64,000 bases of DNA from Heteronotia binoei (taxonomy: Eukaryota). The first letter of the stretch is position 1. The number at the start of each line of letters is the position of its first letter. The notes beneath the pieces were generated by a model. That model was not told the origin of the DNA. It ran no database searches and saw nothing but the letters and a program-made list of their open reading frames with translations. The DNA is taken from NCBI RefSeq assembly GCF_032191835.1, contig NC_083240.1:18290001-18354000 (forward strand), in the 5' to 3' direction. The position numbers were made by a program, and so were the translations under genes. Of the stretch, positions 1-64,000 are shown one piece after another.

Positions 1-610
1 TACCATTATGCCTGCCAACACCTTTCCTGGTATCCTCCATGTGTTTTAGACTGTGGGCGGGACCAAGAGGGGCTTTTACCCAGCACTCCTTCTGACTGGC
101 CATTGGTGATTTAATTGGCATTGCAGATTTTTAAAAATGTTTTGGCAACAGCTGCTACCACTAGGGTTGCCAGGTCTCCTCACCCATCTGGCAGGGGGGA
201 TTTGGGATTTCCATGGGTGAACGAGGGCGTCAAGCAACATCCCTGATGTGCTGACATCACCTGAAAGTGATGTCATTGTGTTGGGAATGTCGCTCAGGGG
301 ACACTCTGGTTTTTGAGTGAACTCTATGGATAAATTAGGCTTAAATCATAGAGTTTGCCCCAAAACCAGAGTGTCCCCCACGTGACATCTCCAACACAAT
401 TATGCTGGGTGATGTCATCGTGTTGGAGACATCACATGGCAATGTCCCTGTTTAGGGAAAGAGTTTTCCCCACCAGCCAGCTGAAATGCAGCAGACAGAA
501 GTCCCTGAAACTGGGGGATCCCTTGCTGGAACCTAGAGGCTGGCAACCCTAGCTACTGCAGTGCAAGGATCATCACTGTACAGCCCATGAGATCTAAGCT
601 ACCTGCTACA

Positions 611-773
611 CAATGTTCCTTCTAAGCTGCAGAGTCTTGTGAGCTATTGGCATTACAGTTGTGAGCTACTGCATAACTTAATGTGCTCTGGGGTCATCCT
701 TCCTGACCTGTGTGAGCTGGAGGCTAAAAATCTGTGAGCTAGCTCCCGCTAACTCAGCTTAGAGGGAACACTG
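611..773. mobile_element. hAT-type MITE, family A (TIR CAGTGTTCCCTCTAAGC)
   Basis: Perfect 8-bp TSD CTGCTACA. Other copies at 8493-8688, 19307-19522 (TSD CTCACAGG), 26324-26527, 45367-45555, 54097-54293. Confidence 0.85.
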
Positions 774-1246
774 CTGCTACAGCACTGCATTGCGGATAGG
801 ATTGTCAATCTCCAGGTGGGAGCTATAGATCTCCTGAAATGACAATTGCTCTCCAGACTACATAAATCAGTTGTTTATTAATTTCTTTGTTTAAAATTAA
901 AACATTTATCCCACTTCTCTGCTTCAGAAGGTGGACTGCACAGCATTATACCCTACCAAGATCCCTCCCCTCCAAACCCCACTCTTCCAAGCTGCACTCT
1001 CAGATCTTCAGGTGTTTCTAAACCTGGACTTGGCAGCCATAGGTGCAGCTGAAACGTTCACCTCCTTACTTGCCTTTCCTTTGGCCACATGTACCTAGGA
1101 GGGAGCAAGCTGTAAGGAGGAATATAGCGGAGGGAGAAAAGTGGCAGAATGGAGCCCTGATCTTTGACCCTGATCCCTATGACCCCTTCCCACATTTCAG
1201 CAAAAAAGCACATCTGAGAATCCAATTACACTTAAGCTGCCCTGAT

Positions 1247-1972
1247 CTAGATGGCCCAGGCTAGCCCAATCTTGTCAGATCTCAGAAGCTAAGCAGGGTT
1301 GGCCCTGGCTAGTTCTTCGATGGGAGACCAGGAAGGAAGTCCAGGGTTGTTGCGCAGAGGCAGGCATTGGCAAGCCACCTCTGTTCAAGTCTTCTTGAAA
1401 ACCTGCCAGGGCTGTGATAGCGACCATTTGCCTCTAGTCCTAAAAACTGATTTACAAGAGCTAGACGTGCATTACGGTAAATCCCATAACACTAGACTAA
1501 AACCAACAGATGGCCCTAGCTATAATCGCTCTAGATGGACATCTTCATTGGAAAGGAGGATGGGGGTCTTTTTTTGTCCTCTGAGTCCGTTAATAACACC
1601 CTTCACCGATTGGTGAATGTAGTCTATTGATACCCGCCTAGAGGAATATAATCTAATTTCAAGGGAGATACAGAAGGAATTGAAAACCAAAGAACCGGCG
1701 CACACAAACCATGGTTTGATGCAGAATGTAAAAGGGCAAAGTATACCCTTAATGTTAACTATGCAAAATATAGAACTAACCCCGAAGCAACATCCATAAT
1801 AGCTTTAAAACACCAAAAAGCCCAATATAAGGCCCTCTTTAGAAGAAAGAAACAGGAAGACATTCTGGCTTCTTGGGAGGAACTTTGGAAGGCAGTTAAA
1901 GAAAAAAACTCAGTATTATTCTGGAACTTAGTCTCTCTCTTCCAGGGCTGCCAAAAAGTGGGCTGCAACTTT
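1247..1972 (+). mobile_element. 5S rRNA-derived SINE (5S-Sauria-like), interrupted by the LINE fragment
   Basis: GATCTCAGAAGCTAAGCAGGGTTGGCCCTGGCTAGTTCTTCGATGGGAGACC matches the 5S rRNA internal control region, followed by an RTE/Bov-B-like tail (GGCAAGCCACCTCTG...GAAAACC). Confidence 0.7.
1415..1941 (+). mobile_element. Internal LINE ORF2 fragment (end of APE endonuclease plus linker), frameshifted
   Basis: Encodes SDHLPLVL (APE C-terminal SDH motif) and KPWFDAECKRAK...YKALFRRKKQ...WEELWK...FWNLV. Flanked by CCAGGGCTG at 1406-1414 and 1942-1950; absent at the paralogous site (~17410). Confidence 0.75.
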
Positions 1973-1996
1973 CCGCCACCTAAGAATAGCCTTTGT

Positions 1997-2015
1997 GTGA
2001 GATAATAAGCAGGTG
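1997..2015 (+). promoter_or_regulatory. Candidate pancreatic PTF1-type element (E-box CAGGTG with adjacent GTGAGA TC-like box), copy 1
   Basis: CAGGTG at 2010-2015, conserved in copy 2 at 17477-17482 with the same spacing to GTGAGA. Acinar enzyme promoters use E-box plus TC-box sites, but the spacing here (7 nt) is not the canonical one. Confidence 0.35.
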
Positions 2016-2155
2016 TATGACCTACCTATCCGCCAATCTGGCATGCGTCATGGAAAGTGCAAATGGAGAGGCACCTATTGGCACACGAGAAGACTCAGTT
2101 TTAAACATCTCCCTAATGATGGTGATAACTTGGGCAGCAATAAACTCTCTGAGGA

Positions 2156-2161
2156 TATAAA
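2156..2161 (+). promoter_or_regulatory. TATA box of elastase copy 1
   Basis: TATAAA 49 nt upstream of the ATG, conserved in the paralogous position of copy 2. Confidence 0.8.
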
Positions 2162-2204
2162 GTGAATTGACAGAGAGTTGCTCTCAGCACTTTTGCACTC
2201 AACA

Positions 2205-5200
2205 ATGATCCAGGTCCTCTTCACTGCTCTTGCGTTGGCCTCTGCGGGTACGATGCCGACATATCATAAGTGAGAGGAAATATTATTGTTCATGCAATGT
2301 GCAATTCACTTCTGGGATCTATTGCTCCCACAAGAGATAGCTCATTCCTATGATAAATGGCTTTTTAAAAAAGACTAAAGGGAACTTTCTGGAGGCACTG
2401 CTGTTCGACAGCTATTAGCCATGATAGCCAAAAGTTGAACCTCTTTGGATAGAGGTAGTGTACCTCTGAGTGTTTTATACAAAGGACAAGGAACATCACT
2501 GTCTACTTCTTGGGGCATCTGCCCACTATTGAGGACTCACTTCTGGACAGGATGGAATGTGGCCCAATCCTGCAAATCTATGTGGGAGTGCCTCTATGGA
2601 TTGACAACCTGTTGGTTAGACATCATTTTGATTCATATTCTACCTGCGCAGGAACAGAGCATGGGGGCTGCAGAAAGGGAGAAATGGGTGCAAAAAGGAG
2701 AGTTGTTCAGTAGGAAGTGAGATTATTGAGACCCTGGAGAGCCGCTGCCAGTCTGAGTAGACAATACTGACTTTGATGGACCCAAGGTCTGATTCAGTAT
2801 AAGGCAGCTTCATATCTGCAGCTAAAATCCAAAAAATTCATCCTTGTTGGTGGGCTACTTGTAGCATCTGTGCCATTCATTGACTACCTGTAGCTCAGTT
2901 CTTTTGGCCACCTTTGTTCTTACAAGCCACTTAAAATGGCTCAAGGAAGCTCTTGAAGACCTGTGAAAGAGATGCTATTGATATACACCACTGTTTATAC
3001 CAGGAGAAATGTTGCTGTTTCCCATTGCACATCAGGCATTTAATGCTGCTTTGCTGGTGCAGACGTGGCTGACTCTGCCTTATTCAAGATAGTTGGGGCC
3101 GGGGGGGGGGGGGGGACCTGTTATTTTCAGCCCCTGAACTCCAGCAGTAGCCACCAGAGATCATTAACGGGAGTGGAGGGGAGAGAGACCCAAGCTAGAG
3201 AAGAGGCAGTTTGCATAAGCCTTGTACATAGGTTGCAAATAAATACAAATCTAATAAATATATGTATAGTTCTCAAAAATGCTCATATTTGTCTTGTGTC
3301 ACTTGCAGCTTTGGGGTGTGGGGTGCCAACCTACAAGCCCAACTTGTCCAGAGTTGTGGGGGGAGAGAATGTCAAACCCAACAGCTGGCCCTGGCAGGTA
3401 AGTAACCATCTCTCAATCCTGGCAAGAGGGGTTTCCGTCTCCCTGTTCCTTGTGATTTGCCAGATGAAAAGTAGGCAGAGTTTTTACATGTCTAGTGCAG
3501 TATGTCATTTTTAGAACTATCCTCTGTCACCTAACTATATCTGTGTTGTTTTATGTGGGAGGGTATGAGCTTTTCAGTAACTCAGAAAGCTTATCCCCCT
3601 GCCACAAATTTTGTTAGTCTTTAAGGTGCTACTGCACTCTTGCTCTTTTCTGCTGCTACAGACAAACATGGCTACCCATCTTGTGTTTTTGTTGTGACCT
3701 GCGCCCAAAGGCATGTGCCATCAGAGTTTAATAGACTTGTACAAAAATATCCATATATTGAATGTAAGGAGTTCAAAATTATGGGATTGATACTCCCAGC
3801 CAGGCCTCACTGTCCATCCACTGAAGGATATTTGAATTTTAACGGTAACAAAGCTTTCAAAGGATAAAATGTTGGTATCACCATTTGGATCCACCGTTTC
3901 ACATCTGAAACGGCAGTACAAACATTGCACCTCAGAATTCAAAATATCACTACTTGTCACATGTTCCTTGAGGATGTTGATATTAGAGTGGATTGGGATA
4001 TGAAATTAGGGTTGCCAAGTCCAATTCAAGAAATATCTGGGACTTTGGGGGAGGAGCCTGGGGACTTTGGAGGTGGAGCCAGGAGACATTGGGGTGGAGC
4101 CAGGAGCAAGGTTGTGACAAGCATAATTGAACTCCAAAGGAAGTTCTGGCCATCACATTTAAAGGGACGGCACACCTTTTAAATGCCTTCCCTCCACTGG
4201 AAATAATGAAGGATGGGGCACCTTCTTTAGGGGCTCATAGAATTGGACCCCCCTAGTCCAATCCTTTTGAAACTTGGAGGGTGGTTTGGGGAGAGGCACC
4301 AGATGCTATGCTGAAAATCTGGTGCTTTTACCTCAAAAGACAGCCCCCCCCAGAGCCCCAGGTACCTGCAGATCAATTCTCCATTAAACCCTATGGGAAT
4401 CGGTTTCCATAGGGAATAACGGCGTGTGCAACAGGCATTTGTCTCCCCTCCCGCTGCTTTCTGATGACCCTAAAGTGGGCCTCCAAACCGAGGGATCCCC
4501 TGCCCCCACCTGGGGATTGGCAACTCTATACGTAATTGTTGCACCCTGTCAAATTGTTTGATTATGTGTCAGATTCTGATGGATATTTAAGTTCACTGCA
4601 AAGGCTGTGACTACATATTATCAAAATACCTATAGGAGCTTCCCACCTACCCCAAACAGTGAGAATTCCAGTGAGTATCTTGGAAATGTTAATTTTATGT
4701 ATCAGTTTACAAATGGAACATCCAATAGGCTACAAAAGTACACAGCAAAACCTCTTCCTGCTTCATATCTCCCACTTTTTTTCTCAGACAGCATCCAATC
4801 CTCACAGCCACCATTTGCCCCTCCTGCTTCCAGTCCAACTAAACTCCTAGCTCTGGCCCCACTTTCGTTATATATGAACTACTTCTCTGACCTTCCCACT
4901 ACCTTGGTTAGTGACAGTTCCCCAAGGCTGGAGGGAGAGAGATTTCCAGGGCATTAAAGAAAATATCCTCAAGCAATTAAGGAATGTTTAATATTCTTTT
5001 GTCAAGTTCCTACCTGCCCGTTTGTCTGACAGGCAAGAACCAGAACAATGGTTTTCATGGGAACTGAGACAGCAAAACATGAGGCTATTAAATATTATTG
5101 CACATCAACTATCAGATGCTGTCAAATATAGTCTGTCAGGTTTCAAATATTGAAATGAAATGTCAAAGCCAGACGTTGTAGGTTGTTGAATATCAGTATC

Positions 5201-8200
5201 TAGCTTGTTTGGTCTGAGGTCTGGACGTCTCAAGCTACAAGCCCTCTGCTTGAATTTGGTGGTAACGTGACTTGGGTGCAGTGCACAGACAGTGTAGTGT
5301 AGTGGTTAAGAGATTGGGGAGACTCAAATTCAACCCCTCACTCTGTTATGGAAGCTTGTTGGGTAATCCAGAGCAAGTCCCTCTCATTACATCTACATCA
5401 CAGAGGTTTTTTTGTGAGGATAAAACGGGGAAGTAAAGAATGTTCTAAGCCACTGTGGCTTCCCATTAGAAAGAATATAGTGGTTTAACTAGCTAAATAA
5501 AATTAACAAGGTGATATACTCAACTTTCAAGGCTGATCATATGACTTCTCTGATTTCCAGGCCTCTCTCCAGTACAGTTCCAGTGGCAACTGGCGTCACA
5601 CATGCGGGGGGACCCTCATAGCTACCAACTGGGTCATGACAGCAGCTCACTGCATCAGGTACATACATGGGGGGATTCTTCAAGTCCAGAGACAGAAAAC
5701 AGAGCCAGAAAACAGAAGCCCTTTCTACACTCAACTTTGATCAAGATTTAATGAGCACCTAATACACCTGCTACAAATTCGCATCATCTAATTGCTTCTA
5801 CATCCAAAAATTTGCTCCTCGCTTTTTTGAAGTTTCAGTTCTGTTGCAACTTGGGGAAGTTTGAAAATTCCAAATACGGATGAGTCTGAATTACTCGTTT
5901 TCCAAATGCCACTTCAGTATCCAAGCAAAAATATTAGGTGAGAGAGATGGAATTCTGGGATATATGACAAATTTTTTTTAGCATTTTTTTTAACGAGGAC
6001 AATTTTTAATAATGAAACTAGGCATATAATCTACCTATGTATGAAAAATGTAGATCCCTTTCTGGAATGCGTATTTTCCAAATTTTTTTGCCCGCTGGAC
6101 TGGTCCACTAGGGAAACATGTTTTTTGGGGGATTTTCTCTCTAAGGTGACTGGTTTGGCATCCACGCCATCAACTAATTTCCTTGTTACCTGCTTGAACA
6201 CATAAAGCTGCCTTCTACTGAATCAGACCTTGGTCCATCAAAGTCAGTATTGTCTACTCAGACTGGCAGTGGCTCTCCAGGGTCTCAAGCTGAGGTTTTT
6301 CACGCCTACTTGCCTGGACCCTTTTTAGTTGGAGATGCCGGGGATTGAACCTGGGACCTTCTGCTTACCAAGCAGATGCTCTACCACTGAGCCACCGTCC
6401 CTCCGCATTAAATTTAAGTGATTGTGCTTTTCATTGTGAAGGATGAGATGTGGAATTGTAGAAGTGATGGAATGGTGCCATAGGGTTGCCAATTCCAGCT
6501 TGGGGGATTCCTGGAGATTTGGTGATGGTGCCTGAGGGCAGGTCGCTCAGGAGAGCTGTGATGCCACTTTGCCTGCTTTCTGAAGCAACCATTTGCTCCA
6601 GGGGAACTGATTTCTGTAGTGTGGAGATCAGCTGCAAATCCTAGAGAACTCCTGGCTGATTATATGAAGGATTTTTTAAAAAATCAAACTGTAAGACCAG
6701 ATGGCAAAATATAAGCTCTGTCAGCCCCAATGGTCATGTTTCAAGGTGACAAGGAGTACAAGGCAGCGTGAAACTATGCAGAAGGGAGTTGGCTTGATTC
6801 TGACTAGCTGAGATCATCAGCGACAGGGGAACCAGTCAGAAGGCTGGTTTTGGTATTGATTAACTCAGACATCTGAATTCAGATGGCCAGTGCAGACCTG
6901 ACTGATCTCTGGCTGTTTTTTTGTCCTGTGCTTTCTTCAGCTCTTCTAAAACCTACCGTGTGCAGCTCGGGAAGTACGACCTGACAGTCAGTGAGAAAGG
7001 ATCCGTCACAGTGTCTCCCAAAAAGATTGTGGTGCACCCCAAATGGGACTCGAGCAAAGTTTCTGACGGGTATTTTGACAGTTTTTCTTGAAAAGGATAA
7101 AGATTAAGATTGCTGTTCCCTTCCCTTTGACCTCTGGGTTGGCAGGCAGAATATTTTGGAGTCAAATGGAGTTTTTGGAGTATCATCCGCTCATGTGCAC
7201 TTGTTCAGCCTGCAGATTAATGTGCTCACTTCCAGCACACTGTTTCTCATACGGGAGGTTGCAAAGTGCTAAGGCCTGCATTCTACACTAGAAGGGTCAG
7301 TTGACTGTACCCAATAATCCCAGCCCCACAGGGCCACAGCCAACAGTCCCAGCTAGGTGGTCCTCCTGCTACATTCTTGGGCACACAAAACATGAACCTA
7401 CCTTATACTGAATCAGACTCTTGGCCCATCAAGTTCAGTATTGTCTACTTGAACTGGCAGCAGCTCTCCTGGGTCTCAGGTGGAAGTCTTTCACATCACC
7501 TGCTACCTGATCCTTTTAACTGGAGATGCTGGGGATTGAACCTGGGACCTTCTGTGTGCCACACAGATACTTTACCACTGAGCCGTAGTCACAATGTAAT
7601 GGATGGTTTGATTCAGAGTGTTTGTGTGTGTGCATCTCTGTGCACATCCTCTACAGTCGAGATATCTCCGTCCTATCTAGATAACTAGAGAAAGGGGCTG
7701 AAACTTCACAGATGGCAATGCTAGTTACACAATTTGAATGGTGTGTTGAAAAGACAAACCAAGTCCTCCTGGAAAGTCAGAATAAGGACAGTGACTGAAA
7801 AAGGGGACAGTAAACACTGTAACTTGTGTATTCAATACTCTGTCTTTCTCTTCTCCCAACTGAAACTAGGAATGACATTGCGATGATCAAACTCTCAGAG
7901 CACGTCACCTTGAGTGACAAAATCCAGCTGGCGTGCCTGCCCCCAGCCAACAAGATCTTATCTGGAAACTCTGCTTGTTATGTGACGGGCTGGGGAAGGC
8001 TGGAAAGTAAGGAAGCATCATTTTTTTCCCCTGTTGTCCTTCTTTATTTGTGATCGGTGCTGTCTACTTGTGGTGCTTTCCCTTGCCTTGTGGTAAGCGG
8101 ATCACTCAGTACGAGCGGCAGACTCTAGGGCAGCTGTCTATCAAAAAACCCTACCAGGGAGCTTTTATATTCTCAAAAGGAGAATGGCTGTTAGTATCTC

Positions 8201-11200
8201 CTTCTCTTCCTGGTAGCCTTTGATGCATCTTGAATGGTGGTTTATTTTTTATTTTATTAGATTTGATTCATGGGCCGCCCTTCCCTGCGAATAGCGCATG
8301 GGGCAACTTACAGCAATAGATGTGCAATACATCATTTAAATTAAAAACAACATTAAAACTGAGTTCAAGTAAAAAGCATTTCCCATTACAATATGGCGGG
8401 GAAAAGTTACAGTTCCTGAGCCTCCTAGGGGTATTTTAGGAGGTGGGGGAGAGTATGAAAGCGCCAGACTGTATGCTGAGCTGACCCGCCACCAATGTTC
8501 CCTCTAAGCTACAGAGTCTTTGTAGCTACTGGTATTAAAGTTATGAGCTACTGGCAATAAAGTTGTGAGTTACTGCCTAAATTATTGTGCTCAGGAGCCA
8601 GTTTTCCTGAGCTAAGACAAAAATGTGTAAGCTGGAGGCTAAAAATCTGTGAGCTAGCTCACGCTAACTCACCTTAGAGGGAACACTGCCCGGCGCTATC
8701 CTCAACCGAATGCCTGGCAGAACATGTCTGCTTTACATGCCCTGCCAAAAGGTAGTAAATCCACTACACCTAAGACCACCTACTCTAACTTAATCAACAT
8801 ATTAAAGTGCTTGCATGCTCTGTGCCTCGCCCCCCAGTCCCATCTACCAGACGTTCTCTGGGAGTTCCATACTTGGAACTGAATCCCATGTTGTGCGGCG
8901 GCCTGATTTGGATCAGGACCACAGGGAGCTTTGAGAAGAGATTTAAGCCCTTCCCTTGTGTGGTCTTCCCAACCTGAAATGGATGCCCAAAGGATTGCTG
9001 TTTGCCCTGCTGCCAAAATGTATGGATACTCCTCCATATTGCATGACTGGACCTAAAGTCTCTTGGGTTTGGACTCTTCACAGCGAACGGCGCATCTCCA
9101 AAAGTCCTCCAGCAAGGGTGCCTCCTGGTGGTGGATCACGCAACCTGCTCCAAGTCCAGCTGGTGGGGCAGCACAGTAAAAACCAGCATGGTCTGCGCGG
9201 GCGGTGATGGCATCATATCTAGCTGCAACGTGAGTATCATCTGGTTTGGGAAGGAATCCCAAATCTGCAACTAGGAAGCTCATGTTTATCAACAGGGCTC
9301 AGGCATGCCAAAAGAACCAGCTTTGCACTGGATTATTTCCTAGGCACGGCTTGAGCTGCTACATTTCCCCCTGATTTTGAGAAATAACCAAGTATCCTCC
9401 TACAGTGGAAGATTCTGAATGGGAGCTCCCTGCAGACACAAAGGCAGTGCTTCCTGGGGGAATATGAAGCACCTCTTGCTCCAAAGAGATGGAGGGGAAA
9501 GGTCATGGTTCAGTGCTCAGAACTGAAGGCTTCTGACCCGTCCTGAATGTTGAAAAGAGTTCTGTTTGGATTTAGAGTATTTGCAAATTGGCCATTTTCC
9601 AAGTTAGGTTTTTTTATTAATAAGTTAATGTCAGTTTGGATACTTTGTCTCCATCCCCGTTCTACTTTAGTTAAAGTGCTAAAGTAAGCATTTCTACTTG
9701 GAAGTGAATTCTATGGAGTTCAATAGGACTGTCTTGCTGGTACGTGTGCAAAGAATTGCAGCCTGTGTGACCATCTAGAGCAGGGAACTGCAATGTGGTG
9801 CTTGTGGGCACCATGTTGCCAGTCACCACCTTTCCTGGGCCCACCAGGTGTTTTCAGAAAGTGGACTGGGCCAGTTGCAGTTGCTATCCAGGAGGGCTTC
9901 TGATTGACTATGCAGATCAGGGCTACAGCTAGGTGGGGCTGTAGGGGCGGCACCCCCTCTCATATCTGCCAGACAAATCTCTCCTGATTCCCCAATTCCT
10001 CCTCTCCTCTTCTTTATGCTTCGTTAATTAAATTAGCATCCCCCAGTGCTCCCTCCAGAAAAAAAAAAAAATCCTAGATACGGGCCTGGTGCAGACTGAA
10101 AGGCATCCTGTTCAACAGGGTTTCTGTCTTAAATCTTGAAGAATTGCTGAGCGTCAAGCAATAGCCTTGCTGCCATTTTGTGGCAGGCTCTACTTCCTGC
10201 AGCATCCATTTTGTTGTTGTGCCCACCACTCCGTGTCAGAATTCCAAACGCGCCCACAGGCTCAGAAAGACCCCTGATTTAGAGCACCAGTTCACTGGGG
10301 TTGCCACAGTGAGATGAGATGTGGGCTTTTCTGTCTCTCTACAAGCCGTTCCACTGCTCAAAAATGACAGGGGGCCTAAAGGGACTGTGTGCAGAAACTA
10401 CATTCAGTTGGGTTTGTTTGCAGGGGGACTCTGGCAGTCCGCTCAACTGCAAGTCCGGTAGCAAGTGGGAGGTGCACGGGGTGGCCAGTTTCGTCTCTTC
10501 TAAGGGATGCAACTACTACCACAAGCCCTCTGTTTTCACTCGAGTCTCTGCTTTCAATGACTGGATCGCTCAGGTAAGCTCTTGCGCCGTGTCACTCAGG
10601 GAGGGGGCTGATTGCTTGCGAGTTCACATAGATGCAATTTCAAGAGTGTTTTAGCTGCAAAAATCCTCAAGAGATGGGGAGAATCCCCTTCCTAGCAGGG
10701 CGCAGCTACAGCCCCCAGGGCTGGGTCAAGCTTTTCCCGTCTGCCTGCTGTGGCTCTGGAAAACCATCCAGTACAGCAGGGATCTCTAAGATAGTGCCCG
10801 CTTACCCTTTTCCTGGTACCCACCAAGTGTTTTTAGGAAGTAGGCCTTCTTGTGAGTAAAAATGATGGAGGAGAGGTTGCCAACTCTGGGTTCAGAAATT
10901 CCTGGAGATGTGAGGGTGGAGCCTGAGAAGATGGGGTTTAGGATGGGGAGGGATCTTCCACCTTCCAAAGCAGTTATTTCCTCGAGGAGAAGTGGAATAA
11001 ATGTTTGAAATTATAATATAATGCGTTCAATGCAAGGAGGAGACGCGGTTGCAGTGATCATAGCCCTCTTTATTCGTTACAGCATGGTAACGTGCAAACT
11101 AGAAGACTGATTTACTGAGCCAATGGGGCCCACTATATACAGTTCAAGGTTCCCCACGCTAGGACGCCATTGGATCATTTAAATCAGCAGGAGGCCTGTG

Positions 11201-11709
11201 ATTGGAGCAGGGATTTGGATCCTACTGCCCATTGTTCCTGGGTCCCCAAGCTCCGATCTAAAGGCTCCAATGAGCCAGGCAGGAACACGAATAATGGCAG
11301 CATCAATACACATACAGAAGAGAAATAAACCAAAAAGAAATAAAACAAAGTTTGAGTCCAGAGACACCTTTAAGAGCAACAAAATTTAATTATGGATACA
11401 ACCTTTCACATGCATGCATACTTCAGATATCTGAAGTCTACATGCACATGGAAGCTTATACCCAACTTTTTTCTGTCGCTTCAGACTAACCCAACTACTG
11501 ACCTAGGGAAAAAAAAAAAAGAAATCTATGTAGTTGGGACAAAGATTGTAATTCCAAGACATCTCCAGCTGACACCTGGAGGATGGCAACCCTAAGTAAG
11601 CTACTTTGGGTCCCCCACGGAGAGAAAAGCAGGGTATGAATGAAACAAATAAACATCACTTTGTCCTTTCTCTCTTTTAAATGCTCTATAGGTGATGCAA
11701 AAATATTAA
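2205..11709 (+). CDS. CELA2A: Chymotrypsin-like elastase family member 2 (pancreatic elastase-2), tandem copy 1; 269 aa preproenzyme, 8 coding exons
   Basis: Exons 2205-2247, 3309-3397, 5561-5658, 6941-7069, 7870-8006, 9084-9229, 10424-10573, 11692-11709 (810 nt, all GT-AG, frame continuous). Signal peptide [14 protein letters not shown], propeptide [15 protein letters not shown]|VVGG, triad TAAHC / NDIA / GDSGSP, then [14 protein letters not shown], end VMQKY*. Length and exon phases match elastase-2 as I recall it; orthology to human CELA2A versus CELA2B is not resolvable (lineage-specific duplicate). Confidence 0.93.
4007..4528. mobile_element. MITE with TAGGGTTGCCA TIRs (probably hAT)
   Basis: TAGGGTTGCCA...TGGCAACTCTA, copy-1 specific. 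A related element at 162-551 and many fragments (about 6481, 10875, 20629, 26127, 34117, 35115). Confidence 0.7.
6201..6403 (-). mobile_element. tRNA-headed SINE (second family)
   Basis: Head GGGACGGTGGCTCAGTGGTAGAGCATCTGCTTGGTAAGCAGAAGGTCCCAGGTTCAATCCCCGG, body GAGACCCTGGAGAGCCACTGCCAGTCTGAGTAGACAATACTGAC. Related copies at ~2727-2812(+), 7395-7590(-), 22140-22335(-), 57050-57240(-), 61108-61310(+). Confidence 0.8.
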
Positions 11710-11758
11710 CCTACGGAGCACTATTCAACGCTGAGATCTGGTTGGTGACATCATCAAA

Positions 11759-11764
11759 AATAAA
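11759..11764 (+). terminator. Polyadenylation signal of elastase copy 1
   Basis: AATAAA 50 nt after the stop codon, conserved in copy 2. Confidence 0.75.
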
Positions 11765-12486
11765 ACCAGCTGTGGAACAAACAAAAAAGAAAAACATAAA
11801 TAAAGTAACCAACACCCTAAGTCCGCAGAAGTCTGTCTGTAACTCCTTGGTTTTACTCTTACGGTGTTATTAGGCAGAGATGCTTAAGAACACACTAGTC
11901 GCCACTGATGTTTCTTTTCTGGCTTTTTAAAAGATGTTGAGCAGAATGCAACATGGGAAATGGTCAGCTGCAATTCAGACGAGGAGCCTCAAAATTCCAG
12001 AAAGGCGTTTTATTAAGTTCTTCCAAAAAGTTGCAAGTTTGACGATTAGTTTGTGCTTTGATGATGAGAGATCTATTTGTTTGTTTGTTGTAGTACACCT
12101 TTCTCATCAGAACTCAAGGCAGATCACATAGAGTTAGTCAATACAATTGATGAATGGGAAATTCAACAAATGCAATAGAATTAGGGTTGTAGATCCAACC
12201 AGAAGTCTAAAAAGAGAATTGAAACTGGTTGACTTGATGGCACCTGGGTTTTGGGCATTATGTGACACTGAGCGTTGGGCTGGATGGGCCATTGGTCTGA
12301 TCCAACATGGCTTCTCTTTATGTTCTTATGTTTGAAAGTATTAACACAACACATTAAATGATGCAAAATTCCATGGATGGATCCCACTTTCAACTAGCTA
12401 TGTACAGCCATATAGACCACAGTCCCTAAAAATATTCTAGATAACATTGTGAACCATTTAGAACACTGCAAGCTTATAACCCACAT

Positions 12487-12767
12487 AGAAGAAGAAGAAG
12501 ATATTGGATTTATATCCCGCCCTCCACTCCAAAGAGTCTCAGAGCGGCTCACAATCTCCTTTACCTTCCTCCCCCACAACAGACACCCTGTGAGGTGGGT
12601 GGGGCTTTAAGGGTTCTCACAGCAGCTGCCCTTTCAAGGACAACCTCTGCCAGGGCTATGGCTGACCCAAGGCCATGCTAGCAGGTGCAAGTGGAGGAGT
12701 GGGGAATCAAACCCGGTTCTCCCAGATAAGAGTCCGCACACTTAACCACTACACCAAACTGGCTCTC
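12487..12767 (-). mobile_element. tRNA-derived SINE with L2-like 3' end and (CTT)n tail (common squamate family)
   Basis: Head GAGAGCCAGTTTGGTGTAGTGGTTAAG, B box GGTTTGATTCC, tail GGGATATAAATCCAATATCTTCTTC. Same family at ~15278-15530(+), 19129-19638(+), 24078-24334(-), 39129-39408(-), 49161-49453(+), 62033-62327(-). Confidence 0.8.
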
Positions 12768-15700
12768 GCAGAAAGAAAACTCTCGCAGAAAGAAAAAAAG
12801 AAACCTTTTGCAGAAAGCCAGGAGTGTCCATTCTCTAGGCTGGTCTTTCTCCTGTAAGGAAATTTCTTATTTCCATCACTTACAGGGCAGTCCAAATCAG
12901 AGTAATACCATTGACTTCAAAAGACCTAGAAAGATGTGCCTCTATTTAGGATTCCACTGTTAAACCACGATATTGTGACCGACACAAATCCCAAGCAATT
13001 GGTATTCTGCACTGCCCTGTTTCTAGAAGGCAATTGCTACATAACTGATGACACACAGGGTGACCAAACAGTGCTGTGTGGTGTATGTATTTGAAACATC
13101 CCTCGTATTAATCAGATGATCTCCAAAGGGAAACCTATGAACAGATTAAATACAATTTTTAAAATTGCTCATTGGCCCTTGGTGGCAGAGGTCATTTTAG
13201 TGTTAGTCTAGTGTAGCCATGTTAGCTGAGTGTAACAAAGCAAAATGGAAGTGCAATGGCACCTTGCAGACCAACAACATTTTGTCTAATATGAACTTTC
13301 ATGAGTCATAAGAAGGTAAGCGAAGCCATGTTGGATCAGGCCACTAGCCCATCCAGTCCAACATTCTGTTTCCTATAGTGGCCAAAACCCAGATGCCGTC
13401 AGGAGGTCCACCAGTAGGGCCAGAATTCCAGAAGTCCTCCCACTCTGGCCCCCCAAGCACCAAGAAGACAGAACATTGCTGCCCCAGACAGAGTGTTCCA
13501 TCTATACACTGTGGCTAACAGCCGTTGATGGGCCTCTGCTCCATATGTTTAATTCCCTCTTGAAGTTATGTTTGTAGCCAGCCTGCCACCACTTCCTACA
13601 GCAGCGATTCCTCTGATACAAACGGGAAGAAAGGAAATTGTTTATCTCATTTTTACACAGAAAAGGAGACCTGAATGCCCTTCCCCTTTTAGGGCAATTG
13701 GTGTTGACCAGGATTTTTGCTGATGTGTTGGGATAGACCTGTGTCTGCTCCTTACCAAGTTGATGGCGGGGGCCAGGTTGTCTTCATCTGAAGACGAAGT
13801 TCTTCCTAGGATAGCAAAGGTGTAACTTGCCTGTGGGTTGTGGATCTCTGGCCAGTGGTAAAGCCAGAAGGTCCTTTCCTTGACTTCCCCACAGCCATAA
13901 ATCCAGCTTCTGTTCCAAACCAGAAGTGTGCCAGAAAAGCAGTGAAAGTGCCTTTCCACTACAAGTTCTTAGATTTAAATTCTATACTGGCCCAGTGCCA
14001 CAATAAACCTACCTACCTACTACTACGAGCTCTCCACTGAAATTGTTCACATCCACACACACATTCCACCAAAGTTTGCTCAGCACATATAATTCTCAGG
14101 TGCCCAGTAGGCTGAATATCAAACCACTCATCCTCCAAACAGTTTTCACATTGTACACGTTTTTGATGCTGGGTTTCTGCTTGTGGGCGTTTGGGGCAGA
14201 ATGACCTTTTTTGACAACAAAAGCAACAGATCCAAATATGCCATGGAATCAGCCAATTCCACAGCTCTGAGGGATGCACACAAATTCTGACCAAGGTACG
14301 TCCTCCAGTAGAGGTAATACTGCCCCCTTATGTCTCTCATGTAACATCGTCTCTGATTTCTCACTTCTAATCTAACCTATGGCAGTGGTTCCTAGGGGCT
14401 TTTTTTGTAGTAGGAACTCCTTTGCACATTAGGACACATTAGGACACACACCCTGATGTAACCAATCCTCCTGGAGCTTACAGTAAACCCCGTACTAAAA
14501 GCCCTGTAAGCTCTTGGAGGATTGGCTACATCAGGGGGTGTGGCCTAATATGCAAAGGAGTTCCTGCTACAAAAAAGCCCTGGTGGTTCTACAACCACAA
14601 ATCCAAATTTACGTGGTAAAGCGCTGTCCCAAGGTTTTTTTGGGTGCCTTAGGCAAACTATGACCTTGGCACCCATCTATTTATCATCATCATTAGAAAC
14701 ATACAATAGATTAAAATATAAGATAAACAATTAGTTACAGATATCAATAAGGTATCATCTGAATGATCAATGATTGATGGCATGTACTGTTATTTCCCTC
14801 CATAGAGGATGGATTGTAGGCCGGATACAGTGAAGGCCGTTGCTGCGCTCAACTGTAGGCCTGGTAGAAGATCTCTGTCTAGGTCAGCATTCCATTTTCT
14901 ATAGTGCCCAAGGAGCTATTTTTGATAAACCAACACACAAAGGATGCAGTGCCTCCACTGTGAGCCCCAAGCAAGTGGGAGTTTGTCTCCTTCTCCTCTG
15001 CCGGCTGGGCCAGAGCTGGAGTTTGAGGAGGTGTGCTTGGAGGATCCTTGGTTGAGGAGATGCTTGCAGATGGCAGTGAAGAGGTTGGCATGAAGGGGTT
15101 CAGTGCTGTGCATCTTGCATGGCAGGTAGAGGGCAGTGAAGCAATGCAGGGAGCTGAGCGAGAGATTGGACTGGCAAAGGAGCAACACCAAGACAGAGCC
15201 CACCCACGCACACACCTCTTTCTGGTTTTTCCATGGCATGCTGAATAGTTCCCACCTACTCTCCAACCCTTCCCTCCAGAGAGTCAGCTGCATTGCAGTG
15301 GTTAAGAGCGGCAGACTCTAATCTGAAGAACCAGGTTTGATTTTCCACTCCTCCACATGTAGCCAGCTGGGTGATCTTGGGCCAGTCAGTTTTCTTGGAG
15401 CTCTCTCAGCCCCACCTTCCTCATAGGATGTCTGTTGTGGGGAGAGGAAGGGCAGGAGATTGTAAGCCACTCTGAGACTCCTTTGGGTAATGGACAGAGT
15501 ATAAAAACCAACTCCTACTCTTCTCTTCCTCCTCCTCCTCCTCCAGCTGTGACTGTGAAGTTACTACTAGCCAGAGGGCTTTTTTCACCTCACAAAGAGG
15601 GAGGGGGAGATGAGAATGTGAAGCTGGTGAGGAGGAAAGAAAGAGAAGGATGTGAGGAGCAGGAGCCGCTATTAGGGAGGGCTGGTCTGTGACCTACTTT

Positions 15701-17250
15701 CAAAGGCTTTGCAACCAACCCCTGGGTCCCCATGCCTGTCTTTGGGGGGGCAGTCCAGGGGTGGGTCACATGACACCCCTGCTGCAATGATGTCACCTGG
15801 AAGTGCTGTCATCACATCAGGGATGTCGTTCAGGGGACTCTCTGGTTTTTGGGTGAACTTGATGGTTAAATTGGGCATAAATAATAAGAGTTTACCCAAA
15901 AACCAGAGCATCCCCCACATGACATCTCCGATGCAATGACATTGGGTGATGTCATCATGTTGGAGATGTTGCATGGCAATGTTGCTGTATAGGGGAAGGG
16001 TTTCCCCTGCCAGCCACTGAAACTGGGGGATCCCTTTCTGGAACCTGGAGACCCCTACTGCAGTTCATGGATCATCGCTGTGTGACTGAAGGTGAGCTGT
16101 GGCAGCCATTTTGTGGGAGGCTCTGTCTCCTGCAGCAGCCATTTTGTATCTGTGTCCACCATGCTCTATCACAATCCCAAAGGTGCCCGGGGCTCAAAAA
16201 GGTTTGAGGGGGAAGCCTGCCAAAAGGTTTTCAAGGCAAGAGACGTTCAGACATTCAACTAGCTTGGGTCATCCACAGCTTTTCTTGCTTAGTGTTAATC
16301 AATAGAGAGCCCCACTGAACAGAGGACTGCATTTCATGGCTATTTCTCATGCTAAAGGCAACTCTAAATTTATCATCAAGCCTCAAATGGCCTTCTCCTG
16401 TAGCTCACCCCTGTTGACCTTTCTCTGTTTAGGCTTTGCGACCCACCTGTAAGAAGCTCAGGATTTTTGGCCCGGAATCCCATTTAAGAACCACCGAAAA
16501 AGGTCCACGGTTTCATGGTGGGAGGAGGCAGTTTTGAGGTGGCATGAGAAAGAAAAAAGGTGTGGTGATGGCACCATGCCAGTCTTCAAGGCGACTTCTG
16601 TAAAGCCAGAGAAACCATACACAAACTCAGAATGCCAACTTTCCTATTTAAGAAAAAAAGAAAGGCTTAATGACCTTGCAGAGCCTGATAGCAAAGCGTT
16701 GTGGGAATGCTGCACATGGTAGAAGGACTAAACTTTGCCTGCTGTCCTGCAGGTACAGCCCATGAAGTCTAAGCTACCTGCAGCATTGCAGCTGGGGTTG
16801 TCAACCTCCAGGTGGGGACTGTAGAGTTCCTGGAATTAGAATTGATCTCCACCAGACTACATAAATCAGTTATTCACCAGTGATGTTTAAAACATTTATC
16901 CCACTTCTCCTGGAGAAAATGGTTGCTACGGAAGGTAGACGGCATGACATTGTGCCCTACCAAGGCCCCTCCCATCCCAAAGTCCCAGGCTCCACCCTCA
17001 AATCTTCAGGTGTTTCTAAACCTGGACTTGGCAGGCATAGGCACAGCTGAGACATTCACCTCCTTACTTGCCTTCCCTTTGGCAACACATACCTAGTAGG
17101 GAGCAAGTTGCAAGGAATAATACAGCAGAAGGGGAAAGTAATGGAACGGAACCCTGATCTATGACCCTGATCCATATGGCCCCTCCCCATGCTGTTTATT
17201 TCAGCAAAACAACACATCTGAGAATCCTATTACACTTTGGTGGTCCTGTC

Positions 17251-17437
17251 CTAGATGGCCCAGGGTAGTCCAATCTTGTTGGATCTCAGAAGTTAAGCAG
17301 GGTAAGCCCTGGCTAGTTCTCAGATGGGAGACTACCAAGGAAGTCCACGTTATTCCGCAGAGACAGGCACTGACAAGCCACCTCTGTTCGGGTCTTCTGG
17401 AAAACCTGACAGGGCTGCCAAAAAGCGGGCTGCAACT
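17251..17437 (+). mobile_element. 5S rRNA-derived SINE, uninterrupted paralogous copy
   Basis: GATCTCAGAAGTTAAGCAGGGTAAGCCCTGGCTAGTTCTCAGATGGGAGAC plus the same tail. Confidence 0.7.
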
Positions 17438-17627
17438 TTCCACCGCCTAAGAATAGCCTTTGTGTGAGAGAATAAGCAGGTGTAAGACCTACCTATCAGC
17501 CAATCTGGCATGCCCCATGGAAAGCGGAGATGGAAAGGAGCCTATCAGCACACAACAGGCCAAGGCTTGGTTTTAAACTTCTCCGTAATGATGATGACAA
17601 CTTGGGCAGGGATAAACTCCCTGAGGA

Positions 17628-17633
17628 TATAAA
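17628..17633 (+). promoter_or_regulatory. TATA box of elastase copy 2
   Basis: TATAAA 51 nt upstream of ATG 17679, same GAGGATATAAAGTG context as copy 1. Confidence 0.8.
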
Positions 17634-17678
17634 GTGAATGGATAGAGAGCGCTGTTCTCGACACTCTTGCGCTCCACC

Positions 17679-20600
17679 ATGATCCGGGTCCTCTTCGCTG
17701 CTCTTGCGTTGGCCTCTGCGGGTACGATTCCAACATATCATAAGCGAGAGGAAATATTATTTTTCTTGCAGTACACAATTAGCTTCTGGGATCCATTGCT
17801 GCTACAAGATATAGTGATGCTCACTCTTAATGACTTTAAAAAAAAAAGCTTAGAGGGAACTTTCTGGAGGCTCAGTTGTTCAACAGCTATTAGCCATGAT
17901 AGCCAAAAGTTGAACCCTATTGGATGGAGGTAGTGTACCTCCGAATGTCACATACAAGGGACAAGCAGCACCTCCACATTCTGCTTCTTGGGGCATCTCC
18001 CCGCTGTTGGAGAATCATTTCTGGGCAAGATGGAGTATGGCCCGATCTTGCAAATCTGTCTGGGACTGCTTGTATGGATTGACGACCGGTTGGTTAGACA
18101 TCATTCTGACGCATAGTCTACCTGCACAGGGGGGCTGTCAAGAGTAGCTGCAGAAAGGGTTGCGAAAAGGAGACTTGTTCAGTAGGGAGTGAGATTATTG
18201 TGTTGCTAAAATAAAAGAAACTTAGCCTTGCTGCTCGGGTACTTGTAGTACCTGTGCCATGTGTTGCATACCTGTAGCTCAATTCTTTTGGCCACCTTTG
18301 TTCTTACGGGCCACTTAACATGGCTCAAGGAAGCTCTCACAGACCTGTAAAAGGGATGCTGTTGATACATACCACTGTATATACCAGGAAACATGGAGAA
18401 ATGTGGCCATTTCCCATTGCACATCAGGCATTTCATGTTGCTTTGCTGGTACAGGCAAACACATGTTGCTGACTCCGGGGAAAAACTTATTTTCAGCCCC
18501 TGAACTCTGGCAGCCATCACCAGAGATCATTAGTAGGGGAAGAAGGAGAGGAGAGACCCAAGCTAGAGTGAAAAGGCAATTTGCATAACCAAAATCTGTA
18601 ACAATATATAAGTGCCTTGTACATAAGTTGCAAATAAACAAACATCTAATAAATAGATGTATTTGATTACCACAGTCTCATAATGTGTCGTTTGCAGCTT
18701 TGGGATGTGGGGTCCCAGCCTACCAGCCCAACCTGTCTAGAGTTGTGGGGGGAGAAGCTGTCAGACCCAACAGTTGGCCCTGGCAGGTAAGTCACCATCT
18801 CTCAATCCTGGCAAGAGGGATTCCCCCCCCCCTTTTTTTTCCTTTGTGATTTGCTGAATCCAAACTAGGCAGAGTTTTTACATGTTGAGTGCAGTATGTA
18901 TTTTTAAACCTATCTGTCATCTATCCATCATCTATCTATATCTGTGTTGTTTTATGTGGCAGGGTATGAGCTTTCATGAGTCACTGTTCACTTCAGTGAC
19001 TCATGAAAGCTTGAACCCTGCGGCAGCTTTTGTTAGTCTTTAAGGTGCTACTGGAATCTTTCTCACTTTTTTACTGTTACAGACAGACTAACACGGCTTT
19101 CCATCTTGAGCTGTTTTAAGCCACTGTGGAGAGCCAGTTTGGTGTAGTGGTTGTGTGCGGACTCTTATCTGGGAGAACTGGGTTTGATTTCCCATTCCTC
19201 CACTTACAGCTGCTGGAAGGGCCTTGGGTTAGCCATAGCTCTCGCAAAATTGTCCTTGAAAGGGCAGCTTCTGGGAGAGTTCTCTCAGTCCTGTCCACCT
19301 CACAGGTAATGTTCCCTCTAAGCTGCAGAGTCTTGTGAGCAAAAATTCTACTTTATGAGCTACTGGTATTACAGTTGTGTGCTACTGACATTAAAGTTGT
19401 GAGCTACTGCATAAATTAGTGTGCTCTGGAGCCATCCTTTCTGAGCTAAGACAAAAATGTGTGAGCTGGAGGCTAAACATCTGTGAGCTAGCTCAGGCTA
19501 ACTCAGCTTAGAGGGAACACTGCTCACAGGGTGTCTGTTGTGGTGGAGGTCGGAAGATAAAGGAAATCGTGAGTTGCTCTGAGTCTCTGGTTCAGTGAGA
19601 AGGGCAGGTATAAATCTGCAGTCTTCTTCTTCTTCTTCCCATTAGAGATAAAAGAGTGGTATAAATAGCTAAATAAAATTAATATAGTCATATACTCACC
19701 TTTCGAGGCTGACTGTATGACTTGTCTCATTTCCAGGCCTCTCTCCAGTACAGTTCCAGTGGCAACTGGCGTCACACATGCGGGGGGACCCTCATAGCTA
19801 CCAACTGGGTCATGACAGCAGCTCACTGCATCAGGTACATAAATTGGGGGATTCTTCAAGTTTAGACTAGAGCCAGAATGTAATGTTGAAACTTGGGGAA
19901 GTTCGAAAATTCCAAATACGGTTGAGTTTGAATTCTTTTCTTCACAAATGCCACTTCAGTATCCAAGCAAATTTGCTAGGTGAGAGAGATGGGATTCTGG
20001 GATGTATGACAATATGTTTTTAAGTTTGTAAGATGAAGACAACTTCTAATAATGGAACTAGGCACATAATTTATGTATGAAAGTTGTAGGTTGCTTTCTG
20101 GATATTTTTCAGATATGTTTGCCCATGAACAGATCCACTAGGGAAACATGTCGGGGGTTGAGGGGGTTGGCGGTATTTTCTCTCTAACATGCAAGACTTT
20201 TTTGTAGAAAAAGCCCAGCGTGAACTCATTTGCATATTAGGCCACACCCCCTGCCATCACCATTGTTTCACACAGGGTTTTTGGGGGGAGAAAAGGCCCA
20301 GCAGGGACTCATTTGCATATTAGGCCACACCCCTTGACGTCACCATTGTTTCGCACAGGGCTCTTTTGTAGAAAAAGCCCAGCAGGGACTCATTTGCATA
20401 TTAGGCCACACACCTCCGATGCCAATCCAGCTGGAACTGTGTTCCTGTGCATTACTGCTAAAAAAAAAAAAGTCCTGTGGTAACGTGACTGGCTTGGTCA
20501 CATCAACTCATTTCCTTGTTACCTGCTTCACAAGAAATTTAAGTGATTGCGCTTTTCATCGTGCAAATTCAGTCCCAGCTTTTGAAGGACGAGATGTGGA

Positions 20601-23600
20601 ATTGTAGAAGTGATGTGATGATGCCACAGGGTTGCCAATTCCAGTTTGGGGAATTTCTGGAGATTTGGTGATGGTGCCTGGGGGCAGGCCGCTCAGGCAA
20701 GACATGATGCCATTTTGTCTACCTTCTGAAGCAGCTGTTTCCTCCAGGGGAACCTATTTCTGTAGTCTGGAGATCAGCTGCAAATCCTAGAGAACTCCAG
20801 GCAGATGATACAAAGGAATTATGGTTTTTATCAAACTTTAAGGCAGCATATCAGCTCTTCTCAGCCCCAACGGTCACGTTTCAAGGTGACAAGAAGTAAA
20901 AGGCAGTGTGAAACTATGCAGAAGGGAGTTGGCTTGATTCTGACTATCTGAGATCATCAGCGGCAGGAGAACCAGTCAGAAAGCTGGTTTTGGTGTTGAT
21001 TAATTCAGGCATCTGAATGAAGATGGCCAGTGCAGACCTGACTGATCTCTGGCTGTTTTTCTTTCTGTGCTTTCTACAGCTCTTCTCGGACCTACCGTGT
21101 GGTGCTCGGGAAGTATGATCTGACAGCCAGCGAGACAGGATCCCTCACAGCGTCCCCGCAAAAGATCGTGGTGCACCCCAAATGGGACTCGAGCAAGGTT
21201 TCCAATGGGTATTTCGACAGCTTTTTTTGAAACAGAGGATTAAATATTAAGATTGCCATTCCCCTCCATTTTACATCTGGCTTGGGGGCCAGAATATTTT
21301 GGAGTTAAATGGAGTTTTTGAAGTATCATCCACTCATGCACACTTGTTCAATCTGCAGATTGGTGTGCTCACTTCCACACTGTTTCTCATAGTGACTTTA
21401 TGGGAGACTGCATAGTGCTAGGGCAGGGGTGTCAAACATGTGGCCTGGGGGCCAAATCAGGCCCCCAGAGGGCTTCTATCAGTTCTCTGAGCAACTGGCT
21501 GTCATCTTTCTTGCTTCCTTCTGAGTAACAGCTTGCTTTGCAAGGCTTGTTCAATCACACAGGAGCTACAGAACAAAACCTCTATTTTCTTCATTGGCTG
21601 AGGTTCCACCCTTGGGGAGGAAGGAGGGGCTTTGCTTTGCCAAGCTCTCTCAATCCCACAGCAGAACTACTGAGCCAAGCCTCTCTTCCTTGTATTGGCT
21701 AAGGCTCCTCCCCCTGCTGGTCCCCTGAGGAAGGAAGGAAAGGCCCAGAGCTTCCTTTGCCCAGTTCCCTGGATCCCATGGGAGAGATACAAAGAAAGCA
21801 CTTTTAAGACCAACAAGTGCTAATGTTTTAAGCATGTTTTATTTTAGGTTGTAAAGAAATCTTTAATTGTGTTTGTTTTTGTCCTTTATGAAGTTTATAT
21901 CTCTGCTACCTAATTTTAAATAGGTAAATATATGGCCCAGCCCGATATAGTTCCAGCCCAACAAGGTCTCATTTATGTCAGATCCGGCCCTCATAACAAA
22001 TGAGTTCAACACCCCTGTTCTAGGTCTACATTCTACACTAGAATGGACAGCTCACTGTACTCAATAATCCCAGCCCCAAAGGGCCAGAGCCAATAGTCCT
22101 AGCTAGGTGGTCCTGCCACATTCCCAGGCACACACAACATGAACTTGCCTTACACTGAAGCAACCCTTGGTCCATCAAGCTCAGTATTGTCTACTCAGAC
22201 TGGCAGCAGCTCTCCTGGGTCTCAGGTGGAGGTCTTTCACATCACCTGCTACCTGATCCTTTTAATTGGAGATACTGGGGGTTGAGCCTGGGACCTTCTA
22301 TGTGCCACGCAGATGCTGTACCGCTGAGCTGCAATCCCAATGTAATGGGTGCTTTGACTCACACAGTTTGTGAGTGTGCATTTCTGTGCCCATCTGCTAC
22401 AGTCGGGATGCATCTGTCCTGTCTTTGATATAACATTTAGAAAACTAGAGGAAGGGGCTGAAACCTCACAGATGGCAATGCCAGTCACACAATTGGAATG
22501 GTGTGGTGAAAAGACAAAACCAAGCCCTCCTGGAAAGTCATAATAAGGGCAGTGACTGAAAAGGAAGAGGAAGGGTCCCCTGTGCAAGCTGCAGTCGTTT
22601 CCGACTCTGGGGTGACGTTGCTTTCACAATGTTTTCACGGCAGACTTTTTACGGGTTGGTTTGCCATTGCCTTCCCCAGTCACCTACGCTAAGGGGACAG
22701 TAAACACCGTTAACTTGTGTATGCAATACTCACCCTGTCTTTGTCCTCTCCCAACTGAAACTAGGAACGACATTGCGTTGATCAAACTCTCACAGCACGT
22801 CACCCCAAGTGACAAAATCCAGCCGGCGTGCCTGCCCCCAGCCAACAAGATCTTACCTGGGAACTCTGCTTGTTACGTGACGGGCTGGGGAAGGCTGCAA
22901 AGTAAGGAGGCTTCCTTGTGTTTTTTACTGCTGTCCTTTATTCATTTCATCGGTGCTGTCTGCTTGTGGTGCTTTCCCTTATCTTGTGGTAAACAGATCA
23001 CGCAGTGCGAGCGACAGATTGTAGGGCAGCTGTCCATCAAAAAAAATTCTAACTGATAACTTTTATATTCTCAAAGGGAGAATGGCTGTTGGTATCTCCT
23101 TCTCTTCTTGGTAGCCTTTTGTGCATCTTGAATTTTGGTTTACACCCAAGACCACCTAATGGAGTCTAATCCACATATTACAAAGTCCTTGCATACTCTG
23201 TGCCCCCCGAGGCCTATCATATATTTACTGGGAAGTCCGTGCTTGGACCACTAGTTGTGCAAGGGCCTGATTTGGATCACAGTGCGCAGTGAGAAGAGCA
23301 GGGGTAGAATTCTAGCAGGAGCTCCTTTGCATGTTAGGCCACACATGCCTGATGTAGCCAATCCTCCAAGAGCTTATAAAAAAAGAGCCCTGTAAGCTCT
23401 TGGATGATTGGTTAGATAACAGATCTCCCCTCATTGGTGGATCTGTATGATATGGGATGTAAAAGGAAGATACAAATCATTTTAAGGGACCCTTCACATC
23501 CGGGCCACTTGCTATTTGAGATCTTACCGTCAGGTAGGCGATATAGAGTGTTGAAGGTTAAGCAAATAGATTCAAGGGCAGCATCTATCCAAGTCCGTGG

Positions 23601-23804
23601 TTAGGCTAAATGCAGGGTTATGAATGGTTATTTGTTTTTAGATGCATTGATTCTATGATTAATAATGGTTATGAATGGTTATTTGTTTTTAGATGCATTT
23701 AAATGGTCTATGTATATGTCCTTTTGTGGGTGTTGATGCGTTGGTATGTTTGTGGAAGAGCACCTCATTTCGTTGCTCTCATTTTCTGAGAACAATGACA
23801 ATAA

Positions 23805-23889
<85 letters not shown>

Positions 23890-26800
23890 GATAAGGTGGG
23901 TGTGGCCTAATATGTAAAGGAGCTCCCACTAGAATTCCACCCCTGGAGAAGAAATTTAAGCCTTTCCTTTGTGTTGCCTCTTCCCAACCTGAAACAGTGA
24001 CCCAAATAACTGCTATTTGCCCTACTGAGAAAATTTATGGATACTTCTCCATCTTGCATGACCGGACCTTGGGTTTGAAGAAGAGTTGGATTTATACCCC
24101 ATCCTTCACTCAGAGCCTCCGAATGTCTTATAATCTCCTTCCCTTCCCCTCCCCACACAGACACCCTGTGAGATAGGTGGGGCTGAGGGAACTCTGTGAG
24201 AACTGCTCTTGAGAGAACAGTTCAGAGAGAACTGTGACTGACCCAAGGCCATCCAGATGGCTGCATGTGGAAGTGTGAGGAATCAAACCCAGTCCTCTTA
24301 GATTAGAGTCCCCCTCTCTTAACCGCTACACTGCTTGGACTCTTCACAGCAAATGGTGCATCCCCCAAAATACTCCAGCAAGGCCGTCTGCTTGTGGTGA
24401 ATCATGCGACCTGCTCCCAATCCAGCTGGTGGGGCAACACAGTAAAAACCAGTATGGTCTGCGCAGGCGGCGATGGCATCATATCTAGCTGCAATGTGAG
24501 TATCATCTGGTTTGGGAAGAAAGCCCAAATCTGCAACTATGAAGCCCATGTTTATCAACAGGGCTCAGGGATGCCAAAAAACCCAATTTGCGTTGGATGG
24601 TTCTTAAGCCACTATATTTCCCCCTGATTTTGAGAAATATCCAAGCATCCTCCTACGATGGAAGATTCTGAATGGGAACTCCCTGCAGACACAAAAGGCA
24701 GTGCCTCCTGAGGGAATCTGAAGCACCTCTTGCTCCAAAGAGGTGGAGGGAAAAGTCAGGATTTAGTGCTTAGAACTGAAGGGGATTCTTCAAGTTTAGA
24801 CCAGCGCCAGAATGCAATGCTGAAACTTGGGAGAATATGGTTGAGTCGGAATTCCCCTTTTCCCAAATGCCAAATCTTTCCTGCATGTTGAAAAGAGTTC
24901 TGTTTGGATTTTTTAGAGCATTTGCAAATTGGTCATTTTCCAAGTAAGGTTTTTATTCATAAATTTATGTCCATCGTGTAGGTTTGGATGCCTCCACTTC
25001 CCCATTTAGCTATAGTGCAAAACTAAGCATGTCTACTTGGAAGTAAATTCTACCAATTTCAGTAGGACTTACGGTAGTTGCTGGCACATGTGCAAAGGAT
25101 TGCCGCCTGAGTGCCCATCTAGAGTAGGGGTCCCCAGCATGCTGCTTGTGGGCATCATGTTGCCTGCCACCACCTTTCCTGGTGTTCACCAAGTGTTTTC
25201 GGAAAGTGGGCAGGTCTGGTTGGAGTTTGTATCCAGGAGGGCTCCTAATCAACTGTACAGATTGAAAGGCATCCTGTTGAACAGAGTTTCTGCCTTAAAT
25301 CTTGGATAATTGCTATGAATGTCAAGCATAACCTTGCTGCCATTTTGTGGCTGGCTCCACCTCCTGCAGCAGCCATTTTGTTGTTGCATCCACTACTCTG
25401 TTCTGGAATTCCAGAGGTGCCCACGGGCTCAGAAAGGCCAGGGATCCCTGATCTAGAACACCAGTTCGCAGGGGTTGCCACAGCGAGATGGGATGCGGGC
25501 TTTTCTGCCTTGTTGCAAGCCGTTTCACTGCTCAAACATGACTTGTGCCAAAAGGGATTGTCTTTCAGAAGCTACATGCAATTTTGGTTTTTTTGCAGGG
25601 GGACTCCGGCGGTCCACTCAACTGCAAAAATGGTAGCAAATGGGAGGTGCACGGAGTGGTCAGTTTCGGCTCTTCTCTGGGATGCAACTACTACCGCAAG
25701 CCTTCCGTTTTCACTCGAGTCTCCGCTTTCGATGACTGGATCGCTCAGGTAAGGTCTTGCAGCGTGTCACTCAAGGCTGGGGATGATTGCTTCGAGTTCA
25801 CATAGATGCAATGTCAAGAGTGGGCTGGGCTGCAAAAATCCTCAAGAGTTGGGGAGAATCCCCTTCCTAGCAGGGCTCAGCTACAGCCCCTAGGGCTGAG
25901 GGCAATGCGGACTTCTGTGTCAAATATATTGATTAAGTCTGAAGCAGTTTTATGTTTTAAAAGCATGTAAATATATTTTTAAAAGTATTAAAAAGTTTGG
26001 TAGCCTATTCATATCACAGACATGTTGTGTGTGTTTTTTGTATATATCCCGCCTGGGGATTGGCCACCCTACCACCAAGTGTTTTTAGAAAGTAGGCCTT
26101 CTTATGAGTAAAAATGATGGAGGAGAGGTTGCTAGCTCTGAGTCCAGAAATACCTGGAGATGTGTGGGTGAAGCCTGAGAAGACAGGGTTTAGGAAGAGG
26201 AAGGACCTCAGTAGGATATAATGCCATACAGTCCACCTTCCAAAGCAGCCGTTTTCTCCAGGAGAAGTGGGATTGCTGTTTGAAATAAACCAAAAATAAA
26301 TAAAGCAAAGTTTGAATCCAGGGCAATGCTTCCTCTAAGCTCTGGAGTCTTGTGAGCAAAAATTCTACTGTGTGAGCTACTGGCATTAAAGTTGTGAGTG
26401 AGTGATTTGGCCACATCAGTTTGCTCTGGGGTCATCTTTCCTGAGCTGAGACAAAAAAAAATGCATGAGCTGGAGGCTTAAAACACTGTGAGCTAGCTCA
26501 CACTAACTCAGCTTAGAGGGAACACTGGTCCAGGGGCACCTTTAAGATCAACAAAGTTTAATTCTGCCCTGGGTATAAGCTTTCATGTGCACGCATAGTT
26601 CTTCAGATATCTGAAGAAATGTCCATGCACATGAAAGCTTATACCCAGAATCAGGGGTGGAATTCTAGCAGGAGCTCATTTGCATAGGCCACACACCCTT
26701 GATGTAGCCAATCCTTCAAGAGCTTACAAAAAAGAGCCTTGTAAGCTCTTAGAGGATTGGCTACATCAGGGGTGTGTGGCCTAGTATGCAAAAGAGCGCC

Positions 26801-27095
26801 TGCTAGAATTCCACCTCTGCCCAGAATTAAACCTTGTTGGTCTTAAAGGTGCCACTGGACCCAAACTTTGTTCTACTGACCTGAAAAAATAAATAAGAAA
26901 TCTATGCAGTTGGGACATCAGCTGTAATTTCAAGACATCTCCAGCCCCCACTGGAAGATGGCAACCCTAAGAGGAGAATGATGTAAGCCACTTGAGGTCT
27001 GTACTGAGAGAAAAGTAGGGTATAAATGAAACACATAAATATCACTTTATCCTTTCTCTCTTTTAAATGCTCTATAGGTGATGCAAAGCTATTAA
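17679..27095 (+). CDS. CELA2A: Chymotrypsin-like elastase family member 2 (pancreatic elastase-2), tandem copy 2; 269 aa, canonical S1 pocket
   Basis: Exons 17679-17721, 18698-18786, 19737-19834, 21080-21208, 22765-22901, 24350-24495, 25599-25748, 27078-27095; exon lengths identical to copy 1. Motifs SR|[37 protein letters not shown], end VMQSY*. Confidence 0.95.
19129..19638 (+). mobile_element. SINE of the same family with a nested hAT MITE
   Basis: SINE sequence is interrupted at 19307-19522 and resumes after a perfect 8-bp TSD CTCACAGG. Confidence 0.8.
21424..22017. mobile_element. hAT-type MITE (TIR CAGGGGTGTCAAAC / GAGTTCAACACCCCTG), copy-2 specific
   Basis: TIRs plus degenerate 8-bp TSD (TGCTAGGG/TTCTAGGT); empty site in copy 1 near 7270. 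Confidence 0.75.
22578..22690 (-). mobile_element. Sauria SINE / Bov-B 3' tail fragment
   Basis: Reverse complement of the tail at 50880-50970; absent in copy 1. Confidence 0.65.
23420..23887 (+). mobile_element. Rex1/Babar-type LINE 3' end with (CTAT)n tail, nested in a MITE
   Basis: Translates DLPSLVDLY...[23 protein letters not shown], the DxSHPxHxLFxxLPSGRR motif I recall from Rex1/Babar ORFs; TAGATAA repeated at 23413-23419 and 23888-23894. Confidence 0.7.
23806..23889 (+). repeat. (TCTA)n microsatellite, about 21 units
   Basis: Perfect tetranucleotide run forming the tail of the Rex1/Babar fragment. Confidence 0.95.
24078..24334 (-). mobile_element. SINE inserted 15 nt upstream of the copy-2 exon 6 acceptor
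   Basis: Same family; absent from the paralogous intron of copy 1 (9050-9083). Confidence 0.8.
26569..26648. mobile_element. Penelope-like element pseudo-LTR palindrome carrying hammerhead ribozyme cores
   Basis: 80-bp palindrome (36/40 matches); each strand reads ATAT-CTGAAGA-A-stem-GAAA-GCTT-ATAC. Flanked by GCACCTTTAAGATCAAC / GTTGGTCTTAAAGGTGC typical of these remnants. Relatives at ~3560-3670, 11350-11490, 18960-19080, 43360-43440, 43610-43700, 44060-44135, 60405-60770. Confidence 0.6.
26652..26819. mobile_element. Palindromic hAT-type MITE, family C (CAGGGGTGGAATTCTAGC / CAGGGCTTTTTTGTAGC ends)
   Basis: Perfect TSD CCCAGAAT. Relatives at 14393-14582, 20192-20477, 23299-23945, 27576-27746, 32386-32567, ~40820-40967, 49964-50145, ~53655-53843, 62713-62872, most with 7/8 TSD matches. 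Confidence 0.85.
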
Positions 27096-27144
27096 CCCAC
27101 AGAGCGCTGTGCAACAGTGAAATCCGGTTGGTGACATCGTCAAC

Positions 27145-27150
27145 AATAAA
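27145..27150 (+). terminator. Polyadenylation signal of elastase copy 2
   Basis: AATAAA 50 nt after the stop codon. Confidence 0.75.
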
Positions 27151-28629
27151 ACCAGCTGTGGAACAAACAAAACAGAAAAACATAAATAAAGTAACCAACC
27201 CTGTGCAGTCTACAGGCTTCTATCTGTAACTCCTTGGTTTTACTCTCAGGAAGTTTTTAGGCAGAGAAGGTTAAGAACACGCTAGTTGTCTCTGACTTTT
27301 TTTTTTGCTACTTTTTAAAAAGAGGTTGAGCAGAATGCAACATGAGAAATGGTCAGCCACAATTCAGACAAAGAGTTTTGAAATTCCAAGAAGGCACTGT
27401 ATTAAGTTCCTCCCAAAGTTGCAGGTTTGATTATTGGTTTGTAGCGCTTTGGTGGCAGGAAATCTGTTTGCTTGTTTGTTTGAGTCAGCTTATCTCATGT
27501 GGACTCCACTGAGTGAGTCAATACAATTGATGGGATGGGACATTCAATCAACAGTGCAATAGGATTAGGGTTGTACAGGGCTGGAATTCTAGCAGGAGCT
27601 CCTTTGCATATTAGGCCACACACCCCTGATGTAGCCAATCCTCCAAGAGTTTACAAGGCTCTTTTTTGTAAGATTTTGGAGGATTGGCTACATTAGGGGT
27701 GTGTGGCCTAATATGCAAAGGAGTTCCTGCTAGAATTCCACCCCTGGGGCTGTAGAACCAAACAGAAGTCTAAAAGTAGAACTGAAGCTGGTGGACCTCC
27801 AGATGGCACCTGGGTTGTGGCCATTGTGTGACATAAAGCATTGAACTGGATGGGCCATTGGCCTGATCCAACATGGCTTCTCTTACGTTCTTATGATCAT
27901 ATAAATATTAACACGACACATTAAATGATGTAAAATTCCATAGGAGGATCCTAGTTTTAGCAAGCTGTATACAGCTGTACAGAGTACAGTCCCTAATAAT
28001 TTTTCTAAGTAACTTTGTGAACCATTTAGAACAGTGCAAGTCAATTGCCTGCATAGAAAAGCTCTCTTGAATAATTCAGTTTTGCAGTTTGCAGAAAGCC
28101 AGAAGACTCCTTTCCCCCAGGCTGGTCTTTCTGCTGTAAGGAAGTCTCTTATTCCCATCACTTACAGGGTAATCCTAATTAAAGTAACACCACTGACTTC
28201 AAAGGAGCTAGAAAGATGTACCTCTGTTTAGGATTGCACTCTTAAACCACAGCATTCTGTCACCTGGAAAATGCAATTTTCCCTTCTAACAAGTACGTTG
28301 GTTGCATTCACAAGCCATGTACATGCATGAACAGGACAGCCAATTTTATTTTTTGTAACTTCTTTAGAACTGTTGCACTTCCTTATTGTACTGCTTAAGC
28401 ACAGGAGACTTTTGAAAGGAGGGGGAAAGTGGAGGTGCTTTTTCCTCTCCACAAACACAGTTCTTAATCTTGAAGGTCCCTTGCAGACTCAGGCGTTTCT
28501 TTCCCCGACATACATTTTTGGGACTAGAGGCCAGTTTATGTTGGAAAGCATTTTTTTTTTGTTAATCTTGAAGCCGCTTTTTAATTTTTGCTGTGTCCAT
28601 AGCTATACCTTGAAACTCCCATCCAAATA

Positions 28630-28700
28630 CTAGTCAGGACTGACCCTGCTTAGTTCCTGAGATCTAAAAAGATTAGGCTAGCCTGGGATATCCTGGTCAG
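28630..28700 (-). mobile_element. 5S-derived SINE head fragment
   Basis: Reverse complement reads CCAGGCTAGCCTAATC...GATCTCAGGAACTAAGCAGGGTCAGTCCTGACTAG. Confidence 0.55.
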
Positions 28701-28803
28701 GACATATGGGAACTAGGGGGCTCAATATTAAATTTTATACTCTCCCTACACCACACCCCCTCCAAGAAGAGTCCCAAAACACATATGGTCCCTGGGTACA
28801 ATG

Positions 28804-29090
28804 CAGGAGTGGCCAAACTGTGGCTCTCAAAGCCCCCACTGCCTTGTCAGCCAGCTTGGAGAAGGCATTTCTCTCTTGAAATCACTTCGCCAAGCCAACC
28901 AGCAGCTTGAAGAATACATTTAAAGTTGAAGTTGCTTTCTTTCCACCTCTCTCTCCCCCATCTTCCTTCCTTCCTTCCTTCCTTTCCTGTCTTACGGCAA
29001 TAAAACATCTGATGTTTGTGTCTTGTGGCTCTCAAACGTCTGATGTTTATTCTGTGTGGCTCTTCTGTTAAGCAAGTTTGGTCACCGCTG
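28804..29090. mobile_element. hAT-type MITE, family B (TIR CAGGGGTGGCCAAAC)
   Basis: Perfect 8-bp TSD GTACAATG. Other copies at 31482-31824, 37129-37431 (CTTGAGGC/CTTTAGGC), 40084-40378 (TTTGAGAT/CTTGAGAT), 42976-43215 (truncated). Confidence 0.85.
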
Positions 29091-29776
29091 GTACAATGTA
29101 TAAGTTTTTTTTTTAAAGTTGGATTGCATATAAATACAGAATATTTAATATAACAAGAGGTGGTATGTAGAGTGCATCCCCCCAGCAAGATGCCTGCTTT
29201 TTAAATATCAGAAGTCTGTCTACACAGCAATGTTACACTGGGTCAAGTGAGATGGTTTTCCTGCAGCAGATGTGGGAATTGTAGTCTCAGGAGAGGGGAA
29301 GGAAGGTCACCTTTGAGAAACCAGATGCAGCGGCCTCACACACCTGTAAGGTGAGGTTCAAGAGGGTGGAAAAGGGAGCCATGACAATTAATATGAGTTA
29401 AAGCTGGTTGTGGAGTTGAGGCCCAAAAGCCCAGCACTCACAATGGCAGTAAGAAAGTTGAGGCTGAAACAACAAAGTGTGAGCAGAAGACTCCCTCAAG
29501 GAGAAATCAAGGACAAAAAGGGGATGCCCACCCCAAACAATATTCCAGGCACTTCTTTTGGGATCCATGTACAGCTTCTCCCTTTATACAAAACTAGTCT
29601 CATTGAACAAACCCATCTTTCAAGGGAGTCTTTTCACAGTAATGAGTCTCTTCTCAGAAGGTAAGATGAGAAGATAAATCCATCCATTCTTCATGAGGCA
29701 CATCGCAGCACACCTTTTCCAAAGGTCTCTTTTGGAACAACTGCTTCATCCAGGCCAACCCTGTCAGACTGGGATA

Positions 29777-32700
29777 TCATGTAGCCATGAAGAAGAACTT
29801 TTTGCGCAGAAAGTTGAAACTGCCAGGCATTTGCTTGTACTTTCCTTTTGCAGAAACGGTGTTCCCCACCTGAGAGAAGAGAAAAAAGACCTTGCCGTGC
29901 ATACCTGCTGTTGTTTTGTAGACAAAAAGAGTGTCATCTCTTGGACCAGACAAACCATTAATTCCGTTACTGCATGAGTTACTGCTCTGGCTTCCTTTCA
30001 ATCCAGAGGCAGGCTGAGAACAGGGACTCATGCAGAGACACAGCACATGAGTTCCCTTAAAAATGGATGATTCTTACCCACCTGTAGTCTCAACAGATAC
30101 TTCTTTGGGGGCAAGAACAAAGTGTGCGGCCACTTTTATTCAGACAAAAATATATACTTTAGAAAACAGGCAGATACTGTGTTAAGGAGAGACTTCCTGT
30201 CCCCAACTATCCCCGGGCAAAACCTCAAGCTCTTGGATGAAGTGACAAGAGCCAGGGCCTCTTAGCCACAAATACCTCTGATGGCTTTTGCCTTTGCAGT
30301 AGGGATTATTAAAACTAGTGAGAATGGGCTGTTTTGTTCTTGAATTAAGAAGGCTCAATTATGTCTGGGTTTGAGAGCCTTTCACAACCGAGTAATCTAC
30401 AAAAGCAGCCCTTCAAGAGAAGTTGTAAATCCAGTATGGCAAAGAATACTTTCAAGGGCTCTTTCTTTACTTTTCAGGAGCCCAGCTAGAAAAACACCAT
30501 TCCAGCATGGATTGATGGTGCCACTAGCATCAGCATAGTGAAAGAGAATATGTATGTTCCTGTGTTTGTGCACGGGTATAAGAACATAAGAGAAGCCATG
30601 TTGGATCAGGCCAGTGGCCCATCTAGTCCAACACTCTGTGTCACACAGTGGCCAAAAAACCCAGGTGCCATCAGTGATGCTGCGACACTCGAAGCCCTCC
30701 CACTGTTGTCCCCTCCAAACACCTATTAAAAGGTAAAGGTAATGCTGGATTTACCCTCAGTAGCATGGTGAGGAGATCTTCAGAATGAGCATACTGATCA
30801 AGGATCTGGTCCAGGGTTTCCACATACCAGGATCCGCTACGTTTATCCCTCCAGGACACGAAACCTATGGGAAGGAAGCAACAAAAGCCACTTAAGAAAT
30901 CAGCCTTCTCACTCTGTTGGCCTATAATCCCACATGAAAGCCGAACACAAAATGGGGTGCAGATTTCAGCTTCCTTCTGATTTTTAACAAGCAAGTTCCT
31001 AGTCCTTAACATATGCTTGGAAGAACTGGAGAAAGCTCATTCCCAACACTTCCTGCCAGAGATCCTTTAGCTGGAGAGGGTGGGGATTGTTTCTGGGGTG
31101 TGGCCAAGCCATATCTTACACTGCTGGCACTCACCTGGAAAAGTTGAATAAGATACTAAGATGTCACTAGAGGTGGGCAAACTGGCTACAGCATCCGGCT
31201 GATCAGCATCTCCCGCAGGTATCTGGAAGGGGTTCGCATCAGAATCAAGAGTGCTTCCATGTCGTTGATCCACAGAAGGCTCGGAATCCACCTCGAACCC
31301 TCGGTCCTTTTGCTCTAGAAAGGCAAGCGCAAGCACCACAAAAACGAATAGATGAACCACAAAGAGCATTATGCCACCGGTTGAACTGGAAAAGTACAGA
31401 TCTTCCAGGCGAATGTTGCCTTCAAGAGACCTCCAAACTGTATACCACATTGTAACCTTTGGAGATGTTCACCAGCTAGCCCAGGGGTGGCCAAATTTGC
31501 TTATCGTAAGAGCCACAGAATAAACATCAGATGACTGAAAGCTGCAAGACATCAATGTTAGATGTTTTGAGAGCTGCAAGTCAGGAAGGAAGGCAAATAG
31601 ATGGGGGGGGGGGGGAGGGAAGAGGGAGGGAGTGGTAAGCAAGCAACTTTAACGTTAAATGCATCCTCCAAGCTGCCAACTGGCCTGGCTTGGAGAAGTG
31701 ATTTAAAGAGACTTTAAATGCCTTCTCCAAATCGGCCGATAGGGTGGGGTGGGGGCTTTGAGAGCCACACAATACGTGTAAAAGAGAAACATTTGGCTCC
31801 CAAGCCGCAGTTTGTCCACCCCTGCGCTAGCGCAATCTGAAACACTTATGCATGCTTAATTCTTATAAACCCTGATTGTAATCTAATGGCCTTCCAAGGA
31901 AATCTATTTTGAACTGCAGGCTTGGCAGCATTGAAGAAAACATGTTTCCTTCAGCATACATACTGCTTTATATATTTACTTTATTTATATTCCACCATTC
32001 TCCTCAGTGAGGACCCAAAGCGGCTTACATCATTCTCCTCGCCTCAGTTTCATCCTCACAACAACCCTGTGAGGTAGGTTAGGCTGAGAGTGCGTGACTG
32101 GCCTAAAGCTTCCGTGGCAGAGGGGGGATTCTAACCTCGGTTTTTGAGCTCCTCATTCCAACATTTTAACCACTGCCCCAAGTTGGGTCTCCAGAGTGAT
32201 AAACAGATTGGAAGGAAAACATGCAGCCCCCTGTCCTATAGCCCCAGAGAAGCCGTTAAGGCAGCCCATGGGACAGCTACAAGTGATTCAAGCCAACCCA
32301 TTAAGTGAACAGGAAGGGACACATGTATTTGATGGGGAAGCCTATAAAAGGAGGCACCAGAAAGCCAAGAGATAGTCAGGTCCCGCAGGGCTTTTTTTGT
32401 AGCAGGAACTCCTTTGCAAATTAGGCTGCACCCCCCTGATGTAGCCAATCCTCCTGGAGCTTACAGTAGGCCCTGTACTAAGAGCCCTATAAGCTCCAGG
32501 AGGACTGGCTACATCAGGGGTGTGTGGCCTAATATGCAAAGGAGTTCCTGCTAACAAAAAAGCCCTAAATGATGACATGACGGGCTATCGAGACCACAGA
32601 GGAACTATTACAAGCACAACAGAAAACCTCTCTCAGTGCAAAAAATCAAAGGCAACACTCTATATTCAGTATTAATTCAAAATTCAGTAGAATTATAGAA

Positions 32701-35700
32701 TTGGAAGGCACCTCTAGGGTCATCTAGTCCAACCCCCTGCACAATGCAGGAAACTCACAAACACTTCCCCCTAAATTCACAGGATCTTCATTGCTGTCAG
32801 TTGGCCATCTAGCCTATGTTTAAAAACCTCCAAGGAAGGAGAACCCAACACCTCCTGAGGAAGCCTGTTCCACTGAGGAATCGCTGTAACAGTCAGGAAG
32901 TTCTTCCTAATGTTGAGCCGGAAATTCTTTTGATTTAATTTCAACCCATTGGTTTTGGTCCTACCTTCTGGGGCCACAGAAAACAATTCCACACTATCCT
33001 CTATATGACAGCCCTTCAAGTACTTGAAGATGGTGATCATATCACCTCTCAGCCGCCTCCTCTCCAGGCTAAACGTCCCCAGCTCCTTCAACCTTTCCTC
33101 ATAGGACTTGGTCTCCAGACCCCTCACCATCTTCGTCACCCTCCTCTGGACCCATTCCAGCTTGTCTATATCCTTCTTAAAATGTGGTGCCCAAAACTGA
33201 ACACAATACTCCAGGTGAGGTTTTACCAGAGCAGAGTAAAGCGATACCATCACATCACGTGATCTGGACACTATACTTCTGTTGATACACCCCAAATTGC
33301 ATTTGCCTTTTTAGCCACCGCACCACACTGTTGACTCATATTCAGCGTATGATCCACTAAGACCCCTAGATCCTTTTCGCACATACTACTGCTAAGACAA
33401 GTCTCCCCCATCCTATAACCATGCACTGGATTTTTCCTGCCTAAATGCAGAACTTTACATTTATCCCTGTTAAAATTCATTTTATTGATTTTAGCCCAAT
33501 TTTCCAGCCTGTCAAGGTCATCCTGTATCCTGTTTCTGTCTTCTTCTATGTTTGCAACCCCTCCCAATTTAGTATCATCTGCAAATTTAATAAGCATTCC
33601 CTCTATTCCTTCATCCAAATCATTGATAAAGATGTTGAACAAAACAGTATAAATAACGTGTCCATACAAATAATGAGAAATCATACAACAAAGACAAGCC
33701 ACTCTCATTCCTACTGACTCTTTCTTGGTGAACAACGTCCACACCAATTGATGGTCTTAGCTGAAGTCCGACGCTCATGAAAAACCTGTCCTTAGGTCGT
33801 TTCGAGGCTTAAAGCTCTTCTTCCAGGGACTGTCTGTTGACAGTGTACTGTACAGTAGGTAAGTGGTGTCAAGATACACCTTCTTATATTCTCTATGTCT
33901 CAATTCATTTTGCCTTTTTCGTTCATTCATAATGCATTATGCTGAAATATCTCTGCTAATTTCATCGACATCTGTTTTTTGATTTTTTGCATGGAGAGAG
34001 GTTTTCTGTTGTACCAAAAAAGCCCTCGTCAGGAGGTTTTTGCTGCTGAGAGGGGAAAGGCTGGCAAATTCTTGTCCCTGTTCCCAAAGGGGGACTCCCT
34101 CAAAACAAGGAAGATCTAGGGTTGCCAGCTCTGAGTTGGGAAATTCCTGGAGATGTTGGGGGCGGAGCCAGAGGAGGGGAGAGACCTCAGTGTGGTTGCT
34201 ACTTGAGACCATCGTGGATATGGCTGGAGGTCTCTAAAGGCACACAGAAGCTCAGTGTGTGGCTAGCCCAAGATCAGCCACCAAGCTTCCATGGCAGAGC
34301 AAGATCCTAGTCCAGCACACTAATCAGTATGTCACACTGGAAGAGAAGACTGAACCAGAGCTGGGGGATTTGCCCCATTTGTATGCTCACCTCCTCCGCA
34401 AGCTTGAATAAAGAAGAGTTTGGGTTTCCCCCTCAGGAGCGGGCAGTGAGACCCGTTGAAGTAGCTGACAATCTTTTCCACTGCAACAGGCATGCCGTCT
34501 GTGCCGAAGATCCCACCGGGAAACCGATTGTGTCTGGCCTGCAAGACAGGAAACAACCCACCAATTGACCCTAGTCTTGCAGCAGAAGACAAGAGCCTGT
34601 CACATCTCTCCTCTTTCCTTGCAGGCAGTCTAGTCCGGGGTCCCCAGCTCAGTGCCTGTGGGCACCATGCCCCCTACGGAAACCTTTCTTGACACCCACC
34701 ACGTGTTTTTGGAAAGTGGGCAGAGCCAGTCAGAGCTTTTGCCCAGCAGGGTTTCTGGTTGGCTGTGCAGATTTCAAGCAAGAACAACATTGCTTTGGCA
34801 GCAGCTACCACCAGAGCATAAGGGTCTTCGCAGCACAACTGATGATAAGCTGTGTGGAAGCCAGAAGAAACTTTTAAATAACGTGTTCATTTCAAAAGGC
34901 AGCCTGTTAAGCACACCTTCTGCCTGAAAGGTTGAAATGTTACTATTAGATCTATGGAGAACCTCAATCCCTGGTATTTTCTGACTGGCTCTGCCTCCTG
35001 GGGCAACCATTTTATGGTTGCACCTACCACCCTGCATGAGAATTCCAAAGGTGCCAGGCTCACTAAGATGGGGACTCCTGGTCTAGCATAAAGGAAGATG
35101 TGAGGTGGGAAGTAGGGTTGCCGGGCCCCTCCAGTCACTCATGGGGGACGGGGGGGTTGAGTAGGGTTGCCAGATCCAAGCTGAGGTACTGCTGGAGATT
35201 GGGGGGGTCAAGACTGGGGAGGACAGTGAGCATCAATGCCCTCCCAAACATCCATTTTCTCCAGGGAAACTAATCTCTGGAGATGAACTGTAATTCCAGG
35301 GGATCCTCAGTTCTCTCCTAGAGGCTGGCATCCCTACCAGCGGGACATATTTGTAAAACATAAGAGAAGCCATGTTGGATCAGGCCAATGGCCCATCCAG
35401 TCCAACACTCTGTGTCACATAAGAACATAAGAGAAGCCATGTTGGATCAGGCCAATGGCCCATCCAGTCCAGCACTCTGTGTCACATAAGAACATAAGAG
35501 AAGCCATGTTGGATCAGGCCAATGGCCCACCCAGTCCAAAACTCTGTGTCACATAAGAACATAAGAGAAGCCATGTTGGATCAGGCCAATGGCCCACCCA
35601 GTCCAACACTCTGTGTCACTTAAGAACATAAGAGAAGCCATGTTGGATCAGGCATACTGTGGCTAATAGCCACTGACATTTAATATTTTTGACCCGATAT

Positions 35701-38700
35701 AGAGTAACGTTAAGCTGAACGCACTGGTCCCGAGGGGTTTGCAGTGGCGCACAGACCCCCCCGAAGCCTACCTGACAGCCATGGGAAAGGATCACCACCA
35801 AGCAGCAGTCAAGAGGCCCATGGTCCCGCCTCACCAGGTTCTGCAACTCCCAAGTGATTTCCTACAGATGTTTGTGAGAAAAAAACAACCCTTGCATTAA
35901 AAACGTTTGTGCTGATGGATGCTGCGTTCCTTCCCCTTTACAAAAGCAGAGGCTAGTGCTGCATTCCTGAAAGGCAGAGCTGAGCTGATGGGAATCAACA
36001 CTGTCTTAATCACAAAAGGATTTGATGAAAGATGAGTGGAAGCCCCTGGAGATCTGGCGGCAAGGATGATGGGGGAAGAGGAGGAGGAAAGAGATCCCCT
36101 TTATTTGGAATGGAGCCCCGTATACAAGGCAGCGTTCTTTGATGGCTTCCCAATTGCAAGATTTCTTTCTCCTATGCAGAAAACATGAACTTCAAGCCAT
36201 ACTTATACCACTGACTACTTTAAGGCGAAAGGAAACATTAGATCACATCTAAAACCAAGACTTGTGCAAATTTATCAGCCCGGCTGACCCTTTGGGGTCC
36301 ACTACTGGGAACTGCCACCACAAAGATGCTGTTCATAGCTGCCTCCCTTTGCTCTCGACCTGAGCTGTTAGATCTCGGCGAGTCAAGACTTCGAAATGGA
36401 GCGACCGGAAGCGCCTTTCTAGTCTCTCGCAGTCCAGATCAGAGCCAACGCGGGCGGCATGGCCGGACTCTTTGGAGAAGTTCACATTGTTGATAATAAG
36501 GCAGAAACCACAGGGGTCAGAATTCATAGAGTAAACCTATAATGCAAGATAAGAATTAATTTTTCCCCCCTGTTGAAAACATCTGGGTTAAAAAAACACA
36601 AGGTTCTCAAGTATGCAAGTGTCAACGGAGACCAATTAACGTGCTACGCAAGAAGTCATAGTCCCACTATACACCGCTTTGGCCAGGGCACATCTGGAGT
36701 ACTGTGTGCAGTTCTGGAGGCCTCACTTCCCAAAGGATGTGGATAGAAAGGAGCAGGTGCAGAAGACAGAGTCAAGGATGATCAGGGGCCTGGAGACCAA
36801 GACCTACAAAAGGCTGAGGGACTTAGGACTGTTCAGTCTGGAGAAGAAGAGGTGGAGGAGGGGCACGATGGCTCTTTTGAAATCTCTGATAGGCTTAGAA
36901 GAGGGCAAGGAGCTGTACCTGTTGGCTGCAGAGAACAGGACTCACAATTATGGGTTTAAATTACAGGTGGAAAGGTACTATTTGGATATTAGGGTGGACT
37001 TTTTCTTCTTTACAGTAAAAGCAGTTCAGCAGCGGGATTGGTTGCTTAGGGAGTGATGAGCTCAGTTCCCCTTCACTGGCAGTCTTCGAGAAGCGGCTGG
37101 ACAAACACTTATCGGGGATGCTTGAGGCCAGGGGTGGCCAAACTTGCTTAACGTAAGAGCCATACAGAATAAACATCAGATGTTTGAAAGCCACAAGTCA
37201 TGAACGTCAGATGTTTGAGGAAGGAAGGAAGGAAATAGATGGGGGAGGTGGAAAGCAATTCTAACTTCAAATGCATTCTCTAAGCTGCTATCTGGCTTGC
37301 CTTGGAGAAGCGATTTTAAAAGACAAATGCCTTCTCCAGGCCAGCCAACAGGCAGGTGGAGGCTTCAAGAGCCACACAATATGTGTGGAAGAGCCACATG
37401 CGGCTCCCGAGTCACAGTTTGGCTACCCCTGCTTTAGGCTGATCTTGCTCTGAGCAGGGGGTTGGAATGGATGGCCATTTTCAACTTGATGATTCTAGGT
37501 TCCCTGATTGGCTTCCTGGTAATACTGAGGAGGGCAGGAATTCTCATCCCAGTACTGAACCAGCTGGTTTGCAAATGAAAGGTACGTAATTCACTATATT
37601 TAAAAAGAATTCTAAATTCTACTTCTTGAATATACAACAGGTTAAAAACAACAATAACAGAGGGGAGGGACTGACGGTTCTAATGCTGGAAAAACAAAGC
37701 TGAAGTTCATCCCATTTAGCAAACCTCATAAAAGATATGCATTTAAAAATACTAACCATTTCAGGATTCCTTGCAGCTCTCTCTTCCTCAGAACCTAAAA
37801 GGATCAGGGAGCAATATGATAGGTCAACCCATTGGGTTTTTTTTTAATATTTATCCCCCACAAAGGAAGAACAAGCATCAAGCCTCTGTTAGAATCCTGT
37901 TCACAGGACTACCCAAAACAGCCTGAGGACGGAGCAGGCTCCATGAGATGGGGTGTTGACTGCCGTTTGGAATCGGATAAAGTGAAAAACGGCAAAGGAG
38001 TTGTAAAAATTGAACAGCTGAAGTCCCTAGCAGGATGAGAGAGGAGAAATAGCTTGCTTACTGGTTTCTATGACACCTCTCCAGGTTTGAGGCAGATTAC
38101 AACATAAAACACGCTAAAATGAACAACATGAAACTATTCAAAGTTCAGAAAACCCAGCCCAAAAACCCATTCAGAGCATAAAAGCACCTCAAAACATTAA
38201 GCGGCTTGTCTCTTAAAGCAGCTGAAGCCTCATGAATAGTTCCCTTTAAAAAAAAAAAGGTTTATTAATGTTAATGTTTATGCTGTTTTGATTATTTTGT
38301 TTGTGAGCTGTCTCTGGAAAGGTGACATAGGAATTTTCTAAATAAATAAATGGAGGGGTCCAGAGGCTGTATCCATACATGGCTGCATACTGTAGTATAA
38401 TTTTTATTTTATTTTTTTGCAACCGGATTTTCCTACATAGATTAGGCAGCCCAACTGCCAGCAATGAAGAAATAATGTCTGTTGATGAACGGATGCAGCC
38501 TTAGGTTATGAGGGTGAAGAATTCCTATTTATCCTCTCACACAAAGAGTTTCTTTCTTCATTTTTAAACAATTTTATTGATAACATATGGTAACAATATC
38601 CATTTATATCGTCTCTATCTCTAACCCATATGATATTTTCTAACCCCCCCTCCCTCCATTACTAGACTCCCACCGAAGTTATATACTTAAAGTTAACTTA

Positions 38701-41700
38701 AAAAGGTACCTTTAACTATAAACATCTAAATTCTACTTTTTTCTAATACTTAATCATTATTAAAAAATTGTCCAATGTCTTTTTACATTCCATTCTTTCT
38801 CTACATAACATCTAAATTTCTTCCACTCCCTTTTAAACACTTCCAAATCATATTCTCTTAGGATTCTTGTTAGTTTATCCATCTCGCTCCACAATAAAAC
38901 TTTCATAATCCAATCCCATTTCTCTGGTATTTTTTCTTGTTTCCACAACTGCGCATACAATGTCCTAGCAGCTGAGAGCAAGTACCAAATTAAAGTTCTA
39001 TCTTCTTTTGGAATTTTTTCCATTTGTAATCCCAACAGAAAGGTCTACACAAAGAGTTTCTTTCAAGACCCCCACGTGTAGGATTATAAACAAACATGAC
39101 AAAGTCAGGGGCCTGGAGACCAAGCCCTAAGAAGAAGATTTTGGATTTATATCCCGCCCTATACTCTGAATCTCAAAGTCTCAGAGCCGTCACAATCTCC
39201 TCTACCTTCCCCCCACACACACACACAACAAACACCCTGTGAGGTAAGTGGGGCTGAGAGTGCTTTCATTGCAGCTGCCCTTTCAAGGACAGCTTTTATG
39301 AAAGCTATGGCTGACCCAAGGCCATCTCAGCAGGTGTAAGTGGAGAATCAAACCCAGTTCTCCCAGATAAGAGTCCACGCACTTATCCACTACACCAAAC
39401 TGGCTCTCAGTTTCCTAAGAGGAAAGGCTGAGGGACTTGGGAATGTTCAGTCAGGAGAAGAGGGGGGGGGGCACGATTGCTCTCTTGAAGATTTGAAGGG
39501 CTGTCATTTAGAGGAGGGAAGGGAGCTGTTCCTGTGGGCAGCGTAGGATAGGCCTCACAAAAATGGGTTTAAATTATGGGAGGAAAGATTGGATATTAGG
39601 ATTTTTTTTTTACAGTAAAAATAGTCCAGCAATGGAGTTATCTACCTCCCTCTCACTGGCAGCTTTTAAGCGGCAGCTGGACAAACACTTGTTATTTAGG
39701 GATGTCCTCAGTGAATCCTGCACTGAGCAGGGGGGTTGGAATAGAATCCTTCCAACTCTGCGATTTTATGATTCTACATTCTAGTATTCTGAAGCAGAAC
39801 ACATCTGATCTCACTAGATTTTGTCAGTAAGCCTGCAGAGGAAGAGAGATGATAAGCAAGCAGATGATGAGGAAAGAGTTTTCTCCTTACCCCGAGTGGC
39901 TGCAATATCACGAACTGGTTCTCGGATTCTATCCTGGACTGGCAAAGGTAAATATTCTCTGGTCTGAATACCTGCAATATAGGACAGTTGGACTTCCTAA
40001 GCCTCCTTCTGCACAGAAGCCGAGACTTTTCTCAAAACACTTGTGAGCAGAGATACCAAGAGCTTTGTTATCATGTTTGAGATCAGGGGTGGCCAAACTG
40101 TGGCTTGAGAGCCACATGTGGCTCTTCCACACATATTGTGTGGCTTTTGAAGCCCCGACTGCCCTGTTGGCCAGCCCGGAGAAGGCATTTGTCTCTTTAA
40201 ATCACCTCTCCGAGCCAAGCTAGCTCACAGCTTGGAGAATGCATTTTTAAGTTAAAGTTGCTTTCTTTCCACCTCTCCCTCCCTCCTATTTGCTTTCCTC
40301 CCTCCCTGTCTTGCGGCTCTCAGACATCTGACATTTATTCTATGCGGCTCTTAAGTTAAGCAAGTTTGGCCACCCCTGCTTGAGATGCATTCACCCAGCC
40401 CCACAAGCAGACTTGAGTCCAGAAATTCCCAATGCAACTGAATCAAGATCAGCCACTCGAGACATACCTGGGTCAACTTGTCCAGCCCGTGAGCAGCCCA
40501 CAACTGGCTTTATGTGGACTGGTGGCAATTGCGGATGGCTGCATCCCTCGCTCAGAAGAGTTGCCAGATCTTGCTGTCCAGTTTCACGGAGGCACCAGAT
40601 GAAGGCAGGGAGGGCTTCTTTTCCTCTCGTCTGCAGGTCGGTGATCAAATCCCTGGCCTGATCCCTTCGAGTACCTGCTTTCTGGAGACAAATGATTCCT
40701 TCTGGGAAGTCCTGCAACTGTAGACCATAGATTCTATGCCTTTGCATTTGAAAACCAAGGGGGGAAATAAAGTAGCTTAAATAGTGCTGCTTCTATACTA
40801 GTGCAACCAGCAATTGATCCAGCTCTTTTTCTGGCAGGAGCACCTCTGCATACTAGGCCACGCCCCCTGATGTAGCCAATCCTCCAACAGTTTAGAGGGC
40901 TCTTAGTACAGAGCCTACTGTAAGCTCCAGGAGAATGCAGAGGAGCTCCTGCTAGAAAAAGAGTCCTAGAAGGAGCTAATCAGACTCCCACCCCCACATT
41001 CAGAGGCAGTCAGCCTCTGAATCCCAGTGCCACGAGGCAGCATCAGGAGAAGACCCTGGCCTCTGTGCTCTGTCGGACTTCCAGAGAAACCAGTCGGCCA
41101 CTGTGTGAGACAAGGTGCTGGACTAGATGGGCTGATCTAGCAGGGTTGTCCTTATGTTCTTACGTCCTTAAGTTGTCATCGGACTCCTGCTTTATTTCCT
41201 TCCACTGGCCTTTCTTTTTCGTAAACCCCACTTACATGGCACTTCCCTGAATTTTCTGATCCCCCCTCCAATTAAAATTGGACACATGCTTTCCACTGGA
41301 GGCCCAGTTCTACCTGCAACAGTTGATTTTTTAAAATGATTTGTTTATATCTCACCTTTCCTCATGGCTTCAAGTAGCGTACAAACCATACTGAAAAACA
41401 TCACAATTGAAAACCAACTAAATAAATCCCCCAAATAACCCATTCCAAAATATACCTCATATGTCTACTCTGTTAAACGCTAATAAAACAGCCTTGCAGG
41501 GCCTTCTAAGAGTTATATTTGAGGATATATGCCTGCAGAGGAGTCCAGCCACTATGCTCCTGCATGAGTCCCTGTTCTGAGAATCCCTCCTTTGTGGGCT
41601 GCATCTCTGCCTTGGGAACAAATGATCCCCAGTGCCAAAATTATCAACAGAGGGTGATTTAAATGTGATGCTGGCAAAGAAAAATCACTTTCTTGAGGGA

Positions 41701-42589
41701 CTTCGCACCCATAATCCCATCTCACTTAAAATGGGCTGCTACTTCTCACATTTGATCTTTAGGAAGCACTGAAGACACTTTTCTTTAGGACTGTATTGGA
41801 TTTTAAATTTTGGTTTTATGTAATCTGTTTTATGCATTTTATTGGTACGGTAAGCCACCTGAACTCCCTAAGGAAGAAAGGCAGTTAATAAATGTTTCAA
41901 ATGCATAAATCAGGCCTTATCAGAAGGAGATCAGAGCAGTAACTCCTACGGAAATACAACAGTCAGACTCCTCCGCAGATAGATATTGTGGGCTCATGAC
42001 AGCCTAAAATGAACTTGTTTTTTGCAAATTAAGAACTGTGGAGTTTTTTATTTTAGGAGGATTGCAATGACAGTTTCCCTTCTGACATTCCACAAGCGAA
42101 GAAGTTGGAGGGCTGGTGGAATTAGACAAGGTTGCTCTGGGCTAGACAGCACCATCAAGAAGACACCAGGTTCTAGCCTTGGTTTTGGAAGGGATTTGCA
42201 GAGCACAATAGCCAGTGATGCGTGGCTCCTGCCCGTAAGGATCTCCATCATGTACAGAAAGAGAGATCGCTGCCCCGAAAGCTTTGGAGGTTGGGGGGAG
42301 CCCATTTTTTGTCTCTCTCCTAAATTCAGACCAGAGCTGGGAAGATCCCAAACGCCTTGGCATTGCTGCTCTCAGCACCTCCCCGGCGCCAAGCGGATCT
42401 TTCAGGCAGACAAGGAAGTTCCTGAAGCACAAAAGATTCTGCGCGCGGCCGCGGTACCTGGATCTCCTCGATCATGTCCGGCGTGAAGATCCCTTTGTGC
42501 ACCAGCAAGTCCCAGAGCGGTTCCACCTGCAGCTCCTTCACCAGGCGCAACCGCGAGCGCTGCAGCAGTTGGCGCTCAGTCTCGTCCAT
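29777..42589 (-). CDS. CASP9: Caspase-9, 420 aa, 10 coding exons
   Basis: Exons in transcription order: 42589-42458, 40681-40468, 39971-39891, 37794-37757, 36536-36360, 35861-35772, 34538-34391, 31314-31135, 30864-30755, 29869-29777 (1263 nt, frame continuous, GT-AG). CARD ([17 protein letters not shown]...[16 protein letters not shown]), catalytic LSHG and QACGG, processing sites LDSD|ANPF and DQPD|A, C-terminus [15 protein letters not shown]. The two short linker exons (81 and 38 nt) are the least certain. Confidence 0.93.
32689..33645 (-). mobile_element. 5'-truncated CR1 LINE (RT C-terminus plus 3' UTR), young
   Basis: [28 protein letters not shown] ... [22 protein letters not shown] ... 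FKHRLD, with a single -1 frameshift near 33297 and an ATTCTA-type tail near 32690. Confidence 0.9.
35358..35653. repeat. 67-bp tandem array, about 4.4 copies, derived from a LINE 3' terminus
   Basis: ACATAAGAGAAGCCATGTTGGATCAGG... starts at 35358, 35425, 35492, 35559 and 35626. Confidence 0.95.
36615..37500 (+). mobile_element. Degenerate CR1 LINE 3' fragment, interrupted by a hAT MITE
   Basis: [13 protein letters not shown]...RGLETK...LGLFSLEK; resumes after 37431. Confidence 0.8.
38557..39046 (-). mobile_element. 5'-truncated L1-clade LINE 3' end with 18-bp TSD
   Basis: ORF2 C-terminal motif [20 protein letters not shown]; AATAAA (plus-strand TTTATT 38573-38578) before an A-rich end; perfect direct repeat ACACAAAGAGTTTCTTTC at 38539-38556 and 39047-39064. 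Confidence 0.85.
39098..39785 (+). mobile_element. CR1 3' fragment interrupted by a SINE (39129-39408)
   Basis: GGGGCCTGGAGACCAAGCCCTA...GAGGAAAGGCTGAGGGACTTGGG continuity across the SINE; ends ATGATTCTA. Confidence 0.7.
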
Positions 42590-42700
42590 GGCCCCGGGCA
42601 AGGCAGCAAGCAGAGACACGACACCCACCCCAGGCGCAGCGCTCCTTCCGCGAAGGGAGACCCGCCCAGGGAACCCCGCCCACAGGCCCCGCCTACAGCA
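42400..42700 (-). promoter_or_regulatory. CpG/GC-rich region over CASP9 exon 1 and proximal promoter
   Basis: Dense CpG around the ATG (GCCATGG Kozak context) and GGGCGG boxes near 42661-42690. Confidence 0.65.
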
Positions 42701-44749
42701 TCACAGTCCACATAAGGACATATGGGCAGGGAGAGGAAGGGATCCCTGCTCTGTTGCTTTAACTGTCCACGAAGGGGATATGAGAATTTCGGTCTGGCCC
42801 ACCGACGGAAACATTAAAAACCAGTGGGGGGGACATTTTGCTCTTCTATTGCTGACCTAAGTGGGGGAGTCCAGAGAAGCTTCATGACAACATGAGGTTC
42901 ACCAGTTCAGAACCATGGACCACCCCCCTCCCCAACGGCTGAATGGGGACAGAGGATTCGGATGTCAATACAGATCAGGGGTGGCCAACCGGCGGCTCTT
43001 TCACACAGATTGTGTGGCTCTTGAAGCTCCCACCGTTCTGTTGGCCAGCTTGGAGAAGGCATTTGTCTCTTTAAGTCACTTCTCCAAGACACGCCAGCTG
43101 GCAGCTTGGAGGATGCATGTAAAGTTGAAGTTGCCTTCCTTCCATCTCTCCCTCCCTCCTTCCCCCTCGCTCCTTACATCTGATATTTATTCTATGTGGC
43201 TCTTATGTTAAGCCTGTTTGATTTAGATAAATTTTTTTGCCCCCACGCATTTCTCCTCTGCGCTAAGATCGAGCTGATTCCAGCTCGCATTGCATCTCTG
43301 CATCCTGCTAGCCTTATTGACTAGGATAGAAGGACTCAGCAGTCTCTGTTCTCACTCATATTGGACGAAGAGAGCTTTGACTTTCAAAAGCTCATTCCCC
43401 AGAACATCTTGTTGGTCTCTCAAGGTGCTGCCGGCTGTCTAGGTGTTCTACTGCGGACCAGCACAGCTAACCTCTGAAGCCTGTTTGCCAGGTGGAGCCT
43501 GGGAGGAATGCAATGAACGTCTTAAGGAAGAGAATGTATGTAGTCTGGAGATCAGTTGCAAGTCCAGGAGATCCAGAGGAGTTAGCCGTGTTAGTCTGTT
43601 GCTGCAAAATAGTAAAGAGCCCGGTAGCACTTTTAAGACTAACAAATTCTGTAGTAACATAAGCTTTCAAGAAGCACAGCTCTTTGTCAGATGGATGGAA
43701 GGTATGTAGGAACTGGCCAGAGATATATAGATGGTAAGCGGAGGGGTGAGAGGATGCAGGAAGTGAATGCCATGTGACTACAAAGCAGTTGCAAAAGTCA
43801 TAAAAAAAGGTAGAATGTGCATTCCAGGCCTTCCTTCTATTGATGAATTCCAAGAGAGACTCCAGCCCTCACCTAAAGGTTGGCAACCCTATGTGGAAAT
43901 TTCCTTTAGAAAGTTTTAAAAATTGTTTGGCTTAGGGGTTAATATATCTAAATTTTGAGAGAGATTCTTTTTTTTCGTTATCGTTAATAATGTAGCTTTT
44001 TAAATTCAAAAACTGGAATAATTTCAGCTGTGCTAGTCATAAAACAAAGCAAGAGTCAAGTGCACCTTTAAGATCAACAATGTTTTATTCAGAATGTAAG
44101 CTTTCATGTGCTAGAAGCACACTTCATCAAAGAAAACTATGGAATGGCAAGCAGTCCTAAATATAGAGAAAGTGGGCAGTGAATTAGGATGCAGTCATGG
44201 AAATGTTTCTTAGCAGATTTGCCAAGAGTCACGAGTTAGGGGTCTGGTGTTTGTTAGTTTATGTTAACTGGGCTGAAACAACAACAATTAAGTTGGAATA
44301 GCAGGTTGATGTCCATGTACTAAACCCATTAAGTATCCTGGGTGTGAATTGCTCTGAGTTAAAATGGGGGCATAGGTTTTTCAGGGGTTTGATTTAAACA
44401 TGTAACACACATATAAACATAATTCTAGTTTGCCATTAGAAAAAAGAATGCATTAAAATATAGTAGAAGATGGGTTAGCATATGTAATGAGATCCAGTAT
44501 CCCTATTTGAGTATGTCAATACAAAAAACATTATTCTGATACACTATTCTAAAAGAGAAATAAATTGGATTTGTTCATTGTTAACTTGTGCCATTGATTG
44601 CCATCTGACTGAGTATTGCTTGATGTTGTTTATAAGTTTTAAATTAGTTATGCTTAATTGTAATTATTTATTGTGTTTATTAGTACTGCTGTAACCCACA
44701 CTGAACCTTGCTGTGCAGGGGAAGGGCGGGCTAGAAATCAAACATAATC

Positions 44750-45113
44750 AACCAACCAACCGGGTCAGAAATGCTGCGATCCCAACAAACCAATCAGCGT
44801 CCAGGTCATTGTTTAAAAAAACCACCAAAACATTGTGACAGCGCATGCGTAATATACCCCTTTCCCACCATCCAACACGGGGTTGTGCCGCTCTATCCCC
44901 TGCGGGGGAGGAGTAGCGTTTAATAAGCCCGCGCACCTCTGTGGTATGGAAAAAATCGCTACAGGCTTCTTCCGGTCAAGGAAGGAGGAGCTTCTGTTTT
45001 TCTTCCGGGCCAGGACGGAAATAAGGATTTCGCAGCGCCGTCTCTATGGTGACGGCGGTGAGGGGCGGGTCTCCGAGCCGGAAGTGGGGACCGGGGAGAC
45101 CGGAGCAAACAGG
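44750..45113 (+). promoter_or_regulatory. DNAJC16 CpG-island promoter and probable non-coding exon 1
   Basis: CCAAT box 44790-44794, NRF1-like GCGCATGCG 44841-44849, ETS/GABP cores CTTCCGG (44969, 45002) and CCGGAAGT (45078-45085), GC box 45062-45069, candidate donor CAGG|GTGGGT at 45113/45114. The next exon acceptor TTGCAG|GTT is at 51186/51187, 20 nt before the ATG. Confidence 0.65.
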
Positions 45114-47476
45114 GTGGGTATGGCGAGTCTTTCGTGAGCTGCTGAGGTGGGGGAAGATGACTGTTCGAGGAATGTCAGCTGTGGGAGGCAGGGAGTCCCG
45201 CCTCGGTCAGTGGGAGGCGTGAAGGAGAGGGCAGTTAGCCGCACCTGGTTGCTGTAGGGAGGCCTGTCTTTAGGAGGGCGCCCCTGTGGGGAGAGGTTGG
45301 GAAGCCCTAATGCACGATGGTGTTCCCTTGGTGGAAAAAGGCATGTTTGGGAGATGGGCTTGGAATCAGTGTTCCCTCTAAGCTGCAGAGTCTTGTGAGC
45401 AAAAAATCTACTTTGTGAGCTTACTGGCATTAAAGTTGTGAGCTCCTGTATAAATTAGTGTGCTCTGGGGTCATCCTTCCTGAGCTAAGACAAAACTGTG
45501 TGAGCTGCAGGCTAAAAATCTGTGAGCTAGCTAACTCAGTTTAGAGGGAACACTGCTTGGAGTGTAATGTAATGCTTCCAGGTCTTTAATATTTGCTATT
45601 ATTTCTTGAGAAAATATTTCTCTTTTTTATATATATAAGCTGCTGAAATAGATTTAATCTTGCCCTTAGGACTGCTTTAAAAGCATTCCAGATAATGTGC
45701 AAATGTACATCTGGAGTCAAATTGAATTTGAAATAATCAAGAATTTCTTTGCCCAATAGTTTTGATACATTTATATTATGTAATAAAGAATTATTAAGCC
45801 TCCAAGTTGAACCAGAAGACTTCTAATGTTTGCAAGATGGGCTTGGAGACTGTTTTTTTGCATGAAGATGCAAGGAGGATGAAGCCTGTCGGTAGATAGC
45901 TTGGGTGTGTGTGGGGAGGAAGCCAGTGCCATGTAAATGCAAAGCAAGTATGGAATGAAAAAAAGTTAATGCACAATCCAATTCCTTTTATTGATGAATT
46001 CCAGGGGAGACTCCAGCCCTCACCTAAAGATTGGCAACCCCACGTGGGGATTCCCTTTAGAAACTTAAAAATTGTTTGGCTTAGGGTTAATATATATAAA
46101 TGGGTATTTGGAGAGAGGTTATGGAGGAACCTCCTTGTGTACAGGCAGTCTACCCTGACTCCCAGGTGCTGCAGGATGAGCCGCTAAGCATGCAGTCATC
46201 CGTCCTTCCCTCCCTTTGAGTTTGACTTCTGAGTCATCTTATCTGGCTGCTCTTTTGTAATGTGAGTTATATGTGGCCTTTCTGTGCTGGTTTCACCGTT
46301 CAGAGCGCTTCTCTAAAGGTTTAGTAGCTGTTATTGTAATAGTCATGTAATGGTTGGCCTCTGGTATTATTCTTGTCTGAAGGGTGAAGTGGCTGAAGGA
46401 GAGTGGACTTGTGGCCTGTCCATGTGTCTGTGGTTCACAGCTTTGGTTGTAGCTCCCAGTAGGTTAAATGTGATCAGCTGTGTTCTTTTCTGGGAGTCCT
46501 GAATTATGTGTATCTTAGGATGAGACCGCAAGTTGATGCATACATGGTTTTTAAAAATAGTTGTGATCATTTTGCAATGTGTGGATTAGGGCAAGGGGTT
46601 GGCTCACTGTCCTTGAGAGGCATCTCAGCATCTTATTAAAAGATTTCTGAATCTTTGTTGTCCATTTCCTGTTTTGGCTGCTGTTGTCCTGCCCTTTGAG
46701 AAAGGCAAGAATGGCAATTATAAATCACCACCCCAGGCAAGACTCAAAGAAGAAGTTGAAGCCCCTGTTCTGCTGAAACGTTTTAGCATGGTAGAGGTGT
46801 GGTAGAAATTTATATGTCTATGCACTGTGTGAGGACAGCCAATGTAAGTTCATAGGGAAATAGATTTGGGGTACCCCAAATAAGATATTTCCTCACATGA
46901 TACCCAATTATTTTTGAAGTGTCTTGAGTTCAGTGTGTAGTACTGGCCACCAGCTTAGATAGGTTTGAAAGGGAACTAAACACACTTGGGGGAGGGTAAG
47001 TTGATCTGTTCTTTGTCATGATGGTGTAATGGGAACCTCCATGAACACTTGGAGTAGGGGAATGACAGCAAGAGAGTTTCCCGGCTGCATCAAAGCACGC
47101 ATAAAATCATTAATGGAAGCAGCCTTTAGATTTCCAAATTCTATTTAAAAAATTGCCAGTAAAGCACATCTAAGCAACACATAAGTGCAGATCACTGATA
47201 AACTGGCTTCACTGCTCAAGTCAGCGGTTTAAAACTGCTTACAAACCAAAGGCCCTCTCTTAAAGAGAACAGTGGTCAGCAAATTGGAGGCCATCCCAGG
47301 AAAGGTGTTCCAGAATTGCATAGTGATAAAAAAATGCAATAAATAAGAATTGTATTTCTTTCTGCAGAGGTGGATCCTTGACAAAGTTTAGAGTGGTTGA
47401 AATAGATGCAGATTTTGAAGATGGCTTGTTGAGTTCTTCCAGCGCTGAACCTAAAAATGTAAGCCATCCCCTAGTG

Positions 47477-47612
47477 CAGGGGTGACCAACGGTAGCTCTC
47501 CAGATGTTTTTTGCCTGCAACTCCCATCAGCCCCAGCCAGCATGGCCAATGGCTGGGGCTGATGGGAGTTGTAGGCAAAAAACAGCTGGAGAGCTACTGT
47601 TGGCCACCCCTG
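47477..47612. mobile_element. 136-bp near-perfect palindromic hAT MITE
   Basis: Perfect 8-bp TSD CCCTAGTG; the two halves are reverse complements. Confidence 0.85.
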
Positions 47613-49160
47613 CCCTAGTGGGCTATCATGCTGTTCTGAAAGCGGGCTGACTGCTGAGTGAATACCCTTCCTGAGTTAAGCTAATATAGAATGGATTGAG
47701 GCCACAAATATTCATTTCTGCCTGGGGCTGTTGGTTCTGAAATACAGGTTTTTCAAAGTAGTTTGGGAAATCTTGAGGATCTTTTGAAGCCTATTGGTGA
47801 AATGAGCATCTAGCTTAAACATTACCAGTCAGCCTCTGAAGTCCAGAGCTTCAGCAGACTGGTGTTCTTGGTAGCACTCCCTGTTGATGTGGGGTGATGG
47901 CGAAGGCTCATGTACCTTGCCGGAGTACTCTGTGAACTGAGTGTGCACATTAAAGTATGCTTCAGAAACCTGCAGGGCTCCCTGGCAGGTATTCAAGGAT
48001 TTCTCAGTAGTTGAAAAAGTTTTCTGGAGTCTGAAAGCTTCTATTCTGAAACACGTTTCTGTCTGTCTGAATTCTGTGACACACACCAACAACCGACCAA
48101 GTATATGTGATGGACAATTCCCTAACCATGGCATCTATTCCAGTCACTGTCTTTTGTTGTGTGTCTTGCTGATCGGGTGACTTGGTGGCATGATGTGCTT
48201 ATCCTCTCAGTTATGTGCCAGTGCTGGACATAATTCTCCCCCCTCCCCAATCTGATTTTTGTATATGCGCTCGTGTTGCCTTGCATAGGTGTGTGCATTG
48301 CCTTATCCTGAGAACCCTTAAAGTATAAACTCCAGAAAGAAGGTGTATAATTCTAGAAGCTGATTTGATCTCTCCCCTGCTTCTCCTTTTGAATGAAGGA
48401 TGAGGGTGGGTGGTAGATGTTGGTGCAAAGAAATACTTGTGGTACTTTCTTGCATCATTTGGTCTGATCTGTACTCATAGAGCTAGGTACTTTAATTGTG
48501 AGGTGATTGAGACACCGCGGTATAATGGCTTGAATGTCAGACTGAAGTGACCTGGGTTTGAGTTCTCGCTCAGCTGTAGGGTTTGCTGGGTGACCTTGGT
48601 CCAGGCATTGTGCCTTGGTCTAACCCACCCCTTGAGAGGATAAAGTGGAGGTGAACCACAGATGCTACTCTGACCTTCTTGGAGGAAGAATATTGGCAAA
48701 CAAGATCAGTCACATAATACCAGATTGTACATGGAATTTTTAAACAATTTTAAAAATTGTTCCCTATACTATCAGAATAGCAAGCATAAAGCCTGAGCTA
48801 TAACCTTTCTCAGAAGTGCTGACTTGTTTTCAAGGAGTCCACCCCCCCCCCCAAAAAAAACCAATCTGGAAGAGCATCCTCACATTTTTACACCCCTCCT
48901 GTAGTAATATGACCCATTCTCTCCTCTAACTCTAGTCTGTATCTTAATATGTCCCATCTTTATTCTTGGACGGAGGGCAGGGTCTCAAGGCAGCATGTGT
49001 GATTCTGTCCTCCTCCACTTTATCATAGCAGCCCTCTGAAGAAGGGGCAGAGCAAGAGTGTGTGCAATTGACCCACAGACTCAGTCACCCACCAGGCTTC
49101 CTATCTGTGTGAGGATTTGAATCCTGGTCTCCCCAGTCCTAGTATGACAGTTCATGCTAG

Positions 49161-49453
49161 GAGCCAGTTTAGTGTAGTGGTTAAGCGTGCGGACTCTTAT
49201 CCGAGAGAACTGGGTTTGATTCCCCACTCTTCCACTTGTAGCTGCTGGAATGGCCTTGGGTCAGCCATAGCTTTCGTAGGAGTTATCCTTGAAAAGGCAG
49301 CTTCTGTGAGAGCCCTCTCAGCCGCACCTACCTCATGGGGTGTTTGTTGTGGGTGGGGGGAGGAAGGTAAAGGAGATTGTGACCGCTCTGAGACTCTGAG
49401 ATTCAGAGTATAGGGTGGGATATAAATCCAATATCATTATCTTCTTCTTCTTC
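49161..49453 (+). mobile_element. SINE, full length, (CTT)n tail
   Basis: GAGCCAGTTTAGTGTAGTGGTTAAG...GGGATATAAATCCAATATCATTATCTTCTTCTTC. Confidence 0.8.
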
Positions 49454-50696
49454 AACCAGTACTCCGCATTGGTTGCCTCCTAATTTGCCTGCCTCTATAA
49501 ACCTATGCTGATACGTGAACGTTCAGGTTACAAGATGTTCCTAGTTGCACCTCTTAACCTAAAAGTTTCTCATGCTGTCATCAGAGTGTACTGGCTAGCT
49601 TTTAGAGATCACTGTCCCCCCCACCCCCAAACCAGTTTCCCAGAAATTCCCTTATTACGTTTCTTCATTTGTAAAGTTTGAACATAAGGGTGCTCAGCTG
49701 CAGCATGTCTTGTGCCCCACTGGCTGAACATGTGTTCATCTTTGGGTTGGAATGAGATTGGCTACTCCCTTGTCACCCACCAGTTGAATCCCTACCTTCA
49801 TTTATATTTGGATTAAAAAAAAAAATTCTAGTTTTGTGCACTGAGTCTGCTAATAAAAGGAGCTGGTTTAGACCTCTTGTGGTACCAGTTAATCTTATCA
49901 GATTCCTTTTCTCCTTTCAGTGACCAGCAGCATTTCTCACCAGAAATAGTGAAATAGTATAGGCAGGCCTTTTTTGTAGCAGGACCTCCTTTGCATATTA
50001 GGCCACACACCTCTGGTGTAGCCAATCCTCCAAGAGCTTACAGTAGGCCCTGTACTAAGAACCCTGTAAGCTCTTGGAGAATTGCCTACATCAGGGATAT
50101 GTGGACTAATATGCAAAGGAGTTCCTGCTACAAAAAAATGCCCTGAGTATGGGACTGCTCTGACACATATGTTCTCCTTTGCCTTGGCCTCCTTGCAGAA
50201 GTGTAGATACAGTTCTCTGTTCATCCTATTTTCATGTTTTCTCCCACTGTGCAGAGATCTACCTCAAGGTCTTTTTGGAATGATCGTAGTCAAAGCACCT
50301 CTGTCTGCCACGTGGATGGGAAGATATGCATTTTTGCATGTTCCACCCACATTAGTGCCGTTTCCTTATCTCAGTCCTTGCCACTGCCACTCTTCTTTCC
50401 TTCTCAGAGGCCTTTTTGAGAGCTCTTTAAAAATGTGCAGTTGCCAGGTCCCTGTAGCATGACAACATTAGAACCATCTGTTGCAGCAATATATTGATCT
50501 GGATCAGACTGAAGGTCCTTCTAGCCTAGGATCCCATATGTTTTGGGAGTTTGCAAAGCTGAAGCCTCCCCCTTCCACCCAGCTGGTATTTAGGTACACA
50601 GCCTCTGAACCAGAAAGTTCTGTTGATGCATCATGTCTAACAACTGTTGAAAGATCTGTCTCTTTAATTTGTCTCCTTTTAAAGTTGTCTAAGCTA

Positions 50697-50990
50697 GCAT
50701 AGACGTGGTGCAGAGTGGTAAAGCTGCAATACTGCAGTCCGAACTCTCTGCTCATGACTTGAGTTCGATCTTAGCGGAAGCTGGATTCAGGTAGCTGGCT
50801 CAAGGTTGACTCAGCCTTCCATCTTTCCAAGGTCGGTAAAATGAGTACCCAGCTTGCGTGGGCGAGGGGGAGTGTAGATGACCGGGGAAGGCAATGCCAA
50901 ACCACCCCATAAAAAGTCTGCCGAGAAAACATTGTGAACGCAGCGTCACCCCAGAGTCGGAAATGACTGGTGCTTGCACCTTTACCTTGG
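50697..50990 (+). mobile_element. Sauria SINE (tRNA head, Bov-B/RTE tail), near full length
   Basis: tRNA-like A/B boxes (GGTGCAGAGTGG, GAGTTCGATC), core GGTTGACTCAGCCTTCCATC...GGTCGGTAAAATGAGTACCCAGC, tail GGAAGGCAATG..AAACCACCCC...CACCCCAGAGTCGGAAATGACTG. Confidence 0.8.
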
Positions 50991-51206
50991 TAAGATAGAA
51001 TCCATTGCTGTCGTCCTTGGGAGGAGGCAAAAATGAAGTCTGTGTCCAAGACAGGGTGTGTGTGTCTGTGTGTGTGGTGGGGAGCAGTAAGGGACCCATA
51101 ACTGTGACTGCCACACTTCTGCACATGCAGTTCCTAATTTCTGCCCTTGCCTGTTAAACTTGTGGAAAAAACCCCCTTCTTTGCAGGTTCTGTGAAGGAC
51201 AGCAAC

Positions 51207-54200
51207 ATGGAAGCGAAAAGGTTAAGCATCTCCCTGGTTCTGGTTCTGTTTCTCATCCTGGCCCTGCAAATCTTATCCGCTGTCGACTTTGACCCGTATC
51301 GAATCCTGGGAGTCAGCAGGACGGCCAGCCAGGCAGACATTAAGAAAGCATACAAGAAGCTTGCCCGGGAGTGGTACGTGAATCGAGAAACATAATTTGA
51401 TCTAGCTTCTGGCTTAAAAACAGGCAGCCTGTCGCTTGCAAGACTTGTCAGCCTTTGCTGTCTTGATACTTTCACCTGCGGTGGGGGGAAATGTGCTTTG
51501 ACTGTGGGGAGAGACCCTAAAGTAAGGACAGGGAAGGGCATTGGGGTTTTGGAGAAGAGGGAGCCCCCCACCTCAAAAAAAAGCAGAGCCACCTCCGAGT
51601 AACAGCAGGAAGCAGTCTTCCACAAAATCAGAAAATATGTTGTTTTTCTTTTACTAGCACAGTTAGCATAAAGTTCAATTAAAGCAGAAATGAGCAGTTT
51701 CCATAGATCTCTCCTCACCCCCCCCCCTTACAATGTTCCTTGGGGTCCCTTTGTCCCCTCAGGAACACCATTTTGTGAAGATCTGCAGGTTGCAGTGGGA
51801 GGGATCATAGCCGTAACAGGGAAGTTCCATTCTACAGATGCAAAATCAGTCTGTAAATAATATGTGGTGGGATTTGGCTTTGGACTGGGCATTGGACTGG
51901 CTTGTCTTCGCTTGATAGAAACGCGGAGCTTTTTGCTCATTATTTCCCAGCTGTAGGGAAAATCCTCAGTGTGAATGTAATGCTTCTCGCTTATGCTTCC
52001 GTTACTTCATTTCGAGGCAGGCATGTTTAGGGAGGCACGTAGAACCATAGAGTTGGCAGGGACATCCAGGGTCATCTAGTCCCACCCCCTGCACAATGCA
52101 GGAAATTCGCAAGTACTTCCCCTCCACACACCCAGAGACCCCTGTTCTATGCCCAGAAGATGACAAAAAGCCTCCGGGATCACTGGCCAAACTGACCTGG
52201 AGAAAAATTTCATGTTATAAGTCTGTGGCTCAGGGGTGCAGTGTGTGCTTTGCCTGCAGAAGGCACTGGGATCAGTTCTTGGCATTGCCAGTGAAAGAGT
52301 CAAAGATAGCTTGCATTGGGGAAGGCGTCCCTCCCAGAGAACCACTGCTCGTCAGAAAAGATGATATTCAGCAAGGTGACCGATGCTCTGATTTGGCATG
52401 ATTTTTCTTTTTCCATGGCATTTGTCATTTACAGGGTGTTAAAAAGAAAAACCAAGCTGTGGCTGCAGCCCGTTCAGCTGTCAATAGCCTTGTAGAAATG
52501 AGTGGGCAGAGAATGTTTGAGTCTCAGGAACAATAACGGAGTGACATGAGGCTTTCTTTTGCTGGGAGGCAGCTCTAATTCCTCATCTCTGTTCCCTGCC
52601 CCCGTTCAGCTATTTGTGTATGAAGTTAACTGCACTCACAAAGAGGTTGGATTTTCACCCCTCTTTGCCAGTCTCGGAGCACAGGAAAGAAGCCCACCTC
52701 CCCCTCAGGTAATACGCCAGTTCAGGCGTCAGAGAGATTAAGCTTTGCATAATGCCAGTTCTGCCTCCGTTGCCCCCGCACTCCCAGCACTGAACTTGAA
52801 GCTGCCAGCCTCAGATCAAATCGCTGACTCTTTTCTCATTTTTTACTTGCATTTCAGGCATCCTGATAAAAACAAGGACCCTGGAGCGGAAGATAAGTTC
52901 ATACAAATTAGCAAAGCCTACGAGGTATTAAAACGCTGGGGCGGGCAGAGGGAGTTCTGTTGTTAATGAAGAATCAGCAGGAGTCCTGGGGCACCTCAGA
53001 GACTGACAGAGTTTTATTCCAGCGGAAGCTTCCATGCCAGCTTTTCATGATGCAGCGCTGCAGGTTTTTCTTTAGGCAGACCATTTTTGTAGGAAGTAGG
53101 ACCAAAGTGGACAGCAGGGTCACAGGACCTTGAAAAATACGAAGTAAAGCATAACTGTGAAAATTCACATTTGCTTAAGGAAAGCATGGAGGCCGTTTTG
53201 CCTGTTTTCCTAAGGTAGTTGGCTCCTTTAATCGATGGGGAGTGGCAGGAGACGTTTAACATCGGTGTGTGTTATGTGCTGTCAGGTCACTTCTAACTTA
53301 CAGCGACCCTGTGAAATAATTTCTTCCATTAATGGTGGTGGATGTTATGTTGACTTTTTCAGTAGGAATGCCAGGCTTCAGGTGGGTCCTGGGGATTCCC
53401 CAGACCTGCAGTTCGTCACCAGATGACAGAGATCAGTTCCCCCAGAGAAAAAAAGATGCTTTGGAGGGTGGACTCTGTGGTACTGGACCCCACTGTCCTC
53501 CCTAAGCTCCATCCCCAAATCTCCAAGAGTTTCCCAACCTGGGTCTGCTGCCCCTATTGTCAGGAGCAGCAGCATCTCACTACTTTTCCTTACTCTGGAG
53601 TAAACATTGTAACTAGTTTTGTGTTTACTCTGCATCATTTTGTGTTCCTCCGCGTCATTGGTAGAAAAAGCCTAGCAAGAACTTATTTGCATATTAGGCC
53701 ACACCCCCTGACACCACCATTTGTTCTGCACAGGGATTTTTTGTAGAACGAGCCTAGCAGGAACTCATTTGCATATTAGGCCACACCCCCTGACACCAAG
53801 CCAGCATTGTGTTTCTGTGTGTTCCTGCTCAGAAAAAGCCCTGCTCTGCATGCTACAGGCATGATGTTGTAAGTAGTACTAGAAAGGGAGTGGTTAACAA
53901 GGAAGAGCCAATTTCCTTTGTGGTGCCTCTTGGATAACTAGGGGCATCATACAGAGTAAAACTAGAGTGAATTCTAGATTAGGATGCCTGGCGTACTGAC
54001 TGCAAGGTGACTCTCTGCCACATCTCCGTGTGTTCTTTATGTGCCCAGGAACCTGGGGGACAAATTGGACAAAACGTAAGGGGTGGGGTTTTTGGACAAT
54101 GTTCCCTCTAAGCTGCAGAGTCTTGTGAGCAAAAATTCTACTTTGTGAGCTACTGGCATTAAAAGTTGTGAGCTACCGCATCAATTAGTGTGCTCGGGGG

Positions 54201-57200
54201 TCGTCCTTCCTGAGCTAAGACGAAAAAATGTGTGAGCTGGAGGCTAAAAATCTGTGAGCTAGCTCACACGAACTCAGCTTAGAGGGAACACTGGTTGTGG
54301 GTCATTCTCCGTGTGTGGTGGTTGTTAGCTAAAGCAGCTGGTGAGGAGGGTGGCTGGGGTTCAGATCAGAAGATGAATTGGGAAAATCCAGGGTAAGTTG
54401 GTGGAGGCTTCCCTATGCCTGGCAGGGATCAGGAGCAAGTATGTGCTGCACCTCTCCTCCCACCTCTGGTGCCGCCAGGCGTTCACTTAGAGAGTGCAAC
54501 GAGCCTCTGTGTTGCAACCCTGGACTTCCTTGGTGGTCTCCCATCCCATGTATGAAGCAGGGCCAACCCTGCTTTGCTTCCAGCAGCTGAAGAGATTAGT
54601 CCAAACTGGGCTATTAGGGCTGCTATATTTACTGTAGGTTTTCCTTAAAACATGAATGTAGTATAGTGGTCCTGGCCCGGTGGTCTTGTTCTTGGAATGC
54701 ATAAATGAACTGAAGATGAATACAAAGGTACGGTTAGCTTATACTATCCTAATGCAGAGTCTTTACCAAAAATTCAGGATGCGAAGTTCCATTTTTTTTT
54801 TTTAAACCCTGACCAGATCCTTTCTAATGAGGAGAAGAGATTAAATTTCGACCGCTATGGGGACGTGGGGGAGAACCAGGGGTATCCCCAACAGCAGCAC
54901 CAGCACCAGCAGCGCCAGTTCCACCCCTTCCATGAAAGCTTTTATTTCGACGAGTCCTTTTTCCACTTCCCCTTCAACTCGGACCGCCGGGACTCCTCCG
55001 ATGAGAAGTACCTGCTGCACTTCTCGCACTACATCAACGAGATCGTGCCCGATAGCTTCAAAAAGCCCTACCTCATTAAAATCACGTCGGACTGGTGCTT
55101 CAGCTGCATCCACATCGAGCCCGTGTGGAAGGAGGTGGTGCAGGAGTTGGAAGCAATGGGTAAGGAAGGATCAAGCATGGGCTCGTTCCATTGGGCTTCG
55201 TGCCTGCCCCAGCCTAAGGACGGGTCACATGCCATTTCCTGTTTTAACTTCTGCCTCACAATCAAAACATCTTGCGTTGCTGCCCAATGACACACAAGCT
55301 CTTGCTTTGCTAAGTCTCCAAGGCAAGGAGAGTCTGAGGGGCAGCTGCTGAAAATGCCTCTCTGTGAACCTTTTGATGCCTAGATGATGTACTTGAAAAG
55401 ATGTTCTTGGTTGAGCTTAAAGATGTAGGAAGCAAGGTAGCCTCTAGAGCGTTCGTTAGCTCATCGCCAGCCTGTTGAATAGAACCAGGAAATCAGCAGG
55501 GGTCTGAGACGGGTTCCCTTTGTTTCGCCTAATTGACTTGAAATCCATTTTCAGAGCCGGGCTGCATCTCTCCTAGGCTGGCGCATCCATGCTGGGAGCC
55601 CAGACGTGCTGTTCTCAGGAATAAAATTAATTGAATAATGAAGGACTCCTGTGGGCCTCAAGTACCCGTCTGCAGAGGAACTTGCATGATTCACTGTTCT
55701 AGCCTTACTCATTCAGCTGCCGCGGGGAGCAGCGTTGCTCCAGCTCTGAATCAAATTCAGCCGGCTTGTTCTGTCTCTCCTGATGAGAGAGGCACAATAG
55801 AACGAGCCCTCCCTGGGGAAGAGAAGAGGCTGCCCTGTGCACAAAGTGCCTGGAGATGATCTCTGGAGGCTGGGAGGGGAGTTTTTGCTCAGAGAAGGGG
55901 GCCTTTCATTTTAATCCAGAGAGAAACCGATGTTGTGCTGTCTCTATCGGATCTGGGAAGGTGCCAGCGTTACAGTTTTGGGCATTGGTCCTCCAGCGCT
56001 CTCCTGGAACAATCCGCATTTGCTCCAGTGCTGTTGGCAAGGGGAAAGTTTGTAGCTGCAAATAGGGTGCTGTCAAGGATCAGAGGCATCTAGCGGTTCC
56101 TCTTCCGGGAAGGTGGCCAGTAGTAAGGGGGCTCCCGTGGCCCATTCCCAGGGCTCTGAGGTGCCACAGCGGTCTGTTTTTGTCCGCCGCCCCCCCCCCA
56201 GGTTATATGCATATGTGTAAAGTGCCATCGTTGCATCTGACTTATGATGACCCCCTAGGAATATAAAGCCTTGAAAAAATGCAAACGGGAAATGATTTTC
56301 TATTTGTGCAGCTGAACTTCTCTAAAGCAGAGAGCTGAGTGACATCCCTGCAGTTGCCCCTGCCTCTGAGCTGCAACTGTGGTTCGTGTCATGAACTTTC
56401 TGTTGGGCCTCTTCGTTTCCGCAGCATAAGGTGTAATCGCAGCTTTCTAGTGTTGGCTTCTAGCTTGGGAGGTCTTTCTTGACTGGCCTCCCTTGCCCCT
56501 TTCAGGAGTGGGAATTGGCGTCGTTCATGCCGGTTATGAGAGGCGCCTGGCACATCACCTGGGCGCCCACAGCACCCCATCGATCCTGGGGCTTATCAAT
56601 GGGAGAATAACCTTTTTCCACAATGCGGTCGTGCGGGAGAATCTGCGCCAGTTTGTAGAGAGTCTTCTTCCTGGGAACCTTGTGGAAAAGGTAAGTTGCT
56701 TTCAGCAGTTTGCTCTTTGAAGGTGCAAATAAAGGACTTCCCTGCTGAATCAGGCCAGGAGGTTGGTTGAGTCCAGCAGCCAGTTTTCTCTGGTGACCAA
56801 CCAGGCATCTCAAGGAAGCTTGCATGCTGGGAATAAAGACAACAGCCTCCCCTGGAGAATCCAGTGTGCAAAGGTGTATTGCTTCCAAACAGGGAGGTTG
56901 CATTTATCTGTGGATGGATTGACCCTCCCAATTTGTCTGGTTTCTTTTTAAAGCTACCTGAGCTAGTGGCTGTCATTACTTCTAGTGGCAGTGAATTCCA
57001 CAAGTTTAATTAGTCCTTATGAGAGAAAGGACTTCCATACATGCCGCTGCCTTGTACTGAATCAGACTTTTGGTCCATCGAGGTCAGTCTTGTGTATTCA
57101 GACTGGCAGTGCCTCTCCAGGTTCTCAGAGGTCTTTCACATTACCTACTGCCTGGTCCTTTTTTAAACTGGAGCTGCCAGGGACTGAACAGGAGATCTGC

Positions 57201-60200
57201 ATGCAAAGCAGACACTTTCCCACCAAGCTGCGGCCCTTTAGTCTTCCATCTGCCCTAAAATCTATTCAGCATTGAAATGAGGAGGTCTCAAGCTAGTGAA
57301 AGGTCTGCTTGGGTCTCACAGGAAGTGAGAAACGTGTAACTTTTTGTATAGAGAAAACCGGGACTGGAGAAACCCCAGCTTGCAAAAACCCCTTGTGTTG
57401 TTTCCCCACCTTTGGTGTGAAATAGATCCCTATTCCTTCTGCTGTGTCAAACTGTCTCACGCAACCTCTATAAAAACGGAATGTTTTCAAGATACTATTT
57501 AAAGACCCATATCTAAGCTTGCAACGTCGCCTTCCCCTGAGCATTTGGAAACTGATATTTCTGTCTTGCATTGAAGATTACAGATAAAAACTACGTCAGA
57601 TTCCTTTCAAACTGGAAGAAAGAGAACAAACCGCACGTGCTTCTGTTTGATCACATGCCTCTCGTCCCGTTGTTATACAAGGTAAAGGAGCTCCACCGTG
57701 CAGCAATAGCTTCATAACTCTCCCTCTAGGGATCAAGAGGGGCTTCCTTAGTATAAAGCAATGGTGACCTTCTGGCTTCATTTTTGGAGTTTTTGTGAGG
57801 GGCGTGGTCTGTAGAGCTGGCCTTTGGAAAGCTCCCTCTGCTACTGTTGCCACAAATCCCAAAGAGGCCTTCCTTAACATCATCATGGGCTGGGATTCAA
57901 AACTTATTGGAAGCGAGTCAGGCTTTGGGAACAAGTGAAATCTGGGTGAGTGGGGGGGAAAGAGGAGCAGGAAGGCATGTAGCGGAACAGGGAGGTATTC
58001 AAAATTGAAGAAACGAGAGCAAACTGGCTTGGTAAAAATGTGTCGGGGTAGAGGATATGCCATGCCTGACTGGGAACACATCACAGTCTGGAGTACTAGA
58101 TGCCAGTTTGCATCCTCTAGTCGTGAATAATGGAATCTGAAAATGTGGTGTTTGTTTGTTTTACAATCCTGGCAGCTTTCTAAACTGCCCTGGGTACTGA
58201 TGAGGGGGATAGGGCCCCTGACCCATGCTGTGTCATCAACTGCATAAGAGCAGCAAGGGCAAATCCTGTATGTTTGTTTGATTCCTCCCAGCTGACTGCT
58301 TTTGCATACCGAGACTATTTGTCCTTCGGATACGTATACGTTGGTCTCGGAGGGATCGAAGAGCTGTCCAGCCAGTACAACATCAACGTCTACACACCTA
58401 CCATGATGGTCTTCAAGGAACACATCGACAAGCCTGCTGATGTCATCCAGGTATCGTTCTCCAGCTGCCACGTGAGACTTTTTGGAGTCTGTCTCTTTGC
58501 GAGTCATTTTGCTCAATAATGTCTGTCAGATGCAGAACCCCAAGAGTTTTGTCACTCTTTAAACACTGGCATTTACTGTAGCTTTCATGAGGCAGATGTA
58601 GTCTGAACTGGCAGAGACGCACACATCCCGTTAAACTTTGGCGTTATAAGGTAGTGAAACGCAGGAGGTACAGACTGTGGCATTTCTGGGCAAAACATGA
58701 TTGTGTACATGCAGTGACTGCTAACGAGAGCAGCCAAGCGATCGATGCACAGCCTTGTTAGGACTGCTGAGCTACTTTGCCTTTGTGTTTGCATGTTCTA
58801 TCAATGTGTGCGTACGTGCATGTCCAGCCTTGTTCCCTGGCACAAACCCAAAGAGGCAGGCACACTGAGAGCCAGCATGGTGTGGTGATTAGAATGTCAT
58901 GACAAGGATCTGTAGTCCCCAGATTCAGATCTTCACTCTACTGTGGAAACTTGGTGGATGATCTTGGGCTGTCTCAGCCTAACTTGTCTCAAAGGGGGGG
59001 GGTGTTATAATAAAATGGAGGAGAATTATGAAAGCCGTTTTGATCCAACGTAGCAAAAGGGGGATCCTTCACCCTCTGCTATTCAGTGCAGGGCTCTGTC
59101 CCATGCTCTATAAAGGACTGCACACGCTGCTAGCACTTCATAAACCATAAATAATATGAACAGCCGTTGAAGGAAGACTCAGGAAAGGCTAAGTCTGTTG
59201 TCCTCCTTCTTTTAGATCTTTTCCTGTAAATAGATGCTACATTTTGCTTCCATCCTGAGCATATATTTTCAGTTTTCATTGAGGTATTAACTCTGCCCTT
59301 CTAGAGAGGGCTGCATTCTTTGGCTGACAGGTTAATTTAGTTGATTGATTGGCAAGGCTGAGATTTAATAGCGTACCCAGTTGGGTTTTGATTCCAGTGC
59401 ATTCCTGTATTAAAGGATGACAAGTGGCTGACTAATTACTTCTCTTTCTAACTACTTAACAACTTTTCTTCTCTTGAACTCTAACATTAGTTGGCTGTTC
59501 CTTCAGTGTGTTAAAAAAGAACACATTTTGGGATTTACATCCATTAAAAAGCACAACATCCATTAAAAGACACAACTTGAGTTCCTTAATTTGGTTATTT
59601 CTTCCAGCCTTCACTGGTGTTTACCAGTTTTCCTTTCTTCTAGGCCCGGGGGATGAAGAAACAGCTCATTGATGACTTCCTTTCCCAGAACAAATTCTTG
59701 ATGGCCTCCCGGCTCACTAGCCAGAAGCTTTTCCAGGAGTTGTGTCCGGTGAAAAAATCTCACAGGCAGCGCAAGTAAGACACATCACACATAAGAACAT
59801 AAGATAAGCCAGCCTGGATCAGGCCAATGGCCCAACCAGTCCAACACTCTGTGTCACCCAGTGGCCAAAAAACCCAGGTATCATCAGGAGGTCCACCAGT
59901 GGGACCAGGACACTAGAAGCCCTCCCACTGTGCCCTCCCCCAAGCACCAAGAATACAGAACATCACTACCCCAGACAGAGAATTCCAACGATACGCTGTG
60001 CCTAATAGCCACTGATGGACCTCTGCTCCATATGCTTATCCAATCCCCTCTTGCAGCTGTCTATGCTTGTAGCTTCCACCATCTCCTGTGGCAGTGAATT
60101 CCATGTGTTAATCACCCTTTGGGTGAAGAAGTACTTCCTTTTATCAGTTCTAACCCGACTGCTCAGCAATTTCATTGAATGTCCACGAGTTCTTGTGTTG

Positions 60201-63200
60201 CGAGAAAGGGAGAAAAGTACTTCTTTCTCTGCCTTCTCTATCCCAAGCATAATCTTGTAAACCTCTATCATGTCATCCCTCAGTTGACGTTTCTCCAAGC
60301 TAAAGAGCCCCAAGCGTTTTAACCTTTCTTCATAGGGATGGCTCCATGTTGCTGGTTTATGAGGTTTCTGCATCTGATTACAGCGCTTAATTGTACAAAG
60401 TTTTGAGTCCAGTGACACATTTAAGACCAATGAAGTTTAATTTTGGGTATAAGATTTTGTGCGCACGCGTGCCTTTTCGGATACCTTTTGTAAAGTTGAT
60501 GGAGTTCCATTCAATGTGGCTTAATGTGATAAGGTAGATTCAGGTGGATAGCTGTTCTGGTCTGAAACAAAAGACCAAAGTTTGAGTCCAGTAGCTCCTT
60601 TAAGACCGACAACGTTTAATTCTGTGTATAATTCCCCGCTTTCATTTCGACTCACACTTGAAATGTGTATGCATGCAAAAGTTCACACCCAGAATTAAAC
60701 TCTGTTGGTCATAAAGGTGCCTCTGGACTCAAACTTCGTTCTTGTTGCTCCAGGCTAACACGGCTACCCACCAGGGCTTAATTGTGTGTGTTTTGATCAA
60801 AGGGCGAGGGCTGTTCTTAAGAACTTCACCAGTTGGAACCGGCTTTCCAAGCTCATGGTGTACTTTCCTCTGAGCTTCCCATAATTCAGTGGGTCTTTTT
60901 CACTGTAACTCAGCATTGACAGAAGGAATTGCCTGGCTTTCGAAAGCATGGGTGTCCACTGATGCCATTCCACACCTAGGGATGAAAGACTGAGAAATAT
61001 TCTCATAGTTCCTCAAGAGTTTTGCTGGTGAAAAGAGCTTTGCGTGACTTGCAGGGTTAACAAAAAGGGCTATGCTGAGTTGCTTGAATGGGGGCTTGAT
61101 AGTCAGGAGGGGCTGTGGCTCCATGGTAGAGCATCTCTTTCATGCAGAAGGTGGCTGGATCAGTTCCCAGCATCTCCAGTTTAATAAAAGGTTCAGGCAG
61201 TAAGTGATAGGAAAGCCCTCTAAAACGCCAGAGAGCTGCTTCCAGTCTGAGCAGACAATACTGATCTTGACAGAGGAGTGGTCTGACTCAGTATGTAAGG
61301 CGTCTTCATGTTTAATTCTGCTTTCAAGGCCAAGCCAGTCACTTGTGAAGGAGATCAAGCCTCCCTTGATATTTGCCTGACTGTGATACTGCTCCAACAA
61401 GGGCACCAGAACTTTGTGTTCCTTGGGAGACCTTGAACCCTCTTTTCTTGGTGGTGGTCTAGGTACTGTGTGGTCTTGATTACTGGCGAGAGTGACAAGT
61501 TTGCCACCAGCTACGAAGCCTTTCTGGCCTTCGCCACGGCCAACACCAAAGACACTGTGAGGTTTGTCCACGTCCACGGGAGCAGCCAGAGGGAGTTTGC
61601 CCGGGCTTTACTTCCAGACGATGACAAGTTCTGGGGGAAGTCTGCTGTGAGTATTTTGCGTGTCTTTTTGGTTTGTAAAACGTTTAACTCAGCTCACCCT
61701 GTGTCGTTCGGGCTTGGTCTCTTAAAGATGCTTGTAAGGAACATCAGGCTGAAATGGGACAACACGATCATGCCCCTTGGGAAAAGAATATTGCTGGACC
61801 CAGTAGAAGTTGGTGAATCAGCATTCACTGCTTTTCATTATATCAAGCAGATGAGATGTAACTTGCTGTGCTGCTCCCTTTGCAAGTAGTGGGAAGGTCC
61901 AGGTTCAAATCTCCTCTCAGACAGGAAAGCAGATGGGTCAGTCACACAATCTCAGCTGACCTTCCTCACAGGGTTGCAATGATGCTAAAAGAGCGGAGAG
62001 GGGAACTTTGTTTGCTGCTCCGAACTCCTTGGGAAGAAGAGGAGGAGGAGAAGAAATTGGATTTATACCCTGCTCTTCGCTAACCCAAGGAGTCTCAGAG
62101 CTGCTTACAATCCCTGCTTACAGTCCTTTCCCTCCCTGCAACAGACACTCTGTGAGATAGGTGGGGCTGAGAGAGCTCTCCCAGAACTGCTCATGAGCAG
62201 AACAGCCCTGAGAGAACTTGTGGATGGCCCAAGGTCACACCAGCAGCTGCAAGTGGAGGAGTGGGGAATCATACACAGTTCTCCCAGATAAGAGTCCATG
62301 CACTTAACCACTATGCCAAACTAGCTCTGAAAGTAGAGTGGCATAGGAATGGAGTGGACAGTGGCTGTCAGATGACAACAGGTCATCTCCATAGCCTGAG
62401 AATAATACTTAAGTGTCTGACCTGGATGACCCAGGCTAGCCGGATCTCATCACATTTCAGAAGCTAAGCAGGGTTGGCCCTGGTTAGTACTTGGATGGGA
62501 GGCCAGGAGTACTATGCGGAGGCAGTTAATGGCAAACCACTGTTCGTCTCATGCTTCAAAATCGGTTGCCATTAGTTGGCTGTGACCTGACGGAGCTTCC
62601 CACCACCAACTATTACTACTACTGCTACTGCTACACTAAGCATTAATACTTCATTTGCAGTATCCCAAATGATTGTGTATGTTATTATACAATCTTCCAT
62701 CTTACATAGCTCCAGGGCTTTTTTTTGTAGCAGGAAACCCCTGATGTAACCAATCTCCCAAGGGCTCACTGGGCTATTATTACAGGGCCTACCGTAAGCT
62801 CCAGGAGGATTGGCTACATCGGGGGTTTGTGGCCTAATATGCAAAGGAGTTCCTGCTACAAAAAAAGCCCTGCGTAGCTCAGTTTATGAAGTTGGAGGCC
62901 AGTGTTTCCAGCTGGAAACCCTGTGTTTTAAAGATATCGTATACTCTTTTATTGATGTTAAATTGTTAGGTACATACTGTTAACCCTGTATTGCTGGTGG
63001 AATGATGACAAGAGTCTTGTTTTCTTTTAACGGCTTTTCAATACATGCGGCCTTCCCCACCAAATTGCAATCTGTTCTTTTGCCTCTGGTTCAGGTGGTC
63101 ATCTTGGAGAGGCGTAACAATGCGGGACGGGTTGTCTATAGAGCTCTGGAAGATCCCTGGAGCGGCAGCAAAGAAGACAACTTCATCCTTCTGGATATTT

Positions 63201-63277
63201 TGGACCAGTTAAGGACAGACCCCGGATCTCTCTCCTCTGATACGATCCTGGCAGACTTGAACGATGAGCTCGCTCCC
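51207..63277 (+). CDS. DNAJC16: DnaJ homolog subfamily C member 16 (ERdj8), 3'-partial; continues beyond the window
   Basis: Coding exons 51207-51373, 52858-52924, 54817-55159, 56506-56690, 57577-57681, 58292-58450, 59644-59774, 61463-61646, 63095-63277. Signal peptide, J domain (FDPYRILGV...KKLAREWHPDKNK), thioredoxin-like WCFSC motif (CFSC at 55096-55107), and downstream GVGIGVVHAGYERRLAHHLG matching vertebrate DNAJC16 as recalled. Confidence 0.95.
59790..60345 (-). mobile_element. CR1-type LINE 3' end (second family, long 3' UTR ending TTATGTTCTTATG)
   Basis: [28 protein letters not shown]...FFTQRVINTWNSLPQ...KRGLDKHM. 3' UTR fragments of this family at ~12270-12332, 13312-13600, 27825-27895, 30578-30722, 41000-41165. 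Confidence 0.85.
62421..62637 (+). mobile_element. 5S rRNA-derived SINE with (TAC)n tail
   Basis: CAGAAGCTAAGCAGGGTTGGCCCTGGTTAGTACTTGGATGGGAG is near-identical to 5S rRNA boxes A/IE/C; followed by an AATGGCAAACCAC Bov-B-type tail. Confidence 0.75.
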
Positions 63278-64000
63278 GTGAGTAACACTGCCCATTTGAA
63301 CATACTTCTGTGTGTGCAACAGGGAGAGGGCCATTGGTGGAGCAGGGATGGTGGTGCTGGGAATTCAGTCAGGCCCATAGCTACGAGGGGGACTGTGGGG
63401 GCACAGCCCACCCCAACTTCTGGGCGAGGCCCCCTAAATTTGGGCCCCCATTAGCCCTCAGGGTCTCTGGTCTCCTTCCTGCCGTCCTTCCTTCCCCGTC
63501 ACCCAAATCCTGTGTGGGGGTAGGTGGCAGAAGCAGCCTCCCGGCCTTCCGCTGGCCAGTTAAAGCACCCGCCGATCAGCTGATCCACAGGCCCTTTAAC
63601 TGGAGAGGAAGGCTGGGACTGCTTCTGCTGCCCATCATCCTGCACTATTTGAGTGGCAAGGGAAGGGAGGGTAGGGGAGCTCCCCCCAGCCCTTAAAGCC
63701 AAGGAAAAACACTTGTCAGTTTCCCTCTGCAGCATGCACCGAGTTCAGCCGGCGCTGGAAAGGAGCATCTCCATTTTTCCTTGGTTTTAAGGGGTGGGGA
63801 GATTCCCCCCACCCCTTAAAGCTAAGGACAAACACTTGTCAGTTTCCCTCCCTTCCCCACCACTCAAATAGCAGCCGGGCCAGGTGGCAGCAGAAACAAT
63901 CCCAGCTGTCTGCTCTGACCCTGTGCCCTATTTGAGTGGCGGCCCTCCCTTTCCCACCACTCAGATAGCATGTGGGCTGGCCAGGCAGAAGCAGTCCCGC

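What the first reader, a model, noticed from the sequence alone, without database searches (positions are those of the whole stretch)
10424..10510. Elastase-2 duplicate with a Gly216->Val S1 pocket (elastase-1/3-like specificity by convergence)
Seen: copy 1 reads [12 protein letters not shown] (GTC at 10493-10495) where copy 2 reads [12 protein letters not shown] (GGC at 25668-25670); residues 189/190 (ISSCN) and 226 (KPSVF) are the same in both. Established: in chymotrypsin numbering, Gly216 leaves the S1 pocket open (elastase-2 cleaves after Leu/Met/Phe), while Val216 occludes it in elastase-1 and elastase-3 (Ala/Val preference). Inference: after tandem duplication one CELA2 copy re-evolved a narrow elastase-1-like pocket on a CELA2 scaffold. 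Neighbouring changes cluster in the same substrate-binding strands (V->A before Ser214, L->K at ~218, R->H, GDSGG->GDSGS), and the reading frame, triad and activation site are intact.
Basis: partly seen in the sequence, partly recalled or inferred. Interest (0 to 1): 0.72.

Follow-up and report, generated by a model that had tools for sequence, protein, structure and literature searches.

The report
Gecko elastase-2 paralogue with Val216 pocket
One of two tandem pancreatic elastase-2 genes in this gecko genome carries the elastase-1/3-type Val216 in its substrate pocket, and this is a real, transcribed gene shared by other geckos and already annotated, not a change private to this species.

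Summary
Exon 7 of copy 1 (10424-10573) has GTC (Val) at 10493-10495. Copy 2 (25599-25748) has GGC (Gly) at 25668-25670.

- **Identity:** the window is Heteronotia binoei chromosome CM063342.1. Both copies are intact 8-exon genes, already in RefSeq as "CELA2A" (XP_060115633.1 has V216, XP_060115632.1 has G216).
- **Scaffold:** both sit inside the squamate CELA2 clade. Gene order is CTRC, V216 copy, G216 copy, CASP9.
- **Age:** the same slot holds an Ala213/Val216 copy in Paroedura picta and Eublepharis macularius. The paralogue is therefore old, certainly gekkonid and probably gekkotan. Patchy gene conversion blurs its history.
- **Convergence:** Podarcis carries a separately placed V216 CELA2-like gene. 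In 219 distinct elastase motifs, V216 never occurs with Val213, and both squamate lineages also changed position 213.
- **Function:** dN/dS is 0.16 between V-copy orthologues. Spliced RNA contigs cover exons 4-8 and read Val216.

Ser197, Lys218, His223, Cys178 and retained Ser226 are specific to Heteronotia. The specificity shift is inferred, not tested. I found no paper on this. It is a modest new variant of a known kind.

The parts
2205..2247 (+). Copy 1 (V216 paralogue) exon 1: start codon and signal peptide
   Evidence: The exon chain with GT-AG introns reproduces database protein P0276 (XP_060115633.1) exactly.
3309..3397 (+). Copy 1 exon 2: activation peptide and the SR|VVGG trypsin activation site; Lys37 is diagnostic of the V copies
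5561..5658 (+). Copy 1 exon 3: His57 (AAHC); 100% identical to exon 3 of copy 2
   Evidence: 0 differences in 98 nt; dS 0
6941..7069 (+). Copy 1 exon 4
   Evidence: the exon 4-5 joint is seen in an RNA contig of run X3.
7870..8006 (+). Copy 1 exon 5: Asp102; Ser151 is diagnostic of the V copies
   Evidence: RNA contigs in X1 and X3
9084..9229 (+). Copy 1 exon 6: Ser189/Ser190/Cys191; an extra, unpaired Cys178 (TGC at 9119-9121)
   Evidence: the X1 RNA contig reads CGC (Arg) at 9119 and the X3 contig reads T.
10424..10573 (+). Copy 1 exon 7: Ser195, Ser197 (AGT 10436-10438), Ala213 (GCC 10484-10486), Val216 (GTC 10493-10495), Lys218, His223, Ser226 (TCT 10529-10531)
   Evidence: a spliced RNA contig covers 10424-10571 with no difference at 10493-10495.
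11692..11709 (+). Copy 1 exon 8: last five codons and the stop
   Evidence: the exon 7-8 joint is seen in an RNA contig of X1.
17679..27095 (+). Copy 2 (G216 paralogue, XP_060115632.1 = P0324). Exons: 17679-17721, 18698-18786, 19737-19834, 21080-21208, 22765-22901, 24350-24495, 25599-25748, 27078-27095. Gly216 is GGC at 25668-25670.
   Evidence: All exons have the same lengths as in copy 1, with GT-AG introns and an open frame.
237..12968 (.). First unit of the tandem duplication; the second unit is about 15773-28250
   Evidence: Self-BLAST, 75-92% identity, interrupted by repeat insertions

Best explanation
Copy 1 is a functional pancreatic proelastase of the CELA2 lineage. It is the upstream member of an old tandem pair (CTRC, V216 copy, G216 copy, CASP9) that arose in geckos before Heteronotia and Paroedura split. 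It most likely arose before the Eublepharidae and Gekkonidae split. In the upstream copy two single-base changes were fixed, GTC->GCC (Val213Ala) and GGC->GTC (Gly216Val). They reproduce the residue pair found in every Val216 elastase examined. By analogy with elastase 1, the Val216 side chain partly fills the neck of the S1 pocket. After trypsin activation the enzyme should then prefer smaller aliphatic P1 residues than the Gly216 sister, which keeps the ancestral elastase-2 pocket. Gene conversion keeps homogenising parts of the two genes (exon 3, many introns), while the paralogue-specific residues persist. Shown: gene models, synteny, phylogenetic placement, shared codons, purifying selection, spliced transcripts. 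Inferred: the change of P1 preference and its adaptive value.
For: - **Identity and models:** the window equals H. binoei CM063342.1 (100% over 21,709 nt). Exons reproduce XP_060115633.1 exactly. Copy 2 equals XP_060115632.1.
- **Family:** Pfam Trypsin at 1e-66 for copy 1 and 4e-70 for copy 2.
- **Scaffold:** best solved relative is porcine elastase 2, 1BRU, at 384 bits. Chymotrypsin C scores 326, elastase 1 scores 294 and proproteinase E scores 293.
- **Tree:** the squamate CELA2 clade has 96/90 support and the gecko clade of all V and G copies has 100/100.
- **Same slot and residues elsewhere:** Paroedura and Eublepharis.
- **Shared codons:** GCC at 213 and GTC at 216 in all three V copies. 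Four residues are fixed in V copies and absent from five gecko G copies: Lys37, Ser151, Ala213, Val216.
- **Orthology of Hb1 and Pp1:** three synonymous sites are shared and the pair groups at 91/91.
- **Selection:** dN/dS is 0.16 between V orthologues, 0.10 between G orthologues and 0.20 between the paralogues.
- **Covariation:** in 219 distinct motifs all 61 Val216 sequences have Ala, Thr or Gly at 213, and 154 of 157 Gly216 sequences have Val213.
- **RNA:** spliced contigs cover exons 5-6-7-8 (X1) and 4-5-6 (X3) at 97% identity or more.
- **Role of the residues:** Val216 and Thr226 truncate the S1 pocket of elastases (PMC2930297). A pocket lined by Gly216 goes with chymase activity and one lined by Val216 with elastase activity (PMC6941018).
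Against: - No enzymology was done. The pocket effect is inferred by homology only, and no structure was modelled.
- Heteronotia keeps Ser226, so its pocket may be only partly narrowed. Val216 with Ser226 occurs in just 2 of 61 Val216 motifs.
- Heteronotia copy 1 has Ser at the almost invariant Gly197 (1 of 219 motifs) and an unpaired Cys178. Either could lower activity.
- With the 213-226 columns removed, the three V copies do not form a clade (AU p = 0.037). The Eublepharis pair groups together at 97/99. A single origin across Gekkota therefore rests on synteny and four non-synonymous sites.
- The RNA evidence is Logan contigs. It shows presence and splicing, but not level or tissue.
- Expression of copy 2 was not examined.
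Confidence: 0.68

Rival explanations
1. Val216 does not change specificity much. With Ser226 retained, copy 1 remains an elastase-2-like enzyme preferring Leu/Met (or has an intermediate preference). The pair is kept for dosage or regulatory subfunctionalisation.
For: Ser226, Ser189 and Ser190 are unchanged. The overall scaffold is CELA2. The combination Val216/Ser226 is rare, so its behaviour cannot be read off known enzymes.
Against: Val216 alone accounts for the larger share of the pocket truncation in elastases: 43 cubic angstroms against 31 for Thr226 (PMC2930297). The coupled V213A change, conserved in three geckos and paralleled in Podarcis, points to selection on the binding site. The other gecko V copies went on to Thr226.
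Confidence: 0.2
2. The V216 copies of Eublepharis and of gekkonids arose by separate tandem duplications with parallel V213A and G216V changes, rather than from one ancestral gekkotan duplication.
For: Eublepharis V and G copies are sisters at 97/99 and at 98/94 without the trait columns. The AU test rejects a V-copy clade at p = 0.037. No synonymous site supports the V trio. Podarcis shows that the change can recur.
Against: Order and orientation are identical in three species, CTRC then V copy then G copy then CASP9. Four shared diagnostic residues include two outside the pocket, Lys37 and Ser151. Gene conversion is demonstrably active: exon 3 is identical, and intron sites give 239 species-pattern against 47 and 48 for the alternatives. 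Per-exon dS between Hb1 and Hb2 ranges from 0 to 0.79. Such conversion would produce exactly this within-species clustering.
Confidence: 0.25
3. Copy 1 of Heteronotia is a decaying or catalytically impaired copy, like human CELA2B (as I recall it), on its way to pseudogenisation or to a non-proteolytic role.
For: Gly197Ser occurs in 1 of 219 motifs. The reference has an unpaired Cys178. V copies carry more private substitutions than G copies: 12 against 9 in Heteronotia and 20 against 8 in Paroedura.
Against: Frame, triad, activation site, ten conserved cysteines and all splice sites are intact. dN/dS is 0.16. The copy is conserved in three species across an old split. Spliced transcripts exist. 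Cys178 is Arg in another Heteronotia library. From memory, not checked here, human neutrophil elastase also has GDSGS.
Confidence: 0.07
4. A recent duplication private to this species, or an assembly or base-calling error at 10494.
For: The two copies are 75-92% identical, introns included.
Against: Orthologous V copies with the same codons exist in Paroedura and Eublepharis. Copy 2 groups with Euleptes rather than with copy 1. Exon 6 dS between the copies is 0.79, above the between-species value of 0.45. An RNA contig confirms the codon.
Confidence: 0.02

Closest known systems
Pancreatic elastase 2 (CELA2A; porcine elastase II, PDB 1BRU)
   Same: Best sequence match (384 bits). Same clade. 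Same synteny between CTRC and CASP9. Same exon structure. Ser189, Ser190 and Ser226, the NYY-KPSVF loop and the trypsin activation site are all shared.
   Different: Val216 and Ala213 replace Gly216 and Val213. In Heteronotia there are also Ser197, Lys218, His223 and Cys178.
Pancreatic elastase 1 and elastase 3 / proproteinase E (CELA1, CELA3; PDB 1C1M, 1PYT_C, 1FON)
   Same: Val216 paired with a residue other than Val at 213. Thr226 is present in the Paroedura and Eublepharis orthologues.
   Different: Not the same lineage: 285-294 bits against 384 for elastase 2, and outside the CELA2 clade. Heteronotia keeps Ser226.
Fish and coelacanth 'elastase 3-like' proteins (P0314, P0315, P0317, P0319)
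   Same: The motif IASFVSG with Ala213, Val216 and Thr226, on proteins 61-64% identical to copy 1.
   Different: A deep, separate branch at the base of the CELA2/CTRC-like group in the tree. They are not orthologues of the gecko copy.
Podarcis 'CELA2A' XP_028596396 / XP_053257975 (P0284, P0326)
   Same: A squamate CELA2-clade paralogue with Val216, Thr226 and a smaller residue at 213 (Gly).
   Different: It lies between CTRC and EFHD2, in the opposite orientation to CTRC. It is a separate clade, and the AU test rejects union with the gecko V copies at p = 0.028. It is most likely an independent origin.
Chymase-family proteases whose pocket residues 189/190/216/226 set chymase or elastase activity
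   Same: The same principle: a pocket lined by Gly216 goes with chymase activity and one lined by Val216 with elastase activity (PMC6941018).
   Different: Haematopoietic granule proteases, not pancreatic zymogens, at a different locus.

Membership tests
Chymotrypsin-fold serine protease (Pfam PF00089, MEROPS S1) | Trypsin-domain profile match over the full domain | tested here: met
   PF00089 at 1.2e-66 (copy 1) and 4e-70 (copy 2), profile positions 1-220 of 220.
Chymotrypsin-fold serine protease (Pfam PF00089, MEROPS S1) | Catalytic triad His57/Asp102/Ser195 and the zymogen activation site Arg15|Val16 | tested here: met
   AAHC (His at residue 74), NDIA (Asp at 122), GDSG (Ser at 217) and SR|VVGG, in both copies.
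Chymotrypsin-fold serine protease (Pfam PF00089, MEROPS S1) | Conserved disulphide cysteines | tested here: met
   Ten cysteines at identical positions in all six gecko proteins. Copy 1 has an eleventh at residue 178.
CELA2 (pancreatic elastase 2) | Phylogenetic placement inside the CELA2 clade | tested here: met
   Squamate CELA2 clade at 96/90 and gecko clade at 100/100, nested in tetrapod CELA2.
CELA2 (pancreatic elastase 2) | Conserved genomic neighbourhood CTRC - CELA2 - CASP9 - DNAJC16 | tested here: met
   Called genes in L002, L001, L006 and L007. The window aligns to the Paroedura CASP9 and DNAJC16 stretches.
CELA2 (pancreatic elastase 2) | Open S1 pocket: Gly216 with Ser226 (and Val213) | tested here: not met
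   Copy 1 has Val216 and Ala213, with Ser226 kept. Copy 2 meets this feature.
CELA2 (pancreatic elastase 2) | Cleavage after medium or large hydrophobic P1 residues (Leu, Met, Phe, Tyr) | not testable with these tools
   Needs enzyme kinetics.
CELA1/CELA3-type elastase | Val216 with a residue other than Val at 213 | tested here: met
   Ala213 and Val216. The covariation holds in 61 of 61 Val216 motifs.
CELA1/CELA3-type elastase | Thr226 | tested here: not met
   Ser226 (TCT) in Heteronotia. Thr (ACT) in the Paroedura and Eublepharis V copies.
CELA1/CELA3-type elastase | Descent from the CELA1 or CELA3 lineage | tested here: not met
   Lower scores to elastase 1 and proproteinase E than to elastase 2. 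The tree places it in CELA2.

The most novel reading that the evidence does not exclude
Squamates have repeatedly turned spare CELA2 duplicates into small-P1 elastases: at least once in geckos (tandem copy beside CTRC) and once in lacertids (inverted copy between EFHD2 and CTRC). Each time this went through an obligatory coupled change at 213 and 216, usually followed by Ser226Thr. It may fill the niche of CELA1/CELA3-type enzymes that these lineages lack or express weakly. In geckos, selection on four paralogue-specific residues holds the pair apart against ongoing gene conversion.
Probability: 0.3. Interest if true: 0.55.

Novelty: new variant of a known kind. Interest (0 to 1): 0.38.

Why it matters
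This is a natural, replicated experiment in protease specificity. The textbook Gly216-to-Val switch, together with a compensating change at 213, was fixed on an elastase-2 scaffold, and the unchanged sister gene sits next door. Comparing the two gecko enzymes, the Paroedura and Eublepharis versions with Thr226, and the independent Podarcis version would show how much each of residues 213, 216 and 226 contributes to P1 selectivity in a native background. It would also show how divergent residues survive gene conversion. Practically, automated annotation labels all these genes "CELA2A", which hides a likely functional difference. The finding is not a new kind of system.

Tried and rejected
- **Representative search with exon 7 alone.** It returned mostly multi-domain mis-predictions and exon-sized fragments. 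It was useful only for the residue census.
- **First homologue search, seeded with a primate protein.** It was swamped by mammals. The squamate set came only after re-seeding with the Pogona and then the Heteronotia proteins. The gecko paralogues came from cluster look-up.
- **Import of the Val216 strand by conversion from CELA1, CELA3 or the neighbouring CTRC.** Rejected: only two single-base differences separate the strand from the G copies, the flanking NYY-KPSVF context is CELA2-type, and the CTRC next door has Gly216.
- **Intron quartets to date the duplication.** An unrooted quartet with Hb1 and Hb2 together cannot separate conversion from independent duplication. I therefore used outgroup-polarised residues and synonymous sites instead.
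- **Structure prediction.** Not run. The tools return no coordinates from which a pocket volume could be measured, so it would not have tested the claim.
- **Joined spliced models.** The database proteins P0276 and P0324, identical to the exon translations, served as references. Exon-wise counts were summed without joining. One local script walked the exons in memory, only to verify that they reproduce P0276.
Full report
**Observation.** The sequence reads as described. Exon 7 of copy 1 is window 10424-10573. It is preceded by AG, followed by GT, and holds 50 codons. GTC at 10493-10495 encodes the residue that aligns with Gly216 of porcine elastase 2. Exon 7 of copy 2 is 25599-25748, with GGC at 25668-25670. 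Both copies read ISSCN and KPSVF. A self-comparison shows a tandem duplication, about 237-12968 against 15773-28250, at 75-92% identity and broken up by repeat insertions.

**Identity of the locus.** A Heteronotia binoei protein named chymotrypsin-like elastase family member 2A (P0276, XP_060115633.1) matches every exon of copy 1. Its genomic locus is 100% identical to the window over 21,709 nt, so the window is CM063342.1 of GCA_032191835.1.

An exon walk with GT-AG introns reproduces P0276 exactly: 2205-2247, 3309-3397, 5561-5658, 6941-7069, 7870-8006, 9084-9229, 10424-10573 and 11692-11709. Copy 2 has eight exons of identical lengths, from 17679 to 27095. It corresponds to XP_060115632.1 (P0324).

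Both are full Trypsin-domain proteins. Each has the triad, the SR|VVGG activation site and ten conserved cysteines. Upstream lies a CTRC-like gene with Gly216. Downstream the window aligns to the Paroedura CASP9 and DNAJC16 stretches.

**Which elastase it is.** Full-length copy 1 scores 384 bits against porcine elastase 2 (1BRU). It scores 326 and 315 against chymotrypsin C, 294 and 286 against elastase 1, and 293 and 285 against proproteinase E. In a 46-protein maximum-likelihood tree, all squamate "CELA2A" proteins form a clade at 96/90 within tetrapod CELA2. The seven gecko proteins form a clade at 100/100. At the DNA level only GTC to GCC at 213 and GGC to GTC at 216 distinguish the strand from the G copies. 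This excludes import of a foreign tract.

**Age of the paralogue.** The duplicate is not private to this genome.
- Paroedura picta has the order [V216 gene, 273 aa] then [G216 gene] then CASP9 then DNAJC16.
- Eublepharis macularius has CTRC then [V216 gene] then [G216 gene] then CASP9.
- All three V copies use GCC at 213 and GTC at 216.
- Four residues are fixed in the V copies and absent from five gecko G copies: Lys37, Ser151, Ala213 and Val216.
- Heteronotia and Paroedura V copies also share three synonymous states, in exons 4, 6 and 7, and group at 91/91.
- Copy 2 groups with the Euleptes G copy rather than with copy 1 (99/84).

Against a simple picture, the Eublepharis pair groups together at 97/99. 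After removing the 213-226 columns, an AU test rejects a clade of the three V copies at p = 0.037. Intron sites favour the within-species grouping, 239 against 47 and 48. Synonymous divergence between the Heteronotia copies ranges from 0 (exon 3) and 0.16 (exon 5) to 0.79 (exon 6). The between-species values are 0.43-0.45.

This mosaic is what patchy gene conversion on an old duplicate produces. I therefore favour one duplication in an early gekkotan ancestor. It is firm for Gekkonidae and about 75% likely for Gekkota as a whole.

**Recurrence and coupling.** Podarcis species carry another "CELA2A" with Gly213, Val216 and Thr226. It lies between CTRC (opposite strand) and EFHD2. Lacerta agilis has the ordinary G216 gene beside CASP9. 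The Podarcis clade does not join the gecko V copies (AU p = 0.028).

Of the 157 Gly216 sequences, 154 have Val213. Of the 61 Val216 sequences, 59 have Thr226. Both squamate lineages thus made the coupled 213/216 change. Heteronotia is unusual in having Ser226 (TCT), where the other gecko V copies have ACT.

**Is it functional?** dN/dS is 0.16 between V-copy orthologues, 0.10 between G-copy orthologues and 0.20 between the paralogues. This indicates purifying selection, somewhat relaxed in the V copy. V copies also carry more private substitutions.

Three RNA libraries of one 2024 metatranscriptomic study hold 6-7% of the words of the gene, about the exon share. Laid at 97% identity or more, run X1 gives a 469-nt contig joining exons 5, 6, 7 and 8 at the annotated junctions. 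Within a few letters it shows no difference at 10493-10495. Run X3 gives a contig joining exons 4, 5 and 6. Copy 2 is only about 88% identical in these exons, so it cannot be the source.

The run ids are coded. The pattern of three libraries from two organisms fits the pooled liver viromes of H. binoei and H. planiceps (PMC11160328), but that link is my guess. Contigs say nothing about expression level or tissue.

**Heteronotia-specific oddities.** Ser197 occurs in 1 of 219 motifs. The RNA contig cannot confirm it, because the codon lies too near a piece end. Cys178 (TGC at 9119-9121) is an eleventh, unpaired cysteine. The X1 contig reads CGC (Arg) there, while X3 agrees with the window. Lys218 and His223 are also private.

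**Mechanism.** Established knowledge is that Val216 and Thr226 truncate the S1 pocket of elastases (PMC2930297). A pocket lined by Gly216 goes with chymase activity and one lined by Val216 with elastase activity (PMC6941018). By inference, copy 1 has a narrower pocket neck than copy 2 and should prefer smaller aliphatic P1 residues. With Ser226 the narrowing may be incomplete. This step is not shown here.

**Novelty and verdict.** Both genes are already in RefSeq under the generic name CELA2A. Three literature searches found no description of a Val216 CELA2 paralogue in reptiles. The 227-nt block that includes the exon's flanks is 91.6% identical.

The finding is real and correctly read in outline, but it is an old, conserved, annotated paralogue rather than a species-specific innovation. 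It follows a well-known specificity rule. Its interest lies in the replicated 213/216 coupling and in the persistence of the paralogue-specific residues under gene conversion.

Noticed in passing
window 5561-5658 vs 19737-19834: Exon 3 is 100% identical between the two paralogues (0 of 98 nt, dS 0). The 227-nt block that includes its flanks is 91.6% identical, so all the mismatches lie outside the exon. Per-exon dS between the copies ranges from 0 to 0.79, a mosaic pointing to short gene-conversion tracts.
   Followed up: partly
window 9119-9121: Copy 1 has an extra, unpaired cysteine (Cys178, TGC). The other five gecko proteins compared have Arg there. One RNA library (X1) reads CGC (Arg) and another (X3) reads T like the assembly. 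The state is therefore polymorphic or lineage-restricted within Heteronotia.
   Followed up: partly
window 10436-10438: GDSGS: Ser replaces the nearly invariant Gly197 (1 of 219 distinct elastase motifs). It is private to Heteronotia copy 1 and is not verifiable from the RNA contig, because it lies too near a piece end.
   Followed up: partly
L005 10001-18776 (Podarcis raffonei CM049757.1): Podarcis species have a separate CELA2-clade gene with Gly213, Val216 and Thr226. It lies between CTRC (opposite strand) and EFHD2, and looks like an independent origin of a Val216 pocket from a CELA2 duplicate.
   Followed up: partly
window 6330-6401 (- strand), with related copies near 7387-7584, 22137-22329, 57046-57223, 61106-61311: A tRNA-like element (Rfam tRNA, 52 bits) sits in intron 3 of copy 1, inside a roughly 200-nt dispersed repeat. 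It is probably a tRNA-derived SINE. RNA contigs pile up on it and on two other intronic repeats (7350-7549, 8550-8749) at very high summed depth.
   Followed up: partly
window 35357-35653: A 67-nt tandem repeat, 4.4 copies at 97% identity, in the stretch that aligns to the Paroedura CASP9 gene.
   Followed up: no
window 23805-23889 and 20206-20415: An (ATCT)21 microsatellite and an 83-nt tandem repeat of 2.6 copies, both in introns of copy 2.
   Followed up: no
window ~29600-42700 (- strand) and ~44800-47400 onward (+ strand): These stretches align to the Paroedura CASP9 (CARD plus Peptidase_C14) and DNAJC16 genes. They show the conserved order CTRC, CELA2 pair, CASP9, DNAJC16.
   Followed up: partly
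P0322 (Gekko kuhli KAL8198570.1, 521 aa): The Gekko kuhli G216 elastase-2 is annotated as a 521-residue fusion. Its first 260 or so residues are a normal CELA2, followed by unrelated low-complexity sequence. It is flagged UNVERIFIED_CONTAM by the source and is probably a gene-model error.
   Followed up: no
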